Positions 1 through 64,000 of a stretch of 64,000 nucleotides of DNA are shown here, piece after piece (the first letter of the stretch is position 1; every line of letters begins with the position of its first letter). Source of the DNA: Candidatus Binataceae bacterium (lineage in GTDB: Bacteria; Desulfobacterota; Binatia; Binatales; Binataceae); the NCBI GenBank assembly GCA_036495685.1, contig DASXMJ010000191.1, positions 64,203 through 128,202 of the forward strand. Direction: 5' to 3'. A program made the translations under genes and the position numbers. The notes beneath the pieces are model-generated. The model was not told the DNA's origin. It did no database searches and worked only from the letters and a program-made list of their open reading frames with translations.

Positions 1-96
1 CGCCAACGCGCGCAGGTACAGACCGCAATCGAGGAACGGGTCAGCTGCTGGATCTATCTACCGACCGGATGGGAAAGGCGCTGACTTAATCTTCGG

Positions 97-1518
97 TCAC
101 TTCGCTTCCGCCGGCGGAGCGGCCTTGGACTCGGGTCGTTTGATGCCAAACTTGTCGAGCCGGTACTGAAGGGTGCGGTAGCTCATGCTCAGCATCTTGC
201 ACGCTTTGGCGATGACCCAATCGCTCTTATCCATTGCCTGCAGGATTAATTCGCGTTCGAAGTTCTCGAAATTGATTCCCTCCGAAGGAATCTCGAATTT
301 ATCGCTCCGCGGCCCGCGTTCACCGGCCTTTGCCAGAGTCTTGCGGGCCAGCACCTCCTGGGGAAGGTCGCGTGGGGTAATGGTGTCGCCCTCACATAGC
401 AGGATCGCACGCTCGATGGCGGATTCCAGTTGCCGCACGTTCCCCGGCCACGAGTAGTCGAGCAGTATCTCCATTGCCTCGCGGCTGATTTCCTTGACCC
501 GGCCCTCGGCCGAATGACCGAATTTCGCCAGCGCGTGATTAGCCAGCAGCGGGATGTCTCCCTGCCGTTCGCGCAAGGGGGGAACCGTGATAGTCACGAC
601 GTTCACACGATAGTAGAGATCCTCGCGAAAGCGGCTCTCCGCGACCTCCTCGGCAAGGTTCTTGTTGGTAGCGGTAACCAGACGAACATCAACTCGAAAC
701 GATTCATTACCACCTACGCGGCGAATCTCCTTTTCCTGCAGGACCCGCAGAATCTTGGCCTGCAGCCCTTGCGGAAGATCGGCGATTTCGTCGAGGAACA
801 GAGTCGATGCGTTGGCGCTTTCAAATAGGCCTATCTTGCGCTCGGTCGCTCCCGTAAAGGCGCCCCGTTCATGGCCGAAAAGCTCGTTTTCGATGAGGTT
901 GTCGGGAATCGCTGAGCAATTGATCGCAATGAACGGCCGCGCGGCGCGCGGGGAGTTGCGATGGATCGCTCGGGCCACCAGTTCCTTGCCGGTGCCGCTG
1001 TCGCCCTGAACGAGCACGGTGCTGTTGGAGGGTGCCACCTTGCGCACCATTCGGATGACCTCCTGGATCGCGGGATCCTGTCCGACGATGCCTTCGAGCT
1101 CGAACTTCCCTTCGAGGCGGCGCTTCAGCAGTTGGTTCTCTTGCTGCAGGTTTGAGAGTTCCGCCGCCTTGGCCACCGTCATCACGAGCGTTTCCCGATC
1201 AGTCGGTTTGGTCAGATAGTAGAACGCGCCGTTTTTCATGGCCTGAACCGCGCTCTCGATAGTTCCGTGCGCGGTCAGAACGACCACCTGGCAGGAAGGG
1301 TAGGCGGTGCGCACTTTGTCGAGCAGTTCCTCGCCCGACATACCGGGCATCATCAGGTCGGTCAGCACCACGTCGAAGCGGGTGGGACCCAGCAGCTCCA
1401 TCGCGCGCTTGCCGGTCGCGGCTTGTTCAACCGAGAAACCCTCGTCGCGCAGAGTTTCAGTGGTTATTTCGCGTTCCAGGTCGTTGTCTTCAACGACCAG
1501 CACCGATGACTGGTTCAT
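97..1518 (-). CDS. Sigma-54-dependent response regulator, NtrC/AtoC family (REC + AAA+ sigma-54 activator + Fis-type HTH).
   Basis: N-terminal receiver (VLVVEDNDLEREI...DVVLTDLMMPGMSG). Walker A GDSGTGKELVARAIH. GAFTGA motif present. C-terminal HTH (WVIAKACKMLSMSYRTLQYRL). ATG at 1516-1518 overlaps the kinase stop (ATGA). Confidence 0.9.
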   Translation of the reverse strand: MNQSSVLVVEDNDLEREITTETLRDEGFSVEQAATGKRAMELLGPTRFDVVLTDLMMPGMSGEELLDKVRTAYPSCQVVVLTAHGTIESAVQAMKNGAFYYLTKPTDRETLVMTVAKAAELSNLQQENQLLKRRLEGKFELEGIVGQDPAIQEVIRMVRKVAPSNSTVLVQGDSGTGKELVARAIHRNSPRAARPFIAINCSAIPDNLIENELFGHERGAFTGATERKIGLFESANASTLFLDEIADLPQGLQAKILRVLQEKEIRRVGGNESFRVDVRLVTATNKNLAEEVAESRFREDLYYRVNVVTITVPPLRERQGDIPLLANHALAKFGHSAEGRVKEISREAMEILLDYSWPGNVRQLESAIERAILLCEGDTITPRDLPQEVLARKTLAKAGERGPRSDKFEIPSEGINFENFERELILQAMDKSDWVIAKACKMLSMSYRTLQYRLDKFGIKRPESKAAPPAEAK

Positions 1519-2987
1519 GCGTGTCTTTCCATCCCGGTCTGCGGAAAAGTGAAGGTAACTGCGGTTCCAGGTCCGGTTGGGTTGGGACCTATGTCGATGG
1601 TACCACCGTGGCCTTCGACGATCGCCTTGGACAGGAATAGGCCCAACCCGATGCCCTCGCGCTTGGTAGTAAAAAACGGCTCGAAAACGTGCACTGCCGC
1701 ATCCGGATCGATTCCCGCTCCGGTGTCGCAGAACCTAATTACGAATCGCTCGTTCTCGCGGCTAAAGGTGATCCTCATGGTGCCGCCGTCGGGCATTGCC
1801 TGCACCGCATTGGCGACCACGTTCATGAAGCAGGTGCGGAGTTTCTCCGCGTCGACGTTAAGCACGGTCGCAACGCTATCCGCGTCTTCCAGCACCTCGA
1901 TACCCTGGCTTTTCATCTTGGATTCGGAAATCGCCAGCACCCCGTCCACCAGCTGCTTGACGTCTGTCGAGGCGGGACGGATCTCGATCGGCCTGCCGTA
2001 ATGTAAAAAGCTTTGCACCAGCTCGCTCATGCGGCGAACCTCGTCTTTCATGAGCATGACCTGGCGCACAAAATTGTCCGAATCCTGAGCGAGCTGACGC
2101 GTGTAACGAGTCCGCAGCTGGTCAAGCGCCAGACTGATGAAGTTGAGAGGATTCTTTATCTCGTGTGCCAAGCCCCCGGCGAGTTGGCCCAGCGCCGCGA
2201 ACCGCTCGAGCCGGTTGAGCTCATGCTCACGCTCGCGCGCCCGGCGCAGCTGCTGAACCATCTCGTTGAAGCTTCGGGTGAGGAGGCCGATTTCATCGCG
2301 GCGGTTGGCCTCCGGCACCGGCGCGAGGCCGCGCGCTGCGATATTCTGGGCCGCGTCGGCGACTGCATGGATTGGTTTCACGTAGCGGTCCGCCAGGATG
2401 TAAGCGAACACCAATCCGATGGTAAAAATGACGAAGGCCGCAGCGATCTGATGGATCCAATTTACGACCAGCGGCTGCGCGGAATCGCCGAAGTCCGCCA
2501 CGACCTGCACGTAGCCGAGCAAATGATCTTCGACTTCGATCGGAATCAGATAAACGGTGGTTTCCCGGGCCGCTGGACCTAGTCGGGCCCCCGGGATGGT
2601 CAGGATGTCGGCACCTTGCTTCAACTCCTGGGCGACTACGTTGTCCTCAGAATGGGGCACCAGGGCGGCGCCGATGAGCTGTGGATTGGAGCTGTTGATG
2701 ATGAGCTTCTGCGATGACGCGATGGAGACTTCCAGGCCCTGGCTATTGAGGCTGCGGACGTAGTTTTGCAGGCGATCCCGATCGGTGTTGCCGACCGCTG
2801 TCAACTCCTGCACCCCGATGTGTATCGCGCGAGCAAGGTTTTTAACTTGCTGCTGCGTGGTTTCGACAATCGCGGCCTGGGTGCCGAGACTCACCCAGAG
2901 CTCGGCGCCGAGGGTGAGGGCCAGCAGCAGCACCATCAGGAGTATCAGCTTCGCCTTGAGATTAAGCGGCGGGAATTTGAGTTGCAT
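1515..2987 (-). CDS. Sensor histidine kinase (two TM segments, HAMP-like linker, HisKA H-box, HATPase_c), partner of the NtrC-like regulator.
   Basis: H-box LAHEIKNPLNFI. ATP-binding G-boxes (DTGAGIDPD, GIGLGL). N-terminal hydrophobic segments. Translationally coupled to the downstream regulator. Confidence 0.85.
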   Translation of the reverse strand: MQLKFPPLNLKAKLILLMVLLLALTLGAELWVSLGTQAAIVETTQQQVKNLARAIHIGVQELTAVGNTDRDRLQNYVRSLNSQGLEVSIASSQKLIINSSNPQLIGAALVPHSEDNVVAQELKQGADILTIPGARLGPAARETTVYLIPIEVEDHLLGYVQVVADFGDSAQPLVVNWIHQIAAAFVIFTIGLVFAYILADRYVKPIHAVADAAQNIAARGLAPVPEANRRDEIGLLTRSFNEMVQQLRRAREREHELNRLERFAALGQLAGGLAHEIKNPLNFISLALDQLRTRYTRQLAQDSDNFVRQVMLMKDEVRRMSELVQSFLHYGRPIEIRPASTDVKQLVDGVLAISESKMKSQGIEVLEDADSVATVLNVDAEKLRTCFMNVVANAVQAMPDGGTMRITFSRENERFVIRFCDTGAGIDPDAAVHVFEPFFTTKREGIGLGLFLSKAIVEGHGGTIDIGPNPTGPGTAVTFTFPQTGMERHA

Positions 2988-3058
2988 TTCAGGCGACCGT
3001 CGCCGGACTAGGGCCGGCGAACTTCAGGTCCCTAAAGAATTGGTTTCTTCCACTCGGG

Positions 3059-3664
3059 TCAGGTTTTCTGCGCGCTGGTGCGCGTGTACAGAAGGCGCAT
3101 TCCATAAATTGCCAACGACAGAACCGCCACGACCCAGAGCAGGCGTTCGAACCCGCCGAGGTAGTGGATGACGACCTCGAGCTGCCCGCCGAACAGATAT
3201 CCTATCGACACGACAACCGGAACCGAAATTATCGCGCCCAGCAGATCATAAGCCAGAAATCGCAGCGGGGTTACCCCAAAGGATCCGGCGGTCAGGTAGA
3301 TCAACGCCCGGAGTCCGGCCAGAAAGCGCGCGTAGAATATGGCGCGATGACCGTGGCGGCGCATGAAAGCCCGGATCCGATCGATCTGCGCCTTGGAGCC
3401 GGGGCGATTGAGTCCGAAGTAGCGCACCAGCCCAGTACCGAAACGGCGGCCCAGAAAAAACAGCGAGTTGTCGCCAGCGACCACCCCGAGCAGCGCTACC
3501 GCCAGGGTTATGGGGTAACGAATGACTCCGCGGTGGACCAGGAATCCGCCGGCCAGCAGCGCGATATCTTCCGGCATCGGCAATCCCATGCCACACAGCA
3601 GCAGGATCACGAACAGCCCCAGGTACGTGAAATGTTCGATGTAACCGGAGACGATGCCTACCAA
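3059..3664 (-). CDS. DedA/SNARE-associated family membrane protein.
   Basis: Typical DedA N-terminus (YLGLFVILLLCGMGLPMPEDIALLAGGFL) and multiple TM segments. Confidence 0.8.
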   Translation of the reverse strand: MVGIVSGYIEHFTYLGLFVILLLCGMGLPMPEDIALLAGGFLVHRGVIRYPITLAVALLGVVAGDNSLFFLGRRFGTGLVRYFGLNRPGSKAQIDRIRAFMRRHGHRAIFYARFLAGLRALIYLTAGSFGVTPLRFLAYDLLGAIISVPVVVSIGYLFGGQLEVVIHYLGGFERLLWVVAVLSLAIYGMRLLYTRTSAQKT

Positions 3665-3667
3665 GCG

Positions 3668-4099
3668 TCAGTCTCCACTGGCATATCTGGCGCGGATTGC
3701 ATCGCGTATCTGCTCGACCGGCGTGCCTTGTTGTGTCAACTGCGCCGCCATCCGCGCCTCGCCCACGCAAATGCCGCAAGTGCTGCCGTGCTTGTCGCGA
3801 TAACAATCGAGCAGGCTCTTGTGCCCTTCGCTCTTGTCGCAGCCACAGTAACAATGAAGCTGCGCAAGCAAGCCGGGGTTTTGCCGCGCTATCTGGTAAG
3901 CCTCGCGTACCTCGCCCTTGAACAGGTTAGGATCGAGGGTCAGGCGCAGATTCGACGCCGGATCACTCCCGGTCGCCGCCTGCCCAATCGTGTCTGCGAA
4001 GCCGCCGGGGGCCCCAAACCACACGTATGCGCCCGCCGCCATCAGGATGAGGGTGGCGATTACCGCAAGCGTCCCTTTGGTGCCCATCAAGTGCTCCAC
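3668..4099 (-). CDS. Membrane-anchored PCYCGC-motif domain protein.
   Basis: Single N-terminal TM helix. Cys-rich motif HCYCGCDKSEGHKSLLDCY...CGICVGE. Start is GTG at 4099 or ATG at 4087. Confidence 0.55.
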   Translation of the reverse strand: MEHLMGTKGTLAVIATLILMAAGAYVWFGAPGGFADTIGQAATGSDPASNLRLTLDPNLFKGEVREAYQIARQNPGLLAQLHCYCGCDKSEGHKSLLDCYRDKHGSTCGICVGEARMAAQLTQQGTPVEQIRDAIRARYASGD

Positions 4100-4104
4100 G
4101 ACTA

Positions 4105-4830
4105 CTATAGCATTTCAATCATCTGGAGAGTTTGCCGGGCGAAGGTGTACAGGGCGGCCGGACGATGAGGGCCGCGGCGGGTCTCGCGGAGCGGGCGCAA
4201 CAGATCCATCGCTAAAATTCGCCGCCGGAAATTGCGGCGATCGATGGGTCGGTCGAGAATTCGAGCATAGAGCTCCTCCAACTCCGCAAAGGTGAACATC
4301 CGGGGCAGCAGGGTATAGGCGATGTTGCTGTACTCGAGTTTCGACTTAAGGCGCCGGAGCGCGTAGGTGGCCATCAGCGCGTGGTCGTAGGCCAGCGGGG
4401 GCAACTTGAAAAGTTCGAACCACCCCCCGGCCGCGTATTTGGGCGAAGGCCCGCTCACCCGCTCCGGGTCGGCAATCAGCGCCATGTAGGCGACCGACAC
4501 CACGTGCGCGTCGGGATCGCGCGAGGGATCTCCGAAACTGAAGAGTTGTTCGAAGTAGCACTGGCCAAGTCCGGTCGAGGTCCGCAATTCCCGCCGCGCG
4601 GCGTCGTCGAGCAGTTCGCCGCGCCTTACCAGCCCGCCCGGGAAGGCCCATTTTCCGCGCGCCGGACCGCGCGCAAGTTGGACCAGGTAGGTTTTAAGCT
4701 GCCGCTCGCGGACCGCAAACAGCACGGTATCGACGGCTACGCGGGGGCGTTCGAAGCGATCCGCGGACTGTGCCGCGCCGTGGTCGGCTGCCGCTGCCGA
4801 GTTGCTCAGGCGCTCAACTCGAGCATCCGC
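4105..4830 (-). CDS. nrtR: NrtR-like regulator: Nudix fold with a degenerate Nudix box plus a C-terminal winged-helix domain. The 5' end is unresolved.
   Basis: Nudix box GGLVRRGELLDDAARRELRTSTGL has the catalytic Glu pair replaced by T/S. C-terminal region (YSNIAYTLLPRMFTFAELEELYARILDRPIDRRNFRRRI) resembles the NrtR wHTH domain. Sits immediately downstream of nadA. The ORF frame stays open into nadA and no in-frame ATG/GTG/TTG lies just downstream of the nadA stop. The nearest in-frame ATG is at 4944. Confidence 0.55.
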   Translation of the reverse strand, partial: ADARVERLSNSAAAADHGAAQSADRFERPRVAVDTVLFAVRERQLKTYLVQLARGPARGKWAFPGGLVRRGELLDDAARRELRTSTGLGQCYFEQLFSFGDPSRDPDAHVVSVAYMALIADPERVSGPSPKYAAGGWFELFKLPPLAYDHALMATYALRRLKSKLEYSNIAYTLLPRMFTFAELEELYARILDRPIDRRNFRRRILAMDLLRPLRETRRGPHRPAALYTFARQTLQMIEML

Positions 4831-5930
4831 TCCAGCGCCCTCCGCGCCCCCTCGCGTACGTCGTCGGGAAGGTTGATTTCGTAGCGAAGATTGCGGAGCG
4901 AATCGAGGGTGCCGTCGAGAGTGATCATCTTCATGAAGCGGCATAGTTTGCACGCCTTGTAGAAGTGCTTTTCGGGTATCTCCATGAGCAGGCGATCGGA
5001 CAGGCCACATTCGGTAACCACCAAAAATTTGTCGGCCTCGCTGGTACGCGCATAGTTGACCATGGCGCTGGTCGAGAGCACCGCGTCGGCCAGCGCGAGC
5101 ACGTCCTTGCGGCACTCCGGATGGGCTATCACCTTGATGCCTGGGATCGAGGTCTTGACCTTGTTTACTTCCGCCGGCGTTATCTGATGGTGGACGTAGC
5201 AGTTACCATCCCATGAAATTATTCGTTTGCGGGTGTTCTCCTGTACATAGTTAGCCAGATTCTGATCGGGGACGAACAGCACGTTTTCGGAGTCGATGGC
5301 GTTGACCACCTTGACTGCGTTGGCCGAGGTGCAGCAGGCATCGCAAAGCGCCTTGACGTCGGCGGTGCAGTTCACGTACGCCACGACCTTGAGGTCGGGA
5401 TAGATTTGCTTCAGTTCCGCCTTGCGTTCGGCCAGGGCTTCTGCAGTGACCGCATCCGCCAGCGAACATCCCGCTCTCAGGTCGGGAATCAGCACGGTGC
5501 GCCCGGGATTCACGACCTTGGCGGTCTCGGCCATGAAATAGACTCCGCAGAACACGATCACGTCGGCGTCGCGGACCTCTTTGGCCTTGCGGGCCAACTC
5601 CAGCGAATCGCCGACAAAATCCGCGACCTCAAAGATTTCCGGCCGCTGATAGTTGTGCGCAAGCACGATGGCCTTGCGCTCCTCCTTGAGGCGCAGAATC
5701 TCGGCGATCTGCTCGGCGTACCGCTCGCAAGCCTCGAGCCCGTAGCCACTCTGGTCAAGCGGCGCGAGCTTGTCATGAAGCGCGCGCGCCGAAATAGGGG
5801 AGTGTGTGGGTGCGTTCAATGGCAAATCCTTGTGTGCCCCGGATTCCAACGCCTCCGCAGATTCCACCGCCGACCGGGTACTTTGCGTCAATTTGACACT
5901 TACTCTAGTCAGCCGCGCTCCGGCACGCAA
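4806..5930 (-). CDS. nadA: Quinolinate synthase NadA.
   Basis: Conserved AIVLAHNYQ motif and the three Cys-containing segments typical of NadA. The 5930 start is TTG. The true start is probably further downstream (GTG at 5870 or a TTG near 5825), by alignment to E. coli-type NadA N-termini. Confidence 0.85.
   Translation of the reverse strand: MRAGARLTRVSVKLTQSTRSAVESAEALESGAHKDLPLNAPTHSPISARALHDKLAPLDQSGYGLEACERYAEQIAEILRLKEERKAIVLAHNYQRPEIFEVADFVGDSLELARKAKEVRDADVIVFCGVYFMAETAKVVNPGRTVLIPDLRAGCSLADAVTAEALAERKAELKQIYPDLKVVAYVNCTADVKALCDACCTSANAVKVVNAIDSENVLFVPDQNLANYVQENTRKRIISWDGNCYVHHQITPAEVNKVKTSIPGIKVIAHPECRKDVLALADAVLSTSAMVNYARTSEADKFLVVTECGLSDRLLMEIPEKHFYKACKLCRFMKMITLDGTLDSLRNLRYEINLPDDVREGARRALERMLELSA
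5885..5899. promoter_or_regulatory. Palindrome GCGTCAAtTTGACAC (5-1-5 perfect core GTCAA-t-TTGAC) in the nadA 5' region. Candidate NrtR operator.
   Basis: Seen directly in the sequence. Lies within the first about 45 nt of the maximal nadA ORF, but upstream of the more likely internal starts. NrtR is encoded immediately downstream of nadA. Confidence 0.3.
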
Positions 5931-6073
5931 CCGGCGTCGGCCGTTCAGCCTTACGCAAAGCGAGCCGGGCGCGTCTTCTCACCAAGGAACGCAATTGGCG
6001 CTGTGTCCCGAGCCTCTGCTAAACCGAAGCACGGACCCGAGGGTTGGCATGGCACTCGGGCGGAGTTAAACCG

Positions 6074-7222
6074 ATGGATGAAGTTCTGGACAAGCAGGTA
6101 ATCGAGGCGGTGCGCCGGTTTGTGGAACGCGACGTCATGCCGGTGGCAAGCGAACTGGAGCATCGCGATGAGTACCCGCAGGAGCTGGTCGACAAAATGA
6201 AGGGGTTGGGTCTTTTTGGCGCCACCATCCCGGCCGCCCATGGTGGCCTCGGCCTTTCATTCAGCACCTACGCACGAGTCATGGAGGAGCTCTCGCGCGG
6301 ATGGATGAGCCTGGCGGGCGTGATCAACAGCCATCTGATCATGGCCTACATGATTGTCCATCACGGCACCGAGGCGCAGAAGCAATACTTTTTACCGGCG
6401 ATGGCTTCCGGCGAGAAGCGGGGCGGGCTGGCTTTGACGGAGCCGCACGCCGGCAGCGACGTGCAATCGATCCGCAGTACCGCGGTCCGTCGGGGCGACG
6501 ACTATTTTCTCTCGGGCAGCAAAATGTTCATTACCAATGCCCGTCACGGAACCATGCTAGCGGTTGCAGCCAAAACCAATCCGAAAGCCGAGCCGGCCTA
6601 TGCCGGAATCAGCATGTTTGCGGTCGAGAAGAACGCAAACGGGCCGACGGTCAGCCGCAACCTCAAGAAGCTCGGCTACAAAGGAATCGATACCTGCGAA
6701 GTTCTGCTCGAGGACTTTGCGGTGCCGGCCACGAGCCTGATCGGCGGCATCGAAGGGCAGGGCTTCAAGCAGGTGATGAGTGCGCTGGAAGTGGGAAGGA
6801 TCAACGTCGCGGCACGCGCGGTCGGAGTCGCGCAGGCCGCCTTTGAAAGCGCAATCCATTACGCGCAGCAGCGGACCGCCTTTGGCAAACCGATCGCGCA
6901 ACATCAGGCCGTGCAGTTGATGCTCGCCGACATGGGCACCCGCCTCGAAGCCGCGCGTCTGTTGGTAATCAGCGCTGCAGGAAAGAAAGATGCGGGCGAA
7001 CGGTGCGACGTCGAGGCCGGAATGGCCAAGCTCTTCGCCTCGGAAGCGTGTGCCAAGATCGCACTCGACGCGATGCGCGTGCTGGCCGGTTACGGCTTCA
7101 CGCAAGAGTTCCCAGTAGAGCGGTTTTACCGGGACGCCCCGCTGATGATGATCGGTGAAGGGACCAACGAAATCCAGTCGCTGGTGATCGCTCGAGGGCT
7201 CCTGGCCCGATATTCAATCTGA
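6074..7222 (+). CDS. Acyl-CoA dehydrogenase.
   Basis: ACAD N-terminal, middle and C-terminal regions (GLALTEPHAGSDV, catalytic region near RVLAGYGFTQEFPVERFYRDAPLMMIGEGTNEI). ATG at 6074 preferred over the TTG at 6044. Confidence 0.85.
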   Translation: MDEVLDKQVIEAVRRFVERDVMPVASELEHRDEYPQELVDKMKGLGLFGATIPAAHGGLGLSFSTYARVMEELSRGWMSLAGVINSHLIMAYMIVHHGTEAQKQYFLPAMASGEKRGGLALTEPHAGSDVQSIRSTAVRRGDDYFLSGSKMFITNARHGTMLAVAAKTNPKAEPAYAGISMFAVEKNANGPTVSRNLKKLGYKGIDTCEVLLEDFAVPATSLIGGIEGQGFKQVMSALEVGRINVAARAVGVAQAAFESAIHYAQQRTAFGKPIAQHQAVQLMLADMGTRLEAARLLVISAAGKKDAGERCDVEAGMAKLFASEACAKIALDAMRVLAGYGFTQEFPVERFYRDAPLMMIGEGTNEIQSLVIARGLLARYSI

Positions 7223-7238
7223 CCAGGAAGTGCGCTGA

Positions 7239-7270
7239 GACCCGCCGGGGCGTAACTCGGAACGCGGGTC
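7239..7270. terminator. Candidate bidirectional stem-loop (GACCCGC ... GCGGGTC) between the convergent acyl-CoA dehydrogenase and MFP genes.
   Basis: 7-bp GC-rich inverted repeat with an 18-nt loop. No clear U-tract. Confidence 0.25.
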
Positions 7271-7285
7271 GCCGGTCAGCCGCCG

Positions 7286-8503
7286 CTACGAGGCTTGCGG
7301 GGTGACCGGCTGTCCATCATGGAGCTGCGCCGGGGGCACTACGATCACGCTTTCGCCCCCGCTCAAGCCCTGCAGGACCTGGACACCGTCCTGGTATTCG
7401 CGCCCCAGCGACACTTCCATCCGGTGCGCGGTGTCCGCACGCACGACCCACACGTACTTCTGGTTGCCCTCCTCGACGACGGCCTTCTGGGGAACCAGGA
7501 CGAGCGCCGGCGCTTCTTCTTTAACTGCGGACCCGCCGAGAAATGAAATCTTGGCACTCATCTCGGGTTTGATAATGGCGAGGTCAGGGGTGAGGATATG
7601 AACCTCGACCTTGACGGTACCTTTCTGGCGGTCCGCTTCCGGATAGATCTTCACGACCCGTGCGTCGAATGAGCGATCCGGATACGCATCGAGGATCACG
7701 CTCGCCGACATCCCCATGGTGACCTTGGCGATGTCGCTCTCGTTGATATCGACCTCCGCGCGCATGTCCTCGGTGTCGGCGATCTGGGCGATGTCGGTGA
7801 CGCCGCCGCCGGCATTCGCACCACTAGCGTAGGTGATCATGTCGCCCACTTCGTGAATCTTGGTCAGCACCAGACCGTTGATCGGTGAGCGAATGACGCA
7901 CTGATCGACCAGGTATTTGTAGAAATCGATCCCGCTCTGGTCTTTTTTGAACGCGGCCTGCGCCTCGTTGAGCTTGTTTTCGGCCATATCGAGCTGGTCA
8001 CGGGTCGCGACGCCGGCCTTGAACAGCTCGCGCTGCCGGTCCGCCTGTGCTGCATACAGTTTGATATCTGCCTCGGCGAGGTCGCGATCGGCCATCGCCT
8101 GTCGCAGCTGTGCCTGATAGTCGCCGTCGTCGATGCGCGCCAGGATGTCACCCTTCTTGATGTGCTGGCCTTCCTCGATCGGCTCGGCAACAATCTGGCC
8201 GAGTTGCTTGGTTCCAACCGTGATGTACTTGTGCTGGGTGACGATATACCCGGAACCGGTCAGCAGGGTTCCTGGCTCTCCCGCCTGTTTGATGGTGACG
8301 AGCGCGGTTTGCACCTCGGGCGGGCGTCCAAGCGTACGCGCGTAGACCTGGTAACCGATCGCGGCGCAACCCGCGATGACCACCAGCGCCACGAGCGCGG
8401 GAACCAGACGGCCAGGGCGCGTCTCGGCCTTGCGCGCGATGCGGAGCGATTCGAGCTCGCGAATGCTTGAAGACGGGCGAGGTGATGACGGTTCAGTGCT
8501 CAT
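7286..8503 (-). CDS. Efflux-pump periplasmic adaptor (HlyD/MFP family) of the MacAB-type ABC efflux system.
   Basis: N-terminal TM anchor, coiled-coil region and beta-barrel/MP domains. The ORF stays open upstream to 9106 in an Arg-rich frame across the permease gene, but the ATG at 8503 (MSTEPSS) follows directly after the permease stop. Confidence 0.8.
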   Translation of the reverse strand: MSTEPSSPRPSSSIRELESLRIARKAETRPGRLVPALVALVVIAGCAAIGYQVYARTLGRPPEVQTALVTIKQAGEPGTLLTGSGYIVTQHKYITVGTKQLGQIVAEPIEEGQHIKKGDILARIDDGDYQAQLRQAMADRDLAEADIKLYAAQADRQRELFKAGVATRDQLDMAENKLNEAQAAFKKDQSGIDFYKYLVDQCVIRSPINGLVLTKIHEVGDMITYASGANAGGGVTDIAQIADTEDMRAEVDINESDIAKVTMGMSASVILDAYPDRSFDARVVKIYPEADRQKGTVKVEVHILTPDLAIIKPEMSAKISFLGGSAVKEEAPALVLVPQKAVVEEGNQKYVWVVRADTAHRMEVSLGREYQDGVQVLQGLSGGESVIVVPPAQLHDGQPVTPQAS

Positions 8504-8508
8504 TGCGC

Positions 8509-9672
8509 TCAACCCTTCCTTAACGCCTCGACAACCTGCATTTTCATAGCTTGGCGCGCGGGAAGCCAGCCGCCCAGTACACCCATTACGGCCGCAAATA
8601 ACAGGGCCTGCAACACCACCGCCGGCGTCACCCGAAACGCGAACGCCATGGTAGAGAAGGTCACGAAATTGCCGAAGCTGGTCGAAAAACCATCGATCGG
8701 TAAGGCCAGGATCACGCCGAGCGCCCCGGCTGCCACCGCGAGCGCCAGCGATTCCAGCATGAACGATCCCAGCACCGCGCCGGGTCTGAATCCCAGCGCG
8801 CGCAGAGTACCAATCTCGGTGGTGCGCGCGGAAACCGCCGCGTACATGGTATTCATGGCCGCAAACACCGCTCCGATCCCCATGATGATCGCGACGATCA
8901 TGCCCAGTGCGCGCAGCTGATTGGCCACCACCGACTGGTCCTTGTAGTAGTCGGTCTCGGTCTGCGCCTGCAGGTTGATGCGCGGATCGTCGGCGATCCT
9001 GCGGATCAGTGCGTCGATCTCGGTGCCCGGCAGCATCTTGAGGCGGGCGCACGCGTAATAGGCACCGCGCTGAGTGTCGTCCTGGACGTTGTGGATGTCG
9101 GCCCACACCTCCGACTCGAACGAGCTTCCCCCCGCGTCGAAAATTCCCACCACCTTCCAGTTGCCGCGCCCAAAGTGCATCGTCGACCCGACGCTGGTAT
9201 TCGCATAGCGTCCGACCAGCGCTTTGCCCACGATTACCTCGTTGAGTGCCGGCTTGAACATGCGACCCTCAATCAGGTGTACGTTTTGATGTACCTGCAG
9301 GGCGACCGGAAGCACCCCGCGTACGACGACGTTGTCGCTGGCCCCACCGGACCGCTGCATGAGCACCTGCACCGGGAGCTCCGGCGAGGCGAGTGGGTTG
9401 CCGTCGGCATCGCGCTTGATCTGGGGAAGAAATTTCAGTGCATCGAATTGATCGAGCTGGACGGCCGAGGAGGTCTCGGTGGTCGAGCCCTTGCGTACCA
9501 CCACCACATTGTCGGGCGATCCGGTATCGCTGATCGCGGATCCCAGGCCGGCCACCATCGCCATCACTATCACGAACACCGCGACCACCAGCGCGATTCC
9601 GCCCGCGGTCATCGCCGTGGATACGCGCCGCACCAGCAGACTCCGGATGTTGTACTTGAGCGGGATCGCCAT
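8509..9672 (-). CDS. ABC transporter permease, FtsX/MacB-like (second of two).
   Basis: Four TM helices with a large periplasmic domain between TM1 and TM2. FtsX-type C-terminal TM bundle. Start MAIPLKYNIRS. Confidence 0.8.
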   Translation of the reverse strand: MAIPLKYNIRSLLVRRVSTAMTAGGIALVVAVFVIVMAMVAGLGSAISDTGSPDNVVVVRKGSTTETSSAVQLDQFDALKFLPQIKRDADGNPLASPELPVQVLMQRSGGASDNVVVRGVLPVALQVHQNVHLIEGRMFKPALNEVIVGKALVGRYANTSVGSTMHFGRGNWKVVGIFDAGGSSFESEVWADIHNVQDDTQRGAYYACARLKMLPGTEIDALIRRIADDPRINLQAQTETDYYKDQSVVANQLRALGMIVAIIMGIGAVFAAMNTMYAAVSARTTEIGTLRALGFRPGAVLGSFMLESLALAVAAGALGVILALPIDGFSTSFGNFVTFSTMAFAFRVTPAVVLQALLFAAVMGVLGGWLPARQAMKMQVVEALRKG

Positions 9673-9674
9673 GG

Positions 9675-10814
9675 TCACGCAACCAGCCTTAAAGCATCGA
9701 CGATGTTCTGCCGCGCGGCGGAGCGTGCCGGGAACCACGCGCTCAGCAGCCCGATGAGACAGGCCGCACCGAGCGCCTCCACGACCACGATGGGAGGCAT
9801 CTGCAGGTTACTGATCCCGATCGCGGGAGAGCCGACCGCGAACACTCGCAGAATGATATACGCGCTCGCGCAACCGAGAATTCCGCCGCTTAAGCCGATA
9901 ATCAGCGACTCGCCTAGCAACAGCCCCAGGATGGTGCCGGAGCGAAAACCGATTGAGCGCATGACTGCGATTTCGCTGCGTCGCTCGCGAATCGACATTG
10001 CAGCGGTATTGGCCGCGACCAGTCCGATCGTGAGGACAACGATGAGGCCGAGAATTTCCGCCAGTTCGAAAAAGGCCCGATAGCCCTGTGTGAACGAGCC
10101 CATGAAGGCCGCTTCGGATTCACTGCGGGTTTCCGCCATGGAATTGGCGAACTGCTCGTCGACGGAGGCGATGATTTGCGGGATATTCTCTGACTTATCC
10201 GCGCGGACCCAAAACATGCTTACAAACCCGGGGCGCCCGGCGGCTTCTTCCAAGTAGTCACGCCGGAACAGGAGAAAATTCGGCGGCGCCTTGTCGTTCA
10301 TCACCCCGACGATGTTGAGCGTTACGTTGAACGGATAGACGGTTCCTCTGAGTTGAATCTGCTGACCGACGTGCAGCCCGAAGCGCTTCATGGTCCCGCC
10401 CGACACCAGGCACGCGGTGCGCAAGCGTTTGAAATCATCGAACGACGCCTTGGAAATTCCCCAGTCGTCCCACATGAGATCGACCTGGTCGGGATCGACT
10501 GCCAAGTTCGGGAATTGGTCATTGACCTCGTGGTAGATTCCGCCAAACCAGCTTTCCGGGACGACCGCGATAACGTGCGGTGTCGCCGCGATGCGCTGCT
10601 TGTAGGCCTCGGGCATCGAGTAGGTGACCCCAGCCTTGTTGTGAACCGCAAGCCGCAACGACGATGCGCGATCGGCGAGAATCTGGCGCGCCAGGGTTGG
10701 GAAACTAACCAGCGCAGAGAAGATGAACAACGACACTGCGATTGAGAATACCGTCAAAAACGTCCGCCGCTTGCTACGCAGCAGATTCTTGAAGACCAGC
10801 ATCGTGAACTTCAT
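9675..10814 (-). CDS. ABC transporter permease, FtsX/MacB-like (first of two).
   Basis: MKFTMLVFKNLLRSKRRTFLTV N-terminus typical of FtsX-like permeases. Periplasmic domain plus C-terminal TM bundle. Confidence 0.8.
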   Translation of the reverse strand: MKFTMLVFKNLLRSKRRTFLTVFSIAVSLFIFSALVSFPTLARQILADRASSLRLAVHNKAGVTYSMPEAYKQRIAATPHVIAVVPESWFGGIYHEVNDQFPNLAVDPDQVDLMWDDWGISKASFDDFKRLRTACLVSGGTMKRFGLHVGQQIQLRGTVYPFNVTLNIVGVMNDKAPPNFLLFRRDYLEEAAGRPGFVSMFWVRADKSENIPQIIASVDEQFANSMAETRSESEAAFMGSFTQGYRAFFELAEILGLIVVLTIGLVAANTAAMSIRERRSEIAVMRSIGFRSGTILGLLLGESLIIGLSGGILGCASAYIILRVFAVGSPAIGISNLQMPPIVVVEALGAACLIGLLSAWFPARSAARQNIVDALRLVA

Positions 10815-10834
10815 CGCGCTTCCCTCCGCCGCCC

Positions 10835-11566
10835 CTACGCGCTCGCTCCCGCAGCCGCCGGCTGTGCGGCGGCCTTGCCGGGTTCGATTCCGGCCAGGAT
10901 GCCTTTGTCGAGCCGATACACGGTGTCGACGTAGCGCTCGGCGCGCGGATCGTGGGTAACCATCACGATGGTCTTGTGGAACTGCCGGTTAAGTTCGGTG
11001 AGCAGGTTCAGAATTTCTTCGGCCGATTTCGCATCGAGGTCACCGGTCGGCTCGTCGGCGACCACGATGGTGGGATCGGTGACGATGGCGCGGGCGATGG
11101 CCACGCGCTGCTCCTGGCCGCCCGACAGCTGGCGCGGATAGTGATCCATACGGTCGGACAGACCAACCACTTTGAGGGCAGTCTCGACGTGTTCGCGACG
11201 TTCTGCTTTGCGCAGGTGAGTCAGCAACAGCGGAAGTTCGACGTTTTCGAAGGCAGTTAGGACCGGGATCAGATTGTAGAATTGGAACACCAGCCCGATG
11301 TGGCGGGCGCGCCACGCCGCCAGATCGCGCTCCTTCATGGAAGTAATTTCCTCGCCCCCGACCGCGACCCGACCGGAGGTCGCGTGGTCGATTCCGGCGA
11401 TCAGATTCAGCATTGTGGTCTTGCCGGAACCGGACGGACCCATAATCGCGACGAAGCGTGCTTCGGGAACCTTGAGGGTCACGTCATCGAGCGCGCGAAC
11501 TTCGAACTCGTCGCGTTTGTAGACGCGAGTCACGTGGTCGATGTCGATCGCGTATTTTTCGTCCAT
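10835..11566 (-). CDS. ABC transporter ATP-binding protein (MacB/LolD-type ATPase).
   Basis: Walker [10 protein letters not shown]. Signature [14 protein letters not shown]. Walker [13 protein letters not shown]. Confidence 0.9.
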
Positions 11567-11592
11567 TCGCTTCTCCCTTGTGCGGTCTGCAT

Positions 11593-12153
11593 TTATCGCG
11601 CCGGGGCCGCTCGGCGCCGGGGACGCGCTCGGCCGTTGACCGAGAGCTTGTTTTTCACTTCGTCGAAGAGGCGGGCGAAGACCTCGGCCTTCGCATGGGT
11701 GACCGCATAGCCGATTTCGATCAGCGCCTTGCGAAACACGCTCTCGCCGTGCTGTTCCATGTCGTCGGCAAGCCAGCGCAGCATCTGGGCACGCTGCAGG
11801 TCTTCCTCGTGGACCTGGGCCATGTGGGTGAGTGCGGACTGCGGATCGTGATGCGCGAAATAGATTTTCACCTGCGCCTCATCGAATACGAACACTGGTT
11901 GTGCAGGCTCGCGGAGAGTTTTTAGGAAGCGCGCGCGTCCCGCCTCGGTGATCGCGTAGACCTTGCGCGAGCGCCGGCCGTGGCGCTCGACGCGTTGCGT
12001 CACCAAGCCATCGCGCGCCAGCTTCTTGAGCGCCGGGTAAAGCGAGCCGTCGCTCACGCGATAAAAAAATCCTACCGGGTTGCGAAATCGCCGCTTCAGG
12101 TCGTAGCCGGTAGCTTCGGAATCCATCAGAAAGCCGAGAATCGGAAACTTCAC
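11593..12153 (-). CDS. PadR family transcriptional regulator (winged helix).
   Basis: [21 protein letters not shown]...[16 protein letters not shown] is the canonical PadR wHTH. The GTG at 12153 is preferred over the long N-terminal extension that reaches 12273. Confidence 0.7.
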
Positions 12154-12319
12154 GTCGATCCGCGGGGTGGTCTGCTGGACATCGCGTTGCCATGAGGATT
12201 CCTGGGCCGCGGTCGAACGCACCGGCAGCGGTGAAGTCCGTTGCAAGGTCGGCAGCGCCATAGCTCGTCTCAATAGCTCGACTTGAGATAACGAGTCAAG
12301 CTATTAAACCGAGACTTGC

Positions 12320-12841
12320 TCACCGGCCAGGCAGGTACATGGTGAATGCGCGCTTCCAGTTGCTCGGGCCGGTCAGGGCCGGGATGTGCCGCATCGCGCC
12401 GTGCATCTCCTCCTGCTCGGCGAGAGCAGGTTCCGTGCCGAAGACCCGGTCCCAGAACGGGCTGGTCACCCCAAAAATCGCATTCGGCCGATGAGTATGA
12501 TGAGCAAGATGGCGGAGACGGAGACGGGTTTCGAGCCGATTGCGCGGGCGCACAAAATGGATTCGGTAGTGCACGGCTTCGTACCCGACGAATCCCCCCA
12601 CCACTCCAAGGAAGAAAAAGGTTGCCGGACGGAAGCCGGAAAACGTAATCAGCGTAAGGGTTATGGTGAGCAGCGGCAGCCAGGCCCGGGCCGTAAACAC
12701 GGCGTGGGGGTCGCGGTGGTGTACGTCGTGGAGTGGGCTGACGAAGGTCTGAAAACGATGGCTTAGCGGACCGTGGATCACGTATTCCAGCAGCGTCCAG
12801 GCGCCGAGTCCGCCCGCGAACAGAACCGCGCACCCCAGCAT
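12320..12841 (-). CDS. Fatty-acid-hydroxylase-superfamily membrane enzyme, CrtZ-like (beta-carotene 3-hydroxylase-like).
   Basis: About 174 aa with four TM segments and His boxes (HGPLSH, HDVHHRDPH, HYRIHF, HLAHHTH) characteristic of the di-iron membrane hydroxylase/desaturase family. Size and box spacing resemble CrtZ. The overlapping ORF at 12270..12833 in another frame is rejected. Confidence 0.55.
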   Translation of the reverse strand: MLGCAVLFAGGLGAWTLLEYVIHGPLSHRFQTFVSPLHDVHHRDPHAVFTARAWLPLLTITLTLITFSGFRPATFFFLGVVGGFVGYEAVHYRIHFVRPRNRLETRLRLRHLAHHTHRPNAIFGVTSPFWDRVFGTEPALAEQEEMHGAMRHIPALTGPSNWKRAFTMYLPGR

Positions 12842-12993
12842 GCCTTTAGAGTAAGCCGCTGGCGAGGGGGCGGCAAATGCAGTCACGCGACTGCTCACGG
12901 GTGCATCCGGGGGGCTGCAGGGTGGGTCGCGCGAGGGCGGCGAATTGGTTGCCCTTAGTTCAATATTGAAGTATATCAGCAATTGAATATCGA

Positions 12994-13011
12994 AACGCGC
13001 AAAATCGCGTT
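12994..13011. promoter_or_regulatory. Perfect inverted repeat AACGCG-N6-CGCGTT in the divergent hydroxylase/PadR versus oxygenase promoter region. Candidate PadR-type operator.
   Basis: Seen directly in the sequence. Sits within a locally AT-rich stretch (12961-12993, aatattgaagtatatcagcaattgaatatcg) immediately upstream of the oxygenase RBS. Confidence 0.35.
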
Positions 13012-13026
13012 ACCGGAGTGGTCCCC

Positions 13027-14394
13027 ATGTGGAACTCGGACAATCCTTTTCTCAACGGAAACTATGCCCCCTGGCGCGAAGAGGGTGACGCCTGCGACTT
13101 GGAGGTCGAGGGCGAAATTCCGCGCGAGCTTAGAGGAGCGCTCTACCGGATAGGGCCCAACCCGCACTTCAAGCCGGGAGGACGTTACCACTGGTTTGAC
13201 GGCGACGGGATGGTGCACGGCTTCATTCTTAAGGATGGGCGCGCGGCGTACCGCAACCGCTACGTGATGACCGAGGGGCTACGCGCGGAGATGAAAGCGG
13301 GACGGGCACTGTTCGGCGGACTGCTCGAAGCGGCCAAAGAATTGCCTGCAGAGACACCTCCCTTCAAGAACGCGGCGAACACCAACATCATTGGCTATGC
13401 GAACCGGCTGCTTGCGCTGTTTGAGGCGGCACTGCCCCACGAGCTGGAGCCGCTCACGCTCGCCACGGTGGGTCTCTATAATTTCGGCGGCAAAGTCAGT
13501 GGCCCGGTCACGGCGCACCCGAAATTCGACCCGCAGAACGGCGATCTGTTATTTTTCGGCTATCAACCGTTTCCACCTTATGTGACGTGGTATCGCGCCG
13601 ATCGAGCCGGCAATCTGCTCGAAGCGCGCCCGATCGACAGCGGCCTTGCGGTGATGATGCATGACTTCGTGACCACCGACAATTACGCGATTTTTTTCGC
13701 GTGCCCCTCGGTTTTTCGCATCGAGAATCCGCCGGCCGGAAAACCGCTGCTGAACTGGGAGCCGCAGCACGGAACCCGTATCGGCGTCATGAGCCGGCGG
13801 ACTGGTGAAGTGAAGTGGTTTGCGGCGGAGGCGTTCTTCGTCTTCCACTTTCTCAATGCGTATGAACAGAACGACACGCTGATCGTCGATGGATGCCGGA
13901 TGAGTGCGCTGGATATGAGCGGCAACAATTTCGGGCAGCCTCCGTTTCCTTGGCGCTGGCGCCTCAACCTCGCTGACGGGTCGGTTAAAAGTGAGCAACT
14001 GGAAGACTACGTAGGCGAGTTTCCACGTCTCGACGAGCGTCGCGCCGGCAAGCCGCATCGCTTCGGTTATCTGGCCGCCCGAGAGCGGAGTTCGAGGGGC
14101 TTCGATGAGGTGGGATTTGATTGTGTCGCGAAGCGTGATTTCCAGACTGGCAAGACGGAATTTTTGAAACTTGGTGAGGGACGGATGCCGGGAGAGCCGG
14201 TGTTTGTGCCGCGCGGCGGCAATGCTTCCGAAGATGACGGATGGGTGATGTCGGTGTGGTACGACCCCTCGCTGAACTCCAGCGAGTTGGTAATTCAGGA
14301 GGCGGGCGATTTTGCCGGCCGCCCGGTCGCGCGAGTCAAGGCACCGCATCGCGTACCGTTCGGTTTCCACGGCAATTGGGTGCCTGAAGCCTGA
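13027..14394 (+). CDS. Carotenoid cleavage oxygenase family protein (RPE65/CCD/apocarotenoid or lignostilbene dioxygenase).
   Basis: N-terminus NPFLNGNYAPWREEGDACDLEVEGEIPRELRGALYRIGPNP and His-containing segments (HDFVTTDNY, FHFLNAYE, FHGNWV) typical of the family. GGAG RBS 10 nt upstream of ATG 13027. Confidence 0.85.
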   Translation: MWNSDNPFLNGNYAPWREEGDACDLEVEGEIPRELRGALYRIGPNPHFKPGGRYHWFDGDGMVHGFILKDGRAAYRNRYVMTEGLRAEMKAGRALFGGLLEAAKELPAETPPFKNAANTNIIGYANRLLALFEAALPHELEPLTLATVGLYNFGGKVSGPVTAHPKFDPQNGDLLFFGYQPFPPYVTWYRADRAGNLLEARPIDSGLAVMMHDFVTTDNYAIFFACPSVFRIENPPAGKPLLNWEPQHGTRIGVMSRRTGEVKWFAAEAFFVFHFLNAYEQNDTLIVDGCRMSALDMSGNNFGQPPFPWRWRLNLADGSVKSEQLEDYVGEFPRLDERRAGKPHRFGYLAARERSSRGFDEVGFDCVAKRDFQTGKTEFLKLGEGRMPGEPVFVPRGGNASEDDGWVMSVWYDPSLNSSELVIQEAGDFAGRPVARVKAPHRVPFGFHGNWVPEA

Positions 14395-15096
14395 GTGAAG
14401 AATTCGAATCCAAAAGCGTCTCCGCCCGCCGCACGGAACCCCTTGGAATCAAAGAAGCGGGGGGCGGGGGGCGGCGGGGCAACGCCGGTGAAAGCGTCAC
14501 TGGAACTAGCGCTGCTCGGGCTCATCGCAGCTGCGCCGCGCATCTGCGGCTACGACATCTCCAGGATTTTCAATCTGTCGATGCGCCATTTCTGGCATGC
14601 GCACCCGGGACAGATCTACCCGACGCTTGCACGCATGGAACGCGAGGGCTGGATCAGCAGCCGCGAGCTAATCCAGCGCGGACGGCCAAACAAGCGACTG
14701 TTCGCGATCACAGCGACGGGCCGCGAAGCCCTCGAGCGATGGCTTGAAAGCCCGTACGAGAAGCTCAAGCTCAAGCACGCACCGCTTTTGAAAACGCTTT
14801 ATCTCGGGCATCTGGGCGCTGGCCGCGCGCTTGCGAAATTCGCCGAGCAGCGCGCTGGCTGCCTCGCCTATCTCGAAGAGCTGCGTGGAATCGAACGCGA
14901 CTTTTTCGCACAAGGCGGTTACGGCAGCGCACACCAGATGTTCTCGTACTTCACGCTACGCTACGGAATTGGCTTTATGGAGGAGAGCGTCCGCTGGTGT
15001 GACTGGGCGACGGAGGAAATCGAACGCAATCGCAGTCTGTTCTCTATCGATGCAGAGCAGGCCAAGCCCGAGCAACGCAAATTCGCGCGTCGCTGA
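14395..15096 (+). CDS. PadR-family-like transcriptional regulator with a C-terminal extension.
   Basis: wHTH segment LALLGLIAAAPRICGYDI...IYPTLARMEREGWI. GTG at 14395 overlaps the oxygenase stop. An alternative GTG lies near 14478. Confidence 0.6.
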   Translation: MKNSNPKASPPAARNPLESKKRGAGGGGATPVKASLELALLGLIAAAPRICGYDISRIFNLSMRHFWHAHPGQIYPTLARMEREGWISSRELIQRGRPNKRLFAITATGREALERWLESPYEKLKLKHAPLLKTLYLGHLGAGRALAKFAEQRAGCLAYLEELRGIERDFFAQGGYGSAHQMFSYFTLRYGIGFMEESVRWCDWATEEIERNRSLFSIDAEQAKPEQRKFARR

Positions 15097-15366
15097 ACTC
15101 GCGTATGATTCTGGGAGTCTCTTAGAAGTCACCGCGCAAGCCTACGGCCTCGCTTGTGTTTTCGTCCTGCTCCCGTACCCCAGGTGACCAAAAGCCTTGT
15201 TGCCAGACTCGGCATCGAGTGGCCGTTGGTCGCGATCAAACGTTGTCTGCCGACCGCGTTGCGGGTTGGGCGAAATGTTTCTTCACACTCGGGCCCGAAC
15301 CGCATGGCGTCGGCTCTGCGGGTCCAATAGGCTGTGGGCGTTGTTTGTGGGAGTTGCTCACCTTAG

Positions 15367-17187
15367 ATGAACCAGCTGTCCGGGTCCGCCGCGTCGTCTT
15401 CAGCTGCGTCCGAGGGTAGCGCAACGCGCCCCAGACGTGCGCACCGCCGGTTCCTGGTCGAGCTGATCAAACCATCGCACTATGACGACGACGGTTACGT
15501 GATCCAATGGTGGCGCGGATGGATACCGTCCAACTCGCTCTCCTGCCTGTATGGACTCGCGATCGATTCCAAAGCTCGTCGCGTACTCGGCGAGGACGTT
15601 GAGATCGAAGTTGCGGCATATGATGAAACCAACCAGGTAGTTCCCCTGCGGCGAATAATCCGTCGCTTTCGGCGCAATCGTTTCTGTGGCGTGGTCTGTC
15701 TGGTGGGAGTTCAGAGCAATCAATTTCCGCGCGCGATGGATATTGCGCGCGTGCTGCGCCGCAGCCAGATCCCGGTCGTTATGGGCGGTTTTCACGTCAG
15801 CGGCTGCGTAGCGATGCTGCCCGCGATGCCGCCCGAGTTGAAGGACGCCCAAGACCTGGGCGTGACCCTGTTCGCGGGCGAGGCGGAGGGCCGCTTCGAT
15901 GAGATTCTGAGAGCTGCCTATCAAGGAAGGCTCGCGCCGCTCTACAACTTTGTTGACCAGCTGCCCGCGCTCAACGACCAGCCGACCCCCTATCTGCCGG
16001 CAAAGCTCATCCGCCACAACCTCGGAAATATCAGCGCGTTCGATGGCGGCCGCGGCTGTCCGTTCAGCTGCAGCTTCTGCACCATCATCAATGTGCAAGG
16101 ACGCAAGTCGCGCTATCGCAGCGCCGACGACGTGGAGCGACTCATCCGCGCCAACCACGGATCCGGGGTCGCGACCTACTTCATCACCGACGACAACTTC
16201 GCACGCAATCGAAACTGGGAAGCAATTCTCGATCGCATTATCGAGTTGCGCGAAACGCACCACCTACGCATTCATCTGACCATCCAGGTCGATACCCTGT
16301 GCCACAAGATTCCGCGCTTCGTTGAGAAGGCGGCGCGTGCCGGCTGCAAGCGGGTTTTCATCGGGCTGGAGAACATCAACCCTGCCAGCTTAAAGGGCGC
16401 GTCAAAGGGGCAGAACCGGATCACCGAGTACCGCGCCATGCTGCAGTCCTGGCGCAAGGCGGGTGTGCTTACCTACGCGGGTTACATCCTCGGCTTCCCC
16501 AGCGATACTCCCGAAACCATCGCGCGCGATATCGCGATCATTCAGCGCGAGCTGCCGATCGATCTGCTGGAATTCTTCATGCTGACCCCGCTGCCTGGTT
16601 CCAAGGATCATCTCGACTTGCACCTCCGCGGCGGAAAGCTTGATGAAGACTTGAACCGCTACGACCTCGAGCACGTGACCACGGCTCATCCCCAGATGGG
16701 CCGCGCCGAGTGGCAGGCCGTCTACGATCGCGCCTGGTCCCTGTACTATTCGGCGGAACACAACGAGACCCTCATCAAGCGCGCGATCGGCAGTGGTATC
16801 AATCCTGCGCGTCTGACCTCGATGATCTTCACCTTCTACGCAAGCCACGAGTTTGAGAAAGTGCATCCGCTGCAGAGCGGCGTGTTTCGGCGCAAGCGTC
16901 GCAAGGACCGCCGCAATGGACTGCCGCTGGAACCGCCGCTCGCTTTTTACGCCCGTCGGGGGCGTGAAATGTTCGCGACCTATGTCCCCGCCATTCGATT
17001 TCTGTGGAGGCTGACGCGCCTGCGGCATCGACTGCTCAAGGATCCGACCCTTCGCACCTATCGGGATCTGGCTACCACCCATCTGGAAAACGAACTCGCC
17101 GAAACGCTCGGAATCTATGAAGCGACCGAAGCCGCGCGCCGGGTGGCGACCCAAGCTCGACTGCGGTCCGCTGCGGCCCGAGGGTAA
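15367..17187 (+). CDS. B12-binding radical SAM protein (class B, BchE/P-methylase-like) with a DUF4070-like C-terminal region.
   Basis: N-terminal cobalamin-binding-like domain (RRFLVELIKPSHYDDDGY...VVMGGFHVS). Radical SAM CxxxCxxC box GRGCPFSCSFCTI. Long conserved C-terminal domain. Confidence 0.8.
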   Translation: MNQLSGSAASSSAASEGSATRPRRAHRRFLVELIKPSHYDDDGYVIQWWRGWIPSNSLSCLYGLAIDSKARRVLGEDVEIEVAAYDETNQVVPLRRIIRRFRRNRFCGVVCLVGVQSNQFPRAMDIARVLRRSQIPVVMGGFHVSGCVAMLPAMPPELKDAQDLGVTLFAGEAEGRFDEILRAAYQGRLAPLYNFVDQLPALNDQPTPYLPAKLIRHNLGNISAFDGGRGCPFSCSFCTIINVQGRKSRYRSADDVERLIRANHGSGVATYFITDDNFARNRNWEAILDRIIELRETHHLRIHLTIQVDTLCHKIPRFVEKAARAGCKRVFIGLENINPASLKGASKGQNRITEYRAMLQSWRKAGVLTYAGYILGFPSDTPETIARDIAIIQRELPIDLLEFFMLTPLPGSKDHLDLHLRGGKLDEDLNRYDLEHVTTAHPQMGRAEWQAVYDRAWSLYYSAEHNETLIKRAIGSGINPARLTSMIFTFYASHEFEKVHPLQSGVFRRKRRKDRRNGLPLEPPLAFYARRGREMFATYVPAIRFLWRLTRLRHRLLKDPTLRTYRDLATTHLENELAETLGIYEATEAARRVATQARLRSAAARG

Positions 17188-17312
17188 TTCACCGCACTAG
17201 TCGCGAAGGGCTTGCGTGCGCCCGACCATGGAGTACCTCGATGCCCGTGCAAACGCGCACCGTCTCTGCTATGTGCGGGGTGGCACTGACGATTGGGTCA
17301 CAGAGACGCGCG

Positions 17313-18518
17313 ATGAGCGGGGCGCTCGACGACATAAAGGTCATTGAATACGCCGAGATGGTGTCGGGACCGATCTGCGGCAAGATGTTCTCCGACCTGG
17401 GCGCCGAAGTCATCAAGATAGAAGCACCCGGGGCGGGCGACCCCGCACGCCAGTATCCCCCCTTTCCCGACGACCAGCCCCATCCCGAAAAAAGCGGGAT
17501 GTTTCTCTATCTGAACACCGGCAAGAAGAGTCTCACGCTGGATCCTGCGACGCCCGCCGGTGGCGAAGTCTTCAAGCGTCTGATCTCTAAGGCCGATTTC
17601 TTAATCGAGAACCATCCGGCCGGGTTTCTCGAGCGCATCGGACTACCTTATCCAGCGCTCCACGCGCTGAATCCTCGCTTGATTGTCGTATCGATCACTC
17701 CGTTTGGACAAACCGGTCCCTATCGGGATTGGAAGGGCTCCGATCTTATCGAGTGGGCGATGAGCCTCACCGGCTACAATACTCCCACCCTGATCGATGA
17801 CGGCGAGCGCGAGAATCCGCTGCGCGCTCCAGGTCATATTGCCGACATGATGGGAGGCACCAATGCCGCGGCGGCGGCGATGATGGCTTTGTTTCAACGC
17901 GAGTTGACCGGAGACGGTCAATGGATCGATGCGCCGTGCTGGCAGGCGACGGTCAACACCTCAAAAATCGAAATGGCGGCCTACAGCTACTTGGGAATCC
18001 CCTTCAGCCGGATGCGGGGCCAGACCCTGGTCGGCTTGGAGCCGATGGCGTGCCGCGACGGCTACGTGTACACGCTCTGGGCCGCCGATTCTCACTATCA
18101 GGCGCTCAAGAAACTGCTCGGCAATCCCGATGGGCTTGATACCGAGTTGTTCGACACGCTGGCAGGACGGCAGCAAAACGACGACGTTTTGCGCCTGGTC
18201 ATTCGCGAAGAACTCAAGAAGCACGACATGAAATACCTCGTAGACGAAGGTCAGAAACTGGGTCTCACGATCGGACCCGTCTACAAGGTGTCACAGGCGG
18301 CGAATCATCCACACCTCGCCGCGCGCGATGCATTCGTCGCCATCGAGCATCCGGTGGCAGGTCGTTTCCTGTTCCCGCGGCAGATGGTTTCGATGACGGC
18401 CACGCCAGCAATTCCGTCGCGCGCACCCATGCTCGGCGAGCACAACAAAGAGATACTCGACAGACTTGCGATTCCGCGCGAAGACCAGCACGGCCTTCAC
18501 GCGGCGGGAGTTATCTGA
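17313..18518 (+). CDS. CoA-transferase family III (CaiB/BaiF) paralog 1.
   Basis: N-terminal LDDIKVIEYAEMVSGPICGKMFSDLGAEVIKIE signature. Confidence 0.8.
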   Translation: MSGALDDIKVIEYAEMVSGPICGKMFSDLGAEVIKIEAPGAGDPARQYPPFPDDQPHPEKSGMFLYLNTGKKSLTLDPATPAGGEVFKRLISKADFLIENHPAGFLERIGLPYPALHALNPRLIVVSITPFGQTGPYRDWKGSDLIEWAMSLTGYNTPTLIDDGERENPLRAPGHIADMMGGTNAAAAAMMALFQRELTGDGQWIDAPCWQATVNTSKIEMAAYSYLGIPFSRMRGQTLVGLEPMACRDGYVYTLWAADSHYQALKKLLGNPDGLDTELFDTLAGRQQNDDVLRLVIREELKKHDMKYLVDEGQKLGLTIGPVYKVSQAANHPHLAARDAFVAIEHPVAGRFLFPRQMVSMTATPAIPSRAPMLGEHNKEILDRLAIPREDQHGLHAAGVI

Positions 18519-19738
18519 TGGCACCGCTTCCGCTGGAAGGAATCCGCGTGGCCGATTTCAGCTGGATCATCAATGGGCCGCAAATTGCCCAGTGGCTGGC
18601 GACCATGGGCGCCGAAGTGATCAAGATAGAGTCGCAGGTTTATATCGATATTGGTCGCATCAATCCTGCGGGCATGGCGGATGGAAAGCCGGGACCGAAT
18701 CGTAACGGCTTCTACCACATGCTCAACTACGGCAAGAAAGCGATTAACCTGAACCTGGGGACACCGAAAGGCTACGATCTCGCTTGCGACCTGATCCGGA
18801 AAAGCGACCTGGTAATCGAATGCTTTCCACGTCCCGTGTCAGAACGTCTGAATCTGACTTACGCGCGAATCAAGGCGGTCAAACCCGATATCGTGATGAT
18901 TTCGGTGTCGCTGTTGGGTAAGACCGGCACCGAGCCGTCGAGTTGGGTCGGATGGGGCCCGATGGCATGTTGTTTCGCCGGAATGTTCGATGCCCAGGGC
19001 TATCCGGGCGGTCCGCCGCGGCAAACCGGAGGGACCTGGCCTGACTACGCGATCGCTTCGGCGGTGGTGTTCCACACACTCGCCGCGTTGCGCCATAGGA
19101 AGCGTACCGGCGAGGGTCAATGGATAGATGCAAGCATGGGTGAGACCGTCATCAGTCAGATGAACGAATGGTTCATGGACTACTTCATGAACCATCGCGA
19201 CCGCGGGCAGTGGGGGAACCGGGACGCGATGATGGCACCGCACAACACGTACAAGTGCAAGGGCGAGGATCGGTGGATCGCGATTGCCGTCAGCAACGAC
19301 GCCGAATGGAACGCCCTGTGCGCGGTGGCGCTGCATCCCGAGTGGGCGCGCGATGCGAGGTTCGTCGATCGGGCAGCGCGGTTGAATCATCGTGAGGAAA
19401 TCGACGCTCTGCTCCGCGACTGGACGCGTTCCCACGATCATCGCGAACTGGCCGCAACCTTGCAGAGAGTGGGCGTTCCGGCGGGCCCGGTGCTGGACAG
19501 CGTGGAGCTTCATGAAGATAGCCATCTATGGAAATGGGGCTATTGGATGAAGATGGCTCATCATGAGGTTGGCGAGCGAATCATTCCGGGCATGCCGGTG
19601 AAAATGAGCAACGTGCCGGAGCTGAACTACTCGATGCCGCCCGACGTCGGACAGCACAATCGCGAGATTTTCGGTGGGCTGCTCGGCCTTAGCGACGCCG
19701 AAATCCAAACCCTCATGGAGCAGAAGGTCATCTATTGA
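18518..19738 (+). CDS. CoA-transferase family III (CaiB/BaiF) paralog 2.
   Basis: LEGIRVADFSWIINGPQIAQWLATMGAEVIKIE. Start overlaps the upstream stop (ATGA at 18516-18520). Confidence 0.85.
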   Translation: MAPLPLEGIRVADFSWIINGPQIAQWLATMGAEVIKIESQVYIDIGRINPAGMADGKPGPNRNGFYHMLNYGKKAINLNLGTPKGYDLACDLIRKSDLVIECFPRPVSERLNLTYARIKAVKPDIVMISVSLLGKTGTEPSSWVGWGPMACCFAGMFDAQGYPGGPPRQTGGTWPDYAIASAVVFHTLAALRHRKRTGEGQWIDASMGETVISQMNEWFMDYFMNHRDRGQWGNRDAMMAPHNTYKCKGEDRWIAIAVSNDAEWNALCAVALHPEWARDARFVDRAARLNHREEIDALLRDWTRSHDHRELAATLQRVGVPAGPVLDSVELHEDSHLWKWGYWMKMAHHEVGERIIPGMPVKMSNVPELNYSMPPDVGQHNREIFGGLLGLSDAEIQTLMEQKVIY

Positions 19739-20499
19739 ACGCGGGATTTCTCGCAGGCAAGGTGACGCTCGTTACCGGAGCGGGCGGCGGAATTGGTCGG
19801 GCGACGGCAGTGGTCCTGGGGCAGGCGGGCGCCAAGGTCCTGGTCTCGGATGTCTCGACGCGTCGCGGTGAGGAGACCGTCGGTCTGGTCCGGGCTGCTG
19901 GCGCCGAAGCGGAATTCTTCAAGGCCGATGTATCGCGGGCCGCCGAGGTAGAGACTCTGATTACGGCAGCGGTGACGAGATGGGGTCGCCTGGATTGTGC
20001 GCATAACAACGCTGGAATCTCCGGGACCGTGGTGAACGTCGCCGACGACACCGAGGAGAACTGGGACCGCACCCTGGCGGTAGATCTGAAGGGTGTCTGG
20101 CTCTGCATGAAATTTGAGATCAAGCAGATGCTCAAGCAGGGGGGCGGATCGATAGTAAATACTGCCTCGACTGCGGGCCTGCTCGGCGCAGTTCGGATGG
20201 GTGCCTATGCGGCCGCCAAGCATGGCGTGGTTGGCCTAACCCGGACCGCGGCGCTCGAATATGCTCGTTCCAACATCCGGGTAAATGCGATCTGTCCGGG
20301 CGTGGTCGGAACGCCCGTCATCCTCGGGTGGTTTGAGGCCAACGAGCGACTCAAGAAGGCCATGATTGCGCAGGAGCCGATAGGCAGGGTGGGGGAACCG
20401 GAAGAAATCGGCAATGCAGTGGCGTGGCTCTTTTCTGATCGTGCATCGTTCGTCACCGGCGCGGCGATTCCGGTAGACGGCGGCATGACCGCGCAGTAG
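19735..20499 (+). CDS. SDR family oxidoreductase.
   Basis: TGAGGGIG Rossmann motif, NNAG and catalytic YxxxK region. TTG start overlaps the upstream stop. Confidence 0.85.
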   Translation: MNAGFLAGKVTLVTGAGGGIGRATAVVLGQAGAKVLVSDVSTRRGEETVGLVRAAGAEAEFFKADVSRAAEVETLITAAVTRWGRLDCAHNNAGISGTVVNVADDTEENWDRTLAVDLKGVWLCMKFEIKQMLKQGGGSIVNTASTAGLLGAVRMGAYAAAKHGVVGLTRTAALEYARSNIRVNAICPGVVGTPVILGWFEANERLKKAMIAQEPIGRVGEPEEIGNAVAWLFSDRASFVTGAAIPVDGGMTAQ

Positions 20500-20534
20500 A
20501 TCGCCCCACATAGTTCAGTACTCTAAGCTGAGCT

Positions 20535-21642
20535 ATGCCGCAGTTCATTCCGGGCATCCAGCTCAACCAGCTCTTCTATAACGAGGCGGTGGAGCCTGTC
20601 TTGGCTTCCGCATTCCCGGGGCTGCGTTATTCCGCGGCACTAATCGGCTACGGATCCGACGTGCTTGGTTTTGATTCGGCGCGTTCCACCGATCACGAGT
20701 GGGGGCCGCGCCTGGTGATCTTCCTTGCCGAGAACGAGCGCGAGGCGGTGGGCCCTTCCATCGACGAAGTTCTCTCGACCCGTCTTCCAGTTGAATTTCG
20801 AGGCTATCCCACCCAACTTCACGAAGCCCGATGAGAATCGGGTCCGAATCATGACGTCCGCTGAAACGGATAAGGTACAGCATCACGTTTATCTTCATAG
20901 CCTGCGCGAGTTCGTCGGACGCTATTTGGGCGTGGTCCCGGACGCCGCGTTCTCCAATATCGACTGGCTGCTGATGTATCAAAACACGCTGTTGGAACTC
21001 ACCGCTGGGGCCGTCTATCACGATGGCCTCGAGGAACTGATCCCGTTACGCGAGCGGCTAAAGTGGTATCCACGCGAGGTCTGGCTGTACATGCTCGCAT
21101 CGCAATGGATTCGCCTTGCCCAGGAAGAGCACTTTCCCAGCCGATGCGGTGAAGACGGCGATGAAGTCGGGTCGCGCATCAATGCGGCGCGATTGGTCCG
21201 CGACGTCATGCGCTTGTGCTTTCTGCTCGAACGCCGATACGCCCCCTACAGTAAATGGCTCGGTACCGCCTTTGCGCGTCTGAATTGCGCGCGTGAAATC
21301 GAGCCTCTGTTGCACGCCGCGCTCGCCGACGACTCCTGGCCAGGCCGCGAACGGCACCTGTGCGCCGCTTATGAGGCGGTTGCACGCATGCACAACGTGA
21401 TGGGTATCTTTGCACGACTGGATGGCGGCACCATGTCTTTCCGCCAACGGCCCTATCGAGTACTCGGCGCCGGACGATTCGCGAAAGTGGTCAGCGATGA
21501 GATCCGCGACCCGCAGTTGCGGAAGATTTACGAGAGCGTAGGCCCGATAGGTTCGATCGATCAATTTGCGGACAGCACCAACCTTCTTATGCGCTCCGAC
21601 CTCCGCACCCGTCTTCGAGTGCTATTCGAAAGGGTCGGTTGA
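20535..21642 (+). pseudogene. Nucleotidyltransferase-fold, DUF4037-like protein interrupted by a +1 frameshift near 20805-20820.
   Basis: ORF 20535..20834 (GYGSDVLGFD...STDHEWGPR, an NTase-fold GS..D.D-type motif) continues in the +1 frame as ORF 20725..21642. The two frames abut at ...LPVEFRGYPT / NFTKPDENRV within the homopolymer-rich run cccacccaacttc. This is either an assembly indel or a genuine pseudogene. Confidence 0.5.
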
Positions 21643-21700
21643 AGCTTTGTTGCAAGCCTGCATGCCAAACGCCGCGGGGTGGGCGGTCTTGAACCGATAT

Positions 21701-21719
21701 CTGATTCAAATGGAATCAG
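21701..21719. other. Perfect hairpin CTGATTC-aaatg-GAATCAG in the 266-bp htrA leader, nested in a longer imperfect palindrome (GCATGCC...GGCATGC).
   Basis: Seen directly. 7-bp stem with a 5-nt loop, flanked by GCATGCCAAACGCCGC / GCGGTTTGCGGCATGC arms (21660-21750). Confidence 0.3.
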
Positions 21720-21908
21720 TTTGCGGTTTGCGGCATGCTTTAAGCGGGCGAGGACGCCCGGATCCGGGAGGCGGCCCTGTAGATCTTGGCGAAATCGTGA
21801 GTATCTTTAGGCTGGGACGCTGAATTTAGACCCTCTTCTAATCGTCAGTAATTCAAGGACTGCGGCATCTGGTATGCTGGCTGGTCCGAGGCGTTTCAGG
21901 AGGCACAG

Positions 21909-23489
21909 ATGGTTAAGAAAATCGCTGCCGTACTCGGCGGCGTGTTGTTGGGGCTGACTATCGCGTTTGCACGCGCGGGGGCATTTCCATTCTGGGGATC
22001 CAGCGATAAAGGGGAGGCGCAGGCCGATAGTTCTGCGCCGCACGCTGTTTCGTCACCCCTGATTGCGCCGGCACCAGCCGCGCCAAACTCACCCGAGCCC
22101 AATGAACGCAGTGGCGTAGTGGGCTCCTTCGCACCGTTGGTGAAACACGTATGGCCGACGGTCGTGAGCGTACGGGTGGTCCAGGACGTAAAGTCATCCG
22201 GGATGGCGATGGCGCCTTTCGGAGAGGGCGATGAGGGTGGTGGCGGCGGTGACGAAGGAATGGGCCCCCCTCCCGGTGGCGATCCCTTCGAACAGTTCCG
22301 CCGATTCTTTGGCCAGATACCCAAGGAATACAAGCAACGTGGGCTCGGCTCAGGCGTGATCATTTCACCCGACGGCTACATCCTGACCAACAACCACGTG
22401 GTTGGTGCCGCCGACGAAATCAAGGTCACACTCAGCGACAAACGGGAATTCAGTGCGAAGGTCATCGGCAAGGATCAGAAGACCGACCTCGCCCTGATCA
22501 AGATCAGCACGAAAGACGCGCTGCCCAGTGCGCTGCTGGGAGATTCCGACAAGACTGAAATCGGCGATTGGGTCATCGCCATCGGAAATCCTTTTGACGT
22601 CGGCATGACGGTCACCGCCGGTATCGTGAGTGCCAAGGGTAAGATCCTCGGTGGCAACTATGACGACTACCTTCAGACCGATGCCTCGATTAACCCGGGC
22701 AACTCGGGTGGGCCATTGTTCAATACCGACGGCCAGGTGATCGGAATTAACACCCTCATCTACACGCGCACCGGCGCCAACAACGGCATCGGCTTCGCCA
22801 TCCCCATCGATCTGGCCCGCAACGTTGTGGAGCAGCTCAAGGCGCACGGACGGGTCGTTCGCGGCTGGCTGGGTGTCGAGATTCAAGAGGTGACCGCGGA
22901 TCTCGCGCAATCGTTCGGACTGAGTAAGCCCGAAGGTGCACTGGTTGCAGCCGTCGACAAGAGCAGCCCAGCCGACAAGGCCGGCATTGAGCGTGGCGAC
23001 ATCGTCATCAAGTTCAACGGTAAAGATGTCCACGACGAGCACGAGCTGCCGACCTATGTTGCGCAGACTCCGATAAACAAGACCGTCGATGTTATCGTGC
23101 TGCGTAACGGCAAACCTAAAACGCTGCAGGTAACCATCGCCGAGCTGAAGGAGCAGGATGTCGCCAGCGCCAAAAGCCAGGAGCCAGGTGGCGACTGGGG
23201 TATGAAGGTTGGTGACATCACTCCGGAGCTCGCGCAGCAGTTCCATCTCAACGCGGGAAAAGGAGTGGTTGTGCGTGGCGTCCAGCCGGATAGCCCCGCT
23301 GCGGAGGCGGGATTGCAGCCGGGCGACCTGATTCTCGAGGTCGGCTCTAACAAGGTTGCTGACGTAAAGGACTTCATAGAGAAGGCGAAGGATGCCAAGA
23401 GCAGCAAGAAGCCGACGCGCATCCTGCTCCAACGCGGGAGCGCCACTCTCTACGTGGTGGTGAAGCCGGCTGAAGAAGGCCAGGGCTAA
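21909..23489 (+). CDS. htrA: Periplasmic serine endoprotease DegP/HtrA family (trypsin-like domain + two PDZ domains).
   Basis: Catalytic-triad regions (TNNHVV, DLALIKI, GNSGGPL). Gly/Glu-rich linker. Two PDZ segments. Signal peptide present. Confidence 0.9.
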   Translation: MVKKIAAVLGGVLLGLTIAFARAGAFPFWGSSDKGEAQADSSAPHAVSSPLIAPAPAAPNSPEPNERSGVVGSFAPLVKHVWPTVVSVRVVQDVKSSGMAMAPFGEGDEGGGGGDEGMGPPPGGDPFEQFRRFFGQIPKEYKQRGLGSGVIISPDGYILTNNHVVGAADEIKVTLSDKREFSAKVIGKDQKTDLALIKISTKDALPSALLGDSDKTEIGDWVIAIGNPFDVGMTVTAGIVSAKGKILGGNYDDYLQTDASINPGNSGGPLFNTDGQVIGINTLIYTRTGANNGIGFAIPIDLARNVVEQLKAHGRVVRGWLGVEIQEVTADLAQSFGLSKPEGALVAAVDKSSPADKAGIERGDIVIKFNGKDVHDEHELPTYVAQTPINKTVDVIVLRNGKPKTLQVTIAELKEQDVASAKSQEPGGDWGMKVGDITPELAQQFHLNAGKGVVVRGVQPDSPAAEAGLQPGDLILEVGSNKVADVKDFIEKAKDAKSSKKPTRILLQRGSATLYVVVKPAEEGQG

Positions 23490-23662
23490 ACCATCTTTCC
23501 CCACGAGCTCACGCACGGCGTGGCGGAATTTTCCGCCACGCCGTGCGTCTTTTCTGGTTAACCCTTGGTGGCGGGGACCGCATCCCGAGGCGCGCTCACG
23601 CCCGACCTCTGGCTCTTTCCCGCGAGAGCATCGACAGCTAGCGTCGAAGGTCGGTGCGCACG

Positions 23663-24895
23663 ATGCGGCCAACGCGCAAATGCGAGGTTTTGATCGCCGG
23701 AGCCGGGCCGGCCGGGCTTGCCACCGCCCTTTATTTGATCAAGTCGCGCCCCAACCTGCGCGGCCGAGTGGTGGCATTGGAGAAGTCCTGCCATCCACGC
23801 TTCAAGACTTGCGCGGGAGGCCTGATTCCGAAGGCCAGGTTGGCGCTGCAGGAGTTGGGCATTGCGCTCGACGTCCCTTCGGTTACGGTCCAGAGCAGCC
23901 GAGCGCGAACGGTCGTCGGCGATGCGATTGTCCATCGCGATGAGCCGGTCGGAACGGTAGTGAGGCGCGATCAATTCGATGCGTTGCTGGCGCGGCAGGC
24001 GCGCGCGGCGGGGCTCGAGATCGTGGAACATTGTCGGGTGGTCGACGTCGCGCAGAAGCGCGGCTTGGTGCAGGTAGTTAGCGAACGCGGGAACTTCGAG
24101 GCCCGCGTACTGGTCGGTGCCGATGGCTCGGGTAGCGCCGTCCGCCGAAGCACTTTTGGCCACGACAAGACCACCATCGGGCGCGCGCTGATGACCGACA
24201 TCGAAGTTGATGCAAAGGCGGCGGTTGAGTTCGCCGCGCAATGCTACCGCTTCGACTTTCGTTGCGTCGGTGTCGGCATAAAGGGTTACGCGTGGTCGTT
24301 TCCTTGTTTGATCGAGGGGCGGCCACATCTGAACGTCGGCATCTATGATCAACACCCGCGCGCCTCGCGGGCTTCTGGCGGCGAGCACGCGGCGCTGCTG
24401 GGCGAGCTTAAGCGCGCGTTCCCCGAGCTTCCACTTGAGCACCTTCAGGGTCGGGGCGGAAACTTCCGGGCCGCGCCAATTCGCTGGTTTGACCGGCGTG
24501 ATCGCTATGCGAAGGGAAGCGTCATTCTGGCGGGAGATGCCGCAGGAGTTGACCCGCTGATGGGTGAGGGCATCTCGTGCGCTTTTGAACACGGCAAGGC
24601 GGCGGCAGGGGCAATCGGCCAATTCCTTGATGACGATCCGGTGGCGTTCACGCGATATGACCGCGAGCTCCACCGCGGTGTCACGGGGCGCAAACTTCGC
24701 AAGCTCGCGTTTGCAGCCCGTCATTTCTATGGCCCGCACCATCGAACCTTCTTTCGCCTTTCGCGCCTAAGCCGACGCGCGCAAGAAATCGGGTTGGATT
24801 GGTACAATGGCGCGCGCCGCTGTGATGAACTCTCGACGGCGGTCCTGGTGCTGCGCTGGACTGGTTCTGTTCTGTTCGGCGCTTCGGTAAACTGA
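23663..24895 (+). CDS. FAD-dependent oxidoreductase, geranylgeranyl-reductase family.
   Basis: CEVLIAGAGPAGLATALYL dinucleotide-binding motif, and a GD-motif region (ILAGDAAG) typical of GGR/FixC-like flavoproteins. Confidence 0.75.
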   Translation: MRPTRKCEVLIAGAGPAGLATALYLIKSRPNLRGRVVALEKSCHPRFKTCAGGLIPKARLALQELGIALDVPSVTVQSSRARTVVGDAIVHRDEPVGTVVRRDQFDALLARQARAAGLEIVEHCRVVDVAQKRGLVQVVSERGNFEARVLVGADGSGSAVRRSTFGHDKTTIGRALMTDIEVDAKAAVEFAAQCYRFDFRCVGVGIKGYAWSFPCLIEGRPHLNVGIYDQHPRASRASGGEHAALLGELKRAFPELPLEHLQGRGGNFRAAPIRWFDRRDRYAKGSVILAGDAAGVDPLMGEGISCAFEHGKAAAGAIGQFLDDDPVAFTRYDRELHRGVTGRKLRKLAFAARHFYGPHHRTFFRLSRLSRRAQEIGLDWYNGARRCDELSTAVLVLRWTGSVLFGASVN

Positions 24896-24903
24896 CTCGA
24901 AAA

Positions 24904-25275
24904 ATGGACGTGGTGAGGGGCGGTGGATTTTTTCCCGCGTGTGAACTAGTGGCCAAGAGGAAGCGGAAACGGCGGGGGCGAAGGACACTGCTCATCATCG
25001 CGATTGCGCTTCTGATCGCAGGCTTCGTCATTCGCCGTACCTTGGTTCCGCAGGTTCTGCACTACCTCGCGTACCGCCCCGGGGAAAATCCCACCACCCC
25101 CGTGGGCACCGCCTCGCCGTCGGAGCAGGTCAGCTCTCAACCTCCGCCTGCCGCGCCATCGGCGGCGGCGGCCGCCACACCTGCCGCGCGTAAGACTACT
25201 CCCGCGCCCAGCGAGCATCTCACCGAGAGCGACCGACAGCAGCTCGAAGACATCCTCAAGCGCAGGAGCCGGTAA
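24904..25275 (+). CDS. Small hypothetical membrane-anchored Pro/Ala-rich protein.
   Basis: Basic N-terminus, one TM helix (TLLIIAIALLIAGFVI), then a low-complexity Pro/Ala/Ser-rich tail. No homology recognised. Confidence 0.4.
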   Translation: MDVVRGGGFFPACELVAKRKRKRRGRRTLLIIAIALLIAGFVIRRTLVPQVLHYLAYRPGENPTTPVGTASPSEQVSSQPPPAAPSAAAAATPAARKTTPAPSEHLTESDRQQLEDILKRRSR

Positions 25276-25282
25276 CCTCCCG

Positions 25283-26116
25283 ATGCCGCATGTGCAGGTA
25301 ATAGACGACCTCGGCTTTAAGGTGGACCTGGCGAGCTCGCCTGGCAGGATTATTTCGCTGGTGCCCAGTTGGACCGAGACCCTCTTCGCTCTGGGACTCG
25401 GTGAGCGGGTGGTCGGGGCCACGAAATTTTGCGTGGAGCCAGCGGAGCGAGTCGAGTCGATCAGAAAAGTCGGGGGCACCAAGAACCCCGACTTGCGCAC
25501 CATCGCTACGCTGGCGCCCGACCTCATAATCGCGAATGCGGAGGAGAATCGACGTGAAGACGTGGAGCGCATGCGCACGCAGGGGTTCCCGGTTCTGATC
25601 ACCTATCCGCGCACGGTGCCTGCCGCGGTCGAGTCGTTACTCAAGATCGGTCGAGTCGCGGGGTGCGAAGCGGAGGCTGACGCGATGGCGCGCGAGATCA
25701 CCCGCACCGTCAGCGAAGTCGAAGCGGATGTGGGCGTGTGGGCCAAGCTTCGGCTGCGCGCCTTTTGCCCGATCTGGAAGAAGCCGTGGATGGCGTTCAA
25801 CGCCGATACCTATGCGCACGATGTCCTTCGCATGATGGGATTCAATAACGTCTACGCGGCGGCCGGCGAGCGTTATCCAGCGACCACGCTCGACGAAGCA
25901 ATCGAACTGCGGCCGAACGTGGTGCTTCTGCCAGACGAACCCTATGAATTCAGCGACAAGGACGTCGACGAACTGCGTACGGTCCTGCCGCCCGGTCTCG
26001 CACGTCGGGTACTGACAATCAGCGGTCGAGACCTGCACTGGTACGGCGTCCATATGGTGAGCGGCCTAAAGTCGCTTGCCCAGCGGTTGGCGAGAGTCCG
26101 TGCGGCAGTGCTTTAG
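25283..26116 (+). CDS. BtuF/TroA-like (cobalamin / Fe-siderophore type, cluster A) ABC substrate-binding protein. Orphan, with no obvious signal peptide.
   Basis: RIISLVPSWTETLFALGLGERVVGATKFC and DLIIANAEEN motifs are typical of class III periplasmic binding proteins. No permease or ATPase partner lies nearby. Confidence 0.65.
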   Translation: MPHVQVIDDLGFKVDLASSPGRIISLVPSWTETLFALGLGERVVGATKFCVEPAERVESIRKVGGTKNPDLRTIATLAPDLIIANAEENRREDVERMRTQGFPVLITYPRTVPAAVESLLKIGRVAGCEAEADAMAREITRTVSEVEADVGVWAKLRLRAFCPIWKKPWMAFNADTYAHDVLRMMGFNNVYAAAGERYPATTLDEAIELRPNVVLLPDEPYEFSDKDVDELRTVLPPGLARRVLTISGRDLHWYGVHMVSGLKSLAQRLARVRAAVL

Positions 26117-26232
26117 GGGCGAGTCGAAAAAGCGACCGGAGCGCAATTTGCGCGCGTTGCACAAACCCACTAAATCAAATTCCTAGCAGCCGCCGCTTGG
26201 CTCGCCCAGGCCTTCGCGTAGGAGACATCACG

Positions 26233-27438
26233 ATGCCACAACCGCCGCTTGCCGGAATCAAGGTGCTCGATCTGACCAAGCTTGCGCCGGGCCCTTTTTG
26301 TACGATGATTCTTGGCGACCTCGGCGCCGACGTAATCAAGATCGAGGAACCGGGTCCCCCCACCGGGCGGCGCGCCGAGCAAGCAGGCAAGGCAGGCACC
26401 GAGGGTCCCGGCGCGCCCTTCAGCGGTTCGCCGTTCAACGCGCTCAATCGCAACAAGAAATCCATCGGGCTCAACCTGAAGAGCGGACCGGGCAAGGAAG
26501 TGTTTCGGCGCATGGTTCAGCGCGCCGACGTACTGGTGCAGGAGTATCGGCCCGGCGTGGCTGAACGCCTGGGAATCGGCTACGAGCAGATGTCGGTTCG
26601 CAACGACCGATTGATCTACTGCGCCATAACTGGCTACGGACAGGACGGTCCATACCGCAACCTGGTGGGTCACGACCTCAACTACATCGCCACCGCGGGA
26701 GTCCTTTCCATCGTCGGAAGAGCGGGCCAGTTGCCGACCATCCCGCACAACCTGATCGCCGACTACGCGGGGGGCGGCATGCACGCCGTGATTGGAATCC
26801 TGGCCGCGCTGGTCGCGCGCACTCAGACCGGCCGCGGGCAGTATGTCGACATCTCGATGATGGATGGTTCGATGGCGCTCATGGCGCAGTCGTTCGCGAG
26901 CTTCTTTGCCAACGGGAGGTTGCCCGCCCGCGGCGAGACCCCGCTCGACGGGGCAATTCCCAACTACAATCTGTACGAGACCAAAGACGGCAAGATCATC
27001 ACCATCGGCGCCATCGAGCCGTGGTTTTTTGCGAATCTTTGCCGCGCGCTCGGACGCGAGGATCTGGTCGAGCACGAATACAATTCCGCGCGGCGCGCGG
27101 AGATCCAGGAATCATTCAGAGCCATCTTTCGGACCAAGACGCGCGACGAATGGTTCGAGATTCTGAGTCGGACCGACGTATGCGTCGGCAAGATGAACAC
27201 CCTGGACGAAGTTGAGGCCGACCCCCAGGTTCAAGCGCGCAAAATGATCGTCGAACTGGATACGCTCGAGGGCCGCAAGGTGAAGCAGGTGGGCATTTCA
27301 GTAAAGCTATCGGAGACCCCAGGCTCGATTCGATCGCTGGCGCCGACCTTGGGACAGCACACCGAGGAAGTCATGCACGGACTCGGATACTCGGACGAGC
27401 AGATCGAAAAGTGGCGTGCCGACGGTTCGGTAAAGTGA
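26233..27438 (+). CDS. CoA-transferase family III (CaiB/BaiF) paralog 3.
   Basis: LAGIKVLDLTKLAPGPFCTMILGDLGADVIKIEEPG. RBS GGAGAC upstream of ATG 26233. Confidence 0.8.
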   Translation: MPQPPLAGIKVLDLTKLAPGPFCTMILGDLGADVIKIEEPGPPTGRRAEQAGKAGTEGPGAPFSGSPFNALNRNKKSIGLNLKSGPGKEVFRRMVQRADVLVQEYRPGVAERLGIGYEQMSVRNDRLIYCAITGYGQDGPYRNLVGHDLNYIATAGVLSIVGRAGQLPTIPHNLIADYAGGGMHAVIGILAALVARTQTGRGQYVDISMMDGSMALMAQSFASFFANGRLPARGETPLDGAIPNYNLYETKDGKIITIGAIEPWFFANLCRALGREDLVEHEYNSARRAEIQESFRAIFRTKTRDEWFEILSRTDVCVGKMNTLDEVEADPQVQARKMIVELDTLEGRKVKQVGISVKLSETPGSIRSLAPTLGQHTEEVMHGLGYSDEQIEKWRADGSVK

Positions 27439-27455
27439 GACGACGGGAGCAGGTC

Positions 27456-28066
27456 ATGAGCAAACCGGTCCAAACCATCGCGGAGCTGCGAGCGATCGTT
27501 CCTCAGCCGGCCAAGCTGGTCGAGGCGAAAATTCTTGATCACCTGGACGAGCAGGCCTCCGCATTCCTCGCTGCTTCACCATTTCTGCTGCTGTCAACCT
27601 CGGGTACCGACGGACGAATCGATGTTTCGCCGCGCGGCGACGAGCCGGGATTCGTACGAATCGAGGACCCGCGGACCATCGTGTTGCCGGAGCGCAACGG
27701 CAACAACCTAGCGTTCAGCCTTCAGAACATTGTCGAGAATCCGAACGTCGGAATTATCGCTCTGCTGCCCAACGCCGGGGAAACACTACGGATAAACGGC
27801 AAGGCCGTCATCCTTGCCGATTCGGACTTGCTCCAGGAACTAGGCGCCCGGGGCAAACCCGCGATGGTGGCAGTCCGCGTTCGATCGAGCGGGCCTATTT
27901 TCAATGTGCCCGAGCGCTTCTGCGCTCCCGGATCTGGGACCCGGAAACCTGGACCGCGCCGCGGCGCATTTCGTTCGGGAGGATCATCGCCCGGAGGACC
28001 GCGAACCAGAAGGACCTGGAGCAGCGCATCGACGCGATGGTCGATCGCAGTTACAAGTCGCTCTGA
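27456..28066 (+). pseudogene. Pyridoxamine 5'-phosphate oxidase-like FMN-binding split-barrel protein, frameshifted near 27882-27887.
   Basis: Frame 0 gives the family-typical ...LLLSTSGTDGRIDVSPRGDEPGFV...GETLRINGKAVIL...PAMVAVRV. The conserved C-terminus ERAYFQCARALLRSRIWDPETW...RSYKSL* is in frame +2, ending at the TGA at 28064-28066. The annotated frame instead runs into Gly/Arg-rich nonsense. Confidence 0.55.
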
Positions 28067-28130
28067 TCGGTTCCCTGCCTGCGGGCAGCCCTGATTGCCC
28101 GGTGCCGCGAGGTCCATCTATCATTGCGGC

Positions 28131-29453
28131 ATGCCGCAAAGCGAAGCGATGTTCATACGCGGGCCGCACGATCCGATCGCGATCGAGCGGGCTGAGGGGC
28201 CCTGGCTGTACACGCGCGACGGCCGCAAGATCCTCGATGGCGGGGCCGGCGCGGTGGTTGTGAATATTGGACAGGGGCGGGAGGAAATTGCCGAAATTGC
28301 CCGCCGGACGATCGCGCGCCTCGACTACGTTCTCCCGGTCTGGACCTCGCCCGAGCGCGAGCGGCTGGTCGAACGGTTGCTCAAGTGGACACCCGCGGGC
28401 ATCGACCGATTCTTCTTCACCAGCGGCGGGTCGGAAGCGAACGAGGCGGCCTTCAAATTTGCGCTTCTTTATCACAAGGTCCGCGGCAAGATCACCAAGA
28501 ACAAGATCGTTGGGCGGCAGTTCTCCTATCACGGCAACACCATCGCAGCATTGTCTGCGGCCGGCACCGGCCGGCGCGCGGATTACGAGCAGGTGCTTAT
28601 CGACTGGCCAAAAATTCCGCCCTCGTACTGTTACCGATGCCCGTGGGGCAAGACCTACCCGGGCTGTGACCTGGATTGCGCCGCGGCGCTGGAGCAAAAA
28701 ATTCTCGAGCTGGGCGCCGACTCGATTGCGGCGTTTATCGCCGAGCCGATGATGGGGTCGGCGGGCGGTGCGGTTCCTCCGGTAAAGGAATATTGGCCGC
28801 GTCTTCGAGAGATCTGCTCGAAGTACGACGTTTTGCTCATCGCCGATGAAGTGATGACGGGCTTTGGCCGCACGGGCCGGCGCTTTGCGGTCGACCATTG
28901 GAACGTGGTTCCGGATATCCTGGTGGGCGGCAAGGGTCTTACCGGCGGGTATTTGCCGATGGGCGTGTGCGCCGTGCGCGGAGAGCTGGTTGAAGAGGTG
29001 GAGCGCAGCAAGGCCGACTTCATGTTCTACACCTACAGTTCGCATCCGGTGACGTGCGCGGTCGCCGACGGCGTGCTCGAGATCATGGAGCGTGAGCAGC
29101 TCGTCGAACGTTCGGCGCAAGTGGGTGCGCGGCTGGGAGCGCAACTGCGCGAGGAGTTGTCGGGTCATCCGATGGTGGGGGACATACGGGGTTCGGGACT
29201 GTTCTGGGGCATCGAGCTGGTGCACGACAAGGCCACCCGCATGCCGTTTGCGCCCGAGAAGCGAGTCACCAACAAAGTGCTGGCCGCGGCGCTGCGGCGC
29301 GGGCTGTTCTTCTACCCGGCAAACGGAATGGCAGGGCAGGGCCGCGGCGACGCGATGATGCTCACCCCGCCGTTCGTCATCGGCGACGAGGAAATCGAAT
29401 TCGCGGTGCGTACCGCCCGCGATGCACTCGAAGATATCCGGCCGACTTTGTAA
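28131..29453 (+). CDS. Class III (omega) aminotransferase, PLP-dependent.
   Basis: TSGGSEANEAAFK motif, PLP-lysine region (GGKGLTGGYLPMG), overall class-III architecture. Confidence 0.85.
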   Translation: MPQSEAMFIRGPHDPIAIERAEGPWLYTRDGRKILDGGAGAVVVNIGQGREEIAEIARRTIARLDYVLPVWTSPERERLVERLLKWTPAGIDRFFFTSGGSEANEAAFKFALLYHKVRGKITKNKIVGRQFSYHGNTIAALSAAGTGRRADYEQVLIDWPKIPPSYCYRCPWGKTYPGCDLDCAAALEQKILELGADSIAAFIAEPMMGSAGGAVPPVKEYWPRLREICSKYDVLLIADEVMTGFGRTGRRFAVDHWNVVPDILVGGKGLTGGYLPMGVCAVRGELVEEVERSKADFMFYTYSSHPVTCAVADGVLEIMEREQLVERSAQVGARLGAQLREELSGHPMVGDIRGSGLFWGIELVHDKATRMPFAPEKRVTNKVLAAALRRGLFFYPANGMAGQGRGDAMMLTPPFVIGDEEIEFAVRTARDALEDIRPTL

Positions 29454-29501
29454 GTCCGCGCTGCGGGCGCATCTTTCTGGCCTGAAGGAGTTACCAAAAT
29501 A

Positions 29502-30374
29502 ATGGCCGATAGCATTATCGGGCCCACGTCCCATTACTTCTATTCGCAGCGCCTAAAGCTTCACTACGTCGACTGGGGGAATCCCGGTCGCCCGCTCCTG
29601 GTGCTGATGCATGGGGGCCGCGATCACTGCCGCAACTGGGACTGGGTCGCGCTCGATCTGCGCGATCACTTCCACATCATCGCGCCCGACCTGCGCGGTC
29701 ATGGGGACTCGGATTGGGCGGTGGGCGGAAACTACTCGATGATCGATTACGTGCTGGATCTGACCCAGCTCATGCGCGCCGTGGCGTCCGAGCCCGCAAC
29801 CCTCATCGGACACTCCCTGGGGGGCAGCATCGTTCTCCAGTACTCGGGCGTCTATCCGTCCTCGCTCAAGCAGGTCGTCTCCATCGAGGGCATGGGTCCG
29901 CCTCCGCACATGATCCAGGAGACACCGGCGCACGCTCGGATGGGCAACTGGATCGGACAAATGCAGGATCTCGCCCGCCGCAAGGTCCGCGAGTACTCCT
30001 CCATAGAGGAGGCGCTGGGCCGGATGCGCGAAGCGAATCCCCATCTGAGCCAGGAGCAGGCGCTGCACCTGACGGTGTGGGGCGTGCGGCGCAACGAGAA
30101 CGGTACCTATTCCTGGAAGTTCGACAACTACGTGCACGCAACTTCGCCCTACGTGTTCAACACTCGCGACGCGCGCGAGATCTGGGGCCGAATCACCTGT
30201 CCCACGCTGCTGATTCGGGGCGCGGAATCGTGGGCTGGCGATTGGGTCAAGGATGGACGTTTCTCGGCATTTCGCAGCGCCCAGACCGATACCATCGAAA
30301 AGGCCGGACATTGGGTGCATCACGACCAGCTCGGCGCTTTTCTCAAGACCCTACGCCGCTTTCTGGGCCTCTAG
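29502..30374 (+). CDS. Alpha/beta hydrolase fold protein.
   Basis: HGGRDHCRNW (oxyanion HG) and GHSLGG nucleophile elbow. Confidence 0.8.
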   Translation: MADSIIGPTSHYFYSQRLKLHYVDWGNPGRPLLVLMHGGRDHCRNWDWVALDLRDHFHIIAPDLRGHGDSDWAVGGNYSMIDYVLDLTQLMRAVASEPATLIGHSLGGSIVLQYSGVYPSSLKQVVSIEGMGPPPHMIQETPAHARMGNWIGQMQDLARRKVREYSSIEEALGRMREANPHLSQEQALHLTVWGVRRNENGTYSWKFDNYVHATSPYVFNTRDAREIWGRITCPTLLIRGAESWAGDWVKDGRFSAFRSAQTDTIEKAGHWVHHDQLGAFLKTLRRFLGL

Positions 30375-30407
30375 GATTGACGGCATGATCAATTGCGGAG
30401 CGGGAAG

Positions 30408-32438
30408 ATGAGAGCGCCAGGCTTCGGGTTGCGCACCGACCAACGCGAATACGTGCAGCTCATCTTGTTGTCGGTGATGGTCGGAGTGCTGGGCGCGCTC
30501 GGGAATTTCGGCTTTCGGGCCCTCATAGAATTTTTCACCTGGCTCTTTCAACAGGTCCTATGGACCGCGCTGGGAATTGAGCGGGGCGGTTACTTCCGCC
30601 TGCTGATTCCGCTGGTACTGATGAGCGGCGGGTTTTTGATCATGCTTGTTGACCGGGTGTTCCCGGAGGACGTCCTCGGCTACGGCTTTCCGCAGTTCCT
30701 GGAGCAAATAAATCTCGGCAATCCGCGCATCAAGCGGCGTTGGATGTTCGTCAAGGCGATCGGTGCGTCGCTCTCGCTGGGCTGTGGCGCGTCGGTCGGG
30801 CGCGAAGGCCCCATCGCCCAGATAGGCGGAGCCATCGGGTCCGCGGTTGCGCGGCTGCGCAACCTGAGCCCGGACCGGGTGAAAGTGCTGGTTGCGGCAG
30901 GGGCGGGGGCGGGCATCGCGACTACCTTCAACGCGCCAATCGGCGGGCTTATGTTTGCGCAGGAGATCGTTCTGCTGGGCCACACGGAGCTTGCGAATCT
31001 TACGCTGCTCATCATCGCGACGACCACCGCGGTGGTCGCATCGCACGCGTTTCAGGGCAGCCACAGTGTCTTCGTGGTGCCGCAGTTTCAGCTGCGCAGC
31101 TACTGGGAGATGTTCACGTACGGGATTTTGGGCGTGGTGCTCGGCGTGATGGGCGCCGCCTTCATCCGGTTTTTTCATTTCACCGCGGGCGCATTTCGAA
31201 AGATGCAAGTGCCGGACTGGGCCAAAATCGAATTGGGACTTGCGCTGGTGGGTATTATCGCGATCGGGTGGCCGGACAATCTCTCCGACGGGTACCCGGT
31301 AATCAATCGCGCAATGGCGGGTGAGTTCGGCCTGGCCACGCTCGCCGCGTTGACGGTGACAAAGTTTGTGGGTTCCAGCGTCTCACTCGGCTGCGGAGCG
31401 CCGGGAGGAGTGTTTGGCCCGATTTTTTTCATCGGGACCATGGCGGGCGGGGCGTTTCAACGCCTGTCGGCGATGCTGTTGCCGCACCTGACCGGTCCGC
31501 GCGGTTCGTACTCATTGGTCGGTTTGGGTGCCTTTCTTGCGGCCACCACCCATGCGCCGCTGACCGCGCTGTTCCTGCTTTTCGAGATGACCCAAGGATA
31601 CGACATCGCGCTTCCCGCGATGATCGCGACCGTTACCGCATTGGTAGTCGCGCGCGCGATCGAGGGCGAATCGATCGACACCTACCGGCTTGCCCGCGAA
31701 GGCAAGACCCTACAAATCAGCCAGGAACGATTGGCGTTGACGCAGATTCCGGTAAGCGCGGTGATGACCAAGGAGGTCGCGCTGGTGCGCGAGAACACGG
31801 CTCTGGCCGATCTCCTCCGAGTTGCCGGCGAGACTTCGCAATCGACGCTGCCGGTAGTTAGCAGCGAAGGGGGACTGTCGGGGCTCATCGTGACGCGCGC
31901 CTTGCTCGGTTTGCTTGCCGGCGGGCGGGACTTAGGTCCGTTGGTCAATGCTTACGATATTGCGGAAGCGAATTGTGCCGAGGTTCTGGCTACCGAGAAC
32001 CTGTACTCGGCAAGCCAGATCATGGAACACGAGGGGATCGAGGAACTGCCAGTCGTGGAACGCCGCTACGGCGGGAAGTTTCTCGGTTTGGTGACGCGCC
32101 AGCACATCGTGCAGGCTCTCAATCGCGTCACCGCGTCGGTGGGTTCGATCGCAACGCGTGATGAGCCGATTTATTGGGCGAGCGGATACCGTGTGACTCG
32201 GCTGGAGATTCCGCCGGCGGCGGCCGGAAAGACAATCCGGGAGCTGGATCCACGCGCGCGCTTTTCGGTTACCGTTCTGGCGCTGCGCAGTGTCAAAAAT
32301 CCGGACGCCGGCTTCACTCCAATCACCCCGGACGGAACCTTGAATGCCGGTGATCTGATAATCACCGCCGGCCGTCCCGGCGATATCCGCAAGTTCGAGC
32401 GCGAGCTAGAACAGCCCGCCTCGGTGGCGTCGGGGTGA
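30408..32438 (+). CDS. Voltage-gated ClC chloride channel / H+-Cl- antiporter family protein with C-terminal CBS pair and TrkA-C domain.
   Basis: Selectivity motifs GASVGREGP and GGVFGP. Cytoplasmic CBS pair (ALVRENTALADL, EELPVVERRYGGKFLGLVTRQHI). TrkA-C-like terminal domain. Confidence 0.85.
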   Translation: MRAPGFGLRTDQREYVQLILLSVMVGVLGALGNFGFRALIEFFTWLFQQVLWTALGIERGGYFRLLIPLVLMSGGFLIMLVDRVFPEDVLGYGFPQFLEQINLGNPRIKRRWMFVKAIGASLSLGCGASVGREGPIAQIGGAIGSAVARLRNLSPDRVKVLVAAGAGAGIATTFNAPIGGLMFAQEIVLLGHTELANLTLLIIATTTAVVASHAFQGSHSVFVVPQFQLRSYWEMFTYGILGVVLGVMGAAFIRFFHFTAGAFRKMQVPDWAKIELGLALVGIIAIGWPDNLSDGYPVINRAMAGEFGLATLAALTVTKFVGSSVSLGCGAPGGVFGPIFFIGTMAGGAFQRLSAMLLPHLTGPRGSYSLVGLGAFLAATTHAPLTALFLLFEMTQGYDIALPAMIATVTALVVARAIEGESIDTYRLAREGKTLQISQERLALTQIPVSAVMTKEVALVRENTALADLLRVAGETSQSTLPVVSSEGGLSGLIVTRALLGLLAGGRDLGPLVNAYDIAEANCAEVLATENLYSASQIMEHEGIEELPVVERRYGGKFLGLVTRQHIVQALNRVTASVGSIATRDEPIYWASGYRVTRLEIPPAAAGKTIRELDPRARFSVTVLALRSVKNPDAGFTPITPDGTLNAGDLIITAGRPGDIRKFERELEQPASVASG

Positions 32439-32530
32439 CGTTTCGGCCGCGGTTTGGGCGCACGCAAAGGTGGGGGGCGGCGCGAGCGCCCCTGCTAGTG
32501 CGCGAACTCACGATTGTGAGAACCCTTCGT

Positions 32531-33202
32531 TCAGCTTGGGCGCTGGGTGCCGTCACCGGGGAAGATGTACGGCTTCGCCCTGCCGGCGCGAAGTTCCGTG
32601 CACAGTTCCTCCACCGTCGTGACTGGCCGTTCAAGTTCGGTGGCGCAAGTGAGGAACCACTTTCCGCTGGCAAAGTGTGCATCGCTGCCGCCCACCGCCG
32701 TCATTCCGAGCTTGAGGGCGGCATCTGAGGCGCGTTCATTCTCGGCCGGGGAATTCTGGCCGTTGAGCACCTCGATCGCCCCCAGCGCCGCGCCGTGGCG
32801 CGCGAGCAACGCATCGAGACGCACTCCGTAACCGGAATCCCGAAATGGATGGGCGGGAATCGCGATGCCGCCCTGGTGATGGATTACTTCGATCAGGTGG
32901 TCACTTTTGAGCATGCGGCTGGTCAGGTCGAAGCGGCGCATGACTTCGCCGTTGATTCCGAACAGAAGCAGGTGGCCCAAATCGGTGTCGGCTTCGATGC
33001 CCCTGAACACCCGGATTCCGTAGCGCTCCGACAATTCCGCGTAGGCGCGTTCGATCTCGGCTTCGGTTGGATAGCGGCGATGTTCGGTGAAACAAATTGC
33101 GCCGAGGCCGCTCTGATTGCGGGCCGCGAACTCCAGGTATTGCTCCGCCGAGACCTGGGAATCGGCCGACAATTTGGTGTGTACGTGAAGGTCAACGATC
33201 AT
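32531..33202 (-). CDS. PHP-domain metal-dependent phosphoesterase (CpsB/YwqE-like candidate protein phosphatase).
   Basis: MIVDLHVHTKLS His motif, FTEHRRY, internal His/Asp ligands. ATG overlaps the kinase stop (ATGA at 33199-33202). Confidence 0.75.
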   Translation of the reverse strand: MIVDLHVHTKLSADSQVSAEQYLEFAARNQSGLGAICFTEHRRYPTEAEIERAYAELSERYGIRVFRGIEADTDLGHLLLFGINGEVMRRFDLTSRMLKSDHLIEVIHHQGGIAIPAHPFRDSGYGVRLDALLARHGAALGAIEVLNGQNSPAENERASDAALKLGMTAVGGSDAHFASGKWFLTCATELERPVTTVEELCTELRAGRAKPYIFPGDGTQRPS

Positions 33203-34689
33203 GGCTCTGCAAAGGTGTCATGCACCTGGATGTGATCGACAATTGAAACAATTCCCGCGACCCGAAAGGCGAGCCAGCGGATGTTCGCGCGATCGAATTC
33301 CGACGCTACCGTACCCCACACGACGAGGGTGTCGCCATCGAGCCGGAAATTCACCTTCTGGTATCCGTCGGCGTCGAGTTCATGGCGCAGCGCCTCCAGC
33401 CGCTCGCTGGGCGGTACGCTGCTCTCCGGAGCTACATCGGGCGGCGGGGGCACTTCGGGCTCATGGACCATGGTGCGCGCGATGAGGCTGGTGAGAACGA
33501 ACGCGACCGCAAACAGGCCGGCCAGAAGCAGATAGTATAGGGCCGGATTTTGCCTACCCGGGCGACGACGAACGCGTTCCGGTTGCGGGAAATCGCGATG
33601 GCCGGGAAAGTCGCCGAGCGTGACCGTCTCGGCGTCGTTACTCACCTGTTCCGGGCCCAGGACGATAGCCACCGGCGCGGCGCAGAACGAACAGAAGCGC
33701 GAGTCCGAGGGAATCAAGCGGCCACATCGAGGACACGAGATCTCCTCACGAGGAGTGACCAGCACGGTTGGGGCAGTCGACGACGGCGGCGCGGACGGAT
33801 CAGTGTTTGGCGGCGCTCCTAGTCGCGCGTTGCGCCCGCCTTTGCGAGGCGCGGGTTTCGCTGCCGGCGACGCACGGTCGGCGGCGTCACCCGACTGCAC
33901 TGAAAGCAACCGACCCTTGAATGCGACGGCATCGGGGATGCGCAAGACCACATTGTATTGCAACGATTGGTCGACCAGTTCTGCCAGTTCCTGGGTGACG
34001 GCCGGGCACAGCGACCCGAGCGGCGGAAAACTGAAGGGCGGCTCGACGGCGGGATCCCGGCCCGAGAGCGCGTGATGCATGGTTGCGCCGAGCGCGTAGA
34101 GATCGGAGCGGAACTCGGCCTTGCCGCGATACTGCTCGGGAGGTGCGTATCCCTGGGTGCCAATCATGGTGGCGTTGCTCTGGGGCTGGAACAGTCGCGC
34201 GATGCCGAAGTCGATTAGTTTGACCTGCCCGTAGGTAGCCAGCATGACGTTTGAGGGTTTGAGGTCGCGGTAAATGACCGGGGGTTCCAGGTTGTGCAGG
34301 TACTGGAGCGTGTCACAGATTTGCAGGGCTATTTCTACGACCTCCTGCTCGGGCAATTTCCCGCCAGCCTCGTGCAGCTTCTGCTCGAGCGTGATGCCGT
34401 CGATAAATTCCATCACCAGGTAGTGCCGATTCTGCTCGCTGAAGCGATCGAAGACCCGCGGGATATGTTCGTTGGAGAGCTGCGCGAGCATGTCGGCTTC
34501 ACGCTGGAACGCGGCAATGGCCTGCTTCTGCATCTCGGGACTGGTAAAAGAATCCACCATTTCCGCCAGCGCCGAGGGACGCGCGGCCAGCCGCAGATCC
34601 TCGGCGAGATAGACCATTTTCATGCCGCCGCCGCCCAGCGGTTTGACGACGCGATAACGTCCGCCAACTATGGTGTCGGCTGCGATCAT
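33199..34689 (-). CDS. Ser/Thr protein kinase with C-terminal zinc ribbon, TM helix and periplasmic BON domain.
   Basis: Kinase subdomains (VKPLGGGGMKMVYLAED, HRDLKPSNVML, DFGIAR, GTQGYAPPE). Zinc ribbon CPRCGRLIPSDSRFCSFC. TM segment. BON-like C-terminus (VNFRLDGDTLVVWGTVAS...). Confidence 0.85.
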   Translation of the reverse strand: MIAADTIVGGRYRVVKPLGGGGMKMVYLAEDLRLAARPSALAEMVDSFTSPEMQKQAIAAFQREADMLAQLSNEHIPRVFDRFSEQNRHYLVMEFIDGITLEQKLHEAGGKLPEQEVVEIALQICDTLQYLHNLEPPVIYRDLKPSNVMLATYGQVKLIDFGIARLFQPQSNATMIGTQGYAPPEQYRGKAEFRSDLYALGATMHHALSGRDPAVEPPFSFPPLGSLCPAVTQELAELVDQSLQYNVVLRIPDAVAFKGRLLSVQSGDAADRASPAAKPAPRKGGRNARLGAPPNTDPSAPPSSTAPTVLVTPREEISCPRCGRLIPSDSRFCSFCAAPVAIVLGPEQVSNDAETVTLGDFPGHRDFPQPERVRRRPGRQNPALYYLLLAGLFAVAFVLTSLIARTMVHEPEVPPPPDVAPESSVPPSERLEALRHELDADGYQKVNFRLDGDTLVVWGTVASEFDRANIRWLAFRVAGIVSIVDHIQVHDTFAEP

Positions 34690-34696
34690 TGGCTCT

Positions 34697-35098
34697 CTAT
34701 AGTTGCTCTCCAAAAGGCCCCGGCCGCCGGCGCCGATTCCTGCGTCGATTGTGCCTGAGCCGCATGAAGGCATCGTCTTCGAGCGCGCCTTTCAAGGCGG
34801 CGTTCGATGCGCAGATCACGTGGAGCAGAAGTCCGAGCGGGAGGCCGACAGAGTACGCGAACGCAACTCCGAAAAACCACGTCAACCCGCGCGCGGGGCG
34901 TCCCTTATATATGTGCCCCAGGCCGGGAATGATGCTCAACACTGCGGCGAGCACCGGGTTGAACCCCGGATTAAGAGCGAAAAAATGACCGCCTGCCAAT
35001 GGGGCGCCGCAGTCCTTGCAGAACTGCGCCCCGGTAACTACGACCGGCTGGCCGCATCGCCAACAATAGCGGGCTTGCTCGAAATCCGGTTCAGGCAC
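34697..35098 (-). CDS. Small zinc-ribbon + TM2-domain membrane protein.
   Basis: CWRCGQPVVVTGAQFCKDCGAPL followed by the TM2-like motif IIPGLGHIYKGRPARGLTWFFGVAF. GTG start overlaps the FHA-protein stop. Confidence 0.5.
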   Translation of the reverse strand: MPEPDFEQARYCWRCGQPVVVTGAQFCKDCGAPLAGGHFFALNPGFNPVLAAVLSIIPGLGHIYKGRPARGLTWFFGVAFAYSVGLPLGLLLHVICASNAALKGALEDDAFMRLRHNRRRNRRRRPGPFGEQL

Positions 35099-36377
35099 GG
35101 AAGGTAAATGGCGCCTGCCCCAGCCTTATCAAGTCGCCATCGGCGATTGGCCTTTGGGTCACGCGTTCGTCGCTGACGTAAGTTCCGTTCTGGCTTTGCA
35201 GGTCGCGCAATTCAAATCTGCCGTTGATGGATTCGATACTCGCATGATGGCGCGAAACCGACGAATCGTTGATGACAATGTCGTTGTCGGGGGCCCGTCC
35301 CACGCGGATCACGGCACCTGGGCGAAGGGCGAAACGTTGCCCGGAACCATCGACTAGACAGGGGCCGCTTACCCGCGGGGTGGCGGCAACGGTCGAACTC
35401 AAACCCGGCGCGGCACGAGGCATCGGCGCCCGCACCGTGCCCGCTGCCTGACGCAAGCGGAACTTCAGCTCGTAGCCGCCAATCCTAATCTGGTCGCCGT
35501 CGTTGAGGGGCTTGGTTTCGATTCGCTCTCCGTTGACGAAGGTGCCATCCTGCACGGCAAGATTGCGAATCGTATAAGCGGAGTTCTTGAGCTCGATCAC
35601 GGCGTGGCGCGGTTGCACGGCGCTATCGCCGAAGAGACCGATCGGGTTTTCTTCCGCCCTGCCTAAGGTTGCCCGCGCGGCATCGACGCGATATTGCCGG
35701 CCCTTCAAACGTCCCTGCTCGACGGTGATCCACGCGGCTTTGGTGAGTTCCTGGACCAGGCCGATGAACAGGCCGATTGCAAGACCGATGGAACAGAGCC
35801 CGATGAAGCGTGAGGCGAGTCCCTGTGAGCCGATTCCGCTCGCGATGAGATTGCCGAGGGGGTCGAAGAGGAGGCCTCCGACCAAGCCGCCAACCCACCC
35901 GCCGATCGCACCCTTGAGAATGTTTGGTAGTCGCAGCGTCGAGATTCCGACCCCGGCGCCGAGCATCGCGCCCATGATCGCCCAGCTCAGCACGCGAGCA
36001 CAAAAGAGATAGAAGGTCGAACCTTCGTGACTGAGGCTCCAGCCGCCGAAGTTCAGGATCGCGCTGAAGACCCAATTGGCGAAATAGTTGGCCGGAAGTG
36101 CAAGCAACACGCAGATAATGAACCCGCGCGCAAAACGGCGCTGGGTCGCCCCGCTCAAATCGAGGTGCTGGCTTTCCGCAGCCACGATCATGCCGCCGAT
36201 CAGGCCCGAAAGAATCGCCATCGCAGCGTAGGACCAAACCACGCTCCACGCGTTCATTTGCTCGGTCAGCGTGTGTCCGTGGCTGCTGAGTTCGACCGGG
36301 AGCCATCCCAAAGCACCGCCAGCCAGGCCGGCACCCGCCTTAAACAAAAGCTCTCGCTGGTTGATGGAGCCGTTCAT
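35091..36377 (-). CDS. Polytopic membrane protein with two C-terminal FHA domains.
   Basis: About 230 aa N-terminal Gly-rich multi-TM region (GxxxG zippers). FHA 1: TLGRAEENPIGLFGDSAVQPRHAVI...VNGERI. FHA 2: VIRVGRAPDNDIVINDSSVSRHHASI...NGTYV. Confidence 0.8.
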   Translation of the reverse strand: MNGSINQRELLFKAGAGLAGGALGWLPVELSSHGHTLTEQMNAWSVVWSYAAMAILSGLIGGMIVAAESQHLDLSGATQRRFARGFIICVLLALPANYFANWVFSAILNFGGWSLSHEGSTFYLFCARVLSWAIMGAMLGAGVGISTLRLPNILKGAIGGWVGGLVGGLLFDPLGNLIASGIGSQGLASRFIGLCSIGLAIGLFIGLVQELTKAAWITVEQGRLKGRQYRVDAARATLGRAEENPIGLFGDSAVQPRHAVIELKNSAYTIRNLAVQDGTFVNGERIETKPLNDGDQIRIGGYELKFRLRQAAGTVRAPMPRAAPGLSSTVAATPRVSGPCLVDGSGQRFALRPGAVIRVGRAPDNDIVINDSSVSRHHASIESINGRFELRDLQSQNGTYVSDERVTQRPIADGDLIRLGQAPFTFRA

Positions 36378-36921
36378 CGAAAGTGGTCCTCACCCATAAG
36401 CGGCGCGTGCCGCTTCCTCATCATAACCTGCCTCCGATGGCCGGAAAATGCAGCTCTCTACGCTTGGCCCAGCGCCACTTCGGCAATCGAATAGAGGGAA
36501 ACATTTTTGGATTTACTCGGTCCGGTCTTGAAAACCCTCACATTGTGCAGCGATCGGTTCGGAATTCCGCGAGCCATGCCGGTGGGACCTTCGCCAAATG
36601 GTTTGTGTCGCCGCCGAGGTGTGCTTGGGATCTGCGTGGACATGATGCGCCGTTTGACACCTTGCTGAAAAGGGTGCGCTGCGGCGGACCAGTCCAAGCG
36701 AACGTTGCCACGGAGGGACCACAAGTTACTCATTTTTCGAAAAGGAGACCGAAGCATCAGTTCAGCGGACGCAGACCTAAGCCCCGATACTCTGGGGTGG
36801 GAGGACAGACCGCCAAGGCGGGGCCTGCCGATAACTGGAAACGCATGCGGGTGTCGGTTGCCGCGTGGCAGCGATCGGGGCATCATTCCAACGATCCTGT
36901 TGGAAAAGAAAGCCCAGTCGC

Positions 36922-38163
36922 ATGCCGGAAGATAGCTTGCTGCTCGAGAAATTTGGTCCGCTCCAGGGAGTGAAGATCGTTTCGACCGGGACCTTGATCG
37001 CACAACCGTTCGCCGCCGAGCTGGCAGCGGAGATGGGCGCCGAAGTCATCCAGGTAGAACGGCCGGTGGTTGGTGACAGTGGGTGGCGCACTATCGGAGT
37101 ACGCCTCAAGAACTCCGGGGACGGGCCCGCGGTCGCGACGACCTGGGTTCAGGAACGGCGCAACGTGTTCTGCGTGACGCTCGATTTGACGAAGCCGCGC
37201 GGCCGCGAGCTTCTGCTGAAGTTGCTCGCGCGTGCGGACATCTGGATGGAAAGCTCGAAGCCGGGGACCTATCCGAAATGGGAACTCGATGACGCGATGG
37301 TCTGGAAGGTCAATTCCAAACTGGTCATTACGCACGTGAGCGGGTTCGGACAGACCGGCGATCCAGACTACGTCATGCGTCCATCGTATGACGTGGTGGG
37401 GCAGGCGGTTGGAGGCATGATGTATCAGACCGGCTATCCCGACCCGACTCCTCCCACCCGCGCCGCGCCCTGGACGGGGGACTACGTTACCGCGTTGTTC
37501 ACGCTGTGGTCGTCATTGGCGGGTCTCACCTATGCCCGCTCGACTGGCAGGGGACAAGCGATAGACCTTGCCCAGTACGAGGCGATCCACAAGACGCTCG
37601 GCGGCACGATGGTCGAGTATTTTCAGGAAGGAGTCGTGCGCGAGCGTTCGGGCAACCGGGCACAGGGATTTCAGCCGCTCGATTCGTTTCAGGCCAAAGA
37701 CGGATGGGTCGTGATGGGTGCACTCGGGGAGGTTTATAACCGGCTGCTGACAGTTATCGGTCTGGACCCTGCGGACCCGAAGTGGCAGAGCGCGCGAACC
37801 AATCTCGAGTCGATCGAAGGAATCGAATTCGACGCGATGTTGCGCGGCTGGATCGAGGAGCGCACGGTTGCGCAGGTCGTTCATGCGATGGCCCAAGGCA
37901 AGGTGCCATGTTCGCCGATCATGACGAGCAAGGACATGGCCGAGGATCCCCAATACCGCGCCCGCCAGATGCATATCGAATGGGAGGATTTGCAGGCGGG
38001 CCGGGTGAGGGGAATCGGAATCGCGCCCAAGTTTTCCTTGACCCCGGGTAAGGTGGTGCGCGGGTCGCCGGCGGTCGGTCACGATAACCAGCGGGTGTAC
38101 GCCGAATTGCTGGGCCTGAGTGAGGCGGACTTGGAGTCGTTGAAGCGCGACGGGGTTATCTGA
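36922..38163 (+). CDS. CoA-transferase family III (CaiB/BaiF) paralog 4.
   Basis: LQGVKIVSTGTLIAQPFAAELAAEMGAEVIQVE. Confidence 0.8.
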   Translation: MPEDSLLLEKFGPLQGVKIVSTGTLIAQPFAAELAAEMGAEVIQVERPVVGDSGWRTIGVRLKNSGDGPAVATTWVQERRNVFCVTLDLTKPRGRELLLKLLARADIWMESSKPGTYPKWELDDAMVWKVNSKLVITHVSGFGQTGDPDYVMRPSYDVVGQAVGGMMYQTGYPDPTPPTRAAPWTGDYVTALFTLWSSLAGLTYARSTGRGQAIDLAQYEAIHKTLGGTMVEYFQEGVVRERSGNRAQGFQPLDSFQAKDGWVVMGALGEVYNRLLTVIGLDPADPKWQSARTNLESIEGIEFDAMLRGWIEERTVAQVVHAMAQGKVPCSPIMTSKDMAEDPQYRARQMHIEWEDLQAGRVRGIGIAPKFSLTPGKVVRGSPAVGHDNQRVYAELLGLSEADLESLKRDGVI

Positions 38164-38331
38164 GCGTGAAACCTCGCGCGCGGAGCACCAAGGGTCTCGG
38201 ATTCGGGGCAAGGTCGCCGCTGGTTGCCCAGCGACCGACCAAGCCGTACTACAAGTCGCGGTGACGCTTTCGCGTGACCGGGAGCTTTTCAAACGAAGTA
38301 CTGAACATGCTTGGCAACCAAGTGCCCGCTG

Positions 38332-39159
38332 CTAGGCCACGACTTTGCCCATAAACTTTTCTGCGCTGCGGGTGAAATCTCGCTCGTCGGGGTAACGCCC
38401 GAGGTCCAGGATGAAATAGGTCGCCCCAGCCTCCCGTTCCGCGTCGAGCTTGGCGCGAGCCGAGGCGATGTCGTCGAGCTTCATGCCGCGCCGGACTACT
38501 ATTTCGGGCTCGGGTTTGCCGGCGGCGCGCACCCGCGCGCGTAAATCCTCAACCAGAGGTTTAAGTTCCGCCGCACGCTGCATCGGATGCCATCCGTCGC
38601 CGAATTCCACGACCCGTTCCAGCGCCCTGGGGCTGCCGCCGCCAACCCAGAGGGGCGGGCGTTTTGGATGCGGTTCGAACACAAAGGCCGGAAACTTTAC
38701 CAGCTTGCCTTCATAGGCGATCGCCTCGCGATTGCCGAACAGGTGATGAAGCACGCGCAGCGTCTCGGTGGTCACTGCACCACGTTTGCGCACCTCAACC
38801 CCGAGCGCATCGAATTCCGGCTTCATCCATCCGACGCCGACCCCGAGGATCATTCTCTCGTCCGACAATTCCTGGATGGTTGCAACCTGTTTGGCAGTCA
38901 GCACCGCCGGCCGATAGGGCAGAACCAGCACCGAGACCCCGATCCGGATGCGGCTCGTCATGCCAGCCAGGTAGGCGAGCGCCGCGAGCACGTCGAGGTA
39001 GCGGCCTCCGGAGCCCTCGGTCTGATCGGGCGGAATGCAAAGATGGTCGGACACGAAGAGCGCATCGAAGCCCGTGTCTTCCGCGCTTCGTGCACAGGCG
39101 CGGAAGGTGGTGCGATTCGATTGCGGTCCCATGTTTCGAATGGCGATTCCGTACTTCAT
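38332..39159 (-). CDS. LLM-class (luciferase-like) flavin/F420-dependent oxidoreductase.
   Basis: MKYGIAIRNMGPQS...GFDALFVSDHL is the typical LLM N-terminus with a TIM-barrel-like pattern. Whether the cofactor is F420 or FMN cannot be decided from sequence. Confidence 0.8.
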   Translation of the reverse strand: MKYGIAIRNMGPQSNRTTFRACARSAEDTGFDALFVSDHLCIPPDQTEGSGGRYLDVLAALAYLAGMTSRIRIGVSVLVLPYRPAVLTAKQVATIQELSDERMILGVGVGWMKPEFDALGVEVRKRGAVTTETLRVLHHLFGNREAIAYEGKLVKFPAFVFEPHPKRPPLWVGGGSPRALERVVEFGDGWHPMQRAAELKPLVEDLRARVRAAGKPEPEIVVRRGMKLDDIASARAKLDAEREAGATYFILDLGRYPDERDFTRSAEKFMGKVVA

Positions 39160-39644
39160 GATCGGACGTCCCTCTTCGACGGCAGAGCTGGAGCTGCATC
39201 GATGGCCATGACCACCCGATCGAATTCGCGAAAGCCCAGCGATTTGTAGAACGCGCGCGCCTTGCGGTTATTTCTGGACACCTGCAGTTCGAGCGTATCG
39301 ATGCCTGATTTATGGCAGAAGGAACGCGCCAGGTCGATCAGCCGTCGCCCGATCCCAAACCGCCGCCAGCGCGCTTCGACGTACAGCTCGGTGATCATGC
39401 CTTCGAAACCGCCAAACTCGAGATCGTAGTTGAAGGTCAGCACCAGGTAGGCGACCAATCGCTCGCGGCCTTGTGCCACCCAGACCCGGCCCAATGCGGG
39501 TTTGCGAAGCAGCGTGCTCAGCGCGCCGCCAATCGTCCTGCGCTCGAAGCGGATCCGGTCGAAGCGGTAGTACGCGCCGACCAGGCCAAGGAGCTCGCGG
39601 AGATCGGATGACCGTGCGGTCCGGATGGCCGGTGGAAGTTTCAC
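39156..39644 (-). CDS. GNAT family N-acetyltransferase.
   Basis: Acetyl-CoA-binding motif region (RRFGIGRRLI) and GNAT length. Stop overlaps the LLM start (ATGA). Confidence 0.7.
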   Translation of the reverse strand: MKLPPAIRTARSSDLRELLGLVGAYYRFDRIRFERRTIGGALSTLLRKPALGRVWVAQGRERLVAYLVLTFNYDLEFGGFEGMITELYVEARWRRFGIGRRLIDLARSFCHKSGIDTLELQVSRNNRKARAFYKSLGFREFDRVVMAIDAAPALPSKRDVRS

Positions 39645-39756
39645 AAAGCTACCAACTTAAGGCGAGCACGCGGTCGCGACAAGCAGTCTTTTTAGGATCG
39701 CGGCTGGAAACCACCTCCGGTGCGCGGCACACTTGGAGGGCATCGGAGGGGGACCC

Positions 39757-40383
39757 GTGGGACGACCATCGGCGAAGGAGCGGAGACCTTACAACAGCGA
39801 CGCAATTCTGGACGTGGCGGTCCGCGTGTTCCTGGAGCGGGGATATGATGGCGCCTCGCTGGATGACGTGGCGCGGGCGGCCGGAATAACCAAGGCCAGC
39901 GTCTACTATCACGTGAGCAGCAAGGAAGAGCTGCTCGAGCGCGGGGTGGGGCGTGCGTTTGATGCGCTGCACGCCGTGCTGCAGGAGACCGCGGCGCGGC
40001 GCGGGCCGTCGCTCGAGCGCCTACGGCACATCATCAAGCGTACGATCGAAATTACCGTCACGATGCTGCCGGAAGTGGCGCTCTTGCTGCGGGTGCGCGG
40101 CAATACCCGCGCGGAACGGCGCATCGTTGAGCGTCGGCGAGAATTCGATCATCGGGCTGCGCGCTACTTTGCCGCCGCGCAGCGCGCCCACGAGATCAGG
40201 AGCGACCTGGATGCGCGGCTGGCGACGCGGCTGTTGTTCGGCATGCTCAACTCGGTAAGCGAGTGGTACCGGCCCGAGGGCGCGCTGGATGCAGCGGGCA
40301 TCGCGCGGGCGGTATTTGGGATCGTGTTCGAAGGGCTCGAGGCCCGCCGTCCACGGCGCCTTGAAAATCTACCAAAAGGTTGA
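39757..40383 (+). CDS. TetR/AcrR family transcriptional regulator.
   Basis: HTH ILDVAVRVFLERGYDGASLDDVARAAGITKASVYYHVSSKEEL. GTG 39757 follows a GGAGGGGG RBS. Confidence 0.75.
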   Translation: MGRPSAKERRPYNSDAILDVAVRVFLERGYDGASLDDVARAAGITKASVYYHVSSKEELLERGVGRAFDALHAVLQETAARRGPSLERLRHIIKRTIEITVTMLPEVALLLRVRGNTRAERRIVERRREFDHRAARYFAAAQRAHEIRSDLDARLATRLLFGMLNSVSEWYRPEGALDAAGIARAVFGIVFEGLEARRPRRLENLPKG

Positions 40384-40410
40384 TAACCTTCGATGTGTGA
40401 GGACGCAGCC

Positions 40411-41433
40411 ATGAGCGAGTTCATCATTCCCGCCGGCGGACTGATTCCGGCGCCCAAGGTCGAGCAACCCAATATCTTCCCGATGGAGTGGCGCTGCGAA
40501 ACGCCCAAGCTCCGCGAGATCTACGAGCGCGCGAAACGCGAGGGCTTCAATCCGTCCGACTTACCCTGGGAGGAACTCTCACCCGAATCCTACAGTGACG
40601 ACGAGAAGGTGGCGATCATGTACTGGTGGGCGCTGCTTTCCAACTTCGATTCCTCGGGGCCGGCGGTGTTCGCCCGCGCCACCATCCGCGCCTGGGAGGC
40701 GCACGAGGAGGACCCCGTCCGCAAGTGTTTCTTTTCCATCACCCGTGACGAAAACAACCACGAGGAGTGCTGCCGCCGCGTGATCGAGAAGCTGGTGCCC
40801 GGCGGACCGCAGGGCTTCACCCCGCGCAGCGAATTGCAGCAGGTCGCGCTCAACAATATCGACTGGCTCTACCACAACGGCGGACGCTACTGGACCGGTT
40901 ATAACCGCGCGATCGATCGTTACCCACTCGCGATCATTTTCACTTCCTTCATGATGGGGGAGGTTGCTTCTTCGACCCTGTTCCACGGAATGTCACGCGC
41001 CACGACCCATCCGGTGTTTCGCCAAGTGTTCAACGCGATCGGGCGGGATGAAGCGCGGCATCTGCAAATCTGCATAAGCCTGCTCGAAAAGCAGTGGCCG
41101 GGGCTCACCGATGAGCATCGCGAGTTCATCACCAAACAACTCCGCGCCGGCTTCGTGTTCCTGTCGATGGTGTTGTGGGAGCCGCCCAATCAGTTCTGGG
41201 ACCTGCCGGACTATTTTTTGCACAACCATCGCATTCTGCTGCGGGTCGCGCGCGAAGCGGGATTGGGAATCCTCACCTACGAGCAACAGGCAGACAATTG
41301 GCGGCTGGCGATCGCGCGGGTGCGCAAGCTCGTCGAACGATGGGGCATCCAGTTTCCGGCGATTCCCGAACTCGATATCGATGGAGTCGAGGTCGGCGAC
41401 ATTACCGCGGACGACATAATTCCGGTGTTCTGA
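40411..41433 (+). CDS. Ferritin-like di-iron carboxylate protein (acyl-ACP-desaturase / AurF-like oxygenase superfamily). Function unknown.
   Basis: Repeated E..H ligand motifs (RDENNHEE, GEVASSTLFH, RDEARH) spaced as in soluble di-iron oxygenases. No closer family recognised by eye. Confidence 0.5.
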   Translation: MSEFIIPAGGLIPAPKVEQPNIFPMEWRCETPKLREIYERAKREGFNPSDLPWEELSPESYSDDEKVAIMYWWALLSNFDSSGPAVFARATIRAWEAHEEDPVRKCFFSITRDENNHEECCRRVIEKLVPGGPQGFTPRSELQQVALNNIDWLYHNGGRYWTGYNRAIDRYPLAIIFTSFMMGEVASSTLFHGMSRATTHPVFRQVFNAIGRDEARHLQICISLLEKQWPGLTDEHREFITKQLRAGFVFLSMVLWEPPNQFWDLPDYFLHNHRILLRVAREAGLGILTYEQQADNWRLAIARVRKLVERWGIQFPAIPELDIDGVEVGDITADDIIPVF

Positions 41434-41469
41434 CCGGTTTTCTGTCCGCGCCCACCCGGAGGCAATCAC

Positions 41470-42243
41470 ATGGCGGTCGATCTGACGATTAAAGATTCGC
41501 TTGCTGAAATCGTTCTCAACCGTCCCGACAAGCTAAACGCCATCAACGAGGCGATGGCGAAGGAGTTCGTTGCCGCTTTTGAGCGGGTCGAGCGGGCCGC
41601 GGTACGAGCGCTGTTGCTGAGGGGCGAGGGCGCGGGATTCTGCGCCGGACGCGATCTGGCGGATGCCGACCCTGGCAACGAAGACGCCGAAGCCATTCTG
41701 GAAGGCATGGTCAACCCGATCATCAAGCGGATCGCTGCTTTTCCGGCGCCGACCTTTGCCGCAGTGCACGGGGCTTGCCTCGGCGTGGGGCTCGGAATGG
41801 CGCTGGCCTGCGACGTGGTGTACTGCGCGGATGACGCGAAGATAGGGTCGCCGTTCGCGCGGATTGGCGCGGTACTCGACTCGGGCGGGCACTCATTTTT
41901 TGCGGCCCGCCTGGGCTCGCATCGCGCGCTGGAGCTCATCTATACCGGCCGCCTGCTTTCCGGAGTGGAGGCGGCACAGTGGGGGCTTGTTAATCAAAGC
42001 TTGCCGAAGGAGAAGTTGGTTGAGCACGCGCGCTCGGTTGCAGCGCAGGTCGCAAAGGGGCCGACGGCCGCGTTTGCGGAATCAAAGCGGCTGATGCGGC
42101 GAATCGACGAGGAGGGTCTGGGACTCTTCGCGGTGCTGCGCTGCGAGGCTCAAGCACAGGGGGCAGCGGGGAGGACTGCGGACTACAGGGAGGGCATCGG
42201 CGCATTTCAGCAGAAGCGGCCGCCCCGGTTTGTAGGGCGGTAG
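41470..42243 (+). CDS. Enoyl-CoA hydratase/isomerase (crotonase) family.
   Basis: IVLNRPDKLNAIN, oxyanion-hole GEGAGFCAGRDL and AAVHGACLGVGLGMALACD. Confidence 0.85.
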   Translation: MAVDLTIKDSLAEIVLNRPDKLNAINEAMAKEFVAAFERVERAAVRALLLRGEGAGFCAGRDLADADPGNEDAEAILEGMVNPIIKRIAAFPAPTFAAVHGACLGVGLGMALACDVVYCADDAKIGSPFARIGAVLDSGGHSFFAARLGSHRALELIYTGRLLSGVEAAQWGLVNQSLPKEKLVEHARSVAAQVAKGPTAAFAESKRLMRRIDEEGLGLFAVLRCEAQAQGAAGRTADYREGIGAFQQKRPPRFVGR

Positions 42244-42395
42244 TGAGACCCGGACTCAGCGACGGCAACGCGAACAAAGAAAGGTCGGCTGCGCTGATGA
42301 CGGCCGAGCATCATCGCCACGCTGCTTGAGCCCTTGCGAAAAATTGCCTTAGGGCGTTCGCTCTAGCGTCCAGGGTCATGGAGCGGACAATCGGA

Positions 42396-44033
42396 TCAGC
42401 TCTTTCTCTTCGGATTGCCGTCGCGGGCTAAGCGGCGGGCAGCGTCGCCCAGCGCGCCGGCGGGGTGGAAACGGCTGTACTCCTCGGCCGTCAGGCCGCG
42501 CGCTACTTCGAGAGCTACTGACAGACCCGCCAGCACGAAGGTTTCCGCGAGCACGCTGATTCTCGGGGCCAGGCCCAGCCCGCCACCTTCCTGCCGCACT
42601 GGCGCGCAGATGACGAGATCAGCCAGCCGCGCCAGATCGGAGTTGCGATTGCCGGTTACCGCGATCAGTTCGGCGCCCTGCTCCTTGATCGCAATGGCGG
42701 CGGAACAGATCTCGGTGTTACCGCTGTTGGAAATCGCGATCACGATGTCGTGAGGATGTACCTGTCCGAGACTGCCGTGCAGGGTCTCGGTTGCGTGCAG
42801 AAAGGTGGCGGGTGTGCCGACCGAGCAGAAGAGGCTCGCCGCATACCGTGCGACGTGCTCGGGTTTGCCCACTCCGGTTACATGCACCCGGCCCCCCCGT
42901 GCCTGGACCTGCCGGATCATTTCCACGGCACGGGCGAGAGCGCCGAGGTCGAGACCACCACGGAGAATTTTTAGCTCGTCCAACGACTGCGCGAAGAATC
43001 GCTCGATTTCCCGAACCTCGTGCTCGGCCTGTTCGACCGGCGACGGCGCGCGGAACCCATCGCTGCGCACGGACTGGGTTTCGGGAAGCGTCGCGCCGTA
43101 AAGGTCGAGGATTTCGCGGCGCAGCTCGAATCGTTCCGGGAAGGCGCCGAGGCGCCTGATGCAGACCGCGCCCGCAGCGTTAGCCAGCCGTCCCGCGGCT
43201 TCCCAGGGAAGCTTCCAGCGCAGCGCAGCCAGAATTCCCGCCAGAAACGCATCTCCAGCGCCGGTCGCATCGACCTGCTTCACCCGAAACGCGGGCACCT
43301 TGAGCGCAGCATCGCGGGCCGCAATCGCGCATCCGCGATCACTCATGGTGATGATCACTGCGCGGTTGCCCCAGCGGGCGCGAATTTTCTCGGCCATCTT
43401 AAGCGGGTCGCCGTTTTTCGATTCGGCAAGGCTCGCGGCGACGGCCTTAGATGGTTTCAGTATTGTCGCGAGCCGGAGCGCACGTTCGAGATCGGCGCGC
43501 GTTCCAAGCATCTGGGCCGCGTCGGTGGCAGGAAGGTCCACGTCCAGGACGCTGGGAATTGAATGCTTGCGCGCAAAGGCCAAAATCGCATTCACAGTGG
43601 GGAGCGGCAGCTGGGAGACTTCGGTCGAGATTATTTTCGCGCGTCTCATAAAAGCGCCGTGACGGCGCTGGATTTCCTGGGGCCGTAGCTCCGCGGTCGC
43701 TCCACGCGCCATGTAGATCGCACGGTCGCCATTCGCGTCGACGATCACGGTCGCGAAGGAACTCGAACTGCCGTCGAGGGTCAGGTGCTGCGCGATGCCG
43801 AACCGATCCATCCCGGCGCGTAGGAATTCACCGTGCCCGTCATCACCCATCTTACCGAAGATGCCGGCGCTGAGTCCGAGCACGCGCGCCCAACCGAGAT
43901 GGTTGAGTACGAGGCCGCCCACCTGGGTACGCTCCACCGAGCCACCCGCGTCATGGGCGTCCAGAATGGTTTTTTCGTCGGCGGTGATGATTCGTGGAGC
44001 GCGGTAGAACAGGTCCACGACCATGCTGCCGCA
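42396..44033 (-). CDS. Fusion protein: PfkB-family sugar(-acid) kinase (N-terminal) :: SIS sugar-phosphate isomerase/binding domain (C-terminal).
   Basis: PfkB motifs (VVGCGSMVVDL, DATGAGDAFLAGILAAL). The C-terminal SIS domain (RVHVTGVGKPEHVARYAASLF...IVIAISNSGNTEICSAAI) is KpsF/GutQ-like. The start is taken at MADGKL. The ORF is open further upstream to 44243. Confidence 0.75.
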   Translation of the reverse strand, partial: CGSMVVDLFYRAPRIITADEKTILDAHDAGGSVERTQVGGLVLNHLGWARVLGLSAGIFGKMGDDGHGEFLRAGMDRFGIAQHLTLDGSSSSFATVIVDANGDRAIYMARGATAELRPQEIQRRHGAFMRRAKIISTEVSQLPLPTVNAILAFARKHSIPSVLDVDLPATDAAQMLGTRADLERALRLATILKPSKAVAASLAESKNGDPLKMAEKIRARWGNRAVIITMSDRGCAIAARDAALKVPAFRVKQVDATGAGDAFLAGILAALRWKLPWEAAGRLANAAGAVCIRRLGAFPERFELRREILDLYGATLPETQSVRSDGFRAPSPVEQAEHEVREIERFFAQSLDELKILRGGLDLGALARAVEMIRQVQARGGRVHVTGVGKPEHVARYAASLFCSVGTPATFLHATETLHGSLGQVHPHDIVIAISNSGNTEICSAAIAIKEQGAELIAVTGNRNSDLARLADLVICAPVRQEGGGLGLAPRISVLAETFVLAGLSVALEVARGLTAEEYSRFHPAGALGDAARRLARDGNPKRKS

Positions 44034-44055
44034 TCCTACGACGTCGAGTTTTCCG

Positions 44056-45210
44056 TCAGCCATGCCCGCGAAGAACTCCGGGCGCCCGCTCGAGCGCCGG
44101 ATGCGCATCATATTCACTGACCCATCCGGGCTCCAGCTGCTCGGCATTGCGCTCGAACATCCGCCCCACGCGTGCCGCGAACTCCCGTCGTTCGGCGTCC
44201 TCGAGCGATGGGGTTCCCCGGGCGACTGCATCGCTCCCAACAACGCCGAGCTCCTTCAGGGCGGCCTTGTAGCACGCGATGACGGGCACGTAAGGCTTGC
44301 GCGCGCGTTTGAAAATGCAGGCAGCGCGGAGTCGTTCGACCGCGCTGCTGTAACGGGCTATTAGCTCGCCGTTTCCGGCGCGACACACCCGCCATGCTCG
44401 CTGCCATTCGCGCGGGAGGAGGTTGGCTGGGCCCGCAACCACCCCATAGGGCATCGAACGTTGGGTTACGTAGCGGTTCCATCGATGGCGCAGCGAGCCG
44501 GCGATACCTTCTGCGGGAGCGAACAGGTCGAAAATCAGGTAGGGGTCGCCTGCATAAATTGCGAACTCATGGGAAAGCTTGAAGTGCGAAGCGGCACGGG
44601 TGTAGTTGCCCAACACCGTCTTACCGGCAGTGACTTTTACCCCGCGCACGTATTCTAGCCGTGCCATCCTCTTTACATCCCGGGTGTGGAGATGGGGCGA
44701 CTTGCCGGGCGCGGCGATGTCGGCGTTGTCATACAGGAATATCGGGATGGACCGGCCCAGTTTTTCGAACAGCCCGCCCACCTCGCGCTCCACGAAGTCG
44801 GGTGGTGAACTTGCGTCGCGAATCGAAAGCGGCGCAACGACCGCAGCATCGGAGTCGAGTTCGATGGCATACTTCAGATTTGCCAGAGTCTCAGCACCCG
44901 TGTGCGCGGTGATTCCGACCCACGCCTCGATTCGACGACCGATCGCGAGCGAGACGCGCCGGCATTCATCGACTACGATTCGCGAGACGGTCTGGCGTCC
45001 CCGATTGTCCATTCGGTCCCATTCGCCGGTCGTTCCAGCCGCGAATATAATATCTGCGCCTCGGCCTCCCTGAATGATGTACCGTACGGCGGCACGCTGT
45101 TCCTGCTCGAGCACCTCGCCCTTGGGCGACAGGATGGTGACGATCGGTGTCGAGAGGCCCGGGCGCGGTAGGTATTCGGAGATTGACTGCACCAGCCGGG
45201 ATACTATCAA
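44056..45210 (-). CDS. Dihydrodipicolinate-synthase/N-acetylneuraminate-lyase family class I aldolase (DHDPS-like), with a C-terminal extension.
   Basis: TPIVTILSPKGEVLEQEQ...IIFAAGTTGEW (GTTGE motif) and (beta/alpha)8 pattern. Schiff-base Lys region not pinpointed. TTG start. Confidence 0.7.
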   Translation of the reverse strand: MIVSRLVQSISEYLPRPGLSTPIVTILSPKGEVLEQEQRAAVRYIIQGGRGADIIFAAGTTGEWDRMDNRGRQTVSRIVVDECRRVSLAIGRRIEAWVGITAHTGAETLANLKYAIELDSDAAVVAPLSIRDASSPPDFVEREVGGLFEKLGRSIPIFLYDNADIAAPGKSPHLHTRDVKRMARLEYVRGVKVTAGKTVLGNYTRAASHFKLSHEFAIYAGDPYLIFDLFAPAEGIAGSLRHRWNRYVTQRSMPYGVVAGPANLLPREWQRAWRVCRAGNGELIARYSSAVERLRAACIFKRARKPYVPVIACYKAALKELGVVGSDAVARGTPSLEDAERREFAARVGRMFERNAEQLEPGWVSEYDAHPALERAPGVLRGHG

Positions 45211-45363
45211 ACGAAAATGGCGTGGGGCAGAGCGGAGTGCGGGGTTCCTACGCTTACCGGCTTTTTCTTCCCGGTCAGAGATGGCCGGCGGTTCTAATCC
45301 CGCGAATTCTCAGGCGCGAACGACTGTCGACCGACTCGCGTGAAGGTCGAGCTTGCGCAAAAG

Positions 45364-46071
45364 CTACAATACGGCGATGCCCATGTAGGTCTTGAAGGTC
45401 CAGCGCTTATCATTGGAGGCGAAGTTCTCTATGCGGCCCTCTATGCGAACCTGGTAGGTGCCGTTGGGAAGCGCGGCGGCCTTTGGCGGATTGTTGCTCC
45501 AAAGGGACTTCTTGCAGGCCTCGATAAACAGCTTGTCGATAATCGCCTTTCCCGAGCGCTGTTCGATAACGATTTCCCGGAGTTTGCCATCGGGTGCCAG
45601 CGTCGCGGTCAGGACCACGGGCTGGAGAGTATCCGGCAATTTTAGACGGGCGATGTCGTCATCGGTCTCTCGCAGCCGCACCTGACCCCACAGCTGGTCG
45701 AGCAGGCTTCCCGAGAAACTGGCGTATTGAGCAGCCTTGAGATTCATGAGTTGCTGGACAGCAGGCATCGCGTCGGTGCCCACGTGGCGCTGGCTCCCGG
45801 GGTTCCCCTCAAAAGCATGACCGTACGAATCGGTCTGGTTGGTGGCCTCGTATGCCGCGTGCGGATTGCTGATTTCGGCTACCGGTTTCGCGGACAGCGT
45901 CGACAAATCGTTCACGTAGTGGGGCGTCGAAGGCGCTTCGGGACCCGCGATATCAGACGGACCGCAAGCGCCAATCGAAGAGAGCAGGAATAGACTAAGG
46001 ATGAAGCGGAGCGTTCTCACTGCTACCTTTCTGGACGCCGTCGAGCGCAAGAAGCTTGGGCCGCGAGTCAT
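45364..46071 (-). CDS. Hypothetical lipoprotein (lipobox LSSIGAC) with a TonB-C-like C-terminal fold.
   Basis: Signal peptide + Cys lipobox. C-terminal segment LTATLAPDGKLREIVIEQRSGKAIIDKLFIEACKK resembles TonB-C/energy-transducer periplasmic domains. The start overlaps the upstream secreted-protein gene. Confidence 0.45.
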   Translation of the reverse strand: MTRGPSFLRSTASRKVAVRTLRFILSLFLLSSIGACGPSDIAGPEAPSTPHYVNDLSTLSAKPVAEISNPHAAYEATNQTDSYGHAFEGNPGSQRHVGTDAMPAVQQLMNLKAAQYASFSGSLLDQLWGQVRLRETDDDIARLKLPDTLQPVVLTATLAPDGKLREIVIEQRSGKAIIDKLFIEACKKSLWSNNPPKAAALPNGTYQVRIEGRIENFASNDKRWTFKTYMGIAVL

Positions 46072-47596
46072 TGTAATCAGTCATGAAAGCGTCGAACAGT
46101 TCCTGGCCCAGTTGCCGCTCTTCGCGTTTCACTTCGGCGGAATGCGCATCGGCAACCGAATCACCTACCCGGGCGAGCAGTTCGAGCGCGGGAGCATAAC
46201 TGAATTCCGCATTCGCGCTCCCGGTCCATCGATAGAGCCCGGTGCCTTCGGGGCGGGAGGAAAACGTCGCGCGAAAGCCGCCATCGCCCTGCGCAAGCAC
46301 CCGTAGGAATTCGCCTGCGATCAAATCGATGATTTTGTGGATGCCGGGCGGTGCCACCAACGTTGGCACGGCCTCCATTGTGCTGATGGTTTCCACGGTG
46401 TCCGGACCAGACCGGAAATTCGTCGCGAAGCTCAAATCCTTGAGCCCGAAGGTCAATCCAAGCCGCGTGAGTGTGACCGACGTCCTGGTGTAATAGATGC
46501 CGTGGCCAGGTTGCGTCAGGTCGACGCCTTCCGCGGCTGCCTGATAAGCCTCGTTGAAAGGCGTCAGCAATCCTCTGCGCACCATGAAGATGGTGCGCAT
46601 GCGGCCGCGATTGAACTGAGTTTCGAACCAGCGGTTGCCGTGCGAGTCGGTGACCACCGTCTTGGCCACTACCGAAGGCGCGATCGAGCGATAGAATTGA
46701 TCGAGCTGCGGAAACGGTTTTAGCGAATTTGTTTGTAACTCTGCATCGAGATTGAACAGAACCACCGGGTCGCCGGAGCCAGAGAACTCATCAAGTACGT
46801 TGCGAAACTTCAAGTAGTGCTCGAGCTTAGCTGAGAAGTTGGGCAAATCGTTGTGAAAGCGATCGAGGATCGCGCGATCGTGGTGGTTGAACACGCCAGG
46901 TTGGGTGTCCCACGGCGCGCGCAGGTCGCCGTGGATGAAGCGCAACAAAGCCGCCAAAAAAGCCAACGCGCCACTGGCACCGTACGTGTCGGTGAGCAAA
47001 TCGCCGCCAACTTGACCGTCGACCGCACGAATATCGCCGTCGACTGAGCCGGGGACAGGCTTAAGCGCGAAGGCGCCCACCAGGTGAAAGGGAAGTTCCG
47101 GAGTTTGAAATTTGGTGGTCAGCTCATACAAGTAGCCCTCTTGCGCTGGCTGACCGATCACGGAGACCTGATGGGCCTTCTCGGGAAGCTCGGTCCAGGC
47201 GATATCTTTGCGAGAGTACAGAGACGCGGCACGAATGAGGGTGGCCTGACGGGGCGGAAGCTGATCGAGAAGCTTGCGGACCGGCGGACTGAATTCGGGG
47301 TGCAGCCAGATTTTCCCCTGAAAATCCAGCTGCCGGTCGGCGATCGCAAGAGAACGTTGCGCGCGTGACGGACCGGGAGGCGCCAATGCTAGAACGGTGT
47401 TAAAGATGGACTCGCCCGGCGCAGAAAAGCCGGGCGCGGGTACCGGGTGGGTCGCCGGTGTCTCGGCGCGGGCGAGACCGGTCCCGGCGAGTACCAAGAG
47501 CGTCGCGCACGCTACAGAAGCGCATCGGAGTATGGCCGTAGAAAGCCGCGGAATTGTCTGGTGTGACCGCTGGTGGTATCGTTGGCGAAATGGCAA
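45995..47596 (-). CDS. Secreted hypothetical protein (about 533 aa) with a signal peptide and a probable TTG start.
   Basis: This is the C-terminal about 530 aa of the 780-aa ORF 45995..48337. The portion upstream of 47596 is antisense to prfA/rpmE and of low complexity. An in-frame TTG at 47594-47596 gives (M)PFRQRYHQRSHQTIPRLSTAILRCASVACATLLVLAGTGLARA|ETP, a credible signal peptide. No ATG is available. No family recognised. Confidence 0.5.
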   Translation of the reverse strand: MPFRQRYHQRSHQTIPRLSTAILRCASVACATLLVLAGTGLARAETPATHPVPAPGFSAPGESIFNTVLALAPPGPSRAQRSLAIADRQLDFQGKIWLHPEFSPPVRKLLDQLPPRQATLIRAASLYSRKDIAWTELPEKAHQVSVIGQPAQEGYLYELTTKFQTPELPFHLVGAFALKPVPGSVDGDIRAVDGQVGGDLLTDTYGASGALAFLAALLRFIHGDLRAPWDTQPGVFNHHDRAILDRFHNDLPNFSAKLEHYLKFRNVLDEFSGSGDPVVLFNLDAELQTNSLKPFPQLDQFYRSIAPSVVAKTVVTDSHGNRWFETQFNRGRMRTIFMVRRGLLTPFNEAYQAAAEGVDLTQPGHGIYYTRTSVTLTRLGLTFGLKDLSFATNFRSGPDTVETISTMEAVPTLVAPPGIHKIIDLIAGEFLRVLAQGDGGFRATFSSRPEGTGLYRWTGSANAEFSYAPALELLARVGDSVADAHSAEVKREERQLGQELFDAFMTDYNDSRPKLLALDGVQKGSSENAPLHP

Positions 47597-47617
47597 TGAG
47601 TGGTTAGATTCACCTAG

Positions 47618-47818
47618 ATGAGAACCGAAATTCATCCCGAATACCGCCGCTGTATAGTCACCTGCGCCTGCGGCAACACCTTTGAGACTCGCTCGACCGT
47701 CAAAGAGTTGCACGTCGAGGTCTGCTCGAACTGTCATCCGTTTTACACCGGCCAGCAGCGCCTGGTCGACACCGCGGGGCGCGTCGAGCGCTTCAAGCGC
47801 AAGTACGGACTGAAGTAG
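47618..47818 (+). CDS. rpmE: 50S ribosomal protein L31 (zinc-binding type A).
   Basis: [27 protein letters not shown]...[11 protein letters not shown], Cys4 zinc ribbon. Confidence 0.9.
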
Positions 47819-47942
47819 CATTTGAGCTCCCGCCGCCCAGGGCGTCGCACGTCTTAGGGTGACGGGAGAATGGTATTTGCGGCGGGTGATTCCCGCCGCG
47901 ATTCGTTTCGGGGTCTGAAGTGCGCTCCGAGTTGGTCGAAAG

Positions 47943-49004
47943 ATGCTCGACAAAATCAAAGGAATTGAAGAGCGCTTCGCGGACCTGGAGAAGAAACTCC
48001 AGGACCCGGCGACGATCGCCAACAATCGCGAATTCGCGCGCCTGGCCAGGGAACGTGCGCAACTGGTGGAGGTTACCGATTGCGCGCGCGAGTACCGCAA
48101 ATTGCTGGATGAGGTAGCGGAGCACAAGTCGATTCTCGAAGGCGATGACGCGGAGTTGCGCGAACTCGCCAAGGCGGAGCTCCCAGCATTGCAGAAGAAG
48201 CAAGAGGCGGTCGAGCAAAAGTTAAAGCAACTTCTGACCCCGCGCGACCCCAATGATGAGAAAAACGTCCTCCTGGAAATTCGCGCCGGCACGGGCGGTG
48301 CGGAAGCATCACTGTTTGCGGGCGAACTGTACCGCATGTACGCGCGCTACGCCGAGCGCCACGGCTGGAAACTGGAGGCGATGAGTCTCAGCGATACGGG
48401 ACTCGGCGGGATCAAGGAGGTGATCGCGCTTATCAGCGGACGCGGCGCCTACTCGCGTCTCAAATACGAGGGCGGGGTTCATCGGGTGCAGCGGGTGCCC
48501 GAAACCGAAGGCTCGGGACGCATCCACACCTCGGCGGTGACGGTTGCGGTCATGCCCGAAGCTGACGAAGTGGAAGTGAATATCAACGAAGACAAGGATC
48601 TGCGCATAGATGTTATGCGCGCTTCCGGGCCCGGCGGGCAAAGCGTGAACACGACCGATTCCGCGGTCCGCATCACCCATATTCCAAGCGGCATGGTTAT
48701 CGTGTGTCGCGACGAGAAATCGCAGCATAAGAACAAGGGTCGCGCGCTCAAGATTCTACGCGCGCGCTTGCTGGAAAAAGCCCGCGCCGAACAGGACGCG
48801 CAAATCGCAGCTACCCGACGCTCGATGGTGGGGACGGGTGACCGGTCCGAGCGCATTCGCACCTACAACTTCCCGCAATCGCGGGTGACCGACCATCGTA
48901 TCAATCTGACCATTCACCAACTCGAGCAATTTCTCGACGGCGCACTGGACCCGGTAATCGACGCTCTCGCGACCCAGGAGCAGGCACAAGCGCTCAGCGC
49001 CTGA
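47943..49004 (+). CDS. prfA: Peptide chain release factor 1.
   Basis: GGQ motif (SGPGGQSVNTTDSAVRITHIPSG) and RF1-type PxT-region architecture. Confidence 0.95.
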   Translation: MLDKIKGIEERFADLEKKLQDPATIANNREFARLARERAQLVEVTDCAREYRKLLDEVAEHKSILEGDDAELRELAKAELPALQKKQEAVEQKLKQLLTPRDPNDEKNVLLEIRAGTGGAEASLFAGELYRMYARYAERHGWKLEAMSLSDTGLGGIKEVIALISGRGAYSRLKYEGGVHRVQRVPETEGSGRIHTSAVTVAVMPEADEVEVNINEDKDLRIDVMRASGPGGQSVNTTDSAVRITHIPSGMVIVCRDEKSQHKNKGRALKILRARLLEKARAEQDAQIAATRRSMVGTGDRSERIRTYNFPQSRVTDHRINLTIHQLEQFLDGALDPVIDALATQEQAQALSA

Positions 49005-49010
49005 CCGCGA

Positions 49011-49892
49011 ATGCCGCGACCGACCGCATCGAGCCAAACCCCAAAAGCGTCGGTCGTCATGGAAGCGGCTGCGGCAAGCCTGGCGGCGGCCGGGATCGAG
49101 TCGGCGCAACTCGACGCGCAGCTTTTACTGGCGGCGGCCACCCACGTCGATCGCGCGGCGTTGCTGTCGGGCAGCGTGGATCTGTCCCCTCAAACTCTTG
49201 CGCAGTTTGCACCGATGATGGCCCGGCGCACGGCGCGCGAGCCGGTGGCTTATATTCTGGGCCGACGAGAGTTCTATTCCCTGGACTTCGAAGTCAACCG
49301 CGAGGTGCTCATTCCGCGCCCGCACACGGAGACGGTGGTTGACGTGGCGCTTGAGTTCATCGCCGACCACCCGCGCGCTCGGGTCCTCGATCTCGGGACC
49401 GGATCGGGGGCAATCGCAGTGGCGCTGGCCGTAAACGCGGCTGAGGTTAGCGTCGTAGCATCTGATATCTGGCGGCCCGCGCTGGCCCTCGCCCGGCGTA
49501 ACGCCGTAAGCATCAAAGTTGCGGAGCGAATCGGCTTCGTTGCGGCTGACCTTTTCGAGCGGTTGGATGCCGGGCCTCCCTTGGGGAAGTTCGATCTCGT
49601 CATCTCCAACCCGCCCTATATTGTCGACGATCAAGTCGCCCGGCTGGAGGCAGAGGTGCGGAATTTTGAACCGCTGGTGGCTCTGCGCGGAGGCCCCGAC
49701 GGCTTGGATTTCTTCAGGCGCATTGCGGTCGGCGTCAAATCGCATCTGGAACGGGGCAGCCTTCTGGTGCTGGAGGTCGGCGCGGGACAGGATAGTGCGG
49801 TGGCCGCAATTCTCGCCGCGGCGGGAATGCACCCGGCCGCCGTGATAAAGGATCTGGACGGCATTGCGCGGGTGGTTACCGCGCGACCCTGA
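49011..49892 (+). CDS. prmC: Release factor glutamine N5-methyltransferase PrmC/HemK.
   Basis: NPPY motif (DLVISNPPYI) and SAM-binding VLDLGTGSGAIAV. Confidence 0.85.
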   Translation: MPRPTASSQTPKASVVMEAAAASLAAAGIESAQLDAQLLLAAATHVDRAALLSGSVDLSPQTLAQFAPMMARRTAREPVAYILGRREFYSLDFEVNREVLIPRPHTETVVDVALEFIADHPRARVLDLGTGSGAIAVALAVNAAEVSVVASDIWRPALALARRNAVSIKVAERIGFVAADLFERLDAGPPLGKFDLVISNPPYIVDDQVARLEAEVRNFEPLVALRGGPDGLDFFRRIAVGVKSHLERGSLLVLEVGAGQDSAVAAILAAAGMHPAAVIKDLDGIARVVTARP

Positions 49893-49899
49893 GCTCGCG

Positions 49900-51165
49900 A
49901 TGGAAAAAATGATCATACGTGGCGGCGCGCCGCTTAAGGGGCGGGTCGTCCTCAGCGGAAGCAAGAATGCCGCGCTCCCGCTCATGATGGCATCGCTGCT
50001 GACCGATGAGCCGGTGCGAATCAGCAACGTGCCGCGGCTTTGGGACGTGCGAACCGCGATCGATCTCTTAAGCGGGGTTGGGGTCGAGGCCAGATGGGCG
50101 GGAGAGCATCAACTCACCCTGCACGCGGCGCGCGTGACCGGACACGAAGCCCCCTACCAGCTGGTCAAAACGATGCGGGCCTCCTTCTTCGTGCTGGGCC
50201 CGCTGCTCGCGCGCTCGGGCCGCGCCCGCGTCTCAACGCCTGGAGGGTGCGCGATCGGAGCCCGACCGGTGAATCTGCATATCAGCGGAATTCGTGCCCT
50301 CGGAGCGCGCGTCCAACTTCGGGGCGGGTACGTTGAGGCACATGCTGAACATCTCAAGGGCGCACGAATCTGGCTGGACAATCCCTCGGTAGGAGCGACC
50401 GAGAACATCATGATGGCGGCAACCCGCGCTCGCGGGAGGACACAGATCGAAAATGCGGCCCGCGAGCCGGAGGTCCAGGATCTCGCGAGCCTGCTCAATG
50501 CGATGGGGGCGCAGATAAGTGGCGCGGGAACGCACGTCATCGAAATCGAGGGTGTCGATCGCCTACACGGGGCCGATCACGAGACCATTCCGGATCGAAT
50601 CGAGGCCGGGTCCATGATGATCGCAGCGGCGATAACCGGCGGCGATATCGAAGTTGCCAACGCTCCTGCCGCGCATCTCGACGCAGTCATGGTCAAACTG
50701 CGCGAGGCCGGAGTGGAGGTCAGCGGGAACGGCAGCTCGGGAGTGCGCGTACGGCGCAACGGGACACTCAAGCCGGTGGAGGTTCGAACGCTTCCGTACC
50801 CGGGATTCCCCACCGACCTGCAGGCGCAGATGATGGCCCTGCTTACCCAGGCCTCCGGGACCTCAGTGATCACGGAAACCATCTTCGAAAACCGCTTCAT
50901 GCACGCCCCTGAGCTGATCCGGATGGGCGGCGACATCCTGATGAAGGGTCCCACCGCAGTGGTCCGCGGCCCCACCCAGCTTAGTGGCGCACCCGTGATG
51001 GCAACCGATCTGCGTGCGAGCATGAGCCTGATTCTCGCGGGTCTGGCTGCTGAAAACACCACCGAGCTAAGTCGCATCTATCATCTCGATCGTGGCTACG
51101 AGGCTCTCGATGCGAAGCTCGGCAAGCTCGGTGCTCGTGTTGAAAGAGTAAAGGACGCCCCTTGA
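49900..51165 (+). CDS. murA: UDP-N-acetylglucosamine 1-carboxyvinyltransferase MurA.
   Basis: [13 protein letters not shown]...[11 protein letters not shown]-terminus and two-domain EPT fold pattern. ATG 8 nt after the prmC stop. Confidence 0.9.
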
Positions 51166-52481
51166 AGCCACCAATCCTCAAGACCGGCACGGCGGAATTC
51201 CGGCGATTCATGGCGATGATGAGCGCACGACGGGACAGCGGCGCGGCCGCGCGCGTCGACGCGGTAGTAGGGAAAATTATCCGCGCGGTTCGCCGGCGCG
51301 GCGATGCGACGCTGATAGCATACACCCGCGAATTCGACGGTGTGCGAATGAGCCGCCGCCGGCTTCGCGTCACGGGCAAGGAGCTGGCGGCGGCCCTCAC
51401 GAGGATCCCATCCAAGGATCGCCGCGCGCTGGAGTTGGCAGCTGCCCGCATCGCCGAGTTCCACCGACGTACACTGGCGGATTCCTTTGCGTACCGCGAC
51501 CGCTTCGGCATGCGCCTTGGACAGATAGTTCGGCCTCTTCGGCGGGTGGGTATCTATGTGCCGGGAGGCAGCGCAGCGTATCCGTCGTCGGTTTTGATGA
51601 ACGCAATTCCCGCACGCGTGGCCGGAGTCGAGGACATCGTCATGGTTTCGCCACCTACCCGCGGAGGCGAGCGCGAAGTGGTCATGGCAGCGGCGGCGAT
51701 TGCAGGAGTCACCGAATATTATCGGGTCGGCGGCGCGCACGCCGTGGCGGCACTTGCCTATGGCACTGCGAGCATCAAACCGGTCGACAAGATCGTCGGG
51801 CCGGGCAACGCTTACGTGCAGGCGGCAAAGCGGATGGTCTATGGGGCGGCTGATATCGACAAAATGGCCGGTCCCAGCGAAGTCATGGTCATCGCAGATT
51901 CGAGCGCGAATGCGCCGTGGGTTGCTGCAGACCTGATCGCGCAGGCCGAGCATGGGTCCGGTGATGAAACCGCCATGCTGCTGACGACCTCGGCGCGGCT
52001 GGCACAAGCAGTGGCGATGGCGCTCGCTGGGGCGCTGCGCTCGCTGCCGCGGGCAGTGGCGGTGAGGCGGGTGCTGGCAAATCGGGCGGCGTTGGTGGTC
52101 GTGCGCAACCTCGCGCAAGCATTCGAGATTGCCAACCAGATCGGCCCCGAGCACCTGGAACTCGAAATCCGCGACCCGCGTCGCTGGCTCAAGCAGGTCA
52201 AGTCGGCCGGAGCGGTATTTCTGGGTGCTTTAAGTTCCGCGCCGCTTGGCGACTATATTGCCGGCCCCAACCATGTCCTCCCCACGGGAGGCGCGGCGCG
52301 ATTTGCCTCGCCGCTGGGTGCATACGATTTCCTTAAACGAACCAGTATAATCGAGGCTTCGCGGCAGGCGGTCGACACCCTGGCGCCGATGGCTGCGCAA
52401 CTCGCACGGATGGAGGGGTTCGAGGGCCACGCGCGTGCGATGGAGATGCGTTTGGGAGCGCCGAGCAGGGTCGAGGCGTGA
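51162..52481 (+). CDS. hisD: Histidinol dehydrogenase.
   Basis: HisD conserved blocks (IYVPGGSAAYPSSVLMNAIPA, AQAEHGSGDE). TTG start overlaps the murA stop. Confidence 0.9.
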   Translation: MKPPILKTGTAEFRRFMAMMSARRDSGAAARVDAVVGKIIRAVRRRGDATLIAYTREFDGVRMSRRRLRVTGKELAAALTRIPSKDRRALELAAARIAEFHRRTLADSFAYRDRFGMRLGQIVRPLRRVGIYVPGGSAAYPSSVLMNAIPARVAGVEDIVMVSPPTRGGEREVVMAAAAIAGVTEYYRVGGAHAVAALAYGTASIKPVDKIVGPGNAYVQAAKRMVYGAADIDKMAGPSEVMVIADSSANAPWVAADLIAQAEHGSGDETAMLLTTSARLAQAVAMALAGALRSLPRAVAVRRVLANRAALVVVRNLAQAFEIANQIGPEHLELEIRDPRRWLKQVKSAGAVFLGALSSAPLGDYIAGPNHVLPTGGAARFASPLGAYDFLKRTSIIEASRQAVDTLAPMAAQLARMEGFEGHARAMEMRLGAPSRVEA

Positions 52482-52487
52482 ACACAG

Positions 52488-53156
52488 ATGGCGGCAAAAG
52501 TAAAATCTGCCCGTAAACCGAGCGGGCGCAGAGTCACGCCCGTCGTTATCGGACCGAACTCACCACAGCGGGCGGCGGAACTGGAACGCAAGACGCGCGA
52601 GACGCAGGTTAAGGTTGCGCTCAAAGTCGACGGCACCGGCCACGGCGAGATCGCGACCGGGGTTCCTTTTCTCGACCACATGCTCGAAAGCTTCGCACGC
52701 CATGGGTTCTTCGACCTCAAGGTCGAAGCCCACGGCGACCTGCACATCGACGAGCATCATACGGTCGAAGATGTGGGCATTGTGCTGGGTCGCGCCTTTC
52801 GGCAGGCGCTGGGCGATCGCTCTGGAATCCGCCGCTTTGGTGAGGCGACAGTGCCGTTGGACGAAGCCTTATGCACGGCGGTGGTGGATATCAGCGGCCG
52901 CTCGTACCTTTCGTACGAAGTACCGGTGGCGCAAGAACGGGTTGGTAACTTTCCGACGGAGCTGGTGCAGGACTTCATGAAGGCATTCAGCGATGAGGCC
53001 GGCATCAACCTGCATCTGCACCTCCGCGCCGGCCGCAACCCGCATCACGTTATCGAAACCGTGTTCAAATCGTTCGCGCGGGCAATGGATCAAGCGAGCT
53101 CGCTGGAACCCCGGGTTTCGGGAGTGCTTTCCACCAAGGGGACGCTAGCGTCCTAG
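52488..53156 (+). CDS. hisB: Imidazoleglycerol-phosphate dehydratase.
   Basis: RKTRETQVKVAL...GHGEIATGVPFLDHMLESFARHG...HHTVEDVGIVLG IGPD motifs. About 25 aa N-terminal extension. The true start may be internal. Confidence 0.85.
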   Translation: MAAKVKSARKPSGRRVTPVVIGPNSPQRAAELERKTRETQVKVALKVDGTGHGEIATGVPFLDHMLESFARHGFFDLKVEAHGDLHIDEHHTVEDVGIVLGRAFRQALGDRSGIRRFGEATVPLDEALCTAVVDISGRSYLSYEVPVAQERVGNFPTELVQDFMKAFSDEAGINLHLHLRAGRNPHHVIETVFKSFARAMDQASSLEPRVSGVLSTKGTLAS

Positions 53157-53168
53157 CCCCAATCGGTT

Positions 53169-53903
53169 TTGTTTAACAAGTTCACTGTCATTCCTGCAAT
53201 CGACTTGAAGGGCGGCGAGGTTGTTCGCCTGTTGCGCGGCGATATGGCGCAGACAACGGTTTACGGGCGGGAACCGGCGACCGTGGCCCGAGAGTTCGAA
53301 GCGGAGGGCGCGCAGCTGATTCACGTCGTCGATTTGGATGGTGCGATTGCGGGCGAGCCGCGGAATCTGGGAGCGATTCGCACCATTCGCGAGGCGGTGA
53401 AGTGCGCGCTCGATGTGAGTGGCGGGCTGAGGACCATAGGGTCAGTGCGGGCAGCTTTTGCAAGCGGCGCCAACTATATCTCGATAGGCTCCGCGGCGAT
53501 TCTCAGGCCGGAGCTGCTCACCGACGCCTGCCGCGAGTTTCCGGGGCGTGTGATCGGCTCGCTAGACATCCGCGGCGGCAGGCTGGCGATCAAGGGATGG
53601 GTGGAGAGCAGCCAGCTTTCCGCTGCGGATGCGCTGGCTCGCTTTAAGGCAGCGGGCGTGGTGGCTGTGACAGTAACCGATATATCGCGCGATGGAACCG
53701 AAGAGGGGGTCGACGCAGCTGCGATGATCGGACTGGCACGCGGCAGCGGCATTCCGATCATCGCTTCCGGCGGGATAGCGAGTCTCGCCGACCTCGCAAT
53801 CCTGGCCAGTTCCTTTAATCAGGGAATTATCGGCGTCGTGGTGGGTCGTGCGCTTTACGAGCGGCGTTTCAGTCTGGTCGAGGCCCTATCCGTATCCGGC
53901 TAG
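53169..53903 (+). CDS. hisA: 1-(5-phosphoribosyl)-5-[(5-phosphoribosylamino)methylideneamino]imidazole-4-carboxamide isomerase.
   Basis: VIPAIDLKGGEVVRL N-terminus typical of HisA, not HisF. Phosphate-binding C-terminal G-rich segments present. Confidence 0.85.
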   Translation: MFNKFTVIPAIDLKGGEVVRLLRGDMAQTTVYGREPATVAREFEAEGAQLIHVVDLDGAIAGEPRNLGAIRTIREAVKCALDVSGGLRTIGSVRAAFASGANYISIGSAAILRPELLTDACREFPGRVIGSLDIRGGRLAIKGWVESSQLSAADALARFKAAGVVAVTVTDISRDGTEEGVDAAAMIGLARGSGIPIIASGGIASLADLAILASSFNQGIIGVVVGRALYERRFSLVEALSVSG

Positions 53904-53989
53904 CGGCCGGATCTAGGTCGGCGCCGAAGATGAGCCGAAGAGGCTCCCAGCTGCAGAAGAAAAAAACTGATCCCGGTGCTCAAGGCGGG

Positions 53990-54085
53990 ACGCTCGCAAA
54001 GGCCGCTCGGCCGGTTTCGTGACGACACCGTCGCTTGGAGCGGCCGAAGGTTCAACGAAGCTCACGGCCGCTCGGCTAGTGGTCC
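53990..54085. other. Nested imperfect inverted repeats (GACGACACCGTCGC...GGAGCGGCCG / CGGCCGCTCGG...CACGGTGTCGTTTC) in the hisA to acyl-CoA-synthetase spacer.
   Basis: Seen directly. Could form a long imperfect hairpin of about 70 nt. Ends in a short T-run (gtcgtttc). Confidence 0.3.
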
Positions 54086-54088
54086 ACG

Positions 54089-56296
54089 GTGTCGTTTCAA
54101 ATCAAGGCCTGGCTTTGCTATACGCCATTCGTGAGCAACTCAATACCCGAACAAATCATCGCAGCAGCCGGGAAAGACGGTCGCGCGGCGCTCTCTGAAA
54201 TCGAGTCCAAGCAAATCCTGCAGGCCATCGGCATTGAGGTGGCAATTCCGGAGGTTGCCAGGACCGCAGACGCGGCAGCGACCGCAGCGGCGCGGATGGA
54301 ATTTCCTGTCGCACTGAAAGTCTTGTCGCCGAGCATCAGCCACAAGAGCGACGTTGGTGGCGTCCAGCTCGGCCTCGCTTCGCCCCAGAGTGTGCGCGAC
54401 GCTTTCGCGCTGATTCGTGACAACCTTGCGGCAAGGGCGCCGCAGGCAAGGTTCGAAGGAGTCGCGGTGCAGCCGATGGCGGCGCCAGGTGGCGTCGAGC
54501 TGATCGCGGGAGTGACCCGTGACGACCGGTTCGGACTGATGGTGATGGTGGGACTGGGCGGGGTTCATGTGGAGGTGTTGAAAGACACCACCTTGCGGCT
54601 GGCCCCGCTGAGCGCAGCCGACGCGCGTGCGATGCTCGCGGAGCTACGCGGTGCGGCACTGCTAAGGGGGGTTCGCGGCCGGCCGGCAGCGGACGTGGAC
54701 GCGATCGCCGAGCTTCTGGTGCGGCTGTCGGATTTTGCGGTCGCGCATCCGGAAGTTCAGGAGATGGATCTCAATCCCATCTCTGCGTACCCGCGCGGCG
54801 TTGCGGTTCTCGATGCGCGCGTACTGGTCGGAGCGCCGCACCACAAGCCGCCCGCCGATCCACATCGCGCCGCCCGCCTGGAGAACCTCAGGCGCGCGTT
54901 CAATCCCCGTTCGGTAGTCGTGATCGGTGACAAGCGGATGGGCGGCTTCATGTGGCTGCGTTCGATGTCGCAGCTCAAGACCAAGTTGTATTCCGTGCAA
55001 ATCGATCCCAATGAGATTGCCGGCATCGAGGCAATGGGAATTACCAATTACAAGACCCTCGCGGAAATCAAGGACCCCATCGACTATGCGGTGAGCGCGG
55101 TGCCGCGGCAGGTGGCGGGACGTATCCTGCGCGATTGTGTCGCAAATCATGTCGGTTCGATTGGATTCTTCACCTCGGGGTTCTCGGAAACCGGTGAAGA
55201 GCTGGGCCAGCGACTGGAGGCTGATCTGAGGGAGGTTGCGCTCAATTCCCCGATCGCGCTTGTCGGCCCCAACTGCATGGGGCTCTACAGCTCGGCGGTG
55301 GGGCTCAAGAATTTTCCCGATGAAAAGGTCAGCGACGGCGGAGACGTCTGTTTCATCTCGCAAAGCGGTACCCACACGATAAATTTCTGCATTCAGGCGG
55401 AGGCGCGCGGGATCAGGGTCAATAAGGCAGCCTCCATCGGTAACGTGCTGATCTTGGAGGCCGCCGACTATCTCGACTTGATGGCCGAAGATCCCGCCAC
55501 CCGGGTGATCGGGATGTACGTGGAGGGCGTCCGCGACGGACGGCGGTTCTTTGAGAGCCTTAAGCACGCGGCGGCGAAGCACCCAGTAGTTATATGGAAG
55601 GGCGGAATGACCGAGGCGGGCGCGCGTGCCACTTTTTCGCACACCGGATCGCTCGCCACTGCCGCGGCGGTGTGGCGCTCGATGGTACGGCAGGCCGGCG
55701 CAGTGGAGGCGGCCGGTCTCGACGCGATGCTCGACGCGGTCGAGCTGCTCGCGCGCGGACGAGCAATGAAAGGGCGCGGGATGGGCCTGGTCGCGATGAC
55801 CGGTGGACAATCGGTGGTGATCACTGACACGTTTGCGGGTGCAGGCCTGGAAATTCCCGCCTTGTCGGATGCGTCTTACGATGAGCTCAAAACCTTCTTC
55901 AACGTAATCGGCGGGAGCTACCGAAATCCGCTCGACGCAGGTGGAACAATCGGGTCCGGGATTCATCCCGGAGGCCTCGATCGGATTCTGGCCATCCTCG
56001 ACCGCGATCCGGTTATCGACTCGATTGTGCTCGAGATCGGGACCGGTTTCCGGGCGCAGCGCTGGGCCACGCATGAAGACGAACTTTTGACCTTGCTGGA
56101 CAAACTGCGCGAGTTTGGCAGCTCTTCACAAAAAGCGTTTGCAATAATTTTGCATCCGGCGCACGTCGAGGGGATTGTGGCGCGTGCCAAGGAATTGGCG
56201 CGTCAACGCGGCCTGGTAGTATTCGACAGTTTTGAGCGGGCGGCGAGCGCTTTTGCCACTGCGGCCAGCTACTGGCAGGGCAGGGCGACGAGCTGA
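54089..56296 (+). CDS. ADP-forming acyl-CoA synthetase (acetate--CoA ligase family, NDP-forming), single-chain ATP-grasp + CoA-binding/ligase domains.
   Basis: N-terminal ATP-grasp (ESKQILQAIGIEV...) followed by the CoA-binding Rossmann (SVVVIGDK) and succinyl-CoA-synthetase-like ligase domains, an order typical of ACD-type enzymes. Confidence 0.8.
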   Translation: MSFQIKAWLCYTPFVSNSIPEQIIAAAGKDGRAALSEIESKQILQAIGIEVAIPEVARTADAAATAAARMEFPVALKVLSPSISHKSDVGGVQLGLASPQSVRDAFALIRDNLAARAPQARFEGVAVQPMAAPGGVELIAGVTRDDRFGLMVMVGLGGVHVEVLKDTTLRLAPLSAADARAMLAELRGAALLRGVRGRPAADVDAIAELLVRLSDFAVAHPEVQEMDLNPISAYPRGVAVLDARVLVGAPHHKPPADPHRAARLENLRRAFNPRSVVVIGDKRMGGFMWLRSMSQLKTKLYSVQIDPNEIAGIEAMGITNYKTLAEIKDPIDYAVSAVPRQVAGRILRDCVANHVGSIGFFTSGFSETGEELGQRLEADLREVALNSPIALVGPNCMGLYSSAVGLKNFPDEKVSDGGDVCFISQSGTHTINFCIQAEARGIRVNKAASIGNVLILEAADYLDLMAEDPATRVIGMYVEGVRDGRRFFESLKHAAAKHPVVIWKGGMTEAGARATFSHTGSLATAAAVWRSMVRQAGAVEAAGLDAMLDAVELLARGRAMKGRGMGLVAMTGGQSVVITDTFAGAGLEIPALSDASYDELKTFFNVIGGSYRNPLDAGGTIGSGIHPGGLDRILAILDRDPVIDSIVLEIGTGFRAQRWATHEDELLTLLDKLREFGSSSQKAFAIILHPAHVEGIVARAKELARQRGLVVFDSFERAASAFATAASYWQGRATS

Positions 56297-56402
56297 CGGG
56301 CTAATCAGGGCCCGAACCTGGGGTACGCGCGACCGGGGGTGGACGACGATTCGCGCCGACGACCGTCCCGCAGCCCCGCGACGATCGTGGATATTCGATT
56401 TC

Positions 56403-57782
56403 TCAGCCGGGCGGGGAAATGATCGTGAGCCTGCTGCCCCGCGCGTCGCCGTCGAGGAGCGCGATCCAATGGCCGCGCGGAGACCAGCTTGCCTGCACCA
56501 TGCCTTGGGCCGGACCGTACGCGACCTGAAATGCGCTGTCGGTGCGTTCGGCATAGACGATCAGCTTGCGCATCGCAACTGGAAGCGCGGGTTCGAAGGT
56601 TTGCAGGAGAACCCGATCGGTCGGACCCGTGTGCAACATCACGCTCTCGGCAATCATCGGAGGTACTGTCCGGAACCCCAGCTGTCGCACATCGATTTCG
56701 GGTTTATCCGGGTCAAAGACCGCCAGCTCTGCGATCACCGGTCCCAACGGGTGTTCCGCAATAATCTTCCAGGTCAGTTTCTGATTTCCAAAGGCCAGAA
56801 TCGGACCATTTCCCACGTACGACGCGGCCCCGCTCGAGACCGCGATGAGCCGGTCTTTCCCGGAAGAGATGTCGTGCTCGAATACGCCGCGGCTTTTGCC
56901 GTTGACTGTTTGGACAAAGAGAAACGCATTCTCCCCTTCCGGCTCCCAGCCCAGCACGTTCACCGGAGGTTTTGCCGACAGGGGAACACAGGTCGATCTG
57001 CGGCGATCGACCAGGGTCGGAGGAGCGGTCGAATCGCCCATTCCGACCGCGTAGACGCCGCTCGGGCTCCACTGGAGCGCTGAAATCGCGCACGGCAGCG
57101 TGAGCGGCGCGACCGAACCGGCACCGGTGACTACCAGCAGTTGCAGACCTGCCGAAGGCTTTGGCGGTGGCGTCACCGGTTCGCCGGCATCGGGCGAGGC
57201 GGTAAATGGGGTTGGAGAGGGTTCAGGTTGCGGACGAAGTGCGATTGCGAGCGTGCTGTTGCTAAGCCAGTGCATGCTGACCAGGTCGTAAACCCCGTCG
57301 AAGTAGGTGATGGCATGGCCGGGACCCGAAGCGATGAGATCGCGGAGCACGATGTCGAGGCGCCTCTCTCCGGGGACTGCCACCGCGGTGGCGAAGGTCA
57401 TTCCATCAGGACTCGCGGCGGCGTCGACAATAGTCCCTTGCTCGGCGGCATCTGGTCCGATTTCTGCAGCGAGGATTCGCTGGTTGCGCCAGCCCTGGCC
57501 GCTGAGGCCGATTACCGTCACGTGACCGGCGATGGTCCCGGTAACCGCGATCTCGGTACCGTTTTGCAGCCATTGCGGCGGCCGCCCCTCGATTGGCTCA
57601 AACCCCAGAGGCATCGGCAGGCTAGCGAGCACGTGAACCCCGTTGGTGATCGCGAGAGCTGAAGTGGCAGCGATGGACACGGGGGGCGATGGCGCCGGAG
57701 GTTTCGCAGAGGAGCAAGCAGCGAGAGCAATTGCGGCCGCGAGCGAGATGCCGATGAGGGAAGGCCTGACCATCAAAAGCAT
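56403..57782 (-). CDS. Hypothetical lipoprotein with PD40/TolB-like beta-propeller repeats.
   Basis: Lipobox (ALAACSS). Repeated WSP.G-like blades (WSPRGHWIALL, WSPSGVYAVG). Confidence 0.5.
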   Translation of the reverse strand: MLLMVRPSLIGISLAAAIALAACSSAKPPAPSPPVSIAATSALAITNGVHVLASLPMPLGFEPIEGRPPQWLQNGTEIAVTGTIAGHVTVIGLSGQGWRNQRILAAEIGPDAAEQGTIVDAAASPDGMTFATAVAVPGERRLDIVLRDLIASGPGHAITYFDGVYDLVSMHWLSNSTLAIALRPQPEPSPTPFTASPDAGEPVTPPPKPSAGLQLLVVTGAGSVAPLTLPCAISALQWSPSGVYAVGMGDSTAPPTLVDRRRSTCVPLSAKPPVNVLGWEPEGENAFLFVQTVNGKSRGVFEHDISSGKDRLIAVSSGAASYVGNGPILAFGNQKLTWKIIAEHPLGPVIAELAVFDPDKPEIDVRQLGFRTVPPMIAESVMLHTGPTDRVLLQTFEPALPVAMRKLIVYAERTDSAFQVAYGPAQGMVQASWSPRGHWIALLDGDARGSRLTIISPPG

Positions 57783-57820
57783 CTAGTCTAGATGGCGCGG
57801 TCCGAAAAGGCGACCGTGCT

Positions 57821-59644
57821 ATGGTGTACGGCATGTTCAGCTGGAAAGCGCTGTGGATAAGCCGCGAGGCGCGGGTCGCAGGACTAATCGTGGTGCTTGG
57901 CGTGGTCGGGGAGGTGATGTTTCGTCACCATGAGCCGACGCTCGGTGCGATTCTTCTTCTGGCGGCAGTTGCGGTTGCAGGAGGTTTCTGGACTTTCGTG
58001 GTCAGGCCGGCGCTTATCCCGCGCGACTCGGTCTTGATGTTGCGGCTAGCTGGTTCGATCCCGGAAGACATCCGGCGTTCGCCTTTCGATCAGCTTTTCC
58101 ATCGTCACACCATAGGTCTGCGCCAGCTGCGATACGGCCTCGAGGCGGTAGTGTCGGACAATCGGGTGCGCGCCGTCGTGGTGCAACTTGCAGCGGTCGA
58201 GGCGGGTCTTGCGACCGCACATGAACTGCAGCGCCTGCTCCTCGCGACGGTCGCAGCGGGCAAGCGGGTCACCGCGGTGATGACCGGCGATTCGCCCAGT
58301 CTCATGGAATACCTAATCGCCTCCGGGGCCTCGGAGATCGTGATCAATCCAGACGCGATGCTGGTGCTGCTGGGCGTCACCATCGCGAGTCCATTCCTGC
58401 GTGAGGCGCTCGAACATGTCGGCGTCAGGGTTCAGACGCTGCAGTGGAAGCAATACAAGGGCGCCGCGGAAATGCTAACGCGCGACCACATGTCCCCCGA
58501 GCTGCGCGAAAGTTTGGAAGCGATCATTCAGGACCGCCAGAAGGTGCTGGTCGATGCTCTCAAGGAAGCGCGGCGCCTGGAGCCAGAGCGCGCTCGCGAG
58601 CTGTTGTCAGCCGGCTTTTTGAGCGCCCGTGCGGCACGTGAGGGAGGACTGGTCGACCGCGAGGGCTATCTCCAGGATGTGCGCAAGGAACTGGACCTTA
58701 GCGGTAAAGGTAAACAGGAAATCGGCTTCGGCCGGTATCTGCGGCGGGTCAGCTATCTACATGAACGGGGGGTTCGCCCACGGATCGCTGTAGTTCTGGG
58801 TAACGGTCCGGTAATCGCCGGCGAACCACCACCGCGCAGCGAATTTATTTCGGGTGAAACGACCGCTGATGAGATCAATCGCGCCGCGCGGGACGAACAG
58901 AATCGAGCCATTGTGTTTCGCATCAACTCGCCTGGAGGATCCGCGGTCGGCTCCGACCTGGTGTGGCGGGCTGTGCGCGAAGCGCAGGAACGCGGCAAGC
59001 CGGTTATCGTATCGATGGGCGAGGTGGCGGGCTCGGGTGGTTACTACGTGGCGATGGGCGCCGACTCAATCGTGGCCGAACCTGCCACCATTACCGGCTC
59101 CATCGGCGTGGTCTACATGAAGCTTGACCTGTCGCGAATGTTGTCCAACCTCGGGGTACGATTCGACTACGCAAAAACTGCGCAGAGCGGTGATGCGCTG
59201 TCGCTGTCGCGCGCAATGAGCGAAGCGGAACTTGAACAGCTCAACAGTGCGCTGGGAGAAGTGTACCGAAACTTTACTGCCAAGGTGTCGCAAGGCCGAA
59301 AACTCAGCGCCGAGCAGACCGAGGAGGTGGCCCGCGGGCGAGTGTGGAGCGGGATTGCGGCCAGAGAGCGTGGATTGGTCGACGAACTCGGCGGCTTCAG
59401 CAGAGCGGTGGAACTGGCACGCGAAAAGGCAGGAATTCCGCCGGGGCACGCGCATCAGCTGGTTGTGTATTCCGCGCGTGAGCCGCTGTTCTCAATCCGC
59501 AATCTGCTTTCACCGGCGCGTGTTCCAGCGCGATGGGACGCGGCGCCAGAAGCGCTGGGCCTGCCTTCCGACTGGGCACCGGCGCTCCTCCAGCTGCTGA
59601 CGCGGGGCGGGATACTCCTGCTTAGTCCGTTCCTGCGCGGCTGA
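57821..59644 (+). CDS. sppA: Signal peptide peptidase SppA, 67K type (tandem S49 domains).
   Basis: N-terminal TM. Two ClpP-like S49 halves. Catalytic region GEVAGSGGYYVAMGAD. Convergent with the next gene (stop-stop overlap). Confidence 0.85.
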   Translation: MVYGMFSWKALWISREARVAGLIVVLGVVGEVMFRHHEPTLGAILLLAAVAVAGGFWTFVVRPALIPRDSVLMLRLAGSIPEDIRRSPFDQLFHRHTIGLRQLRYGLEAVVSDNRVRAVVVQLAAVEAGLATAHELQRLLLATVAAGKRVTAVMTGDSPSLMEYLIASGASEIVINPDAMLVLLGVTIASPFLREALEHVGVRVQTLQWKQYKGAAEMLTRDHMSPELRESLEAIIQDRQKVLVDALKEARRLEPERARELLSAGFLSARAAREGGLVDREGYLQDVRKELDLSGKGKQEIGFGRYLRRVSYLHERGVRPRIAVVLGNGPVIAGEPPPRSEFISGETTADEINRAARDEQNRAIVFRINSPGGSAVGSDLVWRAVREAQERGKPVIVSMGEVAGSGGYYVAMGADSIVAEPATITGSIGVVYMKLDLSRMLSNLGVRFDYAKTAQSGDALSLSRAMSEAELEQLNSALGEVYRNFTAKVSQGRKLSAEQTEEVARGRVWSGIAARERGLVDELGGFSRAVELAREKAGIPPGHAHQLVVYSAREPLFSIRNLLSPARVPARWDAAPEALGLPSDWAPALLQLLTRGGILLLSPFLRG

Positions 59645-60598
59645 TTACAGCGGTGAGCGTTGCAGCTCTTCGCGAATGGAATACATCTTCTGGCGCGCCT
59701 CTGTGACGTAGGCATCGAGGTTGCGGCGGTGGTTGGCGAATATGCCATCCGGTGATCCATCGAGCACGATCAACGGTTTCATCATCGCGGCTTTGTGAAG
59801 CGCATCGATGCTGTCGTCGAAGAGTTTGGTGAGGATCGGGTCGTCTTTCAGGGTGCCCTGATACTCGCGCTCCAGCGCCATCATGGAATAGTACATCACG
59901 TGCGCGTAGCCCTGGGCATGATAGAAATAGTGATCGCAATCCCAGGAGCGTACCGGACTGCCGTCGTCCTGGGTAGTGCGATACAGGTTTGCGTGCGCGT
60001 CGCCCAGCAGGTCGGTCCAGACCTGAAAGAGGCGGATGAGCTCGACCGCGCGCAGGTTGAGCTCGCGGGAGGTTGGGGGCGTGGTGTGCAGCCCGGCGAC
60101 GTAGGCGCGCAGGCGCGCGGCACCGTCTGCGTATTTGCCCTCGGGTGACGGGAGTATCCATTTCTCGGCGTCGTTGCGAAAGTCGGTGTCGGCGGTAACC
60201 AGGTTCTGGTCATACTGGTTGGAAGAGACCTTGGTGAGGTGATCCTTGAAAACTCGCATCGTCTCGCGCATCGCCATGATGATTCCTAACTGGCGATCGG
60301 AGTTGTTGTCGGCCATCACTTTGGGACCCCACAGGTACAGATCGTTGGGACGCCATCCGAAGCCGGTATGGAGCTCGTGGTCAATTATCGCCGCGAGGGT
60401 AGTGGCGAATATTTCTCCAGGCACCGTCGGCTTATCGGGTGGAAATTGAGCCGTGAGATCGAGCGGAAGACGGTTGTGGTGAATTTGCCCAAAATGCAGC
60501 GCTAGGTTGCCTCCAATCCAAAGTAACAAGGCAGCAACAATCGCGATGATCAGGTTTCTGCGGGTCAGCATGTTCGCGATATATCTACCCGCGCGCAC
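59645..60598 (-). CDS. Hypothetical N-terminally membrane-anchored protein (possibly DUF2333-like).
   Basis: Single N-terminal TM (LIIAIVAALLLWIGG) then a soluble domain with W/Y-rich conserved blocks. The family assignment comes from memory and is not verified. Confidence 0.45.
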   Translation of the reverse strand: MRAGRYIANMLTRRNLIIAIVAALLLWIGGNLALHFGQIHHNRLPLDLTAQFPPDKPTVPGEIFATTLAAIIDHELHTGFGWRPNDLYLWGPKVMADNNSDRQLGIIMAMRETMRVFKDHLTKVSSNQYDQNLVTADTDFRNDAEKWILPSPEGKYADGAARLRAYVAGLHTTPPTSRELNLRAVELIRLFQVWTDLLGDAHANLYRTTQDDGSPVRSWDCDHYFYHAQGYAHVMYYSMMALEREYQGTLKDDPILTKLFDDSIDALHKAAMMKPLIVLDGSPDGIFANHRRNLDAYVTEARQKMYSIREELQRSPL

Positions 60599-60797
60599 TC
60601 ACCATGCAAACGCAGGAGCTTTGCTGCAGGGTTTGGGCAACCCCTGCCAACTGGTCTCAGCGCTAAGATCGCGTTCGAGCACGCAGGCAGCGGCTCTTCT
60701 CCCGGACCGCTCAAACCCAACAGCCTAATGGAGTGACAAGCTTGGTTGATGATTTTGCGCGCGCAGTCCAAAACGCGCGCCATTTCACAACGTTCTG

Positions 60798-62033
60798 CTA
60801 GAGCTTGCCCAGCATTCTTCCCAGGAGTCCGCCGCCCCTTTTCGCCACGTCGGCAGGCGCTATCAGCGTGACGCTGTCGACCGGCTTGCCGTCCGCAACG
60901 ACCTGGGCGGTGCCGATCTGCTGGCCGGCCTTAACCGGCGCGTTTATCGAAGCCGGCAAATTGTAGGTAATGCTGACGTTTTTCTTGGACTCCCCACGCC
61001 TGGAAAAGATGGCCGCATCCGTCGCAAACACCGGCGCCACACGCGGTACGGCACCGTCAGCAATCGCTACGGTCTGAGATGCGGGCGTACCTTTCTTTAC
61101 GATGCTGGCCATCTCGTAGTCGGTGAAGCCCGCGGACATCAGTTCAGCAGCGACTTTGAAATTCGTAAGTTTGTGCGGCGTTCCGAGCACGACCGCGATC
61201 ATTCTTAGGTTTCCGCGCTTAGCGGTCGCGGCCACATTGAAACCCGCTTTGTCGTAGAAGCCGGTCTTCAAGCCGTCACAGCCGGGGTAAGTGCGGACCA
61301 GGTGATTGGTGTTGCGGAGCTCGAAGGCGCCGCCGCGGAATGGAGCCGTATCAATCGATGACCATCTGACAACCTCAGGATACTTGAGCAGCTCACGAGC
61401 GAGCAGCGCCTGATCATACGCACTGGCGACATCGGCCTGCTCGCCGGGACCCGGAGGCAGCCCGTGAACCGAATAGTAATGGGTATCCTTCATCCCAAGC
61501 GCCCCCGCCTGCCGATTCATCAACTGCACAAATGCAGGCCCCGACCCGGCTACATACTCGGCTATTGCCAAGGAAGCGTCGTTGGCGGAGTGCACGACGA
61601 CTGCCTTCATCATGTCATCAAGCGAGAAGACCTCGCCTTCTTTCAAGTACACTTGCGAGCCGCCCATCTTGGCGGCCTCGCGCGAAGTAGTGATCTGATC
61701 GGTCAACTTTAGGCTGCCGTCGTGGAGCTTTTGCGCAACCACCATCATCAACATCATCTTGGCGAGCGACGCGGTCGGCCATGGCTGATGGTCGTTCTTT
61801 TCGAAAATGAAGGTGACGCTGCTTGGTTCCATCACCGCCGCTTCGACGTAGGCCTCGTCCGAAGCTTGGGGCGCAACGGCTTTTGCGGCGGCCGCATGCC
61901 GATGATGTCGCGCCGCCAGCGCCTGAGACGGGACGCCCACCGTCAGCGAAAGCACCGCGACCGTCAGCAGCAAAACGCCACCCGCAAGACTTAAACGATT
62001 ATCAACTTGATTGGACGACGAGAACCGCCTCAT
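60798..62033 (-). CDS. Serine-type D-Ala-D-Ala carboxypeptidase (PBP5/6, DacC-like, peptidase S11).
   Basis: SxxK (ASLAKMM), SxN (HSANDAS) and KTG (LKTGFYDKAG) motifs. Signal peptide present. Confidence 0.8.
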   Translation of the reverse strand: MRRFSSSNQVDNRLSLAGGVLLLTVAVLSLTVGVPSQALAARHHRHAAAAKAVAPQASDEAYVEAAVMEPSSVTFIFEKNDHQPWPTASLAKMMLMMVVAQKLHDGSLKLTDQITTSREAAKMGGSQVYLKEGEVFSLDDMMKAVVVHSANDASLAIAEYVAGSGPAFVQLMNRQAGALGMKDTHYYSVHGLPPGPGEQADVASAYDQALLARELLKYPEVVRWSSIDTAPFRGGAFELRNTNHLVRTYPGCDGLKTGFYDKAGFNVAATAKRGNLRMIAVVLGTPHKLTNFKVAAELMSAGFTDYEMASIVKKGTPASQTVAIADGAVPRVAPVFATDAAIFSRRGESKKNVSITYNLPASINAPVKAGQQIGTAQVVADGKPVDSVTLIAPADVAKRGGGLLGRMLGKL

Positions 62034-62101
62034 ACCTCCACCTCCCAGCACGGATCCTCTTCAAACAAAATCCGCCTAAAGAGGGTGCTGAGCAAGAGGG
62101 G

Positions 62102-63169
62102 TTAGAAGCGATCTGCACTCCAGAACAACGAATTGTCGCTCGCAAATAGCTCAAACGCGCGAGCGGCGGCACGGTCCGGCGACAACCCGAGCCGTCGGCC
62201 CAGTTTTTCGGCCGAAACAATGCGCCACATGTAGTTATTGTCTTGGTGATAGGTGACCGTCCCTCCTGCGGCTGTCAGGCGGCTTTCGAACGACTTGTCG
62301 TGAGCGGTATGGGTGACAAGCAGCACGCCGGCGGGAGCGCTCGCAGCCGTCCCCTCGGTAAGGAAGGCCGCCCTCCGATGGTCCCCCTGCAAGCGATGCA
62401 AGCATCGCGCTCCGGCGGCAACTTCGCCTAGGTGCTGAAAGAGCGTCACGAGATCGTCTTCCATGCTATCGCTATACCCGTACTCCATCACCATCGTAAC
62501 CCCATAGAATCGCGTTACCCGCACATAGGCAGTGGGGCGCGTCCTACTGCGTGCGATGATGAAATACTCCGTGCACCCATCGCCCGGTTGGTTCCCCGCG
62601 AAGGTAAGGTTGCCCTGCCAGTCGGCCGCATCGCGCACGGCGCTGATGTTGAAACGGCCCGAGTAGTCACGATGAATCGAAGCGATAGCGTCGAGGTCGC
62701 GCGCGGGGTCGAAGACGTCGATGATCTCACATGCGCCGGGAGAGCGTAGTGCGGCCGCGTTCGCGAGCACGCTGAATTTGCGGCCTACCTCACCCCAGCC
62801 GAACTGGTTGTAGAAGGTCAGGCGTTCGGCGAACAGCAGCGAGACTTCGAATTGCTCGCGCTCCAGGGTGTCGACCGCCATGCGCATCAAAGCAGATGCG
62901 ACCCCCTGGTGGCGATAATCCGCACGCGTGAATACCGACCCGATTCCACCCATCGGCGTCGCCCGACCATCCAGCCGCACCGCACGGTCGAAGATCTGAA
63001 CGGCGGCGACCAACGCGTGGCCGTCCCGGGCGATCAAGCACAACTCATCCCTGAATTTCGGATCGTTCTTGTTGTAGCGCGCGAAGAATTCGCGGTCGTT
63101 GTACCACAGCCCCAGAAGGTCGAGCACTTCGTCGCGCTCGCTGTGGCGTGCCGCCCGAAGTTCCATCAC
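62102..63169 (-). CDS. GNAT acetyltransferase with an SCP2-like C-terminal domain (Eis-like architecture).
   Basis: GNAT core (QGVASALMRMAVD, acetyl-CoA-binding R/Q-x-x-G-x-A). Extended C-terminal domain of about 180 aa. Confidence 0.6.
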   Translation of the reverse strand: MMELRAARHSERDEVLDLLGLWYNDREFFARYNKNDPKFRDELCLIARDGHALVAAVQIFDRAVRLDGRATPMGGIGSVFTRADYRHQGVASALMRMAVDTLEREQFEVSLLFAERLTFYNQFGWGEVGRKFSVLANAAALRSPGACEIIDVFDPARDLDAIASIHRDYSGRFNISAVRDAADWQGNLTFAGNQPGDGCTEYFIIARSRTRPTAYVRVTRFYGVTMVMEYGYSDSMEDDLVTLFQHLGEVAAGARCLHRLQGDHRRAAFLTEGTAASAPAGVLLVTHTAHDKSFESRLTAAGGTVTYHQDNNYMWRIVSAEKLGRRLGLSPDRAAARAFELFASDNSLFWSADRF

Positions 63170-63973
63170 TCAGTGGATGTCGTAGTGCAACTGGACCGGG
63201 TGCCCGTCGCGCATCACGGTTATGTCTACCGCTGAGCGGGACTGGATGGTTGACAGGAGCCCCACCGCTTCGGCAGGATTTTCCAGCTGTCGGCCGTCGA
63301 TCGCAGTCAGCTGGTCGCCGTCCTCGAGGCCGAGGTCCTCGAACACCGAGCCGGGTTCGATTTCCTGAAGGGTAAAGCCGCTGCCCTTGCCGTTCTGAAT
63401 GTTGGGGATGGCGTGGATTTGGGTGAAAAGCTCCGCCGAGTGCGACAGCGCGTCCTTGAGTTCGTCGCGCTTTAGGCCGTAGCGATTTTCCCCCTCGTCT
63501 TCGACGTTCACATCGGGGACGTCGTCGCTGTCGTTTGCGGATTTCTTCCCGAAGTTTGCGGTGGGCAGCGGGAACCTCGGATTGATATGAATGAATGGCT
63601 TACGCACGCCGGTTTGTGAAGCCGCACTTCGCACGGTCTCCACGCCCGACGGCATGCTCTCGTTGGGAATGTCCAGGGCGACCTGCTGACCGCCGCTCAA
63701 CACGATAATCCGGCTCTTCTGCACGGAAAGCAATTTGCCCGCGTTGGGAATTTCGTCGCCGACGGTATATAGCGACTGGTCGCCGTTCTGGTCTTCGATG
63801 ATCGCGAACGGACGCTCGCGCGTAGCCAGTGAGGTACCGAGCAGCTTGATGTGAAGATCGACCGAGGTAATGACGGGCGCGGCGGTCTCCTGCGGGACCA
63901 GGTTGAACACATCCCGCTTCGCGATCCGGTCATAGTAATCGCGCGAATGAGTCATGCCGCCGCTGCCGGTCAC
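63170..63973 (-). CDS. PDZ-domain protein resembling type II secretion protein GspC. Probably N-terminally truncated by the window edge.
   Basis: HR-like region (IKLLGTSLATRERPFAIIEDQNGDQSLYTVGDEI...IIVLSGGQQVAL) and C-terminal PDZ (GSGFTLQEIEPGSVFEDLGLEDGDQLTAIDGRQL). No TM in the visible part, so the ORF likely continues past 64000. Confidence 0.5.
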   Translation of the reverse strand: MTGSGGMTHSRDYYDRIAKRDVFNLVPQETAAPVITSVDLHIKLLGTSLATRERPFAIIEDQNGDQSLYTVGDEIPNAGKLLSVQKSRIIVLSGGQQVALDIPNESMPSGVETVRSAASQTGVRKPFIHINPRFPLPTANFGKKSANDSDDVPDVNVEDEGENRYGLKRDELKDALSHSAELFTQIHAIPNIQNGKGSGFTLQEIEPGSVFEDLGLEDGDQLTAIDGRQLENPAEAVGLLSTIQSRSAVDITVMRDGHPVQLHYDIH

Positions 63974-64000
63974 GACCGCGGCGGGAAGGGCAGGGGCGCC

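Follow-up and report, generated by a model that had tools for sequence, protein, structure and literature searches.

A carotenoid cleavage oxygenase homologue, a lipid hydroxylase-like gene and a putative efflux-pump operon as probably separate units in Candidatus Binataceae

The region described here, part of a 64-kb stretch of DNA (the window) from an uncultured soil bacterium, Candidatus Binataceae, probably consists of three units under separate regulation and a later insertion, accumulated around an older hydroxylase–HtrA pair in a conserved Candidatus Binataceae neighbourhood, rather than of the single apocarotenoid pathway proposed in the initial annotation. All genes named in that annotation are present, and a Pfam search of these open reading frames upheld its family-level calls (a CCD, a member of the FA_hydroxylase superfamily, two PadR proteins, an ABC pump and a radical SAM protein). 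The genes are ordinary, uncharacterised accessory genes, the clade of the oxygenase being the one mildly interesting item among them. Hydroxylase and oxygenase genes are divergent, PadR2 lies directly 3′ of the oxygenase gene, and a gap of 270 nt separates it from the radical SAM gene. Gene calls made independently by JGI on L169, a near-identical contig, agree with the limits of the hydroxylase, oxygenase and PadR2 genes, the call at PadR2 being a 206-aa gene. Gene neighbourhoods were compared across 160 related loci. The features are as follows:

7286–8503, minus strand: HlyD/RND-type membrane-fusion adaptor, 405 aa, last gene of the PadR1-pump operon (HlyD_3 and HlyD_D23)
8509–9672, minus strand: ABC permease 1, MacB_PCD and FtsX, 387 aa (PF12704 and PF02687; a 387-aa gene in L169)
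9675–10814, minus strand: ABC permease 2, MacB_PCD and FtsX, 379 aa (PF12704 and PF02687)
10835–11566, minus strand: ABC ATPase, LolD/MacB-like, 243 aa (ABC_tran, 119.7 bits)
11593–12153, minus strand: PadR1 regulator at the head of the pump operon; its start may lie anywhere from 12153 to 12261 (PadR, PF03551, 64.7 bits)
12264–12313, no strand assigned: inverted repeat between the hydroxylase stop codon and PadR1, candidate PadR1 operator (20-nt arms, 80% complementary)
12320–12841, minus strand: FA2H/Scs7-like di-iron membrane hydroxylase without a cytochrome b5 domain, 173 aa (PF04116, His motifs, hhalign, Foldseek)
12949–12994, plus strand: CCD-PadR2 promoter with candidate PadR2 operator (read from the sequence, palindrome search, cross-locus conservation)
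13027–14394, plus strand: CCD-superfamily non-heme-iron alkene-cleaving dioxygenase, 455 aa (RPE65/CCD family, PF03055, 483 bits; iron ligands; AF2 model)
14476–15096 (probable; frame open from 14395), plus strand: PadR2 regulator with Vir_act_alpha_C (PadR, 54.4 bits; PF10400, 50.3 bits)
15367–17187, plus strand: radical SAM protein, 606 aa (PF04055, 66 bits)
17313–20499, plus strand: two family-III CoA-transferases and an SDR, an insertion block between PadR2 and HtrA (CoA_transf_3 twice, adh_short)
21909–23489, plus strand: HtrA/DegP-family protease by its translated sequence, an old anchor of synteny flanking the hydroxylase on its far side

The oxygenase and PadR2

The iron ligands of the oxygenase (His167, His215, His277 and His451) and its second-shell Glu136, numbered on the 458-aa open reading frame from 13018, aligned with those of LsdA and ACO. 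Its AF2 model (pTM 0.83) matched CCD-family structures with Foldseek TM scores of 0.75–0.85, lying marginally nearer to the LSD structures (0.83–0.85) than to ACO (0.79–0.80). The protein scored below every curated subfamily cut-off: its best NCBIfam match was a NACOX1-type model (322 bits; equivalog cut-off 675), and the lignostilbene model gave 300.6 bits, far below its equivalog cut-off of 800.

LsdA, NOV1 and LSD4, the top Foldseek neighbours, share with the oxygenase a compact build and an equal loop length (32.2% identity, Phe59 being conserved) but have Tyr101 and Lys134, a pair that serves in catalysis and substrate binding, where the oxygenase has Leu and Phe. Among orthologues, Leu occupies the Tyr101 position in 44 of 45, while Phe, Trp, Met, Leu or Tyr is found at the Lys134 position. 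In LSDs these two residues hydrogen-bond the 4-hydroxyl of the substrate (PMC8191317). A 4-hydroxystilbene or phenylpropene substrate was rejected on the strength of the two replacements, so that of the carotenoid or stilbene-like substrates first envisaged the stilbene was set aside. With ACO (2BIW; 34.7% identity) and the Novosphingobium apo-carotenoid 13,14-dioxygenase NACOX1, the oxygenase has in common a seven-bladed propeller, four His ligands and a Glu150-type second shell, together with a closely matching LLAL(F/W)E..PH.LEP motif in which the position of ACO Trp149 is hydrophobic. Unlike these enzymes, it is encoded with a putative PadR repressor and has a shorter, charged KAG-ANTN segment (23 residues, as in LsdA; ACO has 27, and the CCD1 segment is evidently longer), to which we assume that the membrane patch of the longer enzymes maps. 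A hydrophobic membrane patch has been described in ACO, VP14 and CCD1 (PMC5133782). Judged from its sequence, the oxygenase is a true CCD of neither the stilbene nor the ACO/CCD1 type. Our best guess at its substrate is a polyene that resembles an apocarotenoid or isoprenoid and is fairly soluble, a weak guess because the enzyme lacks the long ACO/CCD1 insert and its model is marginally nearer to LSD. A carotenoid-derived substrate would be available in the lineage, since the order Binatales is reported to encode synthesis of β-carotene and zeaxanthin (PMC8262859).

Upstream of the oxygenase gene we read a promoter with a −35 box TTGCCC (12949–12954), a 17-nt spacer and a −10 box TATATC (12972–12977); the spacer contains the perfect palindrome TTCAATATTGAA (12959–12970), and a related site, TTGAATATCGAA, lies at 12983–12994. 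Of 40 divergent intergenic regions, 24 fitted a strict pattern of this layout, in which TTGAC, 16–18 nt and an AATAGT-like box enclose a TTCAA..TTGrA dyad; the others, those of the window's own clade among them, have it in a looser form. A strict sigma-70 scan of 11500–17400 returned no promoter; those described here were picked out by eye as weaker matches, with the backing of cross-locus conservation. PadR2 was found 3′ of the CCD gene in 18 of the 19 CCD-seeded loci with a downstream flank, and the hydroxylase upstream of it in 16 of 21. In a sister CCD clade (45–52% identity) a TetR homologue was encoded just upstream of the CCD in 31 of 53 loci, and neither the hydroxylase nor a PadR was found at any of the 53.

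The oxygenase and PadR2 genes (13027–15096), the first unit, thus behave as a two-gene cassette that is most likely self-repressed. PadR2 would most likely act through the candidate palindrome TTCAATATTGAA and be released on binding a small lipophilic ligand, upon which the oxygenase may cleave a C=C bond of this ligand, or of a related compound, into two carbonyl products. The earlier suggestion that a lipophilic small molecule is involved, with PadR proteins as regulators, is reasonable.

The hydroxylase, its HtrA neighbour and a probable recent insertion

The hydroxylase, the second unit, starts at the same Met in all homologues (173 aa), scored 58 bits against FA_hydroxylase (PF04116; cut-off 31) and contains ten His residues that are invariant in the homologue alignment, arranged in HX4H, HX2HH, HX3H and HX2HH motifs. 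Its profile aligned with Scs7p, a sphingolipid hydroxylase, at 98.4% hhalign probability (E 8.6e-15; 34% identity over 131 aligned columns) vs only 1.6% (E 0.03) with the verified Pantoea CrtZ; the protein is thus not CrtZ-like. In the PDB, Scs7p was the sole sequence match and Scs7p 4zr1 the sole Foldseek fold match (TM 0.61). The JGI names its homologues ceramide fatty acyl 2-hydroxylase, and none of them CrtZ; tblastn gave zero matches in 72,556 plasmids, though 109 of these carry CrtZ. With Scs7p/FA2H the protein shares a four-helix membrane core and the four His motifs, differing in its short length, in the absence of a cytochrome b5 domain and in a conserved C-terminal tail, PLxGPSNWRRA, beyond the portion of Scs7p compared. 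Plant FAH1/FAH2 likewise lack the fused cytochrome b5 domain, and functional FA2H relatives have been reported in myxobacteria (PMC10002949). CrtZ of Pantoea ananatis (175 aa) resembles the hydroxylase in superfamily, size and four His motifs; the hydroxylase, however, shows no detectable specific similarity to it and has no adjoining crt genes. Binataceae have several copies of the gene, and its paralogues are found close to genes for acyl-CoA dehydrogenase, enoyl-CoA hydratase and luciferase-like proteins, in contexts of fatty-acid catabolism. From these comparisons the hydroxylase appears to resemble a lipid 2-hydroxylase rather than CrtZ and would most likely 2-hydroxylate a lipid acyl chain, with no hydroxylation of carotenoid rings. 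The carotenoid ring hydroxylation followed by cleavage that had been proposed is therefore not supported, the hydroxylase profile siding with the sphingolipid type, which is one of the two placements that the initial annotation had named as counting against it.

HtrA directly follows PadR2 in most loci and, where the CCD cassette is missing, adjoins the hydroxylase directly. Among 80 hydroxylase-seeded loci the CCD was immediately divergent in 39, nearby in 8 and absent from 30, so the divergent adjacency already remarked upon is real and the two genes are nevertheless separable. In a quick neighbour-joining tree of the hydroxylase, HtrA adjacency occurred in both main branches, and the CCD was confined to one of them, where it was missing here and there. 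The units combine freely, the hydroxylase occurring alone, with the CCD and no pump, or with the pump and no CCD. The hydroxylase appears to be the older gene, often found without either cassette, and to predate the oxygenase at this site; in the orthologous hydroxylase clade, where the two are immediate divergent neighbours at most loci, they may or may not be functionally linked, since synteny shared inside a single family says little in either direction.

A different history is seen for the genes following PadR2. The radical SAM gene lies 3′ of PadR2 only in the window and in five loci of its closest relatives (L001, L002, L088, L089 and L169), whose CCD matches are 80–93% identical, and its homologues elsewhere (65–78% identity) stand alone. 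Close copies of the CoA-transferase and SDR genes (at least 80% identity) were found beside this locus only in L001, L002, L020 and L089. These four genes are probably a recent, functionally unrelated insertion in one sub-lineage, and the radical SAM gene, not being co-conserved, does not belong to the unit to which it had been assigned. Its annotation as a B12-radical-SAM enzyme held for the radical SAM domain; the B12-binding domain remained below threshold (16–18 bits; cut-off 32.1), and a profile search for DUF4070 found no match in the protein.

The PadR1 operon and its putative efflux pump

PadR1, a MacB-type ABC pump and an HlyD adaptor behave as a second cassette, the third unit. Where the pump genes adjoin the hydroxylase, PadR1 was almost always with them; the ATPase was 81–99% identical across related loci with the operon in this position, and the adaptor (start at 8503, the Met of MSTEPSS; a 405-aa gene called in L169) was co-conserved with the pump genes. 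The best NCBIfam match of the ATPase was LolD (226 bits; cut-off 307.75). A PadR gene heading an operon of an ABC ATPase, MacB_PCD/FtsX permeases and an HlyD adaptor recalls MacAB, LolCDE and DevBCA and, we presume, LmrR-LmrCD: a separate ATPase polypeptide and two distinct permeases are as in LolCDE, the HlyD adaptor is as in MacAB and DevBCA, and a conserved dyad overlapping the pump promoter is as in PadR-controlled pumps.

The core of the inverted repeat, ATAGCTTGACT-N10-AGTCGAGCTAT (12273–12304), overlaps a TTGACT −35 box. The ATAGCT..AGCTAT dyad occurred in 30 of the 38 related loci with a hydroxylase–PadR1 gap and is unique in the window (0 expected by chance). As RNA the repeat folds (z = −3.6) and, because it has no U-tract, is not a canonical terminator. 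Two different conserved dyads therefore overlap the promoters of the two PadR operons in the cross-locus comparison, and their position and conservation suggest which regulator may act on which. PadR1 would autoregulate a tripartite efflux pump from its own operator, ATAGCT...AGCTAT. A second regulator and an exporter had thus been recognised correctly, whereas their inclusion in one unit with the hydroxylase is not supported given their own promoter and operator.

Competing explanations for the gene neighbourhood

An improbable alternative has the hydroxylase, oxygenase and pump acting on one unsaturated or polyene membrane lipid, which would be hydroxylated and oxidatively cleaved and a fragment of it exported; with HtrA adjoining, this would constitute a new route of lipid remodelling or signalling with a link to envelope stress. 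Pumps of the MacB/Lol/Dev type are exporters of lipidic cargo elsewhere in bacteria, the FA2H-like hydroxylase is lipid-directed, the oxygenase fits no established substrate class, and hydroxylase, CCD-PadR2, pump and HtrA adjoin in many Binataceae. However, the free combination of the units across loci argues against a joint route, the difference between the two operators points to separate signals, and we know of no CCD that acts on ordinary unsaturated acyl chains.

The apocarotenoid pathway first proposed is in our view unlikely. In it a carotenoid, ring-hydroxylated by the hydroxylase, would be cut by the oxygenase and the product methylated by the radical SAM enzyme, after which the pump would release a hydroxylated apocarotenoid as a signal. 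The proposal draws on the frequent divergent adjacency of hydroxylase and oxygenase in loci seeded with either gene, the loss of the stilbene-binding residues, the superfamily and His layout common to CrtZ and the hydroxylase, and the β-carotene and zeaxanthin synthesis predicted for Binatales (PMC8262859). Against it stand the Scs7p-like hydroxylase, which predates the oxygenase, the separate promoters and operators and the solitary radical SAM homologues; in addition, searches of all 64 kb found no carotenoid backbone genes of the crtB/crtI/crtY type, as the initial annotation had noted, and co-transcription of a regulator with its enzyme (compare the TetR homologue of the sister clade) typically marks inducible catabolism or detoxification and not biosynthesis.

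PadR regulators were originally characterised as sensors of phenolic acids, and a module for the detoxification or catabolism of plant- or lignin-derived phenolics, with the oxygenase as a lignostilbene, isoeugenol or vinylguaiacol dioxygenase, would agree with the lignostilbene-model match, the LsdA-like loop and the closest Foldseek structures, LsdA and a Pseudomonas LSD, as well as with the mostly acidic wetland, peat and forest-soil habitats of Binatales (PMC8262859), yet this is the least probable explanation of all, given the score far below the LSD cut-off, the near-invariant Leu at Tyr101 and a hydrophobic residue at Lys134 in all orthologues.

Genes of the region and affinities of the hydroxylase

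The region between 7.3 and 23.5 kb of the window contains real genes with strong family matches, in the following arrangement.

12841 to 12320, minus strand: FA_hydroxylase protein (173 amino acids), first in transcription order
7286–12153, minus strand, after the hydroxylase: PadR1, an ABC ATPase, two MacB_PCD/FtsX permeases and an HlyD-type adaptor
13027–14394, plus strand, divergent from the hydroxylase: CCD/RPE65 oxygenase (PF03055, 483 bits)
14476–15096, plus strand, next after the oxygenase: PadR2, with a Vir_act_alpha_C domain
15367–17187, plus strand, after a 270-nt gap: radical SAM protein (606 amino acids)
Plus strand, beyond the radical SAM gene: two family-III CoA-transferases, an SDR, a DUF4037 protein and an HtrA-type protease (by translation)

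On a near-identical contig, gene calls made independently by JGI return the matching gene set (hydroxylase, 173 amino acids; oxygenase, 455; PadR2, 206), which confirms the genes seen in the initial annotation, with small start-site corrections. Homologues come almost exclusively from Candidatus Binataceae MAGs of the Binatota phylum. Elsewhere the window carries ordinary chromosomal genes (nadA, prfA, prmC, hisD, hisB, a HisA/HisF-family gene, a two-component system and several CoA-transferases). Phytoene synthase, phytoene desaturase and lycopene cyclase are all missing from the 64 kb, as the initial annotation had itself remarked, and a crt cluster location for the hydroxylase is thereby not borne out. 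The FAD-dependent oxidoreductase just past HtrA (23654–24895) matches FAD_binding_3 and Trp_halogenase, and was rejected as a carotenoid gene at a Lycopene_cycl score of just 13.6 bits (cut-off 23.4). Acid and lipid catabolism genes are abundant: the window holds four family-III CoA-transferase paralogues (17313–19738, 26197–27438 and 36865–38163), an acyl-CoA dehydrogenase (6044–7222), an enoyl-CoA hydratase (41470–42243) and a luciferase-like monooxygenase (38332–39159). A 780-amino-acid ORF on the minus strand (45995–48337) had no Pfam match at E 1e-5.

Superfamily names (FA_hydroxylase, 'sterol desaturase family', 'carotenoid oxygenase') and adjacency had suggested a pathway that hydroxylates and then cleaves a carotenoid; checks of residues and neighbourhoods disagree, and the main value of the analysis is this correction. 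In the alignment of 24 homologues that served as the hydroxylase profile, ten histidines are invariant (His23/28, His38/41/42, His91/95 and His111/114/115) and make up the motifs HX4H, HX2HH, HX3H and HX2HH; four His motifs form the di-metal centre of FA2H-type enzymes (PMC10002949). The catalytic domain of Scs7p matched the profile with a probability of 98.4% (hhalign, E 8.6e-15, 34% identity), and Scs7p was the sole PDB match to the hydroxylase both in sequence (phmmer E 1.9e-7) and in fold (Foldseek probability 1.0, TM 0.61, 30% identity, using a model of mean pLDDT 81.5). The CrtZ reference, a Pantoea sequence checked against annotated plasmids, where the gene next to crtB in P. ananatis matches it at 100% identity, reached only 1.6% (E 0.03). 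The enzyme thus sides with Scs7p and not with CrtZ, an outcome that the initial annotation had named as telling against its CrtZ-like hydroxylase. A tblastn search of 72,556 plasmids with the hydroxylase gave zero matches, though 109 of them carry crtZ.

The true CrtZ of P. ananatis is labelled 'sterol desaturase family protein' by PGAP, so this name is uninformative; JGI names the homologues of the hydroxylase ceramide fatty acyl 2-hydroxylases. Unlike the Scs7p/FA2H type, the 173-amino-acid protein has no fused cytochrome b5 domain; the domain is likewise missing from the plant FA2H relatives FAH1/FAH2, and functional FA2H relatives exist in myxobacteria (PMC10002949). The protein is best read as a putative FA2H/Scs7-like lipid hydroxylase, which would most likely modify lipid acyl chains. 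Paralogues that lack a neighbouring CCD sit among acyl-CoA dehydrogenase, enoyl-CoA hydratase and luciferase-like genes, and no constant partner was found for them, just loosely recurring genes of fatty-acid catabolism.

Active site and placement of the oxygenase

The oxygenase matched PF03055 over the full length of the profile (1–469/469) with 483.1 bits (cut-off 27). LsdA and ACO sequences, verified against the PDB, were aligned with it and with 45 Binataceae orthologues (residue numbers follow the 458-amino-acid ORF). Its iron ligands His167, 215, 277 and 451 align with His167/218/282/472 of LsdA and His183/238/304/484 of ACO; three of these ligands are invariant among the orthologues, and the remaining one is His in 42/45. 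The second-shell Glu136 aligns with Glu150 of ACO. The AF2 model (pTM 0.83) is a beta-propeller that matched LsdA, ACO, NOV1, CAO1, CCD1, NdCCD and VP14 in Foldseek (probability 1.0, TM 0.75–0.85). Family score, retained histidines and fold all uphold the CCD/RPE65 assignment. The model is marginally LSD-like (TM 0.83–0.85 to LSD structures versus 0.79–0.80 to ACO); the Foldseek ranking was discarded as a discriminator of substrate type, stilbene- and carotenoid-type enzymes both falling at TM 0.75–0.85.

In LSD enzymes, Tyr101 and Lys134 hydrogen-bond the 4-hydroxyl of the substrate while Phe59 stacks on its ring (PMC8191317). The oxygenase keeps LsdA Phe59; Tyr101 is replaced by Leu in 44/45 orthologues, and the position of Lys134 is occupied by Phe, Trp, Met, Leu or Tyr (Trp149 in ACO). 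A stilbene or phenylpropene substrate therefore seems unlikely, since both hydrogen-bonding residues are missing. We take the membrane patch of ACO, VP14 and CCD1 to lie on the KAG-ANTN segment. This segment is charged in the oxygenase (ALFGGLLEAAKELPAETPPFKNA) and falls in a part of the model with pLDDT <50 (residues 84–117); it is 23 amino acids long, as in LsdA, whereas ACO has 27 and CCD1 is visibly longer. Its shortness and charge may tell against a carotenoid enzyme of the classic type. The concept of a hydrophobic membrane-binding patch has been set out for ACO, VP14 and CCD1 (PMC5133782). Across its clade, the alignments point to an oxygenase with an intact catalytic iron site that lacks both the stilbene-binding dyad and the long insert of the ACO/CCD1 type.

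Curated models gave no closer placement: scores were 300.6 (cut-off 800) and 235.4 (cut-off 650) for the lignostilbene NCBIfam models NF053778 and NF053780, and 321.9 (cut-off 675) for the apo-carotenoid 13,14-dioxygenase model NF052295. With bit scores of 250 to plant CCD1, 226 to Synechocystis ACO and about 220 to LsdA/NOV1, and identities of 34.7% to ACO and 32.2% to LsdA, the oxygenase appears roughly equidistant from the characterised CCD groups, as represented by LsdA, ACO and the aligned part of CCD1. Judged by sequence, it is a true CCD that fits no characterised subgroup.

That its substrate is a carotenoid-derived compound is only a guess, the most economical one given the predicted synthesis of beta-carotene and zeaxanthin by Binatales (PMC8262859). 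A literature search for CCDs together with PadR found nothing relevant. In L085, a related locus with a CCD of a sister clade (50% identical; 8001–14140), a Zn-dependent alcohol dehydrogenase comes next after the CCD, and genes for AtuA (acyclic terpene utilisation) and enoyl-CoA hydratase lie ~2 kb downstream; these neighbours hint at isoprenoid breakdown for some relatives.

Co-conservation of the units and the radical SAM gene

Window proteins were located by tblastn in 80 hydroxylase-seeded loci (one genome per species) and 80 CCD-seeded metagenome loci. Among the former, a CCD lies immediately divergent from the hydroxylase in 39/80 and 0.8–3.5 kb away in 8/80; 30/80 lack it although their flank extends to 1.5 kb or more, and 3/80 have no flank. 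CCD-seeded loci with a CCD of at least 61% identity have PadR2 as the next gene in 18 of the 19 with downstream flank, and the hydroxylase upstream in 16/21. In the sister clade (45–52% identity) a TetR homologue stands just upstream of the CCD in 31/53 loci, and neither hydroxylase nor PadR occurs in any of the 53.

On the hydroxylase tree, the gene adjoins HtrA in both main branches, CCD-PadR2 is found in one branch alone, with scattered absences (loci L003, L010, L026, L055, L031 and L018/L034/L078), and PadR1 with the pump is present in some sub-branches only. These patterns are most simply explained by an old hydroxylase-HtrA pair flanked by two inserted cassettes, CCD-PadR2 and PadR1 plus pump. 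The cluster as first described is no coherent system when examined at the level of residues and neighbourhoods.

The radical SAM enzyme, which the initial annotation had counted as a B12-dependent cluster member, lies outside the conserved unit. Its position after PadR2 is restricted to the window and to L001, L002, L088, L089 and the near-identical L169, five related loci in which the CCD match is 80–93% identical. In L004 and L090 (CCD 78–80% identical) and in most other loci HtrA comes directly after PadR2, and L020 has the CoA-transferases and SDR, the radical SAM gene being absent. This protein family of ~600 amino acids is very large and conserved to an unusual degree (each of the 8,000 candidates scored passes E 1e-10); the best 120 matches, at least 63% identical, include Binatus, Gammaproteobacteria and Steroidobacteraceae, and homologues of 65–78% identity stand alone in unrelated surroundings. 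The gene is thus confined at this locus to the closest relatives, and its membership of the cluster falls.

As to its type, the radical SAM core stands (PF04055, 66.2 bits; CX3CX2C present in the translation as CPFSCSFC). The B12-binding part does not reach its threshold (PF02310, 16.0–18.3 bits against 32.1, profile positions 40–97 only), and the expected DUF4070 is absent, Pfam giving no match for residues 401–606 with the E limit relaxed to 10. NCBI and UniRef call some homologues 'B12-binding domain-containing radical SAM protein'; the protein scores far under the cut-off of every NCBIfam B12-radical-SAM model, and no curated family reaches its cut-off.

The DUF4037 gene (20725–21642, between SDR and HtrA) was detected among the hydroxylase-seeded loci solely in L001, and it too may have been inserted here recently. 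On two other Binataceae contigs (L167/L168), an AurF-like gene (3221–4255) lies ~2 kb upstream of a radical SAM homologue, and these contigs share the sigma-54 response regulator and histidine kinase domain pair found at 97–2987 of the window; the window has a weak AurF-like di-iron protein of its own after a TetR regulator (39733–41433; 28.8 bits, cut-off 29.6).

Candidate operators and proposed regulation

Both PadR regulators noted initially hold up, with winged-helix domains well above the gathering score of 27 (64.7 bits in PadR1 and 54.4 in PadR2, which also has Vir_act_alpha_C at 50.3 bits). So does the ABC efflux pump: as in MacB-type (type VII) tripartite systems, the ATPase, MacB_PCD/FtsX permeases and membrane-fusion adaptor are all encoded here by Pfam, and the gene calls on L169 agree. 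A sigma-70 scan of 11500–17400 gave zero promoter matches, and terminator matches at chance level. Alignment of orthologous intergenic regions revealed the following elements.

12949–12954 and 12972–12977: CCD promoter, -35 box TTGCCC, 17-nt spacer, -10 box TATATC
12959–12970: perfect palindrome TTCAATATTGAA in the spacer of the CCD promoter, candidate operator; related site at 12983–12994
12273–12304: dyad ATAGCTTGACT-N10-AGTCGAGCTAT between the hydroxylase stop codon and PadR1, candidate operator

The layout of the CCD promoter follows a strict pattern in 24/40 loci and a looser form in the remainder, including the window's own clade; this layout is the conserved feature, not the exact word TTCAATATTGAA, which recurs in 5/40. 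Its two matches within the window are not above chance by count (29/100 shuffles), so the case for an operator rests on position and cross-locus conservation. The ATAGCTTGACT-N10-AGTCGAGCTAT dyad recurs as ATAGCT..AGCTAT in 30/38 loci and occurs once in the window, where none is expected by chance. A terminator hairpin past the hydroxylase stop was considered and rejected, as it lacks a U-tract and the DNA is conserved across loci with diverged proteins. With the U-tract absent, a putative operator that overlaps a TTGACT -35 box is the better reading of the dyad. The difference between the two operators speaks for two PadR circuits that work independently of each other; we infer which regulator serves which operator from position only.

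CCD-PadR2 would then form a ligand-derepressed cassette, PadR2 sitting on the palindrome in the promoter spacer until a lipophilic ligand, probably the substrate of the oxygenase, frees it; the oxygenase would then cleave a conjugated C=C bond to carbonyl products. Systems that encode a repressor together with its enzyme usually serve inducible catabolism or detoxification and not biosynthesis. By analogy, the CCD cassettes with PadR2, or with TetR in the sister clade, would be of this inducible catabolic or detoxifying kind. PadR1 and the pump would make up a PadR-controlled tripartite exporter. Since the units adjoin in many genomes, they may cooperate; the data do not require it.

Each component is a further member of a known family, specialists would find no surprises here and no long-standing question is opened; the CCD clade alone is modestly interesting. 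As an orphan clade, widespread in Binataceae and paired with PadR, it is a defined candidate for a new CCD substrate, and the two conserved candidate PadR operators, coming from an uncultured phylum, could serve in vitro for ligand screening. We consider it improbable that the CCD-PadR2 cassette and its TetR-linked sister clade represent a CCD subfamily acting on a new substrate class, neither phenolic stilbenoids nor membrane-embedded carotenoids, which is sensed directly by the co-encoded repressor, with the neighbouring lipid hydroxylase and MacB-type pump perhaps recruited in Binataceae for the lipophilic substrate or its aldehyde products. Soluble apocarotenoids, isoprenoids or other conjugated soil alkenes might make up such a class.

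The hydroxylase has a promoter-like element of its own on the minus strand (12842–12900: TTGCCG, 17 nt, TACTCT, 6 nt, ATG at 12841). Many orthologous loci have TTGCCA, 17 nt, TACGAT and ~7 nt to the ATG, together with a GCAACGC...GCTTGC dyad near the -35 box. The -10 box TACTCT being just 6 nt from the ATG, this arrangement suggests a leaderless hydroxylase transcript.

Follow-up and report, generated by a model that had tools for sequence, protein, structure and literature searches.

The closest described counterparts of the locus analysed here are gene clusters in which a Hanks-type Ser/Thr kinase (STK) is encoded beside FHA domain readers. In the actinobacterial FhaA/FhaB(FipA)-PstP-PknA/PknB cluster, the Hanks kinases are membrane proteins with an extracytoplasmic sensor and accompany FHA proteins, one of which (FhaB/FipA) is membrane-anchored. 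A second type is the vWA-FHA-PP2C-STK cluster, represented by the TerY-P triad (Anantharaman et al. 2012, summarised in PMC10542128) and by the D. radiodurans DRA0331-0334 operon (bioRxiv 10.64898/2026.01.23.701218). Here kinase, FHA readers and eraser are encoded together, and the TerY-P kinase carries a fused C-terminal zinc ribbon (PMC10542128).

We analysed a four-gene operon within a 64-kb stretch of Binataceae DNA (the window) which follows the same logic. The first-pass annotation matched it to no described system, and indeed none corresponds exactly. Unlike the actinobacterial cluster, the operon lacks PASTA domains, PP2C (PstP), RodA and PbpA; its membrane-anchored FHA protein has a six-helix (6TM) Gly-zipper domain and two FHA domains, and its kinase has a BON domain as sensor and no β3 lysine. 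The best NCBIfam matches of the FHA protein and the kinase, FhaB_Rv0019c (99.8 bits) and PknB_PASTA_kin (189 bits), stay below the equivalog cut-offs of 125 and 450, respectively. The kinase shares a zinc ribbon with the TerY-P kinase, but in comparison with the vWA-FHA-PP2C-STK clusters the operon has neither vWA nor PP2C and has an additional protein with a zinc ribbon and two trans-membrane (TM) helices (ZnR-2TM).

All four genes, and all features given below, lie on the minus strand. Gene 1 (35091..36377, 428 aa) encodes the 6TM domain followed by FHA1 and FHA2; gene 2 (34697..35098, 133 aa, GTG start) encodes a zinc ribbon, two TM helices and an Arg-rich tail; gene 3 (33199..34689, 496 aa with the ATG at 34689 as start) encodes the kinase; and gene 4 (32531..33202, 223 aa) encodes a metal-dependent phosphoesterase with PHP and PHP_C domains. 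The open reading frames confirm the coordinates and junctions described earlier: genes 1 and 2 overlap by 8 nt (GTGCCTGA), with the GTG start of gene 2 overlapping the stop of gene 1, genes 2 and 3 are separated by 7 nt, and genes 3 and 4 share an ATGA overlap. The description of a tightly packed, co-directional Ser/Thr phospho-signalling operon with membrane-anchored parts is supported. Consensus scans detected no promoter or terminator, no PP2C is encoded in the operon or elsewhere in the window, and there are no secretion-system genes near the operon.

We compared this arrangement with related loci, all of them from uncultured organisms represented by metagenome-assembled genomes. Orthologs of gene 1 are present in 160/160 related loci fetched. 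Among the Binataceae loci that could be judged, the order of the first three genes is conserved at 72/73 genome loci and 38/40 metagenome loci, a recurrence above chance. Genes 1 and 2 overlap by 8 nt at 59/76 loci, and genes 2 and 3 lie a median of 18 nt apart. The conserved unit is a triad (6TM-FHA-FHA, ZnR-2TM and STK) rather than the four genes together. Across ~110 Binataceae loci the chromosomal position is constant and the metabolic genes on either side are conserved; the flanking luciferase-like, CoA-transferase, ClC and α/β-hydrolase genes are also syntenic across the family, and the conserved gene order is therefore in part simply vertical inheritance.

The product of gene 1 had been described as a polytopic Gly-zipper membrane protein with two FHA domains, and both parts of this description hold. 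An AF2 model (pLDDT 88.6) shows six predicted TM helices followed by two FHA beta-sandwiches, and Pfam finds FHA twice (E 2.8e-37). The 6TM domain (aa 1-215, 35733..36377) carries the motif KGxIGGxxGGxxGGxLFD, in which G156, G159, G160, G163, G164, G167 and G168 are invariant or nearly so, along with invariant R128, W132 and W216. It has no Pfam or NCBIfam match and no PDB relative. FHA1 (aa 215-308, 35454..35735) is fused directly to TM6 and also matches the Pfam model Yop-YscD_cpl. FHA domains normally carry Ser and Asn as phosphate-contacting residues; column counts over 76 orthologs place Gln255 and Asp277 at these positions of FHA1. FHA2 (aa 340-427, 35097..35360) has invariant G360, R361, S375, R376, H378 and N397, the residues of a canonical phosphothreonine reader. 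Judged by these residues, phosphothreonine contacts are retained in FHA2 only and FHA1 is degenerate.

The 6TM domain is one member of a large family for which Pfam has no model, with 683 representative clusters at E <= 1e-3, and an FHA domain lies C-terminal to it in 100/108 long matches. True homologs of gene 1 (~30% identity, same 6TM and two FHA domains) are encoded inside Armatimonadota-type vWA-FHA-PP2C-STK clusters, where all four loci (4/4) place the 6TM-FHA gene beside PP2C, kinase and vWA genes. This association supports participation in a phosphorylation pathway and agrees with the earlier remark that PP2C is the usual phosphatase partner, since gene 1 homologs adjoin PP2C and kinase genes in Armatimonadota and other phyla. 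In contrast to the Binataceae kinase, those of the Armatimonadota clusters have the β3 lysine at its usual place and carry TPR repeats. Single-FHA members of the family are encoded within ubiquitin-like conjugation operons (YukD-ThiF-JAB-Prok-RING-UQ_con) of Armatimonadota and Phycisphaerae. Zinc-ribbon membrane proteins can directly follow the 6TM-FHA gene in these operons (one in locus L084, two in L085, none in L083), but they resemble the product of gene 2 only weakly (E 5e-5 against six sequences), mostly in the CxxC knuckles, and no Ubl, E1, E2, RING or JAB genes are present in the window.

For gene 2, the zinc ribbon proposed earlier (C12, C15, C27, C30) is recovered by Zn_ribbon_3 at 29.9 bits, above its cut-off, while the proposed TM2 domain is not: there is no PF05154 match at E <= 0.1. 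The protein instead matches DUF6677 (PF20382; 27.2 bits against a cut-off of 24.3), with the pair of TM helices typical of that family and a PGxGxxY motif.

The product of gene 3 consists of a Hanks-type Ser/Thr kinase domain, a linker, a zinc ribbon, one TM helix and an extracytoplasmic BON domain. The kinase domain (aa 1-270, 33880..34689) is recognised by Pkinase (Pfam, E 3e-35), has PknB/StkP as its best PDB matches, and contains Y140-R141-D142, K144, N147, D160-F161-G162 and the activation-loop threonines T174 and T178. The zinc ribbon (aa 315-340, 33670..33747), also part of the earlier description, was found with scores just under the cut-offs (Zn_Ribbon_1 E 4.4e-5, DUF7575); conservation reaches ≥90% at the first and the last of its cysteines and stays under that threshold at the other two. 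This cytoplasmic ribbon is followed by a single TM helix (aa 386-404, 33478..33534) with a hydropathy of 2.38 over 19 residues. The BON assignment (about aa 430-493, 33211..33402) stands at the level of the family and is weak in the window protein itself (E 0.048; 0.0064 on a C-terminal fragment; below cut-off). PF04972 is matched by 32/39 orthologous C-termini (best E 3.2e-7), and in the PDB the family profile of the region retrieves OsmY (E 2e-5) and, at E 4.8e-5, the BON domain of OmpATb. The region also matches the YscD periplasmic model.

The catalytic site of this kinase has an unusual arrangement. Where kinases canonically have the β3 (VAIK) lysine, as located by HMMER alignment to StkP, there is Ala42 (codon 34564..34566). 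This alanine is invariant, and the motif around it, ALAEM/V, is conserved in all listed orthologs except one (AFAEM). A lysine, Lys24 (codon 34618..34620), is found instead in the Gly-rich loop GGGGMK and is invariant in ~74 orthologs. BLASTP against the verified WNK1 sequence places Lys24 at WNK1 Lys233 and Ala42 at WNK1 Cys250, and at the level of sequence this is the same catalytic-lysine geometry as in eukaryotic WNK kinases, with a lysine in the β2 Gly-loop and a small β3 residue followed by Glu (ALAEM, against AWCEL in WNK1). K24, Ala42, YRD, K144, N147, DFG, the αC Glu and APPE are all ≥90% conserved or invariant (68-74 orthologs). By analogy with WNK kinases, the kinase probably remains active, K24 standing in for the β3 lysine. 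The two proteins are 31% identical over 206 aa, but the window kinase resembles bacterial PknB/StkP, at 109-122 bits, more than it does WNK1, at 78 bits; it has DFG and YRD in place of the DLG and HRD of WNK, and bears bacterial accessory domains. The WNK-like lysine is most simply explained by convergent relocation and is no evidence of WNK family membership.

The PHP superfamily includes protein phosphatases (CpsB, YwqE), and the first-pass annotation proposed gene 4 as the cognate phosphatase of that type. On this reading, PHP is a dedicated pThr/pSer phosphatase which replaces PP2C and completes a four-gene operon of kinase, reader, adaptor and eraser. The PHP call itself is secure (PHP 39.6 bits, PHP_C 40.4 bits, both above cut-off) and all nine metal ligands are invariant. 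The gene lies on the same strand immediately 3' of the kinase gene at 52/64 and 28/32 loci, usually no more than 500 nt away, and a PP2C is missing from the window while it adjoins the homologous 6TM-2xFHA proteins elsewhere. However, the ATGA overlap is found at only 4/60 loci, namely the closest relatives and L025 and L031, and the spacing ranges from -4 to 3269 nt with a median of 51 nt. PHP is absent, while the triad is intact, from 12/64 and 4/32 loci (~17%), and no replacement phosphatase was found there. It travels with the downstream ClC side in 7/9 rearranged loci, and no pairing with the kinase was seen outside Binataceae. PHP is thus peripheral and only loosely attached to the triad. 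Its structural model is nearest to TM0559 (TM 0.69), RNase AM, PsfC, the pAp phosphatase Cv1693, Pol III PHP and EndoQ, with PDB matches 2anu (TM 0.69, E 2e-12), 7ug9, 9etk and 2yb1; YwqE/CpsB rank 39-41 (TM 0.45-0.49) and give no sequence signal. Sequence matches are to CehA/McbA, RNase AM and pAp-phosphatase models, although all NCBIfam scores are below cut-off (CehA_McbA_metalo 75.4 against 80). Gene 4 shares the full metal-ligand set with the RNase AM (YciV/TrpH)/TM0559/pAp-phosphatase branch, at 18-26% sequence identity; it is only 223 aa long and lacks the RNase AM insertion domain. Going by the model, it does not look like a protein phosphatase, and the earlier proposal is weakened to the point that we regard it as unlikely.

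A similarly improbable explanation is that the kinase is a dead pseudokinase scaffold and the triad a structural membrane complex, for example an SctD/YscD-like (T3SS) FHA/BON assembly. The alanine in place of the VAIK lysine in every ortholog, the change of HRD to YRD, the matches of FHA1 and the BON region to YscD cytoplasmic and periplasmic models, and the lack of phosphothreonine-contact residues in FHA1 are all consistent with it. On the other hand, the orthologs retain all other catalytic residues (D142, K144, N147, DFG, the αC Glu and the complete GGGG loop) either without exception or at ≥90%, and the conserved lysine sits exactly at the WNK1 K233 position, which argues for selection for catalysis with a relocated lysine. 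Every pThr-binding residue is kept in FHA2, which implies that a phospho-ligand exists, and a secretion-system context is lacking. An anti-phage or conflict system related to TerY-P, PD-T4-6 or Stk2-type kinase defence modules appears highly improbable. The kinase matches the PADLOC PD-T4-6 and mad6 models and shares a C-terminal zinc ribbon with TerY-P kinases (PMC10542128), and distant 6TM-FHA homologs occur in ubiquitin-like conjugation operons and vWA/PP2C/STK clusters. However, the PADLOC matches are confined to the generic kinase domain, genes 1 and 2 have none, no effector domain (nuclease, toxin) is present, and the fixed position between metabolic genes, with no mobile-element or hypervariable context, is unlike that of defence islands.

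The gene structure, domains, residue conservation, synteny statistics and fold assignments are direct results; from them we infer kinase activity, who phosphorylates whom, the cue sensed and the output of the membrane domain as follows. The kinase would sense an envelope or osmotic cue through its extracytoplasmic BON domain and, active through the invariant Gly-loop K24 in place of the missing β3 lysine, would autophosphorylate on T174 and T178 of the activation loop and possibly also on the conserved linker residues T308 and T355. For the envelope-stress or dormancy-type role that the first-pass annotation suggested, the only ground is the BON domain, and that role is putative. The 6TM-FHA1-FHA2 protein would dock on phosphothreonine via FHA2. 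FHA1, because it is welded to TM6 and has no pThr-contact residues, may relay the binding event to the six-helix Gly-zipper domain, which would be the likely output, scaffold or pore-like element, a guess for a domain with no characterised relative. The ZnR-2TM protein, translationally coupled to the FHA protein, may be an adaptor in the same membrane complex. PHP would be co-transcribed in this genome and yet be an accessory neighbour, its predicted fold siding with nucleotide or nucleic-acid phosphoesterases and not with protein phosphatases. We consider it rather likely that the triad forms a three-protein, membrane-embedded Ser/Thr phospho-signalling unit specific to Binataceae (phylum Binatota).

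The four genes of the operon are all encoded on the minus strand. Gene 1 (35091-36377, 428 aa) specifies a membrane protein with six transmembrane (TM) helices and two FHA domains (6TM-FHA), gene 2 (34697-35098, 133 aa, GTG start) a small zinc-ribbon (ZnR) protein with two TM helices, gene 3 (33199-34689, 496 aa from the ATG at 34689) a Ser/Thr kinase (STK), and gene 4 (32531-33202, 223 aa) a PHP protein. The junctions, read from the DNA, agree with the first-pass annotation: an 8-nt overlap between genes 1 and 2 (GTGCCTGA), a 7-nt gap between genes 2 and 3 with a GGAGAG motif just 5', and an ATGA start/stop overlap between genes 3 and 4. A longer reading frame for gene 3, starting at 34773, would share 77 nt with gene 2. 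Unrelated plus-strand genes flank the operon on both sides: a CoA-transferase upstream, divergent from it, and a ClC channel with CBS and TrkA_C domains (30393-32438) downstream, convergent to it. The best database matches of the window are to Candidatus Binataceae, phylum Binatota. The divergent intergenic region 5' of gene 1 (36378-36921) is about 540 nt long in the window and in four closely related loci (L003, L004, L147 and L149), and about 150-250 nt in most other Binataceae loci; it contains no Rfam match, promoter consensus or convincing ORF. No Rfam match to a regulatory RNA was found upstream of the operon or across the whole 64-kb window, and promoter and terminator consensus scans gave nothing above shuffled expectation.

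A scan of the genome collection seeded with the membrane domain of gene 1 returned at least 80 loci, all of them Binataceae among those listed, and a metagenome scan returned at least 80 further loci, likewise saturated by Binataceae. Loci were scored by tblastn with the four operon proteins and four flanking proteins. Of the loci that allowed a judgement, 72 of 73 from genomes and 38 of 40 from metagenomes show the order 6TM-FHA, ZnR, STK; the parts of this triad and their conservation are directly observed. Genes 1 and 2 retain their 8-nt overlap in 59 of 76 loci, and a median of 18 nt separates genes 2 and 3. The PHP gene is less constant: it follows the kinase in 52/64 genome and 28/32 metagenome loci, with -4 to 3269 nt between the two and a median of 51. 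Kinase and PHP genes overlap at an ATGA in four of 60 loci, namely the closest relatives of the window plus L025 and L031, which are more distant. The triad is complete but the PHP gene missing in 12 genome loci and 4 metagenome loci; a replacement phosphatase was sought there and none was found, the downstream ORFs being opposite-strand and acyl-CoA-dehydrogenase-like or luciferase-like.

The ClC gene lies convergent to the operon in most Binataceae loci, and the PHP gene tends to accompany it. Downstream sequence of 4.5 kb or more is available for 60 loci, of which 48 carry both PHP and ClC, 7 neither, 3 ClC without PHP, and 2 PHP without ClC, which indicates that PHP usually departs together with the ClC block upon rearrangement. 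Since the flanks are also syntenic family-wide, being neighbors says little by itself about function. Two contigs bear other taxonomic labels, L002 (GCA_052148795.1, Steroidobacteraceae) and L012 (DASQHV010000567.1, Candidatus Acidiferrales); they show the Binataceae-specific synteny STK-PHP-ClC or Lucif-CoAT-FHA-ZnR-STK at 60-80% identity and are probably mis-binned.

Both FHA domains of gene 1 are recognized by Pfam (E 2.8e-37), in line with the initial reading. An AlphaFold2 model built from 73 homologs (pLDDT 88.6) has six long TM helices (7-32, 43-72, 78-110, 117-145, 150-179 and 187-211) that lead directly into FHA1 (215-308), followed by a disordered linker and FHA2 (340-427). In FHA2 the phosphothreonine-contacting residues G360, R361, S375, R376, H378, N397 and G398 are invariant across 76 orthologs. 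FHA1 does not retain the complete contact set: the GR pair and the His are kept, but the variable residues Q255 and D277 take the place of the Ser and the Asn. No relative of the N-terminal 6TM domain was found in Pfam, NCBIfam or PDB. Among 1.84 billion library proteins it is represented by 683 clusters at 50% identity (E <= 1e-3), and in 100 of 108 long matches it precedes an FHA domain; the alignment of this broad membrane-domain set (A2) diverged too strongly to be scanned for patterns.

The zinc ribbon of gene 2 was found by Pfam and two TM helices are predicted from hydropathy. The TM2 domain (PF05154) attributed to it earlier gave no match at E <= 0.1; the sole membrane-domain match is to DUF6677 (PF20382; 27.2 bits, cut-off 24.3), for which a literature search found no paper. 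Gene 3 is a Hanks-type kinase (PF00069, E 3e-35) with its own Pfam zinc ribbon (aa 315-340) and, by hydropathy, a single TM helix (aa 386-404), as had been noted from the sequence. Its proposed BON domain falls below threshold in the window protein itself (17.2 bits against 27); we accept it at the level of the family because PF04972 matches 32 of 39 orthologous C-termini (best E 3.2e-7) and a profile of these C-termini finds OsmY (2e-5) and the BON domain of OmpATb (4.8e-5) in PDB.

The best PDB matches of the kinase are StkP, PknB and PknA. Across 68-74 orthologs the GGGG loop, Y140-R141-D142-L-K144-P-S-N147, D160-F-G and APPE either never vary or reach at least 90% conservation. No intact ortholog (about 74 Binataceae) departs from GGGGMK, the β3 Ala (in A[LF]AE[MV]) or DFG; YRD is at least 90% conserved in about 74 orthologs, one listed row being garbled across this stretch, and so are the αC Glu and APPE in 68. 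The catalytic-loop context at aa 136-147, PPVIYRDLKPSN, has YRD for HRD and is presumably identical to the motif of plant RLCK/PBS1-type kinases. The lysine of the β3 'VAIK' motif is missing: Ala42, in 'SALAEM', aligns with the VAVK lysine of StkP (HMMER), and a lysine is found instead at position 24 of the glycine-rich loop, GGGGMK (codons 24 and 42 span 34564-34620, minus strand), a feature absent from the first-pass annotation. Conservation of the catalytic motifs together with this K24/Ala42 arrangement speaks for an active kinase whose catalytic lysine has been relocated and against a decaying pseudokinase.

This arrangement is that of the WNK kinases, where the catalytic lysine sits in the β2 glycine loop and a non-lysine residue at β3. 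In WNK1, K233 in β2 is said, after Min et al. in 2004, to serve in place of the β3 lysine. The WNK1 kinase-domain sequence used for comparison matches PDB WNK1 chains (E about 1e-178); BLASTP against it places K24 on K233 and A42 on C250 (31% identity, E 1e-21, 78 bits). A more far-reaching reading would regard the kinase as a functional bacterial counterpart of WNK, in which the displaced lysine would give rise to an anion pocket and hence to a chloride or osmotic sensor associated with the syntenic ClC channel, signalling via the 6TM-FHA Gly-zipper protein, with the PHP protein as the first PHP-type pSer/pThr phosphatase. We consider this full scenario highly improbable. Although the lysine geometry agrees, the domain as a whole is nearer to PknB/StkP than to WNK, and we therefore read the K24/A42 arrangement as convergence; the kinase has DFG where WNK has the chloride-binding DLG motif, and its C-terminus is ZnR-TM-BON, whereas WNK carries autoinhibitory and PF2 domains. 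A ClC channel beside a WNK-like kinase is intriguing and probably a coincidence. A literature search for WNK-like bacterial kinases, and for Hanks-type kinases together with WNK, found no paper in the library covered, which is absence of evidence only.

The phosphatase part of that scenario bears on gene 4, for which the first-pass annotation had proposed a cognate phosphatase of the CpsB/YwqE type. Its assignment to PHP stands (PF02811 39.6 bits, PHP_C 40.4 bits, both above cut-off), and the protein has the distorted (βα)7 barrel and the His/Asp/Glu trinuclear metal site of the superfamily (AF2 model, pLDDT 90.7). H6, H8, D14, E40, H41, E70, H77, H118, D174 and H176, which include all metal ligands, are invariant in 43 orthologs, which makes an active enzyme probable. 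Among NCBIfam models the protein comes closest to CehA/McbA metallohydrolase (75 bits, slightly short of the cut-off), RNase RNM and 3',5'-bisphosphate nucleotidase, and the nearest PDB structures by sequence are the RNase AM entries 9etk and 7ug9. Foldseek of the model against PDB is headed by TM0559 (2anu, TM 0.69, E 2e-12), RNase AM, PsfC, Cv1693, Pol III PHP domains and EndoQ. Kinship with CpsB/YwqE found no match in Pfam, NCBIfam or the PDB sequence search, and by fold these proteins appear at ranks 39-41 (TM 0.45-0.49, E about 5e-4); the BY-kinase and capsule genes with which these phosphotyrosine phosphatases are paired in genomes are absent from the neighborhood in the window. Nor does the protein score as a histidinol-phosphate phosphatase of the HisJ/HisK kind (TIGR01856 23.7 bits against 90.2; HisK at rank 34 or lower, TM 0.45). 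By sequence and by Foldseek of the predicted structure it is not placed with the protein-phosphatase branch, which, on the first-pass annotation's own terms, counts against the phosphatase idea. Real co-conservation within the family keeps that idea alive at low probability. The PHP protein is best treated as an accessory neighbor; a literature search found no paper on the combination of PHP, FHA and kinase.

Members of the 6TM-FHA family also occur in other surroundings. Single-FHA members from Armatimonadota and Phycisphaerae lie within ubiquitin-like conjugation operons of the form YukD-ThiF-JAB-[6TM-FHA]-[ZnR membrane protein]-Prok-RING-trypsin-UQ_con-DUF2752, with YukD, ThiF, JAB, Prok-RING_1, trypsin, UQ_con and DUF2752 domains encoded at L083 1-7086, L084 3272-10871 and L085 2439-12440; a zinc-ribbon membrane protein adjoins the 6TM-FHA gene in two of these three (L084, L085). 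Members with the 6TM plus 2xFHA architecture of the window protein (about 30% identity) are encoded in clusters of the form [6TM-FHA]-[6TM-2xFHA]-vWA-2xFHA-PP2C-STK(TPR) in 4/4 loci (L087 4555-13626, L088 4465-12416, L089 6001-12842, L090 4670-13401), often preceded by a YjeF_N/Carb_kinase gene. Kinases next to 6TM-2xFHA homologs of other phyla have the usual β3 lysine. In the alignment of Armatimonadota-type 6TM-2xFHA proteins (A5), a conserved CPFCG...C.C zinc-ribbon-like motif lies between FHA1 and FHA2, and its counterpart as the separate gene 2 in Binataceae hints at a fission or fusion relationship. The relative P0282 resides in neither a ubiquitin-like operon nor a vWA/PP2C cluster. The sole divergent clade recovered (L091-L094, about 40% identity) is without ZnR and STK genes, and L091 is disrupted by transposases; in L091 (features at 1877-2572, minus strand, and at 5468-7830 and 9490-10278, plus strand) the 6TM-2xFHA homolog has as neighbors a zinc-ribbon protein with TerY_C, IS66 and Mutator transposases and a further FHA protein. 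The occurrence of the 6TM Gly-zipper-FHA architecture in three kinds of system suggests that it is a common membrane phospho-reader module.

An operon of a Hanks-type kinase and an FHA reader is a known kind of system, and bacterial operons that combine kinase, FHA and phosphatase genes are likewise familiar. According to PMC10542128, the TerY-P triad consists of adjoining genes for a vWA (TerY) protein, a PP2C phosphatase and an STK that often carries a C-terminal zinc ribbon. The L087-L090-type clusters resemble that triad as there outlined, and also the vWA-STPK-FHA-PP2C operon of D. radiodurans (DRA0331-0334; bioRxiv 10.64898/2026.01.23.701218). The operon in the window differs in that it has an STK with a zinc ribbon but no vWA or PP2C gene; the rest of the 64-kb window, queried by tblastn with Armatimonadota proteins, yielded no PP2C, no vWA protein and no further kinase. 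Assignment to a defence system was considered and rejected, as PADLOC gave only generic kinase-domain matches (PD-T4-6, mad6), one weak partial match for the PHP protein and none for genes 1 and 2. What is new is the composition (6TM-FHA, ZnR-2TM, BON kinase, no PP2C) and the WNK-like active site.

In the mechanism that we propose, the BON-domain kinase would sense the envelope or osmotic state and autophosphorylate on T174/T178 or on threonines of the linker. The phosphothreonine would then be bound by FHA2 of the 6TM protein, and FHA1, held rigidly on TM6, may couple this binding to the Gly-zipper membrane domain. The ZnR-2TM protein could be a stoichiometric partner, as translational coupling suggests. 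We infer this order of events by analogy with the PknB/FhaA/FhaB, PpkA/Fha1 and TerY-P systems.

These results settle no long-standing question, and all of the organisms are uncultured. The PHP gene illustrates how a tidy start/stop overlap in a single genome may be misleading, since family-wide synteny shows it to be peripheral. The WNK-type relocation of the lysine, kept across a whole bacterial family, offers a natural test case for the origin and purpose of that geometry. The 6TM-FHA family, unnamed and lacking a Pfam model, links the Binataceae triad, the vWA/PP2C/kinase clusters and prokaryotic ubiquitin-like conjugation operons, and merits a name. Binatota are abundant, uncultured bacteria of soil and peat, and for this reason any defined signalling unit, such as this triad, aids the annotation of their genomes.
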